A DNA stretch of 64,000 nucleotides, taken from Azolla caroliniana. Lineage: Eukaryota > Plantae > Polypodiophyta. This document shows, one piece after another, positions 1 to 64,000 of the stretch (position 1 is its first letter; each line of letters begins with the position of its first letter). Made by a program: the position numbers and the translations under genes. The stretch covers positions 372,001 through 436,000 of the forward strand of contig JBHGNT010000005.1 in the NCBI GenBank assembly GCA_043228905.1, written 5' to 3'. The notes under the pieces were generated by a model that saw nothing but the letters and a program-made list of their open reading frames with translations, searched no databases and had not been told where the DNA came from.

Positions 1-203
1 GACGATAATATAATCTATCTATCTATCTCACATGGGTCATGTCGGCCTCCATGGGCATTAATATATACCATAATCTCAAGCTAACAACTGCCAACGGACC
101 GTTCTCATATGGCTCTATCGCCCAAGACTCACACACCCAATCTCTCGCTCTAGGAAGCCATATGTCCATTTGTCTGTCTATTGAAGGCATACATATGGAC
201 AAA

Positions 204-205
<2 letters not shown>

Positions 206-246
<41 letters not shown>

Positions 247-264
247 CACACACATACACACACA
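206..264. repeat. (CT)n/(CA)n compound microsatellite
   Basis: Direct reading; lies upstream of the GRX-like gene. Confidence 0.95.
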
Positions 265-740
265 GGTAGATTGAAATTAGTGTATTGCAGTCCATCCAAA
301 AGACACTATTTTGTCTGATTTTCTCACCAAGAAAATACACACACACACACAAGTGGGCTGTTTCATTTTCAAAAAAGTATTGGTGTAAGATTTAGTCTCA
401 TCATCTTCTTCTCCTTCATCATAAGCAGAATCAGCAGCGTCGTCATCGTCTCTGTGTGATCGATCTTTCACACACACTCACACGAATCATTCAAAGATAA
501 TATTGACAATCTAAATCAGAGAAGAATCCGTAAGCCATAACCTAAATGTCCTGGTCTCTGCAGAAAGTTACATATGCGTAGACGAAAATCTATGCATATA
601 TGAATATATATATAAAGAAGCAATGGCCTAAATCCTATCTATCCTAGAACAAACTGAACTGATCTGATCGATCTTTTATTTATACTCGCTTTAAAGCTCT
701 ATTTCTTTCTTTCTTACTTCTTCTTTTCCGTTCTTTTCTG

Positions 741-1916
741 ATGGGAACCATAGCTTCTAAGCCAACAAAGGATGAACTAAGAGAAGGAAACAGTAGCTCA
801 TGGTATGCCCCTGTCTCTAGAAGCATCTCTGCACCTATCCATTTCAAAGCAGACGAAGATGAAAATGAAGAAAGAGAAAACTATCAGTTTGCTTCTCTCA
901 CTACAAGCTCCCATGGATTTCACACTATGGAGGAGAAAACCACATCCAACGAAGAATTGGTCGTCACAGGAGGCTTTGCTCACATTCTTCACCATAGCTA
1001 TTCTTATTCTTCGTCAACTGCCTTGCCAAGTCAGGAACATCCTTCACAATATGGAACTTTCCATGAAAGCTCTAAGCTCAAGACAGTTGAAGAAGCTGAA
1101 GAAGTAGAAGAGGTTAGTATGGCGTCAAAAGTGGAAAGTTTAAACACGCAGGTACTCATGGAAGGACTTCAATGCAAAGAAGAAGCAATGCAAAAGCAGT
1201 CGGATGCATTATTCAGAAGAAGCCCTCTTAGGAGCCTAAGTAATAGGCTTGACTATGACTATAAGCATGGACATAGCTACGGCGATGGCAGAAAAGATGT
1301 GAAGAACACATATTTTGATGCAGTGCAAAGAAGCCCTCTTGGGAGTGGCCTGTGTAGGAAGGTTCTGGAAGCACCTAAGAACGGTAATAATACATGGGAC
1401 GGATCAATGCCCCCTTTTGATCTGCAACCGGATGCAGTCACATGCCTATCCATCCCAAGAGCATCGGGGGACAAAGCAGTCCTCTACTTCACAAGCCTCC
1501 GGTGCATCCGACGAACGTTCGATGAATGCTGCACTGCCAAACAGATATTGCGGGGCCTCGGTGTCTTTGCGGACGAGCGAGATGTGTGGATGCACTCCAA
1601 GTTCAGAGATGAGCTCACCCAGCTCATGGGTGGGATCAAGGTCCCTGTCCCCCGGCTGTTCATCAAAGGGAGGGATATCGGGGGATTTGAGGATTTGAAA
1701 AGGTTGCATGAAGAGGGGGTCTTGGCAACATTAATCATCGGCTTGCGTTCATCTGGCCTCGGCCTTCGAGAAGCATGCCCAGGCTGTGCTGATGTGAGAT
1801 TCGTGCCTTGTCTCACTTGCAACGGTAGTTGCAAAGTCTTAGATCTGCTCAACCGTGCTACAAGGTGCGATCAATGCAATGAAAATGGGCTCATCATGTG
1901 TCCGATTTGCAATTAG
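741..1916 (+). CDS. Glutaredoxin-like domain protein with Cys-rich C-terminus (At5g39865/At3g28850-like family), single exon
   Basis: 391 aa ORF. MGTIASK N-terminus (possible myristoylation). GRX-like core VLYFTSLRCIRRTFDEC...ERDVWMH...VPRLFIKGRDIGG. C-terminal CPGC/CLTC/CDQC/CPIC motifs with the family signature NENGLIMCPIC. Confidence 0.93.
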   Translation: MGTIASKPTKDELREGNSSSWYAPVSRSISAPIHFKADEDENEERENYQFASLTTSSHGFHTMEEKTTSNEELVVTGGFAHILHHSYSYSSSTALPSQEHPSQYGTFHESSKLKTVEEAEEVEEVSMASKVESLNTQVLMEGLQCKEEAMQKQSDALFRRSPLRSLSNRLDYDYKHGHSYGDGRKDVKNTYFDAVQRSPLGSGLCRKVLEAPKNGNNTWDGSMPPFDLQPDAVTCLSIPRASGDKAVLYFTSLRCIRRTFDECCTAKQILRGLGVFADERDVWMHSKFRDELTQLMGGIKVPVPRLFIKGRDIGGFEDLKRLHEEGVLATLIIGLRSSGLGLREACPGCADVRFVPCLTCNGSCKVLDLLNRATRCDQCNENGLIMCPICN

Positions 1917-2877
1917 CATGGTGGTGTCCTTCATCCAAGATCAATCCTCTCTCTATCGCATCGAAATGCAAATATGTTTTGAGATTTTACATCATGTGTT
2001 GTTTCTGCATCAAGGAATCATGCATGGCCTATGAAGAATATATAACTAATGTAACTATATCAGGAGGTTTTGGGCTAACATTCATGGATAGCTGATCAGT
2101 TGCTTGGTCTGCTTTGGGAACCATGGAGAATGAACGAAATGCATCTTGTTGGTTTCTGGGGACACTATTGCATGGGATCTAAGGTTCTCACCAGATTAGG
2201 AAAATAATGAAAGACATTGAGTATTGCAACTTTGGGATAAAATCTTGGAGTTACCATACATGTCAGGTGAAAAGTCTCTCCATAAGTTTTATGTGGTGTT
2301 ATTTCTGATCACAAAATCCAAAACCATTGTGAATCAAATTGTTCTCCTTATCAAAATTGAATGTGAAGAAAAACCAGGAAAATCAAGGAAGATAATTGAT
2401 CAATTTGAATAATGATGTTTGAAGTTTGAGGCTGTTATTGCGTTATACTTTTGCATTGTTTGTATAATTAGAAGCCAATATTCCCATTCAAATACCTGAA
2501 ATTTGGTTGTAATATAAATACGTGTGTAACACTAACAGTTGGTTACTTTGTCTCGATGCAAATCATGGTGTTATCAATGCATTGGGAATATATTGAACTC
2601 ATTTTCTTTTCTTTTCTAGAGTGAGTTTGTTGTGCTTAATGATTATTCTATGAATGATGAAATATATGTTCCTTTAGCGTCTTCTGAAGATTTCAAGTAG
2701 AGGCATTACATGATCTCTGAATACCATGCTGCTTATACTTTTGTTGTCGTCCTTTGAAATTAAAATCTTTAGGCATTTTATACCAGTACATCATAAGATT
2801 GATGTAATCCTACAATACCATAATATCTTAAGTATTAGAGAAGAGATGTTAAGAATTTTTCATGTTTTTTTGTTTGG

Positions 2878-2914
<37 letters not shown>

Positions 2915-3788
2915 TTCATAGAAACACCTTTTCAAGTCGAATTCAAGTTTACGGCTACTCAAATGGAAATATAGAAGCAGGAGTAACACTTAAATTTGAA
3001 TTTCTAAAAACCATGTCAAAACCGTACTAAGAAAAACTTATCATTGCAATACAAATTTGCAATGATAACTCCTAGATTGGAGGTGGTACTATGAGAATTA
3101 GATAGAAGATCACTAGTATCATGAGAACTAGAATAGCATGCTCTACATGCGTCATGAGTATGACACTTTTTAAAAAAGGAAAGCAAGAGGTTATCATGGG
3201 AACTCATGGAAAAAGCAAATTGTCAATACCCATAAAATTCAACATAGGCACACATGTTGGACCATAGGACACTACGTTGTGATGAACTGTAGACTCACAA
3301 TATTTGACATACTAGCGCAAATTTTTGGACCATTGGAGGATGTTTCAACTCCATTACAATCCATAAGATTCAACATAGACACATCATCATGTTGGCCCAT
3401 TCAACAATGTTTGTCCACATGATTTAAGCTCATAGCATTTGAGTGACACATGCTTGGCCCGTTGCACAATGTTGCTCGATTTGGATTATTATTGAATGCA
3501 TATCTTCTCCACCTAATGTGAGGCATGACCTAGAACCAGGAAAAAAGATCGCAGATACACATACATAATGAACATCCACAAGGAGATCGATGGAATGATG
3601 GGATCAAGCCATTGGCCCGAGGATCCAACTTGGGTTTTGGCCGAATTTATGACTTTTAATCCACCCCCAAATAACATAATCAAATCTTTAGAATACTCTA
3701 ATTTTGAGTTCTTTGAAAAGTTTGAAAAATAGCACGTGGCATCACAACTTGCTCCATATAATACAATCACATGAGTTTTCTTCCATTA

Positions 3789-4601
3789 TCAATGTTGGTG
3801 TTGATGATGGTAATTAAGACTAGAAGCACTACTTGCATGAGCAAAGTAATTGGAATTAGCATGATGATTAACACCATGGTAAGTATAGCCCGCAAAATCA
3901 TGACCATAGTAACCATAGTTTTCATCAGGGAGAATCAATCGACCACGTGATTCTGGATAACCAGTATCTCGGCGATGCATGATGTCGGGAGACAGAGGAG
4001 GAGGAGTGGCCGATAAGATGGTCAATGGCGTCTCCAAAGTGTTGTGCACGAGATCAGTCCACGTGGACGATATAAATATGCTTATTCTTCCGACGATAAA
4101 GGTAATGTTAGGGTTAGGGTTAGGGTTAGGGTTAGGGTTAAGGCTAGGGTAAGGCTCAATGCTGTAGTTGGGATTAAGATTACGGACAATGTAATCATTA
4201 GAGTTGAGGTTAGGGTCAGCGCTATTATTAGGGTTTTGCAAGGATGGTGGGCAAGGCTTGGGGCGTGGGGGGATTCGCACCTGATTCCGCAATGCGTCGT
4301 GGTGGTCATGATCATCACCATCACCGCGATAATTTGCTGCATCTGATGCGTCACGATCTGGACCGTCGGATGATGGAGTGGACGATGAAGAATGGCTGCC
4401 ACAGTAGATGGGCGTAACGTGAAGGTTAGGGTCTGGAAGGTAGGACTTGCAGGCAGGGCAAGAGGAGTGAGTGCGAAGAGGGCGATGAGAGGATATGGGT
4501 GCCCATGCCCATCGGAAGAGGCATGGCCAACAGAAGACATGTCCGCATCGAGTGACCACAGGCTCCTCTATTTCCTCTCGCAGACAGATGCTGCACTCCA
4601 T
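3789..4601 (-). CDS. C3HC4 RING E3 ubiquitin ligase, RMA/RNF5-like, copy 1
   Basis: CSIC...EPVVTRCGHVFCWPCLFRW...CPACK...VTPIY...IPPRP motifs typical of RMA1/RNF5; intronless 270 aa ORF. Confidence 0.88.
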   Translation of the reverse strand: MECSICLREEIEEPVVTRCGHVFCWPCLFRWAWAPISSHRPLRTHSSCPACKSYLPDPNLHVTPIYCGSHSSSSTPSSDGPDRDASDAANYRGDGDDHDHHDALRNQVRIPPRPKPCPPSLQNPNNSADPNLNSNDYIVRNLNPNYSIEPYPSLNPNPNPNPNPNITFIVGRISIFISSTWTDLVHNTLETPLTILSATPPPLSPDIMHRRDTGYPESRGRLILPDENYGYYGHDFAGYTYHGVNHHANSNYFAHASSASSLNYHHQHQH

Positions 4602-7165
4602 AGCTGAACAAAAAACTCTGTCTGCGTAAACCTAACGAATGAAATCGTATAGATGTCTTCTCCTCTTTCTCTGTGCTTTCTTCCTCTTCTTCTTCTTCTT
4701 CTTCTTCTTCGATTATCTACATCTCCATCCTTCTTTATATTTATGGCCTATCAGAAACGCAGCTTTTTACGTTTCGATTTTCTTTTCTAGCTTTTGCGTT
4801 TCTCATCCATCTGTTTGTAGCTTTTGCGTTTCTGGCTTTTCTACAACGCCAGGGTGCCTGGCTATGGGATCACCCACCTTACATACCCCTCCCTCGCCCC
4901 TATTCGATATTTCACTCTCCATCAACTCATCCACAAACCACGATCTCATTTTCATAGACTATTGATCTTGCCTCCTACCTATGGTTTCACGAATTCCGTG
5001 TCATTCGTGGATGAATCTAGTCTCCTTGTTAATGTTCTCGTCGTCGTTATTATTATAATGAATCTCCAAACACATATTAAAATGTTTGCCATTCCGACTA
5101 ATTTTGACATCTAACTAATGTTTTCAATAGTGTACTAAGATTCTCTTTTTAGGTTCAAGTCAATACACAGACAAAATTGAAATACTTGCATTGCTTTATC
5201 ATATTGATATGTGGTAAGAGTTATTTCACTTAATCAAACCTACAACTAACCATGTTATTAGGTAGCCTACTCATAAGTATGGAACCATTGCACGTGAGTT
5301 CAAGTGAAGGAGGCAAGCTAAGCCCACTTGTTTAGACATCGTATATTTAAGGTATAAGAGATATTGTGTGGTTAAAGAGTGCATCAATTATTCTTGAAAA
5401 CCATTCACCTGGAAGGGTGTTAAGAACTCCCTTCCCTCGATCATTTACTAGTTGCATGCTTCATCATTATAATTTATAACTATGCACTACTTGCACTTGT
5501 TCACAATATATAGCTAGATTTTTGTATATCAATTCAACCATACCAAATTATGAACATTGATCGAGTCACCTTCTATATTTTATGATTACTCACAGACATT
5601 AACATTTATTTTTTGGCAACGCTTAATAATGTTGGTGGGAAACCTAAAATAGTTTGTGCTCCAAAGTACTAAAAGAAAATTTGAAAATTGTCAATAGATG
5701 TATCATGCAATTGACAACATCATACAGTGATTGCCTCAATATAGTGTTTGAAGGAACTCACTTTGTGAAAAAAGGGTTGATGGAAGTCCACATGGTTGTA
5801 TTATATCATAGAGTCTGCAATCCCCAATATTTTACCCAATTTAGAAATTGGATGCCTTTGAGAATAAGATCATATGTATCGAAATAAACACTGGAGCCTT
5901 AGAAAACGATGGCAAAGGTATCACCTTGACCTACCTCCCCATCACACTATCACCAACCGAATGACGTCACAAATATTAAGATGTACTCAATCTAATTTCT
6001 AGAAATATGATTCAATGAATGGGCCTCATATTAAACCACGTGATCTCATCAAATAACTTAAAATGCACCATTTACTCATTCTTCTTGTGCCTAGCCCCAT
6101 TGATCAATAATGGATAGTGAGATGGATTAGGTTCGTAGCATAAACTTCGTTTACATAGTTTGATGCAAGACACAATTGTGTTGAAGAAACATGGATGAAG
6201 GGAATATAAATCCAAGAAATATATAATTTGGTTGAAACTAGTAGAGTACAATGAATGTTAGTTGCACATGTGCTCCTTGATGGGTTGAGCATGATCTCTT
6301 AAATGACATTCAATAATATAGTGCTCATATAGAATTTTTATTCATAATAACTATACATGAAGAATGGGGCAAACCTTATGCAAACAACTTTTGTGCATGT
6401 ATAGAGGGGTTTGCTACTTAAGGTTGATTTGTGCACCGGTTTGGGGACAAGGCTATCCAAAATGTAGAATTGGATTCATTGGCCCCACCAAAATGTGCAA
6501 ATGTGGGAAAGTATAGAGCTAAATACTTTAGCATTTTACTTTATCATCTCTTGTACGACAGAACCAAATCCTCTTGTCGTCGTCAAGCAAGCATTTATGT
6601 ACTTTCTTGTGAGGTTCTCTATTTATTTATTTATTTATTTATTTATTTGGGGGGGGCTCAAATCCTTGTGTAACCAAGTTCGTGATGCTACTACCACGTC
6701 TCTTCCATACAAAAGCAAGAGTCAAATGTGTTTGGATAGATCATATATTACACACGTGTGTTAGATTTCCAATAATGGATTGAAGTCTCACTTTTACAAT
6801 GAATTAGCTATAAGGAACACCAAAAGAGTGAGACCCGATGTATATCTCCAAGTCAAAATTAGCGTGGCTAGCTAACACAATAAACTACAAGGCAAAGCAA
6901 TGACCAACATTCCAATAAAAGAGTTCAAATTTGGGATGTTTGGCAAACACTCACTCCAATTTTGTTTTGGTCTCTACCCATTTGGATTCTCTCAAGTATT
7001 TTATGTGGCAGCGGACTATGGGTGATTCACTTGAGAGTTTTGATCAATTTTTTACTTGTTTTTCTCTCTCCCGCTCAATATACAAGATATACATATGTTA
7101 TTCACAACATGTTTCTACACTTATTTTTCCCCATGGGTCTAGTTAAGGGAATCCTCCCTGGTGGA

Positions 7166-7320
7166 TTATGGACTCTTCTAGGGTGAGCTAAATTAGACTA
7201 TCTTGACTATGGACTCTTCTAGGGCGAACTAAAAAAATTAGACTCTTCTAGCAAACTAAAGTGGACTATCTCGACTATGAACTTTTCAAGTGAACTACAT
7301 TGGACTATCTTGATCTCTAC
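7166..7320. repeat. Degenerate short tandem repeat (ggactcttctag / gactatcttgactat units)
   Basis: Motif ggactcttctagg recurs near 7170, 7211 and 7240; gactatct(t/c)ga recurs near 7196, 7264 and 7303. Confidence 0.65.
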
Positions 7321-7707
7321 TCAAGTTTCAACCATACTATGAAACCATCTTGACCTCTTTGACTCTCAATGGATTGCATGCTCACCCCCCCCCCCCCCCC
7401 CCCACGCCTTCCCAACCAAAAAAAAAAGAGCTGGTAAAAAAGAAAACACCGTCCTCATTTTTTACACGTCTAATTAAGCTTCTTAAGCTTCCTAAATGCA
7501 AATTCTTAATTAGGGCTAAACGCCTTCTTAATTCCGTTCATAAATAGCAGAATCACCATATATAAGCATAATAACAATGCGAGAGGCAAGAAAAATAGAG
7601 TTATCACATCCGGACAAAACTTTTTCCATAACAAATATGTATACATACATGTCTTGTTTCTGATTAATGGTTTCGGATTAGAGTTTATGGGTAGGTCTAA
7701 TTAATCA

Positions 7708-8508
7708 CTAGCTCGGGAAAAAAGTAATGTCATCATTAGCCTCTAGATACTCAGCATCATGGGAGTAACGGAGAGGAAAGGCAGTGTTGGAATTCTGCAA
7801 GGTGGAGCTGGAGCTGGTGGGCGTTTGCGGAGGAGGAGGTGCGGTAACAGGGATTCGGGTGGGCCTGGGATGTCCAGGCACCCCAAAACTCCTATTCCCA
7901 TGAATCCTGTTATGATGATTAGTTTGGACTCTTCGGAGGAAGGATTCCCGCATTATAAAAGTAATGGCCCAATCTTCTGAATCGTCGTCTTCAGAATATT
8001 CAACATAATCACGCTGCTGATGGGTGGCGTTCGGATTCACCACATTGGAGTTACTAGGGTTAGGGTTAGGGTTGGGGGTAGTGGTAGTGGTAGGGTTGGT
8101 GTTAAAGGCGTGATGATTACGGATAGGATGGGGCGGCGGGCAATTAGGGTTGGGGTTAGGGAAGGGTAGCGGGCGGGGTTTAGGGCGTGGCGGGATTGGG
8201 AGGGAGTGGTCCCCCTGGGGAGGATGATGAGGAGGGAGGGCAGCAGGGGAATGGGCGGAGGAGGCATAGATGGGCGTGACGTGGAGGTTGGGGTCGGGGA
8301 GGGGGGCCTTGCAGAGGGGGCAGGAGGAGCGAGTGGTGCGGATGAGGGGGTGGACCTTGCCGCAGGCAGGGCAGGGGGTGGCGTCGTAGTTGCTGGAGAC
8401 GTAGGGTGCCCACGCCCACACATACAGGCACGCCCAGCAGAAGACATGGCCGCACCGTGTCACCACCGGCTCCTCGGTCTCCTCTCGCAGGCAGATGCAG
8501 CATTCCAT
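7708..8508 (-). CDS. C3HC4 RING E3 ubiquitin ligase, RMA/RNF5-like, copy 2 (tandem paralog)
   Basis: First ATG at 8508 (MECCICLREETEEPVVTRCGHVFCWACL) aligns with the start of copy 1. Shares LPDPNLHVTPIY and IPPRPKP. The track ORF start at 8622 is a GTG. Confidence 0.88.
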   Translation of the reverse strand: MECCICLREETEEPVVTRCGHVFCWACLYVWAWAPYVSSNYDATPCPACGKVHPLIRTTRSSCPLCKAPLPDPNLHVTPIYASSAHSPAALPPHHPPQGDHSLPIPPRPKPRPLPFPNPNPNCPPPHPIRNHHAFNTNPTTTTTPNPNPNPSNSNVVNPNATHQQRDYVEYSEDDDSEDWAITFIMRESFLRRVQTNHHNRIHGNRSFGVPGHPRPTRIPVTAPPPPQTPTSSSSTLQNSNTAFPLRYSHDAEYLEANDDITFFPS

Positions 8509-9895
8509 TGCCAATGCCAAATGGGGATGGTATGGATCGATCGGGTTCCTAGGAGCCTCTCTTTCTTTTTCTGCCTGCTCTCTCTGTCTGCTACGTCGGG
8601 AAGCTCTCTGCTTCTTACACACACTGTTTTGTTTTGCTCAGTCCTCTCGATTTCGCTCCCTTTTTATTATGGTCCTCCTGCTTCCTTCCTGCGTTTCGCG
8701 TTTGCGTTTGCGTTTGCGTTTGACCTTTTGCGTTTCCCTAACCGGATTCCAAAGCAAATACATAACATACATACAATTTATTTTTATTTTATTTTAAACT
8801 CTAGGGCCAAAATATTTTTTTTAAAAAAAAATTTATTGATCTTTGTAATGGAATTTATGGCTGCACCTTTCACGTTCCATTTCTTCGGTAACTCGTCCCC
8901 TTGCGCCGACAAACGTCGATACAAATATTGGCACCAATGAACCAAATAAACTTTCCATGTGTGTGTGTGTGTCTAGAAGCTTGGACATGCTTGGGGGTAG
9001 ACAAGTGAAGTGTCTTAATGCCTCACCTCATTGTGGATTAAATGGATATACCCTTGGGTCCATTTGCCTCCTAAGGCTCCCCATTCGGTTCATGTTTCAA
9101 AAATTTTAAATGGTTTGGACCCTCTCAAACCGAACCGAACCGTTGTCGATTGTTAACTATCACTAAGCTTCCTACAATACATTGATTTCATTGAAGTCGA
9201 TGACAAACTCATAAATCGATGTTCTTGTAGCACATTAAGTTGTAAACATTGCATTAACTACACAAGTGTTGATCATGATCATAATCATGAAGTTAGTTGG
9301 CACTTATTCATACCAATGCGATTCCTCGAGCACTTTACCCATGACTCCAGAATTGTTGGGTCTCCTAAACTCACAAGTCATATTTTCATACAAGGAACGC
9401 TTTTGTACTGTTGTTTGGTTGCCCCAAATTCCTACATCATCCACCTATCCTACTAAATTTCATTGGTTCACTTGGCATTCATCCACTACGATGCTCTACA
9501 CCAACTTATTACTTTTCGCATTGGTTTAGATTGCCAAGCTAAGAACTTCACATTCTCATCGAAATTAAGCTCTTGTATGAATCAATATCGCATCGCACCA
9601 TGCATGGAACACTAGATCCATTGTGATAACAAATCAACTTACGACGCCATAGGCTATCCGTGCCGACTCCCCCGCCCCCCTCTCAATCAACATCCTACTT
9701 TCATAGTCACGCTCCATGGTATCCATCATAGTATGATTGACACCCCGACAAGGACACTGAGATGGTGGCCATGTGTCATCATAAGTCAACAAGATTCGAT
9801 GCACCACGAGGAGGAAACAGATGTAGTAGTTAGAACCCATGGACGCTTAATAAAGCCCCCGATGAGACGGACAATTTTGCCCCCTGGACCACACA

Positions 9896-10068
9896 TTTAG
9901 GGTTTTTTGTATTTTAGGGTTTGCATATAAATTCATCACATTTGGCAACACTCAAACTCTTTTGCTGTGAGCTTTGCTGCACGCAGGGCGAGGATCAGCC
10001 GCAGGTCTTCTGAGATTTTAGGGTCTACCGTTCTGTTTCATACCTCGGGGATTTAGGGTTTAGGGTTA
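9896..10068. promoter_or_regulatory. Cluster of telo-box (AAACCCTA / TAGGGTTT) motifs upstream of the RNA helicase gene
   Basis: TAGGGTTT near 9898, 9915 and 10054, plus a partial copy near 10019. Telo-boxes are known from plant ribosome-biogenesis and translation gene promoters. Confidence 0.7.
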
Positions 10069-10197
10069 GAGCTTGGGCTAGGCTATTTGTTTTGTCCTGA
10101 GAATTAGGATTAGGTTTTTCTTCTTCTTTCGCTTGGAAGTTTTTCATTAGATTAAGCTTCGCATTGTGCGCAGAGTCATCATAGCACGGAAAAACGT

Positions 10198-13100
10198 ATG
10201 GACATGGAGAACTCTGTAGAGAACATGTATTTAAGTAGAGAGTCGATGAAGGATCAGAAGAATAAGAAGGAGAAGAAAGAGAAAGGATCGAAAAGGAAAG
10301 CTGGAGAATCTCCATTAGGTTCTAAGAAGAAAGCTTCTAAGGTTTCTAAGGTGGAAGCAGAAGAAGGGCAGAGTGAGAGGGAGAGCGAAGAAGGGAGTGA
10401 GATTGTTAACAATCCCTATTTAGTGAGCAATTTCAGAATCTCAGAAGGACTGAAGCAGAAGTTAAAAGCGAAAGGAATAGAAGCTCTCTTCCCTATTCAA
10501 GCTCTCACTTTTGATGGAATCTTTGAAGGAAATGATCTCGTTGGCCGAGCTCGCACTGGCCAGGTACTTGTTTTTCTCATCGAACGCCTATGAGTTCTCC
10601 TATTTCTCTCAACTGCGCACACACTTTCTTTATTTCTCTAAAATGCCTCTAAGCTGTCGTGATTTCCTCTAAATGCCCCTCGTCACCCCCCTTAAAGAGA
10701 GAGGAAGGACATCGTCGATTGGCCATATAATTGATCAAATAGCATGTATAATTTCTTGAGAGTTGTTGACCGAGGGCATTTGAGGAAATGGCAAAAGTCT
10801 AGAGGCATTCGATGGAATATAGAAAAAATTGTGTATTTCCAGGTTTTGTTCATTATATTTTCCAAATCTATATTTGTAGCTCATTATTTAAGAATCGGTT
10901 AAATACTTCTTTTTTCTGCATTCGCTTACATTTGTTGGCCTTTACCTATCATAAAGCTTCTTGTGTGATTTTGCCTGAAAGATATTTTTGTACGTAATAA
11001 ATGTTATTGTTAAATATATTCTCGTTTTGCATATATTAAAGAAATACTCTTCTTTGTTTCCATTTTCATATCCATTCATATATCGAAGAACTTACACTAT
11101 CTGTGTTGCCGTTACATACAAAAAATAGGATTTTACTGACCTTACGTACATGTGAGAGCTTTTCTGTATATTATTATTCACGTAACCATTGATTGCTTAA
11201 TTTCCAGATTTATATATTTGTAGCTCATTATCCATTGACGTTTCTACATATTGAATAGAGGTTTATCTGTTTACACATGATATGCATACATGGAGGTGTG
11301 AAATGATTGTTACTTGTATATGTTTGTTTTGTATACATTGGAAGCGGCATCGTTCAGTTCTGCCTCGTTTTTTGCTGCCATGATGACAATCATCTGTCTT
11401 TTTAATGTAAAGAAAGTCATTAATTAATTAGAACATATAGAAATCTAGACTGTTAAAGGTGAATCAAACAGCTACCCATCTGACAATGTGCAAAAGATAG
11501 CATTGCATTTATCAAAATGCCCAAGTGGCCTACTTGAAGTGATTTGAATTTACTGGTCTGTCAATGCAAAGTCCCACGTGATGCATTTCAACTTTGGGAT
11601 TTGGTGTGCACATCACGAATGAAGCAGATCTTCCTTATCCATAAAGTAGCGAATATATAGTGAATGATGAGTAGAAGAAGTTGATATATTATAGCATTAG
11701 GATAAAGTAGTTTTTTATTAAACTTGTAGCTGGATACGGTTTCTTCACCCAATCATATAGTTCGTAGTGAGGCCAAGTTCATACCTTTTGGGCATGTAAC
11801 CAGTGTGCTTTGTGCATATTAGAAATGATCAAGATGTAAAACATCACTGAGGCAGACTGTCAAAATTATTCATAGGGTATTAGAGAATAACACAAATGGA
11901 GCTAGTCTTTATATAACGAAGAACCCCAAGTTTTGCATTCAGGTGGCAATGCCTACTTAAATAAACTCTAGTAATGTAGTTGAATATCTTGTTGACACTG
12001 TTATTGAATCATAGAGTAACCACTTGCTCAAGGTATTTTCCTTATCATGCATGTATTAATAAGGCAATTCCGTCATATAAGAGCTTCACTATGTCGTCTG
12101 AATATGGATTTGCTATTTTGGCCAACCGATCAGAACTTGATGATGTGAGATAATTACAGGGAAAAACTTTGGCGTTTGTCCTTCCTATCCTTCAATCGCT
12201 TAGTTTAAATGAGAGCTTCAAGTCTACCAACAAGCAGTATGGCAAAGCTCCCAGTGTCCTTGTGCTTGTCCCAACACGAGAGCTTGCTAAACAGGTACAA
12301 ATTACTAGCTACTTTCATCTATTTTGATAGATTGTGTTTGGCCAACAGTAGATGGAAGTTATGTATATAGCTAACTTAGCAACCATTGAAGTAGGTAATT
12401 GTTCATTCAAAACAGTTTGCTTTTGTAGGTGCATGCAGATTTCGAGTATTATGGAGGTGCATTTGGTCTTAGCACAGTTTGTGTATATGGTGGTGCACCT
12501 TATGGGCCACAACAGAGTGCGATGCGTAAAGGTGTTGATGTGGTCGTAGGCACTCCAGGTCGTGTCAAGGTGACTATAATGAATGAAGTCACATTTAGAA
12601 ATAGTGTTAACACACAAAATTGACCAACTAAAGACTGCTGTTTTGTGTGGTGTAGGATCATCTGGAAAGGGGTAGCTTGAATTTGAAATCTTTGAAATTT
12701 CGAGTTCTGGATGAGGCTGATGAAATGCTTAACATGGGTTTTGTCGATGATGTTGAAACTATTCTTGGTAAGGACCCAAGATATACTTCTACTTAAGTGA
12801 TGAGAGATGTATCTTTATGGATATTTGGCTGTGTAATGCTGATATTGAGACGTATGAGATTCCAGTAGAATATCTGCATGAAAGTATTCTATTGTTTTGA
12901 TGTGGGTATGCATGTATTATTCTAACAAGGCACGTGACGCCATTTTTGAAATCAGTCTTACCATTCTGTTTATATCTACTTTGTGGCTATATGAACTTAT
13001 CATTCAAATGCAGGGTCTATCCTATCAATCATCCTTTGACTCTCTTGTTTTCATTGCTTTATAGGTTATGGTGAAGATGTCACTAAGGTTCAAACATTAT

Positions 13101-16100
13101 TATTCAGTGCAACAATGCCTGATTGGGTGAAAAATGTAAGTTTGCATAATATGCACGGATTTGCTTGAATAAGGGTTTTTGTTACTTAAGTATTTCTTGA
13201 TTAGTTTCTCTTGTAACATTGCTGTGACTAGTTTTTGGTGTTACCTTCTACAAGTATCTTTTGATAATATTTGATGGAGTTTCTGGAATAAAGCTTTTCA
13301 TGCTACTTCTATAAATATGTTTTGATCAGTGTCTCATGTTATTTCGAGATGTATGTTGTGATTATTTTTTCATGCTACCTTTGATAATTGTCTTTTGATT
13401 AATCTTTCAGATTGCATCAAGGTTCTTTAAAACTTCAAAGGAAACTGTGGATTTGGTTGGGGATGAAAAAATGAAAGCAAGTTCAAGTGTTCGACACCTT
13501 CTACTCCGATGTATGAGATCAGCTCGGTCTCAAGTTATTCCTGATATCATAACATGCTACAGCAAGTATGTATTCTTTATTGCTCATAAATTAGCTTGTT
13601 CTTAAATATCCCTACTTGGGTGATAATGATTTTGTATGATAGCGGTGGTCGCACTATCATTTTCACCGAGACAAAAAATGATGCTTCTGAGCTCGCAGGC
13701 TTATTGCCTAATGTGTCTCGTGCGTTGCATGGAGATATTGCACAAGCACAGCGTGAGGTAATTATATATATAACTTGCTTCTGCCTTTTCAAGTCACTCT
13801 GCTTTGGCTTTCTTCTAAGAAGCCTTTCTTTTCAGGTTACTCTTTCTGGGTTTCGTTCTGGAAAGTTTTCAGTGCTTGTGGCAACAGATGTGGCTGCCCG
13901 TGGTCTCGACATTAATGATGTGCAACTTGTCATTCAGGTAACTTTTATATCTAAATTCCATTTATTTGACATATATTAATGAAGTGAAACATGTGAAGAA
14001 ATGCAACCTTTTCAATGAGGTAAATGTTGTAGCTGCCTCATGTTAAAATAAATATACGGATTCTGTTGACTTGAGTGTATGTCTCATCACAGTGTGAACC
14101 ACCAAGGGATGTTGAGACTTATATTCATCGTTCTGGCCGAACAGGAAGAGCAGGTAATGTTCCTGACATATTTAATGAATGAAGTCAACTCTTATGCTAG
14201 ATTAGAGTGACCTATATGCCTCTCAACCATGTGGATTAGGTAACTGCATTCTTAAATATTAGTGGGAGATCATGAACTGTGTGACATTTAAATGAAAGCG
14301 AATTTATGCTAGTTTAGATTGATTTTGTGTAATGTAATCCTAACAAGGCGTTCTTAGAAAGACAAACCCCTTCTTATTTCTACTTGGTTATGAGGGATTG
14401 TGTTAAATCGGAATGAAGTTCATTCTTATGCTATCTTAAGTTGGCTTTTGTGTGTGCTGATTTTGAACATCTCTCTCCTCTCTCTCTGCCCCCCCCTGCC
14501 CCTTCCCCCAAGCGAGGCCCAGACCTTCTCTATTATGGATGGAAAGTTCATAAGTTATGTTAACTTGGAATGAAGTTGATTCCTATTCTAGCTTCGGTCA
14601 ACTTTTTAGTACACGAAATCATAACAAGTTGGAATGCAATCTTCGTGGCAAGCACGTTATTCTTGTAGTACCACTAGAAGATCATGAATTGTGTTCAATT
14701 GTTCTATGTACAGGTAAAACTGGTATCTCTGTGCTCTGTTTCGATCGTTCAAAAGAATATATTATACCCAAGATTGAGAACAAGGCTGGTTTCAAATTTG
14801 AGAATATATCTGCACCACATCCTAGTGACCTTGCTAAATCATCTTGTGCAAGTGCTATTGAGAAAGTGATGGAGGTCTCAGACAGGTAAGGCTTCATTCT
14901 CATATTCGTTCTTCATGTAATGTGTAATTGATTTATAATTAGCATGGTTCATGTCTGTTTGAAGTCAAATGGAATAATAATTCTCAAGTTCTTCCTTGTT
15001 CAGTTTGCTCCCCATATTCCGAGCTGCAGCAGATGAGCTATTGCAAAGGAGTGATCTCTCTCCTTCAGATCTCTTGGCCAAAGCACTTGCCCGAATTGAG
15101 GTTTGTATCCATGTACTTTATTAACTCGAATCTGTGCATAATTTGCTTAACTTCCAGTTGGAAGAAACTGGAGCAAAAGTGATTGGACATAAATAAATTT
15201 CTACGAGATTCCTAGAAAAAGGGTGACATTCTCTCATAATATTGTATCATTTCATGCATCAAAGTAAAACTTAGCTTATTGGCACAGGAATATTTCTCGA
15301 ATACTCAGAAATATCAGAGTAAGTGTTCATATTTTATGATTGAAAGGAGTTAATAGTTTCTCTATGATATTTTACCAGGGCCATACTGATGTAAAGAAAC
15401 GATCATTATTAACGAGTCATACCGGTTTTGTCACTGTCAAACTTCAGTCTGGCAAGCCCTTCTATACACCAACGTATGGACAACAATGCTCTCATCATAT
15501 AAAAATATTCCTGAATGACTGATGAATTTAATAATTATCTTAGCATATGATGACCCTACTCTTCTTCTAATGGTGGACATTGTTCTATAGATATGCTTTC
15601 AATTGTTTGAAGAGATTTCTACCAGAGGATACTGTTGAGAAGGTAAATGCAATGTCGATAACAGCCGATGGGTTAGGTGCTGTCTTCGATGTTCCATCTG
15701 ATTTGCTTAAGACGTTTCTTGCGGGTATATATTCTTGAACTCTCAAATCACTCTTGGCATTTATCATCTAAATCCTATTTCTTTGTCTCTCTTTCACAAT
15801 CATAATCGTTTTTAGTTACTCTTGAAATGTAATATTTAAAATCTGTCTTTGTAAGGTATTGATATTGTTTTCTTTGTTAAGAATTTTGGGTCTCAAGTTG
15901 TCAACTGTTAGTACTTGAATTTTATTGGAAAACTTGGAACCTATCGTATAGCTATTTTTGTAAAGTATAGTCTTTTATTTTTGGATCTCTTCCTCTGCAT
16001 AGGCTTCGGATTTATCATCCAAATCCTATTTCTTTGCCATCATAATCGTTTTTTGTGACACTTGAAATGTAATAGCTGAAATCTTTCTTTTGTAAGGTAT

Positions 16101-16931
16101 TGATATTGATTTCTTCATTAAGAATTTTTGGGTCTCAAGTTCTAAACTATTAGTGTGCTTAAATTTATTGGAAATCTTGGAATGTATGGTATAAACATTT
16201 TTTGTAAAGAATGGTCTTTTTACTTTTGGATTTCTTCCTGGGCATATTCAATACTTCTGGAATTTTCATTAATCGTCTGTTTTCAGCTGAATCAAATGGA
16301 TCAGAGGATGGCCTTAACATAACCCAGCTTGAGAGTCTTCCCGAACTTCAAGCTCGACCTGAACGAAGTAGTTTTAATGGAAGAGGGTTAGCTCCTGACT
16401 TTGTGGATAAGTTTTTCTGAACACTAAATTTTTATTGCCATTTGTAGCCTAAAGGGGGGAAGTGCGGAATTAGACATGAGACAGCATGGGAAAAAATAGG
16501 GATCTCTTTATCACCGTCTGTTTTATTTGTTTGGGAAAGTGTGGAATTAGACATGAGACAGCATGGGAAAAAATAGGGATCTCTTTATTACCGTCTGTTT
16601 TATTTGTTTTCAAGAATTTGGAAATTTTTGGCCTTATTTTGATGACCAGTTCTTTTGAAAGATTTACTTTGTAAATTCGTAAGGTTCACATCAAATCCAG
16701 CATAGAAGGCAAATGAAGAATAGGCATGAATAGTTTTTCTTTTTTGTAAAATAAGCAAAATGCTAAATTCTATTGACTTTATGGTGCAGAGGTGGTTATG
16801 GGGGAGCTAGAGGTAATGGAAATGGTCGTCCTGCTCGTTTTGGCCGGGGAGGTGGTGTTGGAAGTGGTGGTGGACGAGGTGGTTTCGGTAGAGGCCGTAG
16901 AGGCCGTGGTGGCTCTAGAAGAGGTCATTAA
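10198..16931 (+). CDS. RH7: DEAD-box ATP-dependent RNA helicase 7 (RH7/PRH75, DDX21-like), 15 exons
   Basis: Lys-rich N-terminus, Q motif [54 protein letters not shown]-like region and RGG tail. Exons: 10198-10563, 12160-12294, 12429-12569, 12656-12767, 13065-13135, 13411-13565, 13643-13757, 13836-13937, 14093-14153, 14714-14885, 15004-15100, 15379-15473, 15591-15724, 16287-16386, 16790-16931; all GT-AG. Confidence 0.93.
15760..16240. repeat. Intronic tandem duplication of about 250 bp (two diverged copies)
   Basis: atcatc(t/c)aaatcctatttcttt...cataatcgttttt...gtaaggtattgatattg...gggtctcaagtt...ttattggaaa occurs from about 15763 and again from about 16014. Confidence 0.85.
16457..16610. repeat. 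Intronic tandem duplication of about 77 bp
   Basis: aagtg(c/t)ggaattagacatgagacagcatgggaaaaaatagggatctctttat(c/t)accgtctgttttatttgttt twice, nearly identical. Confidence 0.92.
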
Positions 16932-19900
16932 AATGCTAAATCTTTCTTGTATTTATGCCAATCTCGTTAACAATGATCAGGAATAATGTTTTTAATAACT
17001 AAAGGTGTAGTGGAATTCAGTTGCTCTAGAATTTTTGCTCAAATTTTTGCTCCAGTAAACACAATCAGGTATTTTATATATGGATTCATTTGGCTTTGAC
17101 AAATTGGAGTCATTGGCAGATGGTCTATGTTGAGATCATTTTACAAAGCATATTGACTTTATTTATACATCTCAAAGATGGATGGATTATTATTTTCTTC
17201 TAAGCAGTTAGCAGTTATTGTTGTACAATACTATTTTATAATTAATATTTATTATGCAAGAAAATTTTGTTTTCTGGGATCGTTGATTGGAAAACTATTG
17301 CCTAAATTTGTTGGTAAAAGGATAAATTTCTTTTTTAGGAGAAAGAGAGGATCTTTAATAAAAAAGAAGAAATGGAGAGCACACTGACTGATTGTACTGA
17401 ATTTGTGAGCATTTTTGCTGTCGTTGGTTGTGAAATACTAACTTTGAATCTTAAAGTTGATTGTTAAACCTTGAAATTGATAGCACCTGGGAGTGTAGAT
17501 TGTGGTAAAAGAATATGTTATGGATCATGGTGAGATTTTCTGGCAAGCGTAGTCATTATGATCTACGTTGGATGCAATTGTTGGAAGCCAATATGGGGTG
17601 GGGTCTTCTCATCTCAAATATCGGTACACAACCCTGTTCATGTCTATGAATCTTGTAATTAATAAATTTACTAATGATAGCTATTGCAATTGGGAGTGCG
17701 GATTATGATGGGGCTTGGGGATGTGAATATTTGAATGGCATAATTAATTTGATCAAAGTTCATTGGGGGTATTTTAAACTAGGTTTTTTTGAGTTTTAAG
17801 TAATGTATGAAAGGGAAATCTTGACATCGAGAAAGACCAGAGTAGATGATAAGTTTTGCCTTTTTGGATTTTCTGTAGGTAATGTTATATCGGGTAGGCA
17901 CATGTTTAACATTGTTGTCAATGTTATAATGATTTCCTGGGAAGTAGGAAATTATTGTGAGCCGTGTCCCTACAATGTTGTAAAAGCCTGTTAAAATTAT
18001 GCTCCATGTCCTTAAATGTTCACCGTTTCAAAGATGAAGTCACATGTTTCCTTTTATAATTTTGTTAAGGCAAGTTTAGTCTTCTATCCTCTTTTTTTCC
18101 ACAACATTCAACATTCTATAGACAAGGGGTACTTGGGTGTAAGCATGGGTAGGGCAGTTGCCTTGGGTGATACTATTGTATACACCAACATTCAATATGT
18201 GTGAAACAGCAATAGTACTTGGACTAAGGTCCATACTTGAATGTTCCCCAATTTTGCATGTGAAAATGGCGTGCCTTGGTGTGATGTGAATGTAAGCCAT
18301 TACTTGAAAACATGTGTATTGGAATGAAATTTGTAAGTGATGGATTGATTGAGAATACATCACATATTCAGCTTGCAAACAAAATCATGATGGTGATCTT
18401 AGAAAGGTGACCAAATTCAAAACCAATTTATGTGGGGGAGCTTAGTTGACCTAATGAATTGAATGGCATAATGGATTAGTCTTGGCATATATCCTATTGG
18501 TAATATGTACATAATATGAAAGTCAACTTCTGATACATGTTATCAAGGTCCTATTAATGCTTTGTAGAGTTTGTCATAATTTGAGATCATTGTAGAGAAA
18601 ATTGTTATAAGAAAATCATTAAGCATAGCAAAATTGTATCAATGTGTATGGTACTATAATACAAGACATATCCTAATGACCCCTTGGCTTTACCTCATGA
18701 TAGGTTATCTAGAAGATATCCTAATGTGTAGAGACAATTATTTAGTTGAACTACGAAAGATGTAGGTTTGAACTTGCATATATGTTTTTTGATAATTCCA
18801 ATGAATACTATATTATAATACTCAATTCCAATAAAGGTACATTTCTTTTCATTACTTTACATGCTGTATTTTGGGAGATGACACACTTTTTGGTATCGAG
18901 TTAATGGTTTGAAGTTGAATGAAATTGAAGTTTATTCTACTATTAAATATTAAGGACAAACTAGCATATTTCTATTTGAAGGAGTTGGTGGATAAGTTGA
19001 GCTCTTATATGCACATTTATATTTATATGTAGGCATCGAGTCTTTCTCTCATCTCTATGCATAAAGCATATGTTATGTAGGGTCCCGATAACTAATCAAA
19101 CACTTTAAGAAGCTTTCACAATCATGCAAAAATTATTGAAGACCTTATGATTTTTGCAAAAGTTGGAAGCCATAATTGTTTCAACATGTGTCATATACAT
19201 CTTAAACCTTTCACCCATATTGTTTGCAACACATCCAATTTAAATGTCAATGCAACCTTATGACATTTATATTTCACATTGCACCTCGAATTTCTTTAAT
19301 AGCTTGTAATTTGTGGCACGAAATTTCTCCTACCTTTTATAGCTATCTCTTAACTACTTCATTTGTCTTTAGTAATAGTGCATCAACAAATGATAGTGCC
19401 TTTACACAATGCCACACCTTCAATTATCCGACGTTCCAATCATCATGATAAAAATCTCACAGGGCTTGTTAAGTGGTTAGTATTTGGGATGTTAAGTGGT
19501 TAGTATGTTCCTCAACATTCTTTTGGTTATATGTAAATGTGCACTACATGCCAAAGCGGAATGTTGAGTATGTTCCTCTACATTGTTTTGGTTATTTGTA
19601 AATGTGCACATTTTGGGCTCTACATGCCAGTGGCAAAAACCCTTATTCTTAGGTTTTGTTTGGCATTCCCTTGGTGGTCCATCACTCCATCTTTATATAA
19701 TGACTCTTCTATTAATGGTCAATGACTAGAACATGTTTAATGATGTAGGTGTGACCATTGTGTTGTGAACACCATAATAACTAACTTACTTACATGAGGG
19801 GTATTGTATAAGTGTCATGAGGGGTGCTATTAAGCTCAATGGTTGGTACATGGATCACATTCTTTTTTGGAAAAAGTAAAAGAAAAAAGCCTAAGCATCT

Positions 19901-20900
19901 TTAAATAGTAGCTTAATGATAGTATTTGAACTACTCTTGTGTTCAAGCATGTAAAGTTTACATAAGGGATTCTTAAGTTTTAGACTGTGCAATTCCAAAA
20001 AATACAACAAAATGTATATCAATTACTGTTTTAAATGAATAATTGATTAGCAGCTGAAGTTTGTATTCTAGTCTTCTAAATTTGTGCCATTTGCCACGTT
20101 GATTAGAGTTTACATATTGGTATGGATGAATGCATTGTAATGGAATCTTATTATGTAACCATATATGGAGTTGAGCCAAAACAAGAATCTAAGTGTGATA
20201 TTGAGTCTACACATGTATTATTATTATTTTGCCAAAAAACATGCACGTGTAATGCGTAGTACATGACATTCATGTGATGTTGTTCGAAAGTAGAACAACT
20301 ATATCCTTGTGCAATCACATGGACATTTGAAACTAGAATATTTACAACTTGAGTGTTGGACATATGCTAAATTACAATTTGAGTGTTGGGTGTTATGAAT
20401 GGTCTTATATGCTGCAAATTCATAACACCAAACTTATTTATATACAATCCTCACCTTAAGTCCATGGGCATACATCCTTATTGATGCTAACATTATATCA
20501 AATTAGGCAATGTGAGTATTGTGAATAGATCATACAATTATTGACAAGGAAATGTGAAGAAACCTTTGGAAGCTAAACATTCTATAACCAAAACATTTGT
20601 GGAAGGCCCCAAGAAGTAACCATTATAAGGGCGATGTACTTATTTGCAAATTATCCCTTGAATGAAATTGTATGTGTTGGAAAGGGGACAATGTGGAATG
20701 TTTGGATGTGGTAATTCGATAAAAGATGGTTATATTCACTTTGATGTATTTTGATATGGATATTACCAATTTGTATGGTAAGAGAACCAAAGTATAGCAT
20801 GCGAAGGAGACAACATATCCTCGCTTTCATGTGTGGATGGATTTATGGCATGCACATATATTTGAATTTGGACACGTTTTTGTAGAGCTAGGATTGCGAT

Positions 20901-23262
20901 TCAATGTGTTCCACGCCATTCATTAATTGCGGATCTCAACGATAAATTCGAAATGAGATCTTTGTGAGTAAGTCTGAGATTGGTCATTGGTGAATTGTTA
21001 TGGTTCCGAAGCCAAGCCTTAATGGGATCACGTTCGTAAGTGAAGCCATCAGCTGCAATGCAAGGGTCCTCCATGATCTCCTGTGATAAGATATTATCAA
21101 AAAGATTACTTGGATCAAGTGTACCATCACTATATAAATAAAATATTTTAGTTCATTGGCAAGTAGAACAAAACCTGGGTAATTGGACATAAGAAGTAGC
21201 TTGGAACACTTTGTTCACTCCCATGTGGTGGTTGGGGGGAGATTTGGTTCTCATGAGCCATTATTTCACCCACAATAGCTTTGATCTTTTCCAATGTCTC
21301 CATCAATTTTTCCATCCAATCATCTTGATTCTTCACCCTCAATTCTACGAGTTCTAAACTTAAACAAGCAAGTTCCATGGCTTCGACAAGAGGCCATTCC
21401 CCTGCTGAGACATCTAGAATGTTGTTGAATTGGCCATTATCCAATGCTTCACCCACGAAACCAACAACTTGATTAGCCGGCAAGCCAGTCAAGAGCCGAA
21501 GCATTGCAATTCCGAGGGCATGTGCATCAGATTCATGATCTATCGAGGCTAGAGGCTCAACAGTTCCGATGTTTGATAATCGAGAAAATAATTTGGCTAT
21601 GCCGACATTGCCGATTTTGCTAACGAAGCTCTGGTCTAGGAAAATGTTCTTGAGGCTGAGATCGCCATGTGAAATTTTCTCAGGGAGAGAATGAAGGAAT
21701 AACAATGCGGTCGTGACTTCAAAGCAAATCCTGAATCTGACATACCATGGCAAAGGAGGAGCTCCACTTTTACGACTAAGATGGTGCTCAAGGTTACGAT
21801 TCGACATGTACTCGTACACAATGGAAGTGTTATTAGGGCAAGCACCCAACATCATCACAATGTGCGGGTGATGGATGCGGCTCAAGAGGCCTACCTAGAA
21901 GTTTCCATCAAAGACAACATCAAAGTGTTTCCCAAACTAACACCCACATTAAAACTTGTGCCTCCTTTTATTTACAATTTTTAATTAAGTGCAATTGACA
22001 TTGGAAACATTGATATGAGTGAAACCTTGGAAAGAATATTAATCTCTAAAATGTCCTCGGACAATATGCATGCTACTAGTCAATACAACGTCATCCTCAT
22101 CATCACATTGCATAGAAATAATGCAAAATTGAAATGTTGGAATGGAGTTTGTGAAATGCAGTCTTTGAGATACGCTAATCATGTCCAACTTGACATACTT
22201 ATTATAGGCACATTCTATAAGAGTAAGGAGTGAAGTCAGATTTTGGACCAAGAGTGAAAACTAGTGCATTCCCATGGTCTTGTACTACCCACGACAATCA
22301 AAGTGCAATGCCATGACCTTGACACTACTTTGCATAAATGCTATCCTAAACAATGGAAATCGAGAAAGATTTGGACCCCATCCGATGGGATATGATTGAA
22401 GTAAAACACATCAATTTTTGATCCTAGCATTGCTTACCTCGTTCCTGAAGGTGTCACGACCATCAGATCCATGCAGATCAAGGACCCGGATCACAACTGG
22501 GATGTGATGCAGTTCTCCTTTGTAAACAAACCCCCATTCATCAGTTTCGAGCCTTTGTGACACATGGAAGTTGTTGCTTGCCAAAACAATCTCTTGGGAG
22601 CTATACTCAAAGAAGTACTTCTCTTTACCCTTCTTTATGGCCTCTTCTTTCTCCAAATTGACCTTGAAAGCCTGTTGTTCCAATTCAATCCTTTGATTTC
22701 TCTCATTAGAAACCTTCTCCTCCTCCACTTGTCTGAGTCTGGACTCTGTCAAAGCTCTTACCTCGGCTTCTTTCCTTAATCGGACCTCTATTACAAGTTT
22801 TTCCTCTACCTCCTCTCTTCTTTGAGTCTCTCTTAAAGCTGTCTCTTCAGACCTGGATCTAAAAAAACGCTCCGTTTCTAGGGTTTCCTTGCATTCTTCA
22901 AGGGCACGGACAGCTTCCTCGCATCTCTCTTCTTGAAATGATAATTGTCGTTCTGCAAATTCTACCTCCACAATGTAACTTCCAAGCGTGGATCGAAGAT
23001 TGTCAAGAGAGATTTGAGTCTGTCGATGGCTGATTATCTCGTTGGATAGCTCTTTTTGAAGGGATTCGTGCTTTTTATTGAAAGCCTTCAACAATTGGAG
23101 GAAGAGAGAGAAGTGCAAGGTCCAGAAAAGGGAAGCAGAGATGGAGGTCTCATGATTACGCTTGTTGTGTGAGTTATGGTGGCTTGGGCATGGCATGAAT
23201 AAAGGATCAAACCAATAGTTATCAACAGAGCGTGCAGGATTTGGGCTCTCATTGGCCATCAT
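20901..23262 (-). CDS. Coiled coil-pseudokinase-U-box protein (PUB33/PUB35-like family), about 574 aa, no USP domain
   Basis: Exons 23262-22438, 21894-21175 and 21080-20901 join in frame with GT-AG introns. U-box VPSYFLCPITQ|EIMEDPCIAADGFTYERDPIKAWLRNHNNSPMTNLRL...NLSLRSAINEW. Kinase fold with degenerate catalytic motifs. The start codon is uncertain. Confidence 0.88.
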
Positions 23263-24471
23263 ATCAGGTCAAGGAAAGTGATCAGAATGAGGATGATGAA
23301 TGACCATGGCCATATGGCTTCTTTCAGAGAAAGGGTTGACATTTTCTCTAAGTGGTAGGATGTAATATGTACTAGTGAGAAGAAAAAAAATATAAAGTAA
23401 AGGTCTCATAATATTCTCTCCTTTTGCAAGGGATCATTCAATTATGTATTCAAATTAAAAGATTGGATTGTACCATCCATATGGTCTGGCAATAAAAAGT
23501 TCCACACCCAAAAAGATGTATGTAGTGAGTCAATCAAACCAACGTTAGGGGATCCAATCATCCATGCTGGGAACTTTATGATATAACCAAGGTTTCCCAT
23601 GGCTTTAAAAAGGTAATCTTTTTCCCTAGATTTATCCCAAACTTATGAACTTTCAATTTTGATCATGGCAAAGGTTTTGTTGCGCTTTCATATTACGAGA
23701 CTTTATACACCCCCGGCCCCTGTGGTTTAAACGTGGAAAAAAAACGAACTAGATCAAATACTTATGGGCCCCCAACACTTTGATGACGAGAGATCAAGTG
23801 TGCTGTTTTTGTATTGCGTCTACTTTGATGACGAGAGATCAAGGTTTCCGTGTTGATGGGCCTCTCTATGAATAAAATATGTACAAAAAATAATAATCGG
23901 GTCAAGAGGCTAGGAGCATTTGAATTCTATGTCAAATGAGTACAAGACTAGATTATCGTGGCACATTGGTGAAATGGTGATATCTTTCCACAAATCGTCT
24001 TATTTATGCTCTGTCTCTCCCCCCAACAAGTGATTATTCTCAACAACAAAACTTGGATGTGCTTTTTACATCCAATCCAAATGTTTATTTTCCTAGATAC
24101 AATTTTTTGCCTTTTCAATGATGTATTGCTTCCTCTACCTGCGAATGTGTCTACCCACTACTTGACAAGTGGAAAATCCATTTTATTCTATTGAATACAT
24201 GTATGAATATTCCTTGACAATCAGGTTCAAATATAAATATTTTCGTTGATAATAAGTTTTTATTGTTGGGGAATGTAATGGGTACTTGAGGTCAATCCCA
24301 CCAATTAAGGAATCCAAGTGGAAGTCAATCATAGGCTATACTTAAAAATGTACAACAATTACAATCCCTAAATAGAGATGAGAATGTTAGTCGTAAAAAA
24401 CATTACTTCACATTTTGGTAACCATGATTAACAAGGTGTACATGTTTCTTAGGAGTTGTTGCAACCCATGA

Positions 24472-24664
24472 GGATCCACAAAATAGACATACAACATTGC
24501 GTGAACCACACACAAATATAACATAAAAGTAGACCTCTAGATCACTTGTGAACAAATGTGTCAATATGGATCCACAAGTAGACATACAACATTGCGTGAA
24601 CCACACACAAATATAACATAAAAGTAGACCTCTAGATCACTTGTGAACAAATGTGTCAATATGG
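24472..24664. repeat. Near-perfect direct tandem repeat of about 96 bp in the divergent intergenic region
   Basis: ggatccacaa..tagacatacaacattgcgtgaaccacacacaaatataacataaaagtagacctctagatcacttgtgaacaaatgtgtcaatatgg twice. Confidence 0.93.
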
Positions 24665-25682
24665 TATCTAACAAGTTGGGTTGAGGATGACCCTAATCCT
24701 TGACATCTGACATTGTCGTCTCATACTGAACAAGCATGAGGTAGCCTAAATATATAGTACAAGAGTTTGATCAATCTAGAAACCAAATCAAGTGCATTTC
24801 CATGCCTTTGAAGTGCACCCACATTATATGGCCATCCTGGTGGACCATGTATCATTCCATAAAGGTGAGCATTTTCTATACAAACGTTAAGCAAACCAAA
24901 ATAAATCAACGATCTTGATGATGAGAGAGTATCAACCAACAATGAGATCCTCTCCTCCCTCCATGTCTAAAAGCAAAATTTTGGTTCCAATTGGTTGCAA
25001 GATATGAAGGAACTCTTTGGGAGATCAAATGCATTTCTTTCATTTTCTTCTTTGGATGATGGAAACCACATTCAGGATTCCTTTTTTCCCCCCCCCCCTT
25101 GCATGTGGACAATAATCCTGCACATTCCCACCACAAAATAGTTCCTCTTCACAATTACAATGTGGGCTTGATATTGCAACATTTTCGTTAGTAAAAGTTT
25201 TCGAGCTTAAGATGGAGGCTTGGAAGGTGGGTGGGGGGTTGACTAGGTGCGGGTCCGGAAGGTTCCGGAGGTTTCCGGACAACTTCTTCTGGACACGGAC
25301 AGATAGACACGGAGTGTGCAGACCGTGGAGAAAGAAATGCTTTGTGGATGGATGGCCTTTTGTTTTGTTTTTGTGGTTAGGCGTCCTTTTCACATTTTTG
25401 CATTTATTGAAGTGAAGCTGGACTCTCCTCCCCTTTCCTGTTCCTGTCCTATCTATTCTATTATCTAATAGCAGCAGTAAAAGCTGGAAGGAAAAAATCT
25501 TCCTGTCAATTCTGCGTGTTTGAAGTATGTAAATAAATGAACGCAGAAGAAGAAGAAGAAGAAGCAGATGAAAGGAAGAAGGAAGAAGGAATTAATAAGG
25601 AAGAAGAAGAAAGGAAGAAGGAAGAAAGGAAGAAGGAAGAAATAAGGAAGAAGGGAAGAAACAAGGAACAGAATAAAGAGTC

Positions 25683-28600
25683 ATGGTGAAGAATATTATA
25701 GGGGTTGCTGTGGGTAAAGGTCCAAGTGGGTTGCAAGCTTTGAGATATGCTGTAGAGGATGAGGAGATCTTGGAAGGTGGAGATATGATGGTGTTCCTTC
25801 TTCATGTTTACCCTCCGGTGCGTTGGGTCATTGGCCCATGTAAGTCTCTCTCTCTCCCCCTCACTTCTCTGGTTTTTCCCTTTTGCTTGTAGATTTGTCT
25901 TGTAAGTCTAATCTCTCCCTCTCTTCCTCTTTGCTTTTTATTTCTTACATATATGTTTTGCGTGTCACGAGAATTTGCTCTGTTTTCCACGAGGAATTTG
26001 CTGTTTTGGCCTATTTAACTTCCCTGTTTCATTTAGAAATTTGTTCTGTGTCTATTGAAGTTCCCTGTTTCGTTAAGGAAATGCTCTGTTTTAATTGATT
26101 AGCTGCACTAGTTCGTCCACAAAGTCCTCTGCTTCATAAAATGTACTACTTTTCATGAAGAAATTGGTCTTTTCCATGAAGGAAAGGCTATTAAAGAGTT
26201 CAGATTGTTCAAGAAACTGGCCTGTTTTATCAAGAAAAGGTGGCGGATTTCTTTGAATTATATCAAAGGAAAAAAAAGCCTATAACGAATTCCAATGGAT
26301 GATTTAAACTGCCAATGAAACAGACACACACACACACACTTACCACTTGATTTCATGCTCTTTAATAGCATAATTGTTTGGTTTTGTGAAATGTAGTGGG
26401 TGATCGTGTTCGAGCCGAACATGCAAGTGCCGCAACCATCAAAAAGTTCAAAGATGAACGTAACCGAAAAGCTGAGAAATTAATCAATCAATATAAAAGC
26501 ATATGTGACAACAAAAAGGTAAAATCAAAATTGTACATACATGAGATGATGATCCATAAAGGTAATTAAATTAATGTCTAAGGTTGAGACCTTATAAAGC
26601 CATGCTTGTTTCTTCCAATCTGGTGTCTCAAGAGCTCAAAAAAGACGAGCCTCTTGCAATTGTGTTGTGTTGAGATGCTAGAAAGCCTTGATTTTCTTTC
26701 AGTGTGTTGTCTTAAGAACTTATGAACCCTTGTTTTTCCTTCAATGTGTTGTGTTTAAGACCTTTTAATACCATGTTTGTCTTCTAATGTATTCTGTTCA
26801 GATTTTATGAATCCACGTTTCCATTTCTTCCAAATCTGAAATAACCTATGTTTTTGTTTCTTTTTTCAGGTCAAGACAGAAGTGCGTTGTGCTGAAGGTG
26901 AAGAAGTCCAGAAGGAGCTGGTGGAACTAATATCCAAACTTGGTCTGACTAAGCTTGTACTAGGAACATCAAAGAAGAATTTGCTCTCAAGGTATCAAAT
27001 TAAAATAGTCCTTTTCTTTGTAACTGATGGCTACCCTTATTCTTTGAAAAGAATCAAAAGATGACCTTTTCCTACATACAAGAAAATTGTAGCCCTAAAA
27101 AAAACTGTAAAATTTCTTGAAATATGATTTTAGGGCTTTAAAAGGAGAAAGCATTGCTACATATGTGGCAAAAAATGCGCCAAATTTCTGCACTGTTATA
27201 GTTATATCCAAAGGAAAGATTATATCTGTTACTGATGCAATGGATAGCTCATCAATTTCCCCATCGAGTGATACCAGTAGCATAAGGAGTGAATTTCGGA
27301 CTGAAGGTATGTGCATATAGCATGCTGCAACATATTGCCTTTCCTTGTAGAATTATGAAACTTCTTTGAGGTTTGAATCCTTTTGAATCGCTGTTCACAT
27401 TTGAGCTTTGGGATTTTCGTAAAGAAGGATAAAACTCATTTGAGCCTTGGGGTTCCTTTATAGAATGTTAAAACTTAAAACATTGTGGTCTATTTTGCAT
27501 GATGCAGATGACGCACTAAGTGAGTATGGAGGCACACGGAGTGATGAAGCTCCTTATTCTCAAATTGGGTTTTCGCCAATGGATTACTCGATGAACCCAA
27601 CTACAGAGTGGATTATTCCTTCAATTCCTCATACACGAAATGAAAATAATAGACTAAGCAATCCTCCTATTGTCCCAATGATCGATACTGGGTCATCACA
27701 TGGTTCGCATAGCCTAGAAGCTGCATCATACCAAGACATTTATGTAGTACCTGATCCCCAACTAAGTAGAGGACATAGCAAGGCCCAATTGATCCATCAA
27801 ATGTCATCTCATGGGCGCATCGATGCAGTTATGGGTGAAGTAAGAATATTTCCCTTCTTGCATATCGATCATACATTTTATTTCTAAAACATTTCAGCCA
27901 ACTAAAAGTACTTTGTCAGGCCTGTTAAGATACATATAAAACACATCAAGCTTTAATAATCTTCAAAATTTATCTCAAATGTTTATTGAATACAAGTCAA
28001 AAAGTTATATGAAAAAACTTGCTGACCGACTAGAAACTGAAGAAAAATAAAGAAAACATTGATGTGGATGGTTTACATACCATGTATACTAATATAGATA
28101 ATGTATTCGCCCTTGTTGTAACTGTCTGTCTTCCCAGAGTGTTGTGGCACACAGTGTTGAACTTTTGGAAAAGGAGCTCACTGAAGCTAAGATGTCTGTG
28201 GAATGGGCTCAGCGAGAAGCAGAGCAACAATCGAAAAGCATAACCAATGCGGAGCGAATTGTTGTGAATGCGAAGAAAATGGTATATGTGCATTTAATCT
28301 TTAATATTGACTAGATGGTATTACCCTTGAAGCAATATGCCATGAGTTAATTCATACTGGTGACAAATTCAGTACTCTCCATGTTGGTGACAAATTCAGT
28401 ACACCCCCTGTTGAATAATTTACCAACATACCCCTCAGTTTACAGAGTTTTCTCTCTACAAATCTTCTTATCTCTTATCGTCCCTCTACAGAAAAATTTC
28501 GGTGAGAGACTAGAGAAAAGAGAGGAACTGCAAAGTGAGGTGTATTTTGGGAAGTTGAGACGGTGAGGAGGTTTTATGGAACCTCATAGGGTAGAATTCC

Positions 28601-30522
28601 CCCTAATTTGGAACATAAAACTAGCTTCTTTGGTTTGTAGACTGAGAGAGAATCTACCCATTTTGTGTTTTGGCAGATTACGGAGGCCGAAAATAAAAGA
28701 AACAATGCTTTGAAAGATGCCCAGATGGCAAAGCTCCAATCATTGGAAGATGCGAGAAGACTTGAAGAAGCCATTGTAGCACTCCAAAAATCCTTGAAAG
28801 AACAAGAAATTTTCAAGAAAAATAGCAAGATTACTATTGATGAATTAACAAGTAGACTAGATGCTTACGAGAAAGATCTCAACATCACGCAGAGAGAGGC
28901 TGAGAGAGTGACGGAGAGATATCGAGAAGCCTTAACAAAGCTAGAAGAACTCACAAAGGCATTGGAAATAGAGTCACAGAAACGAAAAGATGCCGAAAGA
29001 AGAGCTGTGGAGGAGTTTCTTGCAAAGCAAGAAGCACTCAAAGCTTTGAGGAAGCTGCAACAAAAATATACTGAATATACATTTGAAGAATTAAAAGCTG
29101 CGACTGATGATTTTGATGAAAACAACAAGCTGGGTGAAGGAGGGTATGGACCTGTATACAAAGGCAAATTACTTCACACCCCGGTTGCCATTAAGGTTTT
29201 GGCTCGAGAAGGAGTCCACGGCCGAGAAGAGTTTCAGAGAGAGGTAAAATATCTAGGGATCGAGTTAAAGAATTCCATTTTATCAAAGTCTCGTTCCACG
29301 TAGGCCAAGTATCGAAAAATATTCTTGAATGAAATTGAAGTTCATAGCCCATTCTTGAATGGTGATGTATTGTCTTCTAGAAAAGTTTCTAGGACATTCT
29401 GGGATGTCCTAGCTTAGGAAGTTTCTAAAACATTCTAGATGATATTCCCTAGCTTATAGATCATTCTAGAATCATTCTAGCATGACGGTATTGCCTAGCT
29501 TATAGATCATTCTAGAATCATATTTGCCTAAGTTATAGCGATGTTTCTAGGATATTTTTGAGAATGATAATGTGGAGTTAATAGTACCTTACAAGCTTCT
29601 AGAGAAGTCAAAGGACGTTTTTAAGCTAGACCATAGGTGCACATTTCAACTCCTATTCTTGCCATGGTTGCCGCAAGTGACAATCACCCCATTGTGAGAG
29701 ATTTACTTTTTTCCTTCTACAATGTACAATATACACTAAATTCTCATCATTTTAAGCAAATGTGTTTTTTTTTTTGCTTAATTACAGGTAGAGCTGCTTA
29801 GCCACATCCATCATCCACACTTGGTGATGCTACTTGGCGCGTGCCCAAAGGAAGCTTGCATCGTATATGAGTATATGTCCAATGGTAGCCTTGAGGATTG
29901 TCTCAAAGGAAAAGGTGGAAGGCCACCGCTTCCCTGGTATGTCCGGTTTCGCATTTGCTTCGAAGTGGCAACTGCATTGTTCTTTCTCCACTCTCGACCT
30001 GAACCCATTGCCCATCGCGACCTCAAACCTGGGAACATTTTACTAGATCACAATTATGTTAGCAAAATTGGTGATGTTGGCATAGCAAAACTAGTTCCTC
30101 CCAAGAATGATAACCTCTCTTATAGTATAACTATGTATAAGGAGACAGTGCTCATGGGAACTCTTGCTTACATGGATCCTGACTACCAACGAACTGGCGT
30201 TGTCAGTTGTGAGTGTGATGTATATGCACTTGGGATCGTTATGCTTCAACTCTTAACTGGACGGCCTCCACTTGGCGTTGCAGTTTTGGTTGAAGATGCA
30301 ATTGATAATAACAGACTGGTTGACATTCTTGATAAATCAGCTGGTGACTGGCCGATAGAAGATGCGAAAGCGCTTGCTGATTTGAGTTTGGAATGTATGG
30401 AGCCACGAAGAAAGCATCGGCCTAGTTTGGAAATGAGAGTGCTTCCTTTTCTTGAAGAACTTTGGGGGAATGCGGATTGTGTTGCATCAAAAATTGGCTG
30501 TATCGGATCATCTGCCTCATGA
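25683..30522 (+). CDS. USP domain-coiled coil-Ser/Thr kinase (RLCK-IX / PUB35-like), about 783 aa, no U-box
   Basis: Exons 25683-25839, 26397-26518, 26870-26991, 27134-27306, 27508-27839, 28138-28281, 28677-29243, 29788-30522 give a continuous 2352-nt frame. USP: IIGVAVGKG...ALRYAV...LLHV...KLVLG. Kinase: GEGGYG, VAIK, HRDLKPGN, DVG, GTLAYMDPDY, DVYALG. Confidence 0.92.
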
Positions 30523-31936
30523 CCAATGTCTCCCGAAACAAACCCATTAACATCATCATTGGATTGTTAAATCTCACATGTGATATATTTGTAACAAAGA
30601 ATCCCTTGATAAAAAATCTTTTAAAAGATTAATCATTCAACCAAATGTTTGTAATAGCTAACTATCTGATTGAATGTTTATAACAAATGGCTGACATAAA
30701 AGCATTTTTTTTGTTCTTTTGCCTAATTCTTGTGGATTATGAGAAAAATGACCAGATGACTGAATTGTATAGTGAAGCCAAATATTTGTTGGAAACTATG
30801 ATTCTAAGCACGTGGTACTGAATCAGAATTATTGCTTGGTTTTGTTATCAGTGTTACATTGTAAAGTTGATGCTACTATTTTCACTTGTGTGGTGGAGAG
30901 AATGCCACATATGATCTCAAACTAAAGTTATGAGTAGTTTACATATTGACTAACGTGCATGTGAAGGTGATTACCTTACTCAAGAGTCAATGATAGAGGG
31001 GTGAGAAGTTGTGGTGGCGGTGTGTCTTTTCTTGTAGGTGTCCCAACATATTTGGTTAATGTTTGTCTACTAGTGTTACAATTTTCTATTCTTTGCAGCA
31101 TCATTCCACTTGAATATGATTGCACCAATAGAGCATGATTTGATGTTTATCGTGAGTGTATCATGGGGTAAGTTGTACAAATAGTGTTTCTACATGTCAT
31201 CAATCAAAACTATCAGTATTTGTCCAAGCCAAAAGGAAGGATTTAGCTAGCATCCTAAGGTTGGGTTGATGGGCAATGTGTTTTCCTATCCTTTGCTTTT
31301 AGCCACATGCATGTGGAATCTTAAATTTCACAACTATTTTGAGAGAGAGAGAGAGAGAGAGAGGTGATGACGATCATAAGTTGGTGTCCTTTGAATGCAA
31401 GTATATGGGCTTTTGTTACTTGTGTGTAGTTGTTGAGTGATTCTATGTTTGAAGGAGCTGGGTTTGTAGAGAAGGTGGTTTCCACTTGCAAAAGAGAGAC
31501 AAAAATAGAGCTTATATGGTTATACCTTATTTGGTAAGATTGTTAATCGAAGGCTTGGAATTTAAAAGAATATAAAAACCTCCTTCCCTCTTACTGTCTT
31601 GCTTGGGTGAGCCTTGTGTAAACACACACATTATCCTTCAACTCTATGTGAGGCTGGCATGGTACACAATCTGACAAGTAGTGAATGTAGGGAACCCACA
31701 AGACGTCAAAACTCATTGTCAAAACAGTCATAGATTAGCAGAAAACATAGGCAAACCATGATGGGCAAATGGAGACATGAAAACTCATCTTTGAAATAAC
31801 CAAACCCATTTCTAAGGGCTTTGCAATGGCATCAAAATGCGAGTCAATACTATATCCTGTTGCCTTCTATGGCAAGAAGAAGAAGAAGTGGTTGTAGCGA
31901 TCGTTGAACTGTATCTTTTTCCTCTCACTCAAACCA

Positions 31937-33781
31937 ATGTCGAAGCCATGGCTACTCGCCCATGTCAGACACTACATGTGTTCTTCGAATTTCAAGACGA
32001 TAAATTCACGCATCTTCCCCAGACAAAACAGAGATTTCTCCATTTCCCCTTACATCGACCAGTTCACTTCTCAAACACTTTATGAGAAATTGAAGACAAC
32101 TCACTTCACTGTTTACAGATTTATGTCCGAAAAAGCTCGAAATTCGGATGAAGAGATGGATCCGGGTAACGGACATTCAAATCCCACCAGAAATGGAGAC
32201 CTTTTAAAAGAGATTTGCAAAGCTACAGAAGGATATAGATGGACTCAACACACAGAAGATCTCCTCAAACCTTATGAAAACAAGATTTCTTCTCATCTTG
32301 TCGCTATGGTGATTCTTCAAAAACCGCTTGTCATGGCTAGACGCTTCTTTGAGTGGGCAGATCAAAAGGTACTTCTTGATTTCTATGCTTACCATGCTCT
32401 ATTAAAGAAAATGGGCGAATATAAACAGTTTGCCGAGATGTGGTCTTTGTTAGAAACCATGAAAAGACATGGATGTGAGATCAATTCTACCACTTTTTGC
32501 ATTATCATTAAAGCTTATGGGGCAGCCGGTATGACCCATGAATGTATGGTAGTGTTCTCGAGAGCACATCAATTCGATGTTGATCTCAATGTTGATATGT
32601 ATACCACTCTTCTCAGTATGCTTTTTAAGGCCAAAATGATCAATCAAGCTAAGTATACATTTGAAAGAATGTTGCAAGATACTTCGAATGTGGATTCATC
32701 AGCTTGGGCTGCAATTATCCGCGGATTTGGTACAAATGGATGTGTCCGCGAAGCTGAAAAATGTTGGGATCGAATGATTGATAGTGGATTCAAGCCTAAA
32801 TTAGTTCATTACAATTGCCTTATTGAAGGGTTCTGTGAATCCAAATCGATGAATAAGGCATTATTTACACTAGCAGCAATGCAAGATGAAGGTTTGAAGC
32901 CAAATGCATACACATTAAACCCGATTCTTGGAGCTCTTTGTAAGACAGGTAGGTTTTCTGAGGCTCTAAACATATTCTTTAGCATGAGAAACTTTTGTGC
33001 ACCGAATCAAGCCACTTGCAACATACTTTTGGAAGGGTTGTTCTTGAATAGAGATGTGGAGAAGGCATGCGAACTCTTTGAATTGATGGAAGAGGAAGGA
33101 TTAGTTGATACTAGGAGTTATTTTCTTATCACATCAGGTCTGAAGAAGGCTAAGGAGACAGGTAAGCTAATGTCTGTATGCAAAGCACTGCATGCTAAAC
33201 ATGGTAATACTTATGAAGTGATATTTAATGCACTTCTTCAATGCTTGTGTGAGGGCCAAAGTATGGATGAAGCTGTAGCATTTTTCAATGGATTGAAGCA
33301 TCCGAATGTTGCATCATTTGCCATGATGATAAATTGTTATTGCAAGTCAGGAAAGCTTGATGAAGCTATGGTGCTTCTCACTGACATGGATAAGAGAGAT
33401 TGTGAGCCTAATGCATTTTGCTATACCCCCCTCTTAGGGGCAATTTTGAGAGCTGATAGAATAAGCGATGGGTTAAAATTATTTGATGAGATGGTTCGAA
33501 GAGGTATCGAGACAAATGATATCACTTGTGGGTTTCTTCTTAGGAAATTAGGGCAGGCGAATATGGTGGATGGTATTATTAAGGTTTGTAGTCATGTCAT
33601 GGATAACAATATATCTATCAAATGGCATTTTTTGGGTCCCTTGATAAAGAGTTGGAAGAATACAGGAAGAGCAGAAGAGGCTGATACACTTCTAAGAGCA
33701 TTGGTGAGACAAGGATGCATAAATGAACAAAGTTTAAAAGAGCTAAAATCATCACCAGAAACATTTATAGGATGGTCTTAG
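31937..33781 (+). CDS. P-class pentatricopeptide repeat protein, probably organelle-targeted, single exon
   Basis: Tandem 35-aa PPR motifs (e.g. HYNCLIEGFCESKSMNKALFTLAAMQDEGLKPNAY; SFAMMINCYCKSGKLDEAMVLLTDMDKRDCEPNAF). First ATG at 31937; the track start at 31904 is TTG. Confidence 0.93.
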   Translation: MSKPWLLAHVRHYMCSSNFKTINSRIFPRQNRDFSISPYIDQFTSQTLYEKLKTTHFTVYRFMSEKARNSDEEMDPGNGHSNPTRNGDLLKEICKATEGYRWTQHTEDLLKPYENKISSHLVAMVILQKPLVMARRFFEWADQKVLLDFYAYHALLKKMGEYKQFAEMWSLLETMKRHGCEINSTTFCIIIKAYGAAGMTHECMVVFSRAHQFDVDLNVDMYTTLLSMLFKAKMINQAKYTFERMLQDTSNVDSSAWAAIIRGFGTNGCVREAEKCWDRMIDSGFKPKLVHYNCLIEGFCESKSMNKALFTLAAMQDEGLKPNAYTLNPILGALCKTGRFSEALNIFFSMRNFCAPNQATCNILLEGLFLNRDVEKACELFELMEEEGLVDTRSYFLITSGLKKAKETGKLMSVCKALHAKHGNTYEVIFNALLQCLCEGQSMDEAVAFFNGLKHPNVASFAMMINCYCKSGKLDEAMVLLTDMDKRDCEPNAFCYTPLLGAILRADRISDGLKLFDEMVRRGIETNDITCGFLLRKLGQANMVDGIIKVCSHVMDNNISIKWHFLGPLIKSWKNTGRAEEADTLLRALVRQGCINEQSLKELKSSPETFIGWS

Positions 33782-34499
33782 ATGGTCTACCTTTTTCTCC
33801 TGGAATTAATACTTAAATCCTCTAGGATAGATGGATATGTAAGCTAATAAAATGATCAAAACGGCTTTGGCTTTGATATTGGCCCAAGCTAGGCAGTTGA
33901 GCTCATTGAAATTCATTCAATACAAAAATCGAAAAACCTTTTCAACAATAATTCATTCAACATTCTTGAACTGTTGTTTATTTTTTCTTGCATGTAAAAT
34001 ATTGGGAACAAAAGCAGTGGTTCCATGTATAACCAAAGTGATTGGATTGGAGAGGTACTCTGAACTTTGACAAGGTTTTTAACAAAGAATATCCTTGTCA
34101 AAAAAAATATTGTTTCTCTTTTTGATAATTGTCAAATATATGGGAGTTCAATTTCAATTGTTTCAGATGAGAGTAATTATAAAAATCCGAACCCTCTTGG
34201 TGTTTTTGGATTGCCATTGGTATATTTGGTTCAAAATAATAACTTTCATCTGAATTTCTGTAACCAAATAACAGTGTTATTTAGTTGCTGTTTACTCTTT
34301 GCAATTCATTTTGTTCTCTAAATGACGGGGTCATATACAGAAACAGTAAATCAATCGGTAAAAGAGTGTTCAAAGCACCCCATTGTTCACATTGAAAGTG
34401 ATCCCAATTAAACACAACAAACTCACACAACCTTCACCTCTCTACGTATATTGGTTGGCTGGATGCATGTGAAATTAGAATTATTTTTTCCTAAAGGTT

Positions 34500-34830
34500 C
34501 ACAATCTATGTTCTTTGTGCAGTAAAATCATCCACTACCTTTGTATGTAGCAGAAGGCCTATTTGTGTAGTAATTATCCAAGGACTTGGAGCAAAACCTT
34601 GAGGACATATGACATGTGCGAACAAATGGTGTTCTCGGAACCTAAGGTAACTCACCACTACCTTAATTATGACATCTTGAGACATTGTCAAGTCTCTATT
34701 GGTGAGGCCAAGCTCTTTTCTTTCAAATACCTTTGCATCAATATTCAGGTGATATTCAATGGCATGCAACACTGATGGTATCAATATCCACCATATAACA
34801 GAAGGTAACATTTAGTGGTATGAGTTTCCA
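34500..34830 (-). mobile_element. Possible degenerate Ty3/gypsy reverse-transcriptase fragment
   Basis: LRFREHHLFA-HVICPQGFAPSP resembles the LREHKLYA...HVIS.EGI..DP end of gypsy RT with a deletion; short and eroded. Confidence 0.3.
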
Positions 34831-35755
34831 CCTTGTCTTGAGATTTTACATATGCAATGCAATGTATTACGTACATAGTACCCTCATTAATTATGTATTG
34901 TTATTGTAGATTTTTACCTTGTCTTGAAGCTTTCCACATGCAACCCATTGTATTTACATGGATTGTTCTCAAAATTATCGTATTTTATTTTTAGAATACT
35001 TTGGATATTCTACACGTATTCTACAATTTAGAACTACCATTTAAAAAAAAATTAAATATTATTTTTGAAAAAGAGTTTAAATTTTAAAAAGTATTTAACA
35101 TATTCTACATGTATTTACGACATTTTATATATGGAATATGCATTCTAAGTATTAAAAAAAAGGGTAGAATAGATTTAGAGTACCTCACATATGTATCATA
35201 TGCTCATTGCTAAGTATTCTACAACTATAATTACATGAAAAAATATGTAATGGCACAAGCGAAAGCTATGAAAACTGAACATTAATAGTGCATTCACTTG
35301 TCCGTAGCCCATTTACAACAACCTTTGACTTTCATGTATTGAAAGCTTAATTTTCTACCATTTTACCAGAACATTCCTCAACTCTTAATGATGTCCTTGT
35401 AAATACCTAACTTTCATCATTTGACTTGTAAAAATTCTTACTCCCCAAGTATCAGAGCCAAATTTCCATCCTGTGTGCATGTGTGTGGTAACAAGATGTT
35501 GTTGTTCTTGTGCCGATTATTTCAAAGAGAGTTATTGCAAAGCAAGTTTTTATTATTGACGATATTAGCATGGCTGGTATCGTAAGTTCCATTTCGACAC
35601 ATTTCTCTATACTTATCATTCATGAAAGAGAAAAAGAAAGAACCCAGAAAACATGTACAAGTGCTTCTTTCTGTATGTACAATTCCATTTGGTTTTCATA
35701 AGGGAATGCTTTGTTTTGCCTCCCCATCTACTAGAAAGTGGATGCTTGGATGTTG

Positions 35756-37895
35756 TCATCCATCCAAAAGCTTTGGTTTCATTGCCTCCTTTTTTGAGTG
35801 GACTTGCCCCTTGTTTATAACAATCACATCACAAAATTCTGGAGCGTTTTTTGTGACAACTGATGCAATAGGTTGCCCTTTGAAAGCCCTGAAATGTCAT
35901 GTTTTCACACAATACGTTATGGTGGCTTGAAACAGTTTTTCCATTGAAAGAGAAGTTTTTTTAGATGTTCACTACTTTTTTAGTCGACTTCGAGACGAGA
36001 TTCCAAGAACCAACATGGGAATGCATCGTCTGCTTATCTCATCAACAAGTGCCTTCTCCACTACCTCACCCTCTGTACATATCACTTCACACTTTACCTA
36101 AAATACAATAACCAAATGAAATAATCGTCATAATCAGCTTCGAGAAATATGCATGATGTGTTCATTTTGCATGCTCGAACAGAAGACTTTTGCATTATAT
36201 TTCAAATAATTATGCCTAAGTATTCGTTCTATAGATTTGTTCATTGCAATACTGAAGTGACAATAAATTTAACAATACATGGCTGAGGGTTACCATTCAA
36301 TCAAACTTTAGAATAAAATTAACTCAGCGTTGTATTAAGTAAAACACTTTAAACAATGTACATGCATTTCTTGGGGAGACATATTCTCAACTTCGTGGTG
36401 CATGCCTCTTTCTCTTCACACATTTGTTGATATTGATAAAGCAGTTTCTCAGTCTCCACGAAACGTTGTAATTTGCATTTGTTGACCATGTCAGGGCTGG
36501 CTTGTCCAATTGGAATGCTACTGCCCACTGCAATTTTTGTCAAATTTCACAACTAAGAGTGCCGGAAACAAATGAAAACAAAGAAATTACATACAAAGCA
36601 CAATGGGTCAAAATGCCTTGTTACACATTGACGAACTTGAGACGCTAGTTAAAGAAAGCAACAAAGTCATAGGGAAAACAATCTATAATCAAGTGTTATG
36701 TTTGTGGTTGATTAAAAATAGTCCCTATGAAACATTAACTAGAGTAATCATGTTTTGTTCTCTTTTTGAGACTTCTCAAGCTAGGGTTTCAAAAACAATA
36801 GTTTGCCTAGACGAGGCAATGCAAACCAACAAACTATGACCTAAATGCATGATGCCCCAAATAGCACAACTAGTGCAAGTGTCATTTATTCCTTGGATCA
36901 AAAGGGAAGAAACATTGCCAACAAATTAGCAAAACTTATGGCAAGGTAATTGGTAAGCGACTGTTGGAGCCTCACTACACATTTATACTATGTGTGCTCA
37001 CTCATCACGAGACTCTCATAACTCTCATGATCCACAGCAACCATTATTGCATTCACAACAAGGGTGCCTCGTTATAAGACTTATAGCTCTCCTATGTCAA
37101 ATAGCTAGCATCACCTCCCTCCACTTCATATCAATTTTTATTGCACCTCCGGTGGAAAGTTCCAAAACATATATGTCTCATATACCCCCACACCCAATCT
37201 ATCAACGTCCCATAAATTCTCGCCCCCACCCCCAACAAAAAAAAACAACACTCAATAGACCTATCTATCTATCCATAAATAAAGTGAGGTATAAGAGTGA
37301 GACTTTGATCTTGTCCCAGTTCATGTCAACCAATGTTTTTGGACTCAAAAACTCTACTCTGAAACGGTATAGGAGATAAAAAAATACTAGCAAGCCAACA
37401 AAAGCAACACATACGGATATTGTATCCCTAGAGACAAAGAGGGGGGAGAGAGATAGATTTTATTATCATCTTCGGAGGTCAAATATGATGTACGAGACCA
37501 AAATATTATCATGTAAGGAGAAGAGGATTTGAAACGATAACTTCCAAACTTTTTTACCTTACCATTAAGCCTATGTTCATGATATGTAAGAGAGAGAGAG
37601 AGAGAGACTTACATGGGGTGGGGACATAACGGATGGGTGATTGAACATGAAGGAGATGAATAAGGTGGTGGTGGCCATGACCATGGGACACTTCATTTAG
37701 ATTCTCCAATGCCCATCGGAGCGCTTGTGAGCTACTAGAGCTCCTCCCCACAGCCACGGCAACCTCCACTTGTGTCTCTACTTCATTTACTCCTGAAGCC
37801 CATCCATGTTCATCGCCACCATGTCTTCTCTGTCTTTCCACATTACTTGATGATGATGAACATTCCGCCTCTTCTACCACCTCAATCTCTTCCAT
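35756..37895 (-). CDS. Stand-alone universal stress protein (USP) domain protein of the kinase/U-box-associated type, about 219 aa
   Basis: Exons 37895-37613, 36527-36406, 36097-35976 and 35888-35756 (660 nt, in frame). VAVAVGRSSSSSQALRWALENL...LLHV...YVPTP, KLLYQYQQMC, VKCEVICTEGEVVEKALVDEI...LVLG, KNAPEFCDVIVINKG; TGA at 35758-35756. Requires a GC donor at intron 2. Confidence 0.85.
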
Positions 37896-39089
37896 CCTTT
37901 CAGAATTACTCACATCTCTCTCTCTCTCTCTGTCTTGCGCGTCTCCTTCTTTTCCTTTGCCTCCATTGTTTCTGTTCCTCCGGAGAAAGGCATATTTTAA
38001 GAATCTTTTTGGAGTATATTCAAAAAGTATCAAAGTATATTCATTGTCACTATTATTTGGGCTACATCAAAAGTCAATGGTAAAGGTTATTTATTTCCTT
38101 GAACCATTTCAAACAGTGTCTAACCAACATTAACAACCATCACATGATCATAAATGCCATCGTAAAGGCATACATATTTGTGTGAATGTGTATGGACATG
38201 TACACCGATGTTCCAACTACTCTTTATACACACTTCATTTGATCAGCTACAAATACCCATACTATGAAGTCTTTTTTTCTTTGTAGAGTTCGTTGTTAAG
38301 TTCTCACACAAACAATGACTATAGCTTATTATGCCCTCAACATTAGAAAACACCCTGAAAAATTAAAGAGCATAGCCTTCCACAAGTCATGTACTCAATA
38401 GATTACCTCTCTTGCCAGAGTTGTATCCCATTTCTTTAACATTAAAATCAACACTTTGTATAAAGAACCATTTATAAAAAAGAAGAATCATTACAGAGGA
38501 ACCATCCAATGTAAAAGTCAAAATGTTGCAACACTAGAATATCTTTGTACATAAAAGTCTTCTATTGTCAGTGAGTGACCCGTGGTTTTCAATTGATAGG
38601 GCTCATTTGTTGATTTGCATTAAAATTATACCAAGAGGTACTAATAAAAAAGCAAGCCATCCTTTTTGGGATCTTTTCACTTACTTGACACTATGACTAG
38701 TTCATGGAAATGTAAAACTTGCTTTGGTAAAATCCCTGATAAGATTTCCTTAGCAGAAGAAAACATTATTTAGGATGGTACGTAGTGTAATATAAATATC
38801 CCCGCCCGCTCCAATTATCTTGTCATGATAAAACAAAAGAACCTTACATAAACCAAAAGCTTTCAATTTTCAATATACTTCACAACCATCTTGACAAGAA
38901 ATCTATCCAATATATATATTGAGAATGACAGAAAGATATGGCATTGAAGATGATAGAAACAAGTCCCCCCCATAAAAGCATTTCTCCATCCGTCAGTGCC
39001 ATCAAATCTAGGACAGTGTGTTTGTCACATATAGCCATTTGCCCTATATCTATATAAAATTAATCCATTTGTTGATCAAATCTACAACA

Positions 39090-39317
39090 CTAATGTGGTC
39101 TGGCATGCGGTGATGACGATGAAGAATACAATCCATCATGACCATTGATAGATGAGGGAGTGAATGTTAGATCAAGGTTGTGGAGCTGTTCCATAAGTTG
39201 TGAGCGCCTCTCCTTGAAGAAATCCAATCGAGAACTTAACTCTAGAAGAGCCGAAGACGGCATCACTGAATGGCGCTGATACATTATGGAATTCGTCACC
39301 TGACAGGACAAAAATCT

Positions 39318-39404
<87 letters not shown>

Positions 39405-42400
39405 AGTGTGGGTTTCAGGGTTTCTTGCTGTATTTTATATACCTTTTCGTGCTTTAGGGTCACTGTGTTTTAGAGTTTCTGCATTATAGGCTTCTTGCTA
39501 CATTTTAGGGTTTCCTCTTGCTGCATTTTAGGGTTCATGTTGAGTCTTTAGGGATTTAATGTTTCTTTTTGTCTGTCCCTCATAAGGACCACCGAACCCA
39601 TGACAAGGATTGACAAGATTGACCAACATGTAACAAACCTTAAGAAAGAAAGAAGTACGACTACAGGGAATCGAACTTTGCACACTACAATTGAAGAAAA
39701 AGCAGATGAGCCATGAGATACAACTAATTGAGCAGTTTACACGTGTCCCTGAGTCACTAAATGCCACTCCCGATCAAGAAGGGCATTGTGCACCAAGCTT
39801 GTGTATAGCAAAGAAGAAGCAACCCCATTCAGTAAATTTTGGCGAGCGGGAAAAGACATCAATGAAGCTTAAGCACTCATACTACAACCCTAAACCCTTT
39901 TCTCAAAAAGTGGGTCATATAACAAACCCTAAACTCTTAACAGCAAGGCTATTAAATAAAATAAAATAAGAAGAATTGCTTTTCTAAAAAAGTGGATTTA
40001 TTGCAAGGAGAACGCCTTCTATAGGCAGTAGGCACAGCACAAGACAGCAAAGAGAACACTTTATAATAGGTACACCCATTCACAGGACAGCAATGTTGGT
40101 GTTGGAATCTTATCCAAGTACACAATGATTTCAACAGCAAAAAAGAGCTCAAAATAAACCTAGGAATGCTACTCAATGACCAGCTGCCTCCACACTAAGA
40201 AAAGGGCAAGTTAAAGCAGTGGGTTCGTAAGTGTACGAGTCACACCTGCAAGCACAAATGGCACTTTTCTATGATCCTGGTTGCCAAGGATTGACTCACT
40301 CAAACATAAGACATTTGAAGCACTGAGGCAAATGTCAACAACAGAGCACACAGAAGGATCATGGTACTTACAGGTGATGAGATGGTTTACCAACAATGGC
40401 CTCACCATTGAGTACATAACTCCAAAATAATGAACAGAAAAAGGTATTGCGGCAAGATCAATGGCAACTCTTTATCCAAAAAGACCTATTCCCCCAAAGA
40501 GAATTTATGAGCTTCTCAGGGGATGGACTCATATAGAGACTAACGTACATGGACATCTGCATGCCAAATAGTGTTCTCAAAGCATTAGGCCAACTGAGAG
40601 TTTCCTCCGACCAACTAGGTCCTGGAGCAAAACAAACACTTCACATAACTAGAACCAATACATTTTTCAAATTATGTGAAAACAAGATTGAGAGCAAGAT
40701 TAGGACACCGAAATAGATGCCTCCACCACACCAACCAACCCAACACACTAGCCATGCACTTCATGCTTTAACTAACCATCTCCAAATCATTCCACCATAT
40801 GTGTTAAGATCATTATCACGATTCTATTGGAAACCTAGAACTTTCCTTTTTGTTTCAGCATCGATAACATGAATTCATCCATATTGGCAATCGTGATTTT
40901 ATAGGACGATTTGGCCTCTAGTAGATGTTAATATTTCTTTTTCTCAGAGTCTGTAAGGCATAATATTTAGGTTCTGGTTCAAAATAGCATGGGGCTGAAT
41001 CCCACTCTCATCGAGACTTCTATACATTGCTCCCCATGGGTCATGCATGGAGGCCCCCAGTGGACATTTCATCACCATCTCGCTTCTTCATTACTAACAA
41101 CTCTCCCTTTTTTTGATCCCTCATTCACTAAAACGCTAAATGATTTTTGAACATCCCTTGTCTGTGTGTAAATTTTTTCTTTTATTCTGTATCACCAATC
41201 TCCTCCGTTTCTTAGTATTTCATTCACTAGAACACCAAGAAATTTTTGAACGTGTTGGTTTGTAACATTTAGGAGTGACATGAAAAGCATAGGCCATATA
41301 TAACGATTCAGTAATATCAACTCTACATTTTTAAACAAAAAGACAAGCTTAACTACCAGTATTTAGCTTTTATGAGTTGATTAAGACCTTGATCCAATCA
41401 TTAGTACTCTACCAGACATTTCCCTAAATGGAGTAATAGGTCTATGCAATAATCTTAGTGAACTTTGTAAAGATCTCTCTGACAGAATAAAAAGTTAATA
41501 ATTAAAATATTAGCAGTAAAAAGCTAAAAATTAATATTTCAACTCTTGTTATGGCAGGGGTCATATTATCCTAGCTATAAGGAGTACTTTTTTTATTGTT
41601 CTAAAACAACATGAAGGAATCAATAATTCAATAAAAAGACAAGAAAACATTCTGTTAAATTCCAAAGGATTAAAAAATATTTGTCATATGCTCAGACAAC
41701 TTCCTATTTAGTTCATGCATGCTTGATCAATCAATATATACTTGATCCTTACCATGTCTGAGGAAGGGACAGTTATATAGTTTGTCGATGTGTCATATGA
41801 CCTTGGACCATCCATACCATGTCTCCAGGCAAACTGTCTTCCACTCGAAGATGGTCCAGCTGGTAATTGTAGTTGTCTCCAATCACCTGGGGCCACAACC
41901 TCTTGTTGCATTGCTCTTCGACGTAATTCCATCCCTCGTGCCCTCTCTACTTTCAGTGTCTCCTGAATAAAATGTTTGAAGGAATGAAAACATATTCAGT
42001 TTGTTGGTTATAAACAACACATATCGACAAACTATATACGGCTGCAGGTTATAAGCAGCATTAAGATGTGAAAACTTCATTCAGTTGCTCATAAACAACA
42101 GAACTAGAAAAATGGAAAATCTTCAATTCGTTGCTCCAAACATGAAGAAAGATTAGAAATCTTCATTTGGTACTTCAATTTACTGAAAGAAACCTTGGCT
42201 TCTGCTAATGCATTGTGTTGGTGTAATATAGCATGCTCTAGGGTTGTTGATGAGTGTCCTGACCCATTACGGCCTTCAAGCTGAGAAAAATATCAATAAA
42301 TGTAAGTTTAGAATACGTACAGTAATACCTTCATAGCTAGAAAAACAAAAGAAGGGGCTGACAAGACCTCATAAACACAATGATGAAGCTCTAATCAATA

Positions 42401-45400
42401 AATGGCTATGTTAAATAGGCTTAAGAATGAACAAGTATGGAAGCATTTAGTGTTTGGTACAAAACAGAAAGTGAAAAAACAAGAAAACACCAAAACCTAC
42501 AATAGACTTCATTCAAATTTCCCAACCTCATTATTTTTCTGTTTTTCATTGTGACAAAGTGCCAGTGTCCGCTCCATCTCTTGCTGCAAAATTTTCCTGC
42601 AAAGTATACAATAAATCAAATCAGACATTCACTGACAAGTGTTGCCAAACTTTGCCAGCAAAAATAGCAGGGCAGTATAGCAATCAAAACGATCTTAAAT
42701 AAACTGAAATTAGCATTTGGATAAACGGTGTTTCCATACTGTTGAGCTTGGAGATTTTTTACACGTTGATATCTTTCATTTGTCTCTGCTATCGAACCAC
42801 CTTGTTGTTGTCGTTGCTGGGTTAACTGTAAGTGAAGCTCTGTAACTTTCTGTTTTAAACGTGCTACATCAGCTTCAACTATTGCAATCTCCTCTAGTTC
42901 AGCCCTTGTCTAACCTATCAGAAAAAATACACAGTCACTTCACATTATCTTAACAAACTGCACTACATGCAAATCATGCAGTCTAAATATTAATTAACTC
43001 ACAGGCATTCCTTTCTCTTGTTTTAATGCATTATAACATGGAAGAAACGGAATATAATGCCCAAACATGTCAACACCAAAACAAAGGGAAAAGGGAATGC
43101 ATCAACCAAAAATTGCTGAAATAGCTTACATAACTGAGAAAAAGGGCATGCAGTGAACATATAATTGCTTTTTGGGGGGTTGAAAATGGGCATCAGGCAA
43201 TTAAAGAAAAAACCATGGGTATATCAGAGATTTTCCCTTATATCAAAGGCATTCCTAACAAATTGTGTCCTCTCTATGGTTCCATTTCCTTCCAATATTT
43301 ATATGACAACCTTGCTATCAAGAGTTCCTGGCATTTGTGACTGTGAAGAATGAATGCCTAAACCAAGCTCTAAAGTTGCACGCAAGTCTCTCTCTGTCTG
43401 CAACTGTTCTTGTAATCTAACCACCTGCAAAATTCAAATCAGCACAGTTAAAAAGAAAAAGTTTTAAATTGTTACATATGATCCAGACTTTAGCAATAGC
43501 ATTTTTTCTTGTCCCAGTTATAGAGGAAAATGTTTGAGTAATTATGTAAAATATTGACACTGCAATATCATATTATATCTCCAGTTAGAGAGGGAAAATG
43601 TTCAAGAAGTTGGATATGATGCAGGGTTTTTAAAAAACAATTTTCTTTTCCCAGTTTGAGAGAAAATTGTCCGAGCAATTAGATATTATTCAAAGAATGA
43701 AAGAGCATTTTTCCTTTTACTAAAAACTGGGCTTTCAGTAACTTTACATAAATCCCCACCAGAATCACCATGTGGCATAATGCTTAAGGGAATAAAAACT
43801 ACAACTATTGCAAGAACTTGAATATAACTAAAAAAAGATTGCAGTCAGACACCCATCTGTTAGACATCATCACCTACTTTAATACTTGGCAACAGAAAAA
43901 CGATCTATTATAATAATAATTCACAGATTTCCCCAAATCAGTTGTTTACTCAGACTTAGAAACCAGTCGATTCATTACTAATTGACACTTTTACTTTAGT
44001 TTCATAATCTAGATGTAAAGCCTGAGAACCAGAAATACTCCATAAATATCTCTCTAAAGATTGTAGTTCCATGTTTTGCTGCTTTCTTGATGCAGGAAAA
44101 GAGAGATGAGTGGGCAGCAACTAGATATAACCAAACAAGGAGCAACAGGCCTAACTTTCCTTTCTATTGCATCAATGGATATAATGTATCCTTCCTCCAT
44201 TCAGCTCTCTGCTTGTCGCCTCTATTTTTTCAGGAATCCTTCAGCTACCTTTAAATATTCTGGAAACATGATCTTTATAATAAATACTAGATAACAATCT
44301 TAGATTTGTATTCATAGATCACGACTGGTCATGGGGTGAGTCTTGTATGATTTATTTATAATCTCTTCCACACATGTTTCATACATAAGTATGAAATGAA
44401 AATATATCTGTTAAGGGGTTTTACGAAACAATGAATTTTCTTGTGACACTGCACTCACTGTCTGTAGCCAGTAACATACTCTAAGAATCCTATGCAAATG
44501 GCTGCCAGGTGTACATGCACCAAGTTTTCTGATGATGGAACTATGGCATGTCAGGGCCCATTCATAACTATAGTCTCAACGAATTAGAGTTGATCGTTGA
44601 GAGTCTGATCTTCTTTGTCTTTGATGACATCATTTCTTATCACATCATTTCAAAGCAATCATAAAACATGAGCTATTTTTCAAATGTATAAAGCATGCAG
44701 TGATATCTGGATGTATGAAGTTGACATGTCCAATGTGGATTGGGGTAGTAAACACAAACTAGCGTAAACATCAATATGGCTAGACATTAAGATACACATG
44801 GAAACTTTTTGACCATATACAAATAGAAATTTGCATACGAACAATTTATGAATTTGCAATATTCCAGATACTCTTTAAAAAATGCAAACAGACAAATCCA
44901 CATTGTTGAAGCTAAAAACCATGCACCATCCCAAAATTCAAATAGAGAAATTAGATTGCAAACCCACATCCTGTTCTAATGCAATTCGCCGCTCATGGAG
45001 GGCTTGTTTTCGCCTTTCAAGACTTGCTTGTAATGCCGCATTCCCCTTTGCCTGGAAAATAAGCGAAGTTCCATCACATGAAAAAAAAATGATCCACTCT
45101 TTAAGAAACCTTCTTAAAGAGCAGTTTTTCAACCTCTTTCGCAATTTTATTGCAAAGCTCTTCTCGTGCTGCTTCTAGTCTTTGTATCGCAAGCCTGTAA
45201 CAAGAACCACACAAATATTATTCAAACCTTAAAGTGCTGCCAAGATTTCTTGAGATGACTTTCTACGATGATAGAAGCATTATAAGGCTTCATTAGCAAG
45301 GCATGAGAAACACAGTGAATGTCTATACTTTTCCCTTTTAGTGAGAATCTTCACTTTTCTTTTCATGCTTAGATTAGTCATGATAATATCATAAAAATAT

Positions 45401-48400
45401 AATGCTCAAACTTCAAAAAGTGTGATATTCCAAGAAACAAACAGGTGAAGAGTTTATTAAATCACACAAACATAAGGCATAGCAATATCAAAAATAGAAA
45501 GTGACTTGTAAGTGACTCACTCTTCATCTTCTGATGAATCCATCCCACTTGTCCTCTTACTAATCTAATCACAAATCATACAAATAATTAAAAGAGTGGA
45601 GAGGTCCAAAAATATCTTTCATCCAATTATATATATAGTTTAGTTTTAACGAATTATGGCTGCATGCTTACCGATGGAAGGCCCCAAACAGAACCCCATT
45701 TGTTACTAGGGACAGATCTATGAGCCCCTGGCACTAGCTTCTCGCCTATATGACCATTATGGTTTGTTATATTTGGGCTAGCTGACGGTGTTTCTGAATC
45801 TGCCCATGACACTATGCTTTCAGGAACTGGCGTGTTAATCCCATTATCTTGTTGCCTCTCTTCAGATTCCAAACTAATATACTGAGACAGGCCTTTCATC
45901 TTCTTCTTGCGTGATGAGCTAATCGTTAAGTTAGAAGAATCAACCTCAGAGTCACCAGTTTCAAAAACCTTCATTTGAAAGACCAGAGTCCATGTTGGGT
46001 TATATATTATTCAAGCACCATCGAAAAACCGATAAGAATTCATATTGTACATTACATATAGAGCCCAGAAGAACGTATACTCACCTTTATATCGTAGATG
46101 TCACTCTCCTCATTACCACTGCTCTCACTGAAGGTCCTACTAGCAAGCTGATTTGCATTGTCTCCATCGATATGAAGTTCATTGTGATCATCATTATAAC
46201 CCCCATTATGCACTTGTGGGACATCATCATCCGATAGCCCTTCGCTACTACTATCTTCCACATGTGGATATGAATCAAAACTTGTCTGATTTGCATCAAC
46301 AGTACATGCCTAAAAGGAGGAACTTTATAGCGTTATGCCAAACAGCCAAATTTATCAAGAATAATTCACTAGACATAATGATATTTGAATTTTTATACCA
46401 ACTGCGATATAGATATTTCGATGTTCTATGATGGGGGGATTCTGTCATGAAAAACCATCCACCTAATCTATGTAGTGCGAATGATCGTCTTAGGTTTAGG
46501 ATCAAACCAATCGTAACCTAATCATGTGAGTGAATGGCATCATGAAAAAAATAATCACAAGTTATGGCATGTGCTCCTGTTATTAGTTTTGTGCAAATGA
46601 ACCCCCTATTCTTTAGGTTCAAACCCCTAGTTTGTAGGATCAAACCAATCATAACCTAATCATGCAAGTGAATGACAAAATTCTGTAAGGAAACTATTTT
46701 CTCAATAATAATATTGATAATTAGATATTACAAAACTAGATCCTAAGCTAAACATAAATCATTGAAAATATGAATACCTCAAAGATTTTACCATAATCTT
46801 CTAAGAGAGTTGTGATTATGGCTTGAGCGCTATTCGCGGCCGCAGCGGCTGCTAGAAGCTGAGCAGCATTATCTCCACTAATATCTGACTCATCTTCAAG
46901 TCCACATTCACCCGCCAAAAGAGGTCTCAGAAGCAGTGGAGCCATACATGCTGCAACAGCTGATGCTGTCATGCGATTTTCAGAGCTATGGTCGACGACA
47001 GCTCCCATCATTTTAAGCACTCTGGAATATTAAGTAAAAATAATATGCGTATGTTGTTAGCTTCTTTAGAACTCAAAGAAGCATGCAATCTTATTATTCC
47101 TCTCTTGTTTCATGTGTACAAGTTGTGTTGTACAATTCCTATCTGGAGTTTGTCTTTATGATTTATACGTAGCATTTTATAGGAACGAAAAATATAATTT
47201 ATTTTTAGACAATCCTAATTCCTGTTTTTGATCCATTTCAAGATGACTATTTATAGGATATTACTTGAATCTTGTGGTTTGAATGAACGCTATTGGTTTA
47301 AGAGTTCTTGTTCTCAGTAAGTTGACAGTGTAGGAAATATCTAGCCAGAAATGTTTGGAGATTGGCACCTTGGTCAGTAGGACAGGTGATCAAATGACAA
47401 TTAAATGAGATTGTTGAATAATTTCTTGAGTGTAATTCTGTTAAGAGATGATGATGCATTGTGTTGTTTTGTATGTCCTAAAAATCTGAAAGCAAAGCAG
47501 AAATCCAAGATTGGTAATTTCAAATGTGTGCTCCAAGGATCACAAGATGTAATTAATATTTTCTGCCCACCAAAGTGCCAAGATAACATCATCAACATAA
47601 ACTACAAGATTGTTATTAGGTCAATAGATTCAGCCTTAGAACATGACCATTAGATTAAGCCTTGTGCAATGCATGCAAATGCAAAAGAGGAAACCAATGC
47701 ACTGATATATACAACAGTAGTAGATATCATAATTTGCATGTGATGATGTGGATACTATCTATAAATATGTAGGTAAACCATTTGCATATAGCCAATAACC
47801 ATTTGGAGACAGTATACAGCCAATAAAGATTAATGTTGAGACTTTCAATCAAGTGTTTGGAGATGGTAAACAGGTCACCCAAAGATGTCAAAATGGGAAC
47901 CGATGGTTTCTTACTTACCATGGGAAGTTGGAAAGCGTGTTGAACTCTGTAAGGCTTCTATTGGAGCATAATCACAGCAAAAATGCAAAAATGCCATTGG
48001 AATTTTAAGGAATCACGTGATTCTTTTGTTCTGATACGCCATTGTGCAAGTGAATGTAGGGAATGCTAAGTTGTCAGCAGATGCCTCAGAAGTGCAAGAT
48101 CGATCAAAATCATCAGTGCTGAATTCACCCCCCATCCTCCTGGGTACAGAGCTGTCTTTTACTTTTCATCTATTTTCAACTTTGGTCATTGTTATCCATG
48201 AGCAGAATTTTTCAAAAGCCTCAGATTTGTACTTATAAGACTAAAGTAATCTCCAAAAACAAAAAGAGTGAAGAGGATTTGATGCATGAGAAGAGACCGC
48301 TTTCTGAAATAAAATCTAGTGTTGTTTCCCATGCTGGCAAGGTCAAAACAGCAGCAGAGTCAAACATTGAAAATGATGGCTTTGCTGTCACCAATAGTAA

Positions 48401-51400
48401 TTTAGGCACTTGCTCTGTATAGGACGGGACAGAAAGACTATTAAAAGAGAGTTCATGCACATATTGAGATTATAGCTAGCTATCTAAGATAAACGAAAAA
48501 TTGGAATGTGTCAAACCCCTGATAACTGAGACGTAATTAGAGTCACAATGTGTGACAGGCCGAAGACATGATGAATAAAGAAGAAAATTAATCTCGAAAA
48601 GATCTCATACATGTAGCAGATCCACCATGTACAATCCAATCAGAGGCTTATACAGAATGTAGAAAATAACTGATAGCAACAAAGAGTGTCCTATACAATG
48701 TCGTGTCTGAAGTGACAGATAGTTGACTGGGTTCCTGAAACAAGCTTCATCACCCTTCTTTTTCTTTCAGCACCCCGACTCCTACTGCCCTAATTCTGCG
48801 ACATTACCAGTAATCAATATCCTTTTTCATTATTTTCCCTTTTGAGCCTACTGCAGCAAACAGGGGCCTGAAGTGATTCAAAGTAAGCTATGACCTCCGA
48901 GTTAAATTAAACAAGACAAAGCATATTCCCATAGTAGAAAGTTAAATTGACGGTTAGTGATTAGGGATTGATGATATCCTTCAAACTGTTCCAGTATTTT
49001 CACCATTATGCTGATCATTCTCTTCACATCAATTTCTCCACTGCTACAATGATGTCTCATAGTTCCCACAATTTACAAGCTAGATCAGCATAATGAAGCA
49101 ACCAAGGAGCTGAAGTGTTTCAAAGTAAGCCATGAGTTCTGAGTTAAATTAAACGAGACAAACCATCCTTCCAAAGTAGAAAGTTTAAGTTGATGATCAG
49201 TGATTAGTGATTGATAATATCCTTCAAACTTTTCCAGAATTCACCATTATGCTCATCATTCTCTTCAAGTCAAATCCTCCACCACTACAAAGATGTTGTC
49301 CCATAATTCTAGCAATTTACAAGCTAGACCACTGCTGAAGCTTTATTGTGAGTAATGAATGTCCCAAAATTCCCTTTCCCATTGGAGGAACCAAGCATAG
49401 GATTTGATATGGTACCGGTCGTTGAATGGCTGTCATACACCATGCACATGTCATATTGGCACACTCTTGGAGAACAATGTTGGTAATGTTGAGAACAAGA
49501 AATAGTACATTTTGTGGTTTCTTCCCAGGATGGAAATTCAACAAAATTAGTGGGCTTCACTGCAATTTATGCATTTTTAAGACAATTACAGATATGATTG
49601 CCTATCAGCATAGCACTTTTGCATGCCAAATAGGGTAGATTGTTTCAGGCAGTTTTGCCGAATCTGAGAAGAAGACACTAAAGGTATTGTGACATCCAGA
49701 AAAAGTGGATAAGAAAGGATCACAGAAAGGAACCGAGAAGGAACAAATATTAATTTAAAGTTTTAGTAGATCAGAAACATTTGATGATGAAGTAAGATAA
49801 TCACAGAAAACTTAATGAATAGAGATGACTAGCTATAATAGGACTGGAATCCCCCAGTAGCAGAATAAGTGATTAAGAGTGCAAGACTGATCAACAGAAG
49901 AGAATGCTCTCAACTAAAGATGGCTGATAAGAAGGAACAGGAAACTGAGAATGAATAATGCCCACAGAAAAGAGAAATCAGAGATGTCCAACTGATTGTG
50001 AGAGAATGATGTGCCGCTATCTATAGAACCACACGTAACATATTCGCAAAATTCTCTTAAAGAGTTTAACTGATTTGGTTGACAAAGTAGGTGAGTGGTT
50101 ACATAAAAAAATAAGAGGAGTATTTAAAGCAACTGTAGGAGAGGATTTATATGTCACAACCTACCTTGATGACATGGAAATGAGGCAGCTAAAATGTCGG
50201 TCATTAATATATGCACAACGATAAGTTTATATCCTCTCTGATTCACTACACTTGACTTCCGGCATTTCTCGCTCACAAACCCATGGAGATAGTACATAAT
50301 ATACGGCGGAGTAAATCTTACAACTAATCATGATTAAATGGTTTATAAAATGAGTTGACCATAAGAAATTGCCATATGAGATTATTGCAAAAACATATAA
50401 ATTTGAAGTCACAACTATCTAACTGATGTCTTTTTCTGCACAAAAACAGAGCTTATATCAGCTGTACAAGAAGTTCAGCAGAATGGTTAGATACATGCTT
50501 ACTTCAGCCATTCCCATAACAATGCATAAGATAAAGAAAGAAAATACCTTTGTAATAGCCTTCTGTTTGGTTCAGGAAAAGTTTCAGCTACAGCCAAGCG
50601 AAGAGCCATGACTCGGGATTCCTTGCCTTCCATCCCTACCAGCAATCATATTTATGGAAAACGAGGTTTACTATCAAACTGCAAAAATGATTATGAACAT
50701 GTAAAGAAGGCTTACTGTGGGCTTCAAGCAGGGCAGTGCAGCAAGGAGTGGGTACAGGTGATGAAGGCAACTCTCTGAGAACATGCTGCCAGACACATGG
50801 AAATTTATTCTCGAAAATGTATGATTGCAAGAGACAGAGCTCAGTGTCAATGAAAAGATGAAATGAGAAAGTACCTTCATGCAATCACTTATAATATGAG
50901 CATCTTCATCTATTCCAAACTCATTTTTCCCTGTATATTTGTGGTGAAATGAATCAATTAAGTTTCGAATGAATTTTTACATCATATATATGGTTAACAA
51001 AGAGACTTCAACATTTTTCTTGACGTTAACATTATTTCTATGACATTGTCTGGAGCTGGGGCATGCACTTTGGTTTTCAGCTGCAGTCTTCATAAAAAAA
51101 CAAAGAGTCTGTGGAGCTATTTACTATTTAAAACAAGTGGATGAGTGCCATTTACTGCCATATTCTTGTAGTTAGTTTGATCACTTACGGTGTAACATAA
51201 CTTATGACTGCTGAAACATAAACTATAATCATTTCTATTTGTATCTCACATAAAAAGGGCATTGTTCAACAACACATATGACACTCATGAAATGGTTACT
51301 GTAATATGGCATCTTTACATAACAAATAAAAAGTACCCATTGAGCTAATTTCAACTTCTCTCTCAAACATATATGGAAACTGAACAATGCAAATACTTGG

Positions 51401-54400
51401 ATATTTGGCGGAATAATATGTACCTTGTTCATAATCGCGTATCCGTTGATCCACATCATCAACATCAGCAGACTGTCTAAGTACACCCTCAACTTTCACA
51501 CCTGATATTTTCATTGACCAAAGAACATGTGTTAAAGTTATCTAGGTTAAGAGTCAAGCTAAAGAAATTATATCTTCAGTGCATACCATATTGCTCTATG
51601 AAGCACAATGCTTTTTCCAGAAAAGAGGGACTTCCATCTATATCTTCTAGAGCAAGAAGTATTGGTCTTCCCACAACTAAAGATTTCACCGGTCGCCGTT
51701 CCCTACCTGACACACGAAAAAGAGATGAAAATAAGTGAGACAGAAAATAAGAAGTCGGGGCATCACAACCCCAAAATGCACATATACCACATTTACAGTA
51801 GTTGTTGATAAATACCTTCGCCAGCATCTATTGAATCATGCCTGAATATTCCACCTTGGCCTGCAAGCATAGGGCTGGGAGCTGCAGCAAGGGCTTTTTC
51901 TAAAGCATCCTTCCAGTCATCTAGGTCCTCTGTGGTTTCCGCCTATAATACATGAGATGTGATATCACATATCCAAGATGAAAGTTTCGACATCTATATA
52001 AAGACATTCATAAGCACAGATCATGACAGAGGAAGTTCAAGTTGACGTATCCTGCATAGTTGGATCAGTGAATTCAATCATCCATGAATGTTACCTACTC
52101 ATATCATCAGTTCATAAACAAACTAATGAGTCTAGTTATTTTGACATTCTTATCCAATGGGGAGATTTGGCCTGGTGAAACCAAGGATTAAAAAAAGATA
52201 GAAACCAAAAATTTGTATTGAGGATTACCAATCTCTGAAGAGAGAGAGCAAGAAAGAAAGAAAGGATGTATTAATGCCTTTTAAGAGGCCAAAATGGCCT
52301 ATAAGACCAAACAAGAGAGACTTGCCAAAACAAAAGGAGAATCAAATTACATAAAAAATAATATAAAAAAAATCCAAAAGGACTCAAGATTAAAACGTCA
52401 TTAATATTTAAAAATGTCTAGAAACCAAAATAAACATTTTCCTCTCAAGAAGCTCCTGAATCTATTCATAATTTAACCAGAACACCCTCGTTTTTATTAG
52501 GTCCTTCATGGAAAATTACCTTAAGGGTGAATGCTCGCCCGTCAGGAAACAAGACAGTCAGCAACTTTTTGTCTTCCCGAACAAGTACACTAGGTAACAT
52601 ACACAACTTTAGTTAGAAAATCCAAATACATGACTGCACAGAACTGTAAGAGAATCTGTCTTAAGAAAGAAAGAGAATTGCACCTTCCTGAATTGTTCAA
52701 ATCTATCCCACCTAAAGCCAAATTTGTTTCGGCTCCCTTATTTGATGGCACATTCTGTATGACAAGTATCAGATAAATGTCAATAATTTATACTGTAATG
52801 TTACATGTTACTGTACAATCGTCAGGATCTCATCTGAAAGAAATAACAGGGTGCAATTGTACAAATAATAGTTCCCCTTAAATGGCTACAATGAGCATGC
52901 ACATACATAGTTGGCCCTTTTCTAATTCGGATTTTTCCAATTAAAATATGAGATCATCAATTGCTTACCCATTTGGTCTACAGTCAGCATCTTTCCATAG
53001 CATTCTCTAAATAATGTCTACAATAGATAATAGTTTGTGTGTTTAATCCTTAGGAACAGAGTTGGCCATACACAGAAAGCTCAAGCTTAGGTGCATTACA
53101 TGTACATTATATACAGTAAGGTCTTTATTTCAAAGCATGAAGCAAGTATAATTTTGTGTTTATTTCATTTTTAGTAGAATAACTTCCATGTGGAATATAC
53201 TTTCAATCCTTTAGATGTTACACATATTTCTCTCACAAGATTCATAAATTCCAGATTCCGACATATATAGTTCTTCCTAAAGAATACAAGTGATGTTTCA
53301 AAATTCTATCCTCCAAACTAGACTTCGGAATCATTCTATCCCAAATGTATATTCGTTACAGTGGTCTGATTGACATTTAATCAAATCTATCAAGATCTCA
53401 ATATAATGAATGTCAATAATGGATCAAACTTGTGCGACAAACATGCAGTGAATTGTTACCATGGTTCTTGATTTCAGATTTGCGCACATCCACAAAAGTA
53501 TTCAAACTTCAAACTTGTTACACATTTGTGAAATTAATGAGTCAAAAACTGTTTCCCATAACTTTACAACTTGTTCAGACAGTTTAATTGTGCATAGTAT
53601 ATAGGTGGAGCATGTACATCTATGTGTTCTAATAATTTGTTAATTAGACACAATTACTTTAAAACATCCTCTGAAGTCCTCGGTGCATATATTGTATTCT
53701 GAAGGTGTATTTACTTATAATTTTGATCACTATTGACTAGAAATATAAAGTCATACTTTAAAATTTTAAGTGGATAACTCACAGGGTCACTTTTGTAAAA
53801 GAACAGAGAGATGCGCGTGAGTATGAACCAGCGTCTCTTCCATGACTTCCACCCCAGACCTATCAGAAATTATGACAACCTTTAATAGTTCCACATTTTC
53901 AACATATATACTTGACTCAACACATCACTAGTTGCTGCAAGCAACCATTTACTTTCACGTTTTAATGCATTAGAAAACATTAAACTTTAAAGATAGGAGG
54001 AACTTTACTGCATCTTTCTTTTTATCGTTCAATGCCAAGACAATTTTCCAAGAGAGCATTTCAGTAAGCACGTACATTGTCACAAAAAGTTTCTTTTCTC
54101 TATAGTAGCTCATTCAAAAAAGTTGGAACTAGCTCAATGAACTAGTAGTGCTGCAAGCTTTCAGCATCGCAGGTACAAAATATATTCGGTCAAAGCAGAT
54201 TAAGATTCAATATACACTTAATTACTCTCACTGAAACAATTTATCCATTCAGAGTTAGTTTCTGTGGAAGTAATTCATGATGAACCTTATGTATACCTTC
54301 ACAATAACATAGCAGCACTGAATTACAAGCATAAAATGTGTTTTCAAGTAAAACTTGAAATACATGTGCTCTACAAGTAGCAAGTGCAAATCTGGATTTT

Positions 54401-55616
54401 ATTAAACTCCATTAAAATTAACTTTATGTCAACTTCCCAATCATTCAGTTCAAATACCAGATAATTCTTGGCCTTTCAGATTAATCATTCTAGAATCTAT
54501 TTTACTTTATTTTATCCCCAAACCTAAAGACACCAGTGCAAGAGTTTAATATCTTCTTGGTTCAAAACATATTTCTGGTTTGGCTATCTACATTTAAATA
54601 GGGTTTTCATGTCACATGAATAGCAAGAACTGATTGTGCATATCAATAAACAGTTTCATGCATACTGCATTTACGACAACTACCATCAAAGAATAGTTTT
54701 TGTTATTTTTCTGAACTTGAATTTGAGACTTTTTAAGAGAGAGGATTCTGCAATTTCAATTATCCACACAATGTACCAAGCTTTTCACTATTCTCAGTAT
54801 ATCTATAGTGTTTAAATGTAAAATTGCATTCTGAGGCATTAAAATAGTGAACTATGGACTTGTCTTTCAACCTCTGATGTGTGAAAGATGCAGTAAAGGT
54901 CAGAACATATATAAAAATATTTGCTCTTGAAGAAATATAGAAGCAACAGACGAAATGGAAGTTGAATATATCTTACCTTTCGATGATATGTATAAAGGTC
55001 CACTTTTGAAGACCTACAGAAACAAAGATGAAATGAAGGCTGTTAAATATTGAAAAATCATCTTTACTCAGCACACATTCGATCAGTAAACCAATCATAT
55101 TATTCAGCATATGAAATGAAAATTGTTACTCATGCAAACAATCATCATTTTCACCATATGGAATGAAAGGTAGCATGTAAGTAACCAGAAGTTTCCTAAT
55201 ATCATAGTAAAAATTAGATTCATTTTGATGTGACAGAATGTGAAGGTAAAATGTGTTCAACATGCTAGCTTAATTTGCAAACAGTGAAACAATACAAGCA
55301 CATTCTGAAGAAAATTTTCATGAAATTCGAGAAATGCAGGGAGAATGAATGTATATAATGCAGTAGTTCCTTAAGCGGAGAGTATAGGTACTTAGATGGA
55401 AATATAGGTCCTTAAATGGAAAGTGTAGGTTGTTCATTCACGGAGGAAGAAAATGCGGATTGATGAAACTCGCCACTGAAGAGATTTGACACGGAAAACT
55501 ATTGCAGTTTTGCAATGCAGTGCTTAAATATCAAGAGATGAACAGAAAGATGCAAAGCGTACCAGGTTTGATCTTCGGATTCTGGGACGTTCGTAAGGTG
55601 TGACAGGAGCAGACAT
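39090..55616 (-). CDS. PH domain Rho/ROP GTPase-activating protein (REN1/PHGAP, RopGAP6/7-like), about 20 exons
   Basis: Start MSAPVTPYERPRIRRSNL (55616-55563)|VFKSGPLYISSK|GLGWKSWKRRWFILTR. GAP domain KSLVVGRPILLALEDIDGSPSFLEKAL, VEGVLRQSADV, LRELPSSPVP, ENRMTASAVAACMAPLLLRP. Coiled coil AKGNAALQASLERRKQALHERRIALEQDV. C-terminal RLDFFKERRSQLMEQLHNLD; stop at 39090. Confidence 0.92.
39319..39410. repeat. Long (CT)n microsatellite followed by (GT)n
   Basis: Direct reading; adjacent to the acceptor of the last RhoGAP exon. Confidence 0.97.
39960..41100 (-). mobile_element. Possible degenerate LINE 3' fragment in the last RhoGAP intron
   Basis: The minus strand near 40190-40270 translates to KCHLCLQV*LVHLRTHCFNLPFS, reminiscent of the CxxC...H...C zf-RVT region; many stops; boundaries approximate. 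Confidence 0.3.
48868..49345. repeat. Intronic tandem duplication of about 240 bp (two diverged copies)
   Basis: ctgaagtg.ttcaaagtaagc.atga...gagttaaattaaac.agacaaa...tatccttcaaact...caccattatgct.atcattctcttca...caatttacaagctaga from about 48868 and about 49110. Confidence 0.88.
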
Positions 55617-56735
55617 TTTGATTGCTTCAGGAAAATGGTCCAGAAGCCATATAAACTGTGAGTGTTCCCTGCGAGCTCATAATCTGGAAGCATGACCGTT
55701 TCTCCCATTTCCTTGGATGACTCCGGCAAGCTTCTCCTGTCTCCTCGTGCGTCTCCCCATTTATGGCACGCTTCTCCCGCTCCCTTAGAGGTTTCTCATT
55801 TTTCTCATACGTTTTTCCTGTTCTTCAACGTCTCTTCGTAACTTATGTGATCTCCTGCTGCTTTGGCTTCACAGAAATGGTTGAGATGCCGTGGAGTCTG
55901 CGATCTTTTTCTGTACTCTTAGAAGCTCGGAACATGAACACGTTTCGCCCGTGCCTTGTGTGGCTAGGTTTCTTCGTTTCTGAAACGGCGGGCAGCTTAT
56001 GAACATTAAAGAAGATGAAGATGAAGATGATGGTGATGGTGACGACGGTGAGGAGTGACGAAGAAAGTAAGCTCACATTGTGAGAGCTGATGAATTATGG
56101 GTGAAAAGTCAGTCTGAATGGCGATGGAGAGAATCAGACGGTGGCAATGATGAGAGAAGAGAATAACGTGCAAAAGAAAAAATGCAGATGGAAACGTGGG
56201 GTTAGATGAGCGATGGCGTGGAACAGAAGGAAAGAGAAGAAACAGGCTTCGGTGTGTGTACAGTGTGTGTATGTGAGAGAAGGAGGGGGGGGGGGGAAGG
56301 GGGGGGGAGCACTGTAGAGACAGACAGAAAAGGATCGACTGTAGAGAGAGAGTGTGCTGTGAGCGTTGTTAGAGAGAGAGAGAGAGAGATTGTGTCCTCC
56401 AGTGGAGGTTTCTTCACACCAGGCTTTTGCTGCTGCTTCTTCTTCTTTTGAGTACTTCGCCTTCTTTCCCTTGTAAGTTGTTGTTACGAAAACATACGGT
56501 AGAGATGTAGCTTTAAGAAATTGCATACGCTTGTTTCCTTTGGAGGCTCCCACGACAGTGGCCCATAAAACAAGTCACTTCCACTTCTCTTTCTTTTCTT
56601 TTCTTTTCTTTTCCTTTCCTTTCTACGTGTACGTAAGGCCATTTTTCTCCCCTATGTGGGTGTGGAGCCTTTCTGGACGTATTCTCACAATGAATTTTGG
56701 TTGCAACAAGTGAGCAAACTTCTACATACATATGT

Positions 56736-56883
56736 ATATGCTTCCATGGCTTTCCCTTCATTGAATGTGTTAAGGATATACATATCTATTTCTAGGGAGG
56801 ATGATTCTACATATATGCTTCCATGGCTTTCCCTTCATTGAATGTGTTAAGGATATACATATCTATTTCTAGGGAGGATGATT
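56736..56883. repeat. Perfect tandem duplication of about 77 bp upstream of the RhoGAP gene
   Basis: atatgcttccatggctttcccttcattgaatgtgttaaggatatacatatctatttctagggaggatgatt twice. Confidence 0.93.
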
Positions 56884-57599
56884 TTCATGCTTTATTGCAA
56901 GGTGGAACATGCTTTATTCGGCTTTGATTATCACGAGTCTCTCTCTCTCTCTGCTAGGGACTGTTTCTATAGATATTTGTGATAATGGAGGAAAGATTAT
57001 GCCTCCATTGTCTACTCCATACATTCATTCCCTTGTATTCTTACAACACACTGAGAATCATTTACATGTTCCCACGTTGATGACCACCCCTCGTGGATGC
57101 AAACAGGTTTTCATGGGATATTTTTGGCCAATTCAACTTGATAGTTTTATCCTTTCAATTGCTCAAAATTAGGAGTTTGGATACTCACCAACCACATTGA
57201 TCTACAAAGGCCTTTCAAGTTTCACCTTAACTCTCTTTACGCCCTTCGCAACCTAGACATTGAGATCACCAAATGCAAAATTATGGTTTAAATACAAAAG
57301 CAAAGGAGCTCATCTTATCAAAAACTTATATTCACCATTCATTGCCCTCACAATTTTCTCATTTACCCCCTACAATGTGTGTTCTATCATTCAAGCTACT
57401 AGTAAGGACTATTCTCTTTTAGTCTGTGAACTTTATGAAAAGCTTGAGTCCAAGTGAGAGAGGAAGGTTGGATAAATAGAGAAATAAACCAATTGCAATA
57501 GAGTCTACGCACATTGATTGTTGGTTTGTTGAGGTCCCTATATGAAGACAAATAAAGACACCATGCATCATCATATTTCTCTTTGCTTTGGTCCCTCCT

Positions 57600-59900
57600 T
57601 AAAAAACATAAATTCCATTACTTACAATGTAAGTACATCGATCCACCTTTTCAGATTGTTGTCTCAACATGTTCAAAATCATGGAAGTAACAACACCATC
57701 ATCAAAATCTCTTAAACAACAAGATATCCTCAATACCAACATGAACAAGAGACAATATTTGAACTAAGGATGTGTTGTCAACAATATGAAATTGAGTATT
57801 GGAAAAATATGTCTTCTATTGTGAAAGTTGATTTGTCATCATTAATGAATCTTATTGGTGGCACACAATGCAAAGCTTTAACTCTTTTGTAGTTCCAAAG
57901 CATGTTAATGTAGTAAAGGTGTTCTCTTTTCACGCACCTAAAATAAAAAGGTGCGAATGTGATGACTTGGAGGCCATTGATATTGCAACAACTCTTTCTT
58001 AAACATGGCAATCATTTCGATAAAAATTCTCATTGTTATCCTAGTGTTAGTTTTAAGTTCACATTTAGGAACATATAGAACATTCATTAACAAACAACGG
58101 CATACTCCACATGGAAGCGAGACACAAATTTCAAACAAGCAAGTTTGTGTTCCTACATGAAGAAATCAAAGAGATTGTAAAGGATGACAGGTCAATGTAA
58201 TTTCCCTCTTTCCGCAAATATGTTAGCCCATTCACCCTTCTATTCTTTATACTCCCTCGTAGGCCAAACATGGTTTATGATTTTATCGTTCTCCATCCAC
58301 ACGAGCACAATATTCACCCTTCCGTGTGTCCCTTTAAGTTAACATGTTGGCCATAATTGGGGATGCATATCATCACTTTCATGAACGAGCACAAGGAATA
58401 ATGCAATTTCTTTGTATTTGTAGACAAAGTGAATAATGATTTCATATTGCCACGAAATAAAACTTCCACAAGGATGTGCTTGAAATATTTTTTACTGGAG
58501 ATCCAAGTCCTATATTATCTACTGGGGACACTATAAATTTAGGTTTTGTTTGCTCACATTTCAAATAGTTTTTCAAATCCACAAAAAACAAAAAATGGTG
58601 ACAATGCAAGTTGAATTTGCAACATTTTCATTGCGCACACTATGACACCATCAATTTCAACAAAATGTCCTTGTTATTATTTTGTTGTTGAAAAGCTATT
58701 TCCACCTTTTGACTTCTAAAAGTAAGATGTTTCTTGTTTCACAATTCTTTTTTACATGTTTTAACATTTAAGTAATTTGTACATGCCAAAACTTTGACAA
58801 TAAACTTAGTTGGCAAAATCAAATGGCTACTCTCAAGCTAGAGTTTCTCAAATCTTTGAAGGAAAAATTCATGACTCATTACCATCGCACATGAATTAAC
58901 CATTGTCACCAAAGGCATGTGATTATACTCCTAAAGCATTGCATCGGCTCCGCTCATATTATACAATATCACGCATGATGTTTTTCCATTTTTCTTTTTA
59001 ATCATTCAAACCATGCACTCTTCCATTAATGGTTCTTGAAGTAAAGTACACAATATTTTTTATAATATCATGATAAAATGCTTTGATTTCCCATTCATCT
59101 GAACATATTGGGCGCACACCATCTAAAGACTTGTGCCTTTTATTGTTGCATAATAAATCAACCTAACAATATACTATGTTTCCAAAACACACATAAATCA
59201 TTGTGTCGGTAGCATGTGCTCTTTTTAACCTAACTCAAATAAGTTTTTGAATATTGGAACCTCTAGATGTTGTAGAACATAAAACAAACTTGCATGCATA
59301 ATACACGCCATCCTCTCCACCTAATTTTACTAGATTTGAGTTTGATTTCTTACACAATGGAGACATTATTATCCCAAACTTGTTATAAGGAGATTTATTT
59401 TCACCTCCCAATGTCATCGACCAACCTAGAAAAACAAGTGACACAAATGTTTGCTTATGTTGAACTACATGGATTATTTTAATTGCGGCATATGTGTAGA
59501 TGAACCATCCCCTTCTGAAGACAACTTGGATTGTTTTCATCTAGAAACATTCAAGCAATGATGATGTAATCAAGTTCGACATACATTTGCGGAATCGAAG
59601 CCAACACTCATTTACACGTTATCACATGATTTTGTTATCTAATGCACCTACATGGTTATCAATTGGCACACACTAACCACCTTCGAGAGCCCAGGTTGTC
59701 ATTTGCGATATCTTCTCCTTCAGTGTTGGCTCAAATTCTGATAATCATGTCATAACTTAATTGAATCTTGTATAATTGTAAATAAACCCAAAGCCTAATT
59801 AAAGTGAACTATATGTGCATACTTGTGTTGATGTACAAATATTCATACTGTCATAAATGAACATCCACGATCATGTTATTTAATTCCCCACACTCTATTG
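57600..59900 (-). mobile_element. Heavily degenerate transposon-like coding remnant (possibly CACTA-type transposase)
   Basis: Minus-strand fragments NV*MSVGFDSANV, RAHATDTM and RVHGLND occur in the same order as CACTA TnpD motifs RNVRLGLSTDGFN, RHNLDVMH and HGLKSHD. Frames are broken and no termini were identified. Confidence 0.3.
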
Positions 59901-62143
59901 GTCTTCTTCGTTAGAAACTTTACAAGATGTTGTGTAACCACGCTAGGCTCATTATCGCCACTTATCTAGATAAACCAAATATCATTGCTACATTGCATCT
60001 CAATCTCTAAACTTGAATCTCTGGTTGCACCAGGGAAGAAACCCATTGCCTCTTGCTTTCCACATTGGCTCCAACGACCACCCTCATCCTCCCACCAAGA
60101 CATTAGCAAACACAACCAACTCCATTGACTTTATTGTCAAACCATGTTACAGTGACACTGGACTCTCCCCAATCTTCTCTAACACTTTGTCATATCCATT
60201 GCCTCCAACCTCACCCTTGTCGCCACATCCTTTAACTTCAATGTTACCAACTTACCCCCACCCTTACACCTTTATCCCCTACTACATTTAATCATTATCC
60301 ATGGCCCTCAGCTTACCCTTATCCATACTACCACCATACTTGTCATCCAATACACTATTTCCGTGATCACCCCAATCAATACGTTTACCCCAACCATGAG
60401 GACCATCAACCTTGGTGAGCCCTTGTACCTTGATTAAGAGTTTTTTTATCGGGGTCATGTTGCATTTATTTGTTAATACAAATAATTGTCTTTGGTAGAA
60501 TTAGTCTCATACATATTTGTTTATCTATTTCAGTTGGGTGAGAACTACCTATGTAGTTCACATTGAAAGACATGTACTAGACTTGAGGTTATATGTCCAA
60601 GTGCTCTTGTATTTTTCCAAATTAATTACAATTAATTGCATTTATCATAGAAATATTGGATGACACAATGTCACTGGGAGGCAGACCTTGTGGGTCACCA
60701 AGAGTGTGTTTCTAGTTTCTCAAAGACTGTTTTCGCATACCTAAGCTAAACCTTGAACCACAACGCAGTGGTTTGTTGGTTGACACCCTCCATGTTCTCG
60801 TACATTCATCACCAAATATTTGAGTTCCTCTTGGACTCAAGTTCCAAGGTTTGAATATGAAATTGGCGACAATTGAACAAGGAGGGGTTGGTCAAAAGAT
60901 GATTCTAATTTGTTGATGTCTACATGTAATGCATGAGACCAATCTTCCAACATCAACATAACACCATATAGTCTTTTTATCTTGTCAAAATCCACAACAT
61001 AATAAGTGATGACCAAATTGATACAATAGAGTAGCCGATGACTATAAACAATAATGCAACATTGAGTAATCTAGGACTGATGAAAGGGAGTCTAAATGCG
61101 CAACAACTATTGGGGGCAAGATTATAACATGAGTTGTGGGAATATAGAATAGCGTATCTTGATGTAGATAGCATTTGCCCCCAAGATGTAGGCCAACCTA
61201 CAAAATACATCACATTTGAAAGGGAGTCCAATTGTACACAAGTAATCCAAAATAGGCGAAATATATGAGGAGTGATTAGATTTCATTCCTCATCCTTTTG
61301 GATTGGTTTAGTGAATAAATCCACCACATTGCTAACATACATAATTAAGTGAGAATTGCATGTATGATGACATGAGCCCTGAATGTACTCATCCTATTTG
61401 TGTAAGATATGGTCACTCGGATTCTAAGATTCATATAAAATGTAAAAAATAACTAATTGTTCATAAAGCATGGTATTGTTGGATTAGGTAAGGCAATTAA
61501 GTTGGCGATCAAAATCATTACTTTTATGGATTCATAAAGGGCAAAAATTCTCTCTTATTTTCATTGAATTTTCTATCATTATGTGAGATATTTACATGGC
61601 CACAAAAATGTAATCCTAAAAAATATTGAAGCTAGCGATGGGATTATGTGTGGCATTGAATAAAATGGCTAGGTAAGGAAAATGGTTGGTGCTTGGAAAA
61701 CAAGGCCATAAAGATTGTTTGTCATGCCATCAATTTCAAGGTCACAAAAAACGAGTAATGTTAATGTCGAACATCAATTTATAGGGCTTTTTATACTTAT
61801 AAAGGTGGAATGAACAATAGAAAAGCCCAAGTAGGATTACATCATATGTAAGGGTATTGGTTGCAATAAAGAAAATGTATTGTAATGCACATAAAATAAT
61901 GGTTGAGAAACACAATTGTGTTCATATTTCGTCTAACTAGGCATCATTGACAAACTTGTGACGATGAAGGTCAATTGATGTGTATCTAGAGTGATTGAAA
62001 GAATGCTTGAGTTTTTCACTTAAAAAACTGATGAAAAGGAACATATTAGATCATACACTAGACTTTGAGACAACTATGGGTCATGAAGATGAGAGTTTTA
62101 ATTGAATATATTAACATTTAATCTTAACTTCTAAATATCGTCC

Positions 62144-62215
62144 GCCTCTATAGCTCAGTGGTAGAGCGTCAGTCTTGTAAACTGAAGGTCTTGAGTTCGA
62201 TCCTCAGTGGGGGCA
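62144..62215 (+). tRNA. tRNA-Thr (anticodon UGU), intronless
   Basis: Full cloverleaf: acceptor GCCTCTA/TGGGGGC+A, D arm GCTC/GAGC, anticodon arm TCAGT-CTTGTAA-ACTGA, T arm TTGAG-TTCGATC-CTCAG; A and B boxes intact. Confidence 0.97.
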
Positions 62216-62225
62216 CGCGTTGTCA

Positions 62226-62700
62226 TAATCGCTTAAGAAAGAAACAATGTTTTGTTTGAGGTTTTCATTTGCTTGTAATATTGAGATGAATAGTTTTTCT
62301 ATGAATTTATAATGTCAGACATGAACATATGCAGATTAAGAAAGACACAAAATTGTGAATATGATAACCGCTTAAGAAAGAAACAATGTTTTGAGATTTT
62401 CATTTGCTTGTAAATTGTAATATTGAGATGAATAGTTTTTCTATGAATTTATAATGTCAAACATATGAACATATGCAGATTAAGAAATATACAAAATTGT
62501 GAAATCTTTATTTGCTTGCAATCTTGAGATAAATAGATTTTCTATGAATTTATATATTACGCATTTGAGCACATACATAGGTAGATTTGCTATGAATTTA
62601 AGATGAGCAGGTTTAACAAAGAGACAAAATTGTGAATTTTTTTTTTGCTTGCAATCTTGAAATAAATAGATTTTCTACGAATTTATAATGTTAGGCATTT
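62226..62700. repeat. Degenerating tandem array (about 100-140 bp unit, roughly four copies) directly downstream of the tRNA
   Basis: ttgcttg.aat.ttgagat.aatag.ttttctatgaatttata...acaaaattgtgaa recurs from about 62269, 62404, 62512 and 62645. Confidence 0.85.
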
Positions 62701-63667
62701 GAGTTTATATATATGTAATGTATAGAGAGAGCCACACATGTATGTATGAATGTTCTCATGTATTATTATGTATGTAAGTACTTTTTTGTCATTATCTAGA
62801 CGTGTTAACCATGTATGTTTTTTGACATTGATGGAGGTTTTAATTATGTTTATGTATGTATTCTTTCATTTAACAAAATACATCACGTGACTAAAACCTC
62901 TAGATGATGTTAGATTGGTTATATATGCATGAGTACATATACATGTACATACATGCATTGCCTGCATACATATTACATTCAGCCACTCAGATGATTTGAG
63001 GTTGCAAGGTTCATGAACAATTCACAAAGGAAATGCAATGACATTGTTATATCCAACATCCATGAACATTATACACATCACACAAATTTGTTTTCACTTC
63101 TGTATTCTCAATGTTAGGAGCATCATTTTCATCATTTGTTGGGTGATCTAATACAATATTATCAAAATGCATTATTTAATGTAATTTAATTTCATCTTTC
63201 ATTAGGATGTATAAGAAGTTTCTTGAAGATTTGATATAATACAAGAACAACTTTCAAAGTGTAATGACACTCCCAAACCTTGCCTCATGTTTGTGAAACA
63301 TTCACTTTCTCATGACAAGATAAATTGACTATATAGTCTCATGACATGTAATGCATTAGCTTATATTTGAAGACCTCACCTCTTTGTCATCAATTCATTT
63401 TCCTGTGAGCGTATCAATATATGATTATCTCTTTTCAAGCTGTTTTCAATCAAATTCGACCACTAAGTCTTTGTGACTAAACTCAGGTGTCTTTGGCCTC
63501 CTTTGAAATCGAAATAAAAGAGTGACAAATGAATCCGACATCACACTTATGGTTGATTCTATCTACATTACTTATAAACATTCTCTCTTTCCATTGCTTA
63601 ACAGAGTTCTCTAAAAGATAGTCGGATTAGGTTCCAACTATTTATACCATAAAAATAGAATAATAAT

Positions 63668-64000
63668 TTAATCATAGTGAGTTGTTATTTCTGCTGTTGT
63701 CCTTAAAAATGAGGTTATCTTTTCAGTGTCAACTGGGTCAAATATCTCTTGGGCAATCTCTACATTACCATGTGTTTTACAATGACTCAACAAAGACCTC
63801 AACCCCACCACCTGTGGTCCAATGCAAGGCATAGAATGAAGAATCAAATAAGCTTGGAACAAGCATCCGGATCGAGCAAGAAGATCAGCAATGCAATAAT
63901 AATGCTCAACTGTTGGTTTCATACCATGATCAAACATCATAGATAGGAAGATATCATTGCCCCTATGAACTAAACCCAAATGACTACAACACGAAAGAAG
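63668..64000 (-). CDS. 3' end of a PLS-class PPR gene (5' part outside the window)
   Basis: LLSCCSHLGLVHRG...FLSMMFDHGMKPTVEHYYCIADLLARSGCLFQAY...MP...SLLSHCKTHGNVEIA matches the L2-S2-E1 motifs of PLS PPR proteins; frame open to the window edge. Confidence 0.88.
   Translation of the reverse strand, partial: LLSCCSHLGLVHRGNDIFLSMMFDHGMKPTVEHYYCIADLLARSGCLFQAYLILHSMPCIGPQVVGLRSLLSHCKTHGNVEIAQEIFDPVDTEKITSFLRTTAEITTHYD

What the first reader, a model, noticed from the sequence alone, without database searches (positions are those of the whole stretch)
20901..37895. A USP-kinase-U-box protein apparently partitioned into three clustered genes with complementary domains
Known: plant kinase-containing U-box proteins (PUB33/35/52-like) carry USP, coiled coil, kinase and U-box in one chain. 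Seen within 17 kb: gene A (-, 23262-20901) is coiled coil + dead-looking kinase + intact U-box with no USP; gene B (+, 25683-30522) is USP + coiled coil + intact kinase with no U-box; gene C (-, 37895-35756) is USP only. All three have open, spliceable frames. A and B share a kinase intron position (NE|VGLL vs RE|VELL) and the peptide PPLPWYVRFRICFEV. B and C share three USP intron positions. Inference: a subfunctionalised multi-subunit module in which catalysis (B), ubiquitin ligation (A) and USP sensing or decoy function (C) are separated, with A and B possibly re-associating through their coiled coils.
Basis: partly seen in the sequence, partly recalled or inferred. Interest (0 to 1): 0.85.

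Follow-up and report, generated by a model that had tools for sequence, protein, structure and literature searches.

The report
Fern kinase–ligase gene split in two
Three neighbouring, spliced fern genes each carry only part of a known plant stress-sensor–kinase–ubiquitin-ligase protein; the outer two are likely the halves of one ancient gene that split, the middle one is a separate copy that lost its ligase, and the dead-kinase half likely regulates its intact relatives, a variation on a known family.

Summary
The three genes are real. A (574 aa) has a helix, a pseudokinase and a U-box; B (783 aa) has USP, helix and an intact kinase but no U-box; C (219 aa) is USP only. Public contigs splice all 12 introns, and A and C are under purifying selection. 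They are not a three-way partition of one gene. The genome keeps three full-length USP-kinase-U-box genes. One of them, D, shares B's helicase neighbour and is B's sister. An A+B+C clade is rejected (p=0.00055). The shared peptide and intron positions are family-wide. A and C lie on one strand in ancestral order, cover non-overlapping parts of the family profile and both fall beside the same full-length protein, so they are likely halves of one older gene; A's placement is weak. Each architecture has precedent in PUB-VI/RLCK-IXb, and an Arabidopsis pseudokinase:kinase heteromer (PUB32:PUB33) is published. Binding among A, B and C is untested. Verdict: new variant of a known family, moderate interest.

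The parts
20901..23262 (-). Gene A, 574 aa: about 57 residues without family homology, a helical region with a locally repeated 28-residue segment, a pseudokinase and a U-box; no USP. Exons 23262-22438, 21894-21175, 21080-20901
   Evidence: both introns spliced; dN/dS 0.34-0.45 against three related loci
20901..21080 (-). U-box exon of A, with the Pro and Trp columns as in full-length relatives
   Evidence: Pfam U-box 61.5 bits; alignment
23263..25682 (.). 2.4 kb between the head-to-head start codons of A and B; no relic of lost USP or linker exons; holds an 89-nt tandem duplication (24481-24664)
   Evidence: a shared promoter is inference only
25683..30522 (+). Gene B, 783 aa: USP, Ser-rich linker, helical region, RD kinase with intact motifs; the stop falls about 16 codons before the ancestral U-box intron. 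Exons 25683-25839, 26397-26518, 26870-26991, 27134-27306, 27508-27839, 28138-28281, 28677-29243, 29788-30522
   Evidence: no U-box match after B in the genome search or the intergenic scan
31898..33781 (+). Single open frame encoding a PPR protein, between B and C; unrelated neighbour that separates C from A
35756..37895 (-). Gene C, 219 aa: USP (kinase-associated type) only; exons 37895-37613, 36527-36406, 36097-35976, 35888-35756; the stop lies inside ancestral exon 4
10156..15735 (+). Matched exon span of a helicase gene whose duplicate lies just upstream of full-length gene D on G000:C22; the only shared neighbour found
   Evidence: (dS 0.77 over 556 codons)

Best explanation
A and C are likely the two halves of one ancient fern USP-helix-kinase-U-box (PUB-VI/RLCK-IXb) gene that split, B is a separate paralogue that lost its U-box, and A likely works as a kinase-dead ubiquitin ligase that binds intact-kinase relatives through its helix. 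Shown: gene structures, splicing, constraint on A and C, B as sister of full-length D, and rejection of an A+B+C clade. Inferred history: an early duplication left two full-length genes side by side. One split into C (USP) and A (late helix, kinase, U-box), losing the linker and early helix. A's kinase died and its helix grew by local repeats. A later duplication of the helicase-plus-kinase block gave B and D; D kept the U-box, B lost it, and no A or C copy remains near D. Inferred function, by analogy with Arabidopsis PUB32:PUB33 and PUB33 truncations: A supplies ligase activity to, or dampens, B and D. B signals as a kinase uncoupled from its own ligase. C would act as a free USP module that tunes USP-bearing paralogues. 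Rough odds by step: B sister to D with U-box loss 0.9; A and C older than the B/D split 0.8; A+C from one gene 0.55; A binds B or D 0.45; C acts on them 0.25.
For: D (G000:C22, 910 aa, 9 exons) is full length, follows the duplicate helicase in B's orientation, and has B's seven intron phases plus the U-box intron that A has. B+D are sisters in every tree: 94/95, 97/94, 94/92, 93/91, 92/86, 98/98, 97/98. A+B+C rejected, p=0.00055; a C-plus-A row with B rejected, p=0.0004, and with B+D, p=0.014. C groups with full-length P0168 (91/85, 86/87, 96/85), A does so on kinase plus U-box (64/77), and A+C together is not rejected (p=0.146). C covers profile positions 13-184 and A 500-976, without overlap, on one strand in ancestral order. 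In this fern subclade the genome searches found three kinases (A, B, D) and three USP genes (B, C, D), so A and C are the two unpaired halves. Constraint: A has 17 of 38 and 19 of 52 changed codons synonymous against L045 and L046 (p=0.001, 0.01), and C has 7 of 12 listed exon changes synonymous (p=0.008). An A-type dead kinase exists at 53% identity in another organism (P0007; 100/100 with A). Precedent: PUB32 binds PUB33 and lowers both its activities, and PUB33 lacking its N-terminus auto-ubiquitinates more (bioRxiv 10.64898/2026.02.10.704836).
Against: A is a long branch. Its place beside P0168 is weak (64/77, 77/64), and in kinase-only trees it sat with two Adiantum degenerate kinases (93/89) or was unresolved. 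A+B+D (p=0.23, 0.30), A+Adiantum GOP47_0021469 (p=0.46, 0.20) and A+B on kinase plus U-box (p=0.08) are not rejected; C+B+D is borderline (p=0.054). A's kinase core is closer to B (69-70%) than to D (63%). The P0168 grouping was named after the trees were seen, and P0168 is short-branched near the base of the clade, where long branches can fall. Moving B and the PPR gene between two halves needs a transposition, two inversions, or a tandem duplication with several losses, and no relic was found. B-D synonymous distance (dS 1.2-2.4; fourfold sites 0.55) exceeds that of the helicase pair (0.77; 0.44), and two other window genes had no match on C22, so the duplication is not firmly dated. Pseudokinase PUB32 showed no ligase activity in vitro despite a canonical U-box, so A may be a pure scaffold. 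The count for C rests on the 12 exon changes among 40 listed rows; 21 rows were not shown.
Confidence: 0.5

Rival explanations
1. A and C are independent truncated paralogues of an old tandem RLCK-IXb cluster. Each was kept for its own job (A as a ligase or decoy, C as a stand-alone USP protein), and the complementarity is a by-product of frequent domain loss in this family.
For: Domain loss is common: 9 of 20 Arabidopsis RLCK-IXb proteins have a U-box and two are pseudokinases; two rice USP-only proteins group with kinase-USPs. Three Ceratopteris proteins scanned lack a U-box hit, and two Adiantum proteins have degenerate kinases with U-box. Adiantum GOP47_0021464 (intact) and GOP47_0021469 (degenerate) are five locus numbers apart, on contigs of the same length. 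A with GOP47_0021469 is not rejected while C with it is (p=0.009).
Against: A and C do not overlap, share strand and order, and both fall beside P0168; two independent duplications and truncations would not predict this.
Confidence: 0.33
2. One reading: one USP-kinase-U-box gene was partitioned locally into three, and A, B and C form a multi-subunit module.
For: Clustering within 17 kb, A and B head to head 2.4 kb apart, spliced contigs of all three in the same runs; A's kinase core is closest to B within the genome; A+B on kinase plus U-box is not rejected (p=0.08); B and C share a 66-nt, 74% match across the end of exon 1.
Against: A+B+C clade rejected (p=0.00055); C+B rejected (p=0.016); B's sister is full-length D; B duplicates the domains of both A and C; the shared introns and peptide are family-wide.
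Confidence: 0.1
3. C and A are one transcript, with B and the PPR gene nested in a 12.5-kb intron on the other strand, or A and C are decaying remnants.
For: Same strand and ancestral order; dN/dS of A (0.34-0.45) is relaxed compared with B-D (dN 0.15, dS over 2 in the kinase).
Against: C contigs run through its stop into a 3' UTR (to 35302 and 35582), and A contigs run unspliced to 23200, into A's own N-terminus. Frames are open in three related loci, and synonymous changes are in excess.
Confidence: 0.07

Closest known systems
PUB-VI / RLCK-IXb proteins (Arabidopsis PUB32-35, PUB50-53, PUB61; tomato SlRLCK-IXb-1)
   Same: USP, long helix, RLCK kinase and U-box in this order; D, E and F of this genome have all four, and A, B, C are subsets.
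   Different: None of A, B, C has all four domains. In the trees they sit in a fern-only subclade, apart from the seed-plant PUB35/52-like proteins, which group nearer E and F.
PUB32:PUB33 heteromer (bioRxiv 10.64898/2026.02.10.704836; parts 1-5 of 8 of the text read)
   Same: A pseudokinase paralogue with a U-box binds an active paralogue and lowers its kinase and ligase activity; a coiled-coil contact is modelled at low to moderate confidence.
   Different: PUB32 keeps a USP region and lacks the catalytic-loop Asp. A lacks USP, keeps that Asp and has lost the glycine loop, beta-3 Lys, DFG Asp and activation segment. B has no U-box. Full-length PUB33 interacted more strongly than truncations, which weakens the analogy for truncated A.
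U-box-less RLCK-IXb kinases (11 of 20 in Arabidopsis; Ceratopteris KP509_12G007600)
   Same: USP, helix and intact kinase, ending before the U-box, as in B.
   Different: B's loss is separate: its sister D keeps the U-box.
USP-only members of the kinase-USP clade (rice OsUSP10, OsUSP41; PMC8355530, passages read) and class VII PUBs (USP, helix, U-box, no kinase)
   Same: Stand-alone USP derived from the kinase-associated type, as C.
   Different: A kept partner half on the same strand nearby was not mentioned in the passages read.

Membership tests
PUB-VI/RLCK-IXb (four-domain protein) | N-terminal USP domain | tested here: met
   Met for B and C by homology to Pfam-positive P0168; single exons score below Pfam's cut-off. 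Absent from A.
PUB-VI/RLCK-IXb (four-domain protein) | Long alpha-helical region before the kinase | tested here: met
   B complete; A holds the later part (profile 500-593) plus local repeats; C none. Judged by homology; no coiled-coil predictor was run.
PUB-VI/RLCK-IXb (four-domain protein) | Kinase domain of the RLCK-IXb group | tested here: met
   Best named hits of A exon 2 are U-box kinases of ferns and seed plants; A and B lie within that family in the trees. No other RLCK subfamily was included as outgroup.
PUB-VI/RLCK-IXb (four-domain protein) | C-terminal U-box in the same chain as USP and kinase | tested here: not met
   U-box in A only; no gene of the three has all four domains. 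They are derived members of RLCK-IXb, not canonical PUB-VI proteins.
Pseudokinase (gene A) | Loss of catalytic motifs | tested here: met
   Glycine loop, beta-3 Lys, DFG-position Asp and activation segment lost; catalytic-loop Asp kept.
PUB-VI/RLCK-IXb (four-domain protein) | Kinase activity (B) and E3 ligase activity (A) | not testable with these tools
   Motifs only; PUB32 shows that a canonical U-box can be inactive.
PUB32:PUB33-like heteromer | Binding between pseudokinase and active paralogue | not testable with these tools
   Needs co-IP or two-hybrid tests.
Gene fission product pair (A+C) | Non-overlapping halves of one ancestral gene | tested here: met
   Profile positions 13-184 and 500-976.
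Gene fission product pair (A+C) | Both halves orthologous to the same full-length gene | tested here: inconclusive
   Both beside P0168; C 96/85, A weak 64/77; A+C not rejected, p=0.146.

The most novel reading that the evidence does not exclude
A naturally split PUB-VI protein: the USP half (C) and the pseudokinase-ligase half (A) of one ancient fern gene are both kept and reassemble in trans with the ligase-less kinase B, giving a switchable kinase-ligase complex and a direct way to test what the USP domain of PUB-VI proteins does.
Probability: 0.17. Interest if true: 0.62.

Novelty: new variant of a known kind. Interest (0 to 1): 0.35.

Why it matters
PUB-VI/RLCK-IXb proteins are conserved targets of pathogen effectors, and the role of their USP domain and the cross-talk between kinase and ligase are open questions. 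This locus holds natural, long-kept versions of the truncations that were made artificially for PUB33: no U-box (B), no N-terminus with a dead kinase (A), USP alone (C), with an intact control (D) in the same genome. If A and C are fission halves that still act on B or D, they would show that these domains can regulate in trans. If not, the locus is an ordinary case of domain loss in a paralogue cluster.

Tried and rejected
Complex prediction for B exon 7 (residues 1-140) with A exon 1 (residues 55-225): no answer, score 0.05 against a mark of 0.34, alignments not used, controls not folded. A fold of A exon 2 gave a middling model (pLDDT 66.6) and was not searched further. Searches for stand-alone C-like proteins: 1 hit among 62 candidates, a 381-aa Adiantum model tied to GOP47_0021469, and 0 of 25 with C exon 1; these are weak negatives. 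My first idea, that C+A match Adiantum GOP47_0021469, was rejected for C (p=0.009). A pyrimidine-rich stretch in A's N-terminus looked like an exonised splice acceptor, but the profile places A's homology start inside the ancestral exon, so this was dropped. No relics of lost exons in five intergenic stretches. Glutaredoxin-like and RhoGAP neighbours had no match on C22. No run is on record as RNA. None of the 12 listed joints links C to A; contigs show presence, not absence. Contig depth cannot give co-expression. YN00 failed on saturated pairs. Complete models of E and F were not built; their pieces came from tblastn matches.
Full report
Observation. The window is G000:C5:372001-436000 of a 523-Mb plant genome. 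The closest named relatives of these proteins are from Adiantum, Ceratopteris and Pteridium, so the host is a fern; an Azolla-like small-genome fern is my inference. Spliced models are open: A 574 aa, B 783 aa, C 219 aa. A has a U-box (61.5 bits) and a kinase fold lacking the glycine loop, the beta-3 Lys, the DFG-position Asp and about 21 residues of the activation segment, with the catalytic-loop Asp kept. B keeps all kinase motifs and stops about 16 codons before the ancestral U-box intron. A genome search with A's U-box gave 9 matches: A, three family genes on C22 and C11, and five weak ones elsewhere, none after B. C is USP only.

Expression and constraint. Contigs of 4 public runs skip 11 of the 12 introns, and the first intron of C is bridged by loose ends in a second set of 4 runs, one shared with the first. 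The runs are not on record as RNA and most come from related organisms. Three metagenome loci (3 of 305 candidate stretches) hold A orthologues with open frames, dN/dS 0.34, 0.45 and 0.39; L045 and L047 are 99.7% identical, so they are not independent. Synonymous changes are in excess for A (17 of 38, p=0.001; 19 of 52, p=0.01). For C, 7 of the 12 exon changes among 40 listed rows are synonymous (classified by hand; p=0.008; 21 rows not shown). A dead kinase of A's type occurs at 53% identity in an unnamed metagenome fragment, P0007; whether that gene lacks USP cannot be seen.

The rest of the family. The genome has five family kinases among the scored candidates: A, B, D (C22), E and F (C11). 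D, E and F carry USP, helix, kinase and U-box. D follows a duplicate of the window's helicase gene in B's orientation, is 75% identical to B in the kinase, and has B's seven intron phases plus A's U-box intron. The helicase pair has dS 0.77, close to the Azolla whole-genome-duplication peak of about 0.8 (PMC6786969, passages). B-D distances are larger and only one neighbour is shared, so a segmental duplication is also possible.

Trees. B+D are sisters in all seven trees. AU tests reject A+B+C (p=0.00055), C+B (0.016) and A+B on the kinase (0.03), but not A+B on kinase plus U-box (0.08), A+B+D (0.23, 0.30) or C+B+D (0.054). C groups with P0168, an unnamed full-length protein (96/85 in the concatenated tree). 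A joins it weakly (64/77, 77/64), and A+C is not rejected (0.146). In the first kinase tree A sat with two degenerate Adiantum kinases, which may be long-branch attraction. The trees used 20 to 49 rows that I picked from the search hits: the fern proteins plus lycophyte and seed-plant outgroups, leaving most angiosperm hits out. Sampling lacks named Salviniales and tree ferns.

Fission reading. On a profile built from 16 full-length-type fern proteins, C covers positions 13-184 and A covers 500-976, with the linker and early helix absent from both and no relics in five intergenic stretches. C lies upstream of A on the minus strand, 12.5 kb away, with B and a PPR gene between them. One duplication and one split explains two unpaired, non-overlapping halves more simply than two duplications and two truncations. 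A tandem duplication of a block with complementary losses could give this order (inference). Independent origins stay open, because domain loss is frequent in this family.

Mechanism, inferred. In the PUB33 preprint (parts 1-5 of 8 read), the N-terminal region restrains autophosphorylation and ligase activity, the helix is a platform for partners, and pseudokinase PUB32 binds PUB33 and lowers both activities. PUB32 itself showed no auto-ubiquitination. By analogy, A is most likely a kinase-dead ligase or scaffold that binds B or D through its extended helix; B is a kinase uncoupled from its own ligase; C would be a free USP modulator. None of this is shown here, and D is as likely a partner as B.

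Comparison and novelty. Each architecture has precedent: U-box-less RLCK-IXb kinases, pseudokinase-U-box proteins, and USP-only offshoots in rice (PMC8355530, passages; PMC12803775, passages). Seven searches returned no paper on a fern cluster or a fission in this family. They cover open-access PubMed Central and bioRxiv only, and other listed papers were seen as listings. Supplements were not read; the family phylogenies in the supplements of the PUB33 preprint and PMC12803775 may show more truncated members. The new element is a probable, long-kept fission pair beside a U-box-less paralogue. Interest 0.35; new variant of a known kind.

Noticed in passing
window 36098-36405 (C intron 2): The intron uses a GC donor. 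A second, GT donor about 44 nt inside the intron is used in contigs of three runs and would shift the frame.
   Followed up: partly
window 25797-25862 and 37590-37655: B and C share a 66-nt, 74% match across the end of exon 1 and the start of intron 1, including a CT repeat that D lacks at this place; old homology or local conversion.
   Followed up: no
L009:2817-7254 (gene D, G000:C22): Full-length paralogue with His in place of Arg in the catalytic loop (non-RD, as reported for PUB33) and a GC donor at intron 3.
   Followed up: partly
window 3789-4631 and 7708-8637 (-): Two similar single-frame C3HC4 RING proteins 3 kb apart, with low-complexity Pro/Asn tails.
   Followed up: no
window 663-1916 (+): Glutaredoxin plus GRXCR-type C-terminal domain protein; 11 matches in the genome.
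   Followed up: partly
window 46748-47029 (-): RhoGAP exon of a long multi-exon gene to the right of C; one paralogue on C6.
   Followed up: partly
window 26463-29115: Runs X1 and X14 hold two versions of B's transcript that differ at many sites, as expected of a hybrid or polyploid relative.
   Followed up: no
P0013, P0174, P0006 (Adiantum capillus-veneris): An intact and a degenerate-kinase family gene lie five locus numbers apart, and a second degenerate kinase exists, so dead-kinase U-box paralogues may have arisen more than once in ferns.
   Followed up: partly
window 24481-24664: 89-nt direct repeat, 99% identical, in the stretch between the start codons of A and B.
   Followed up: no
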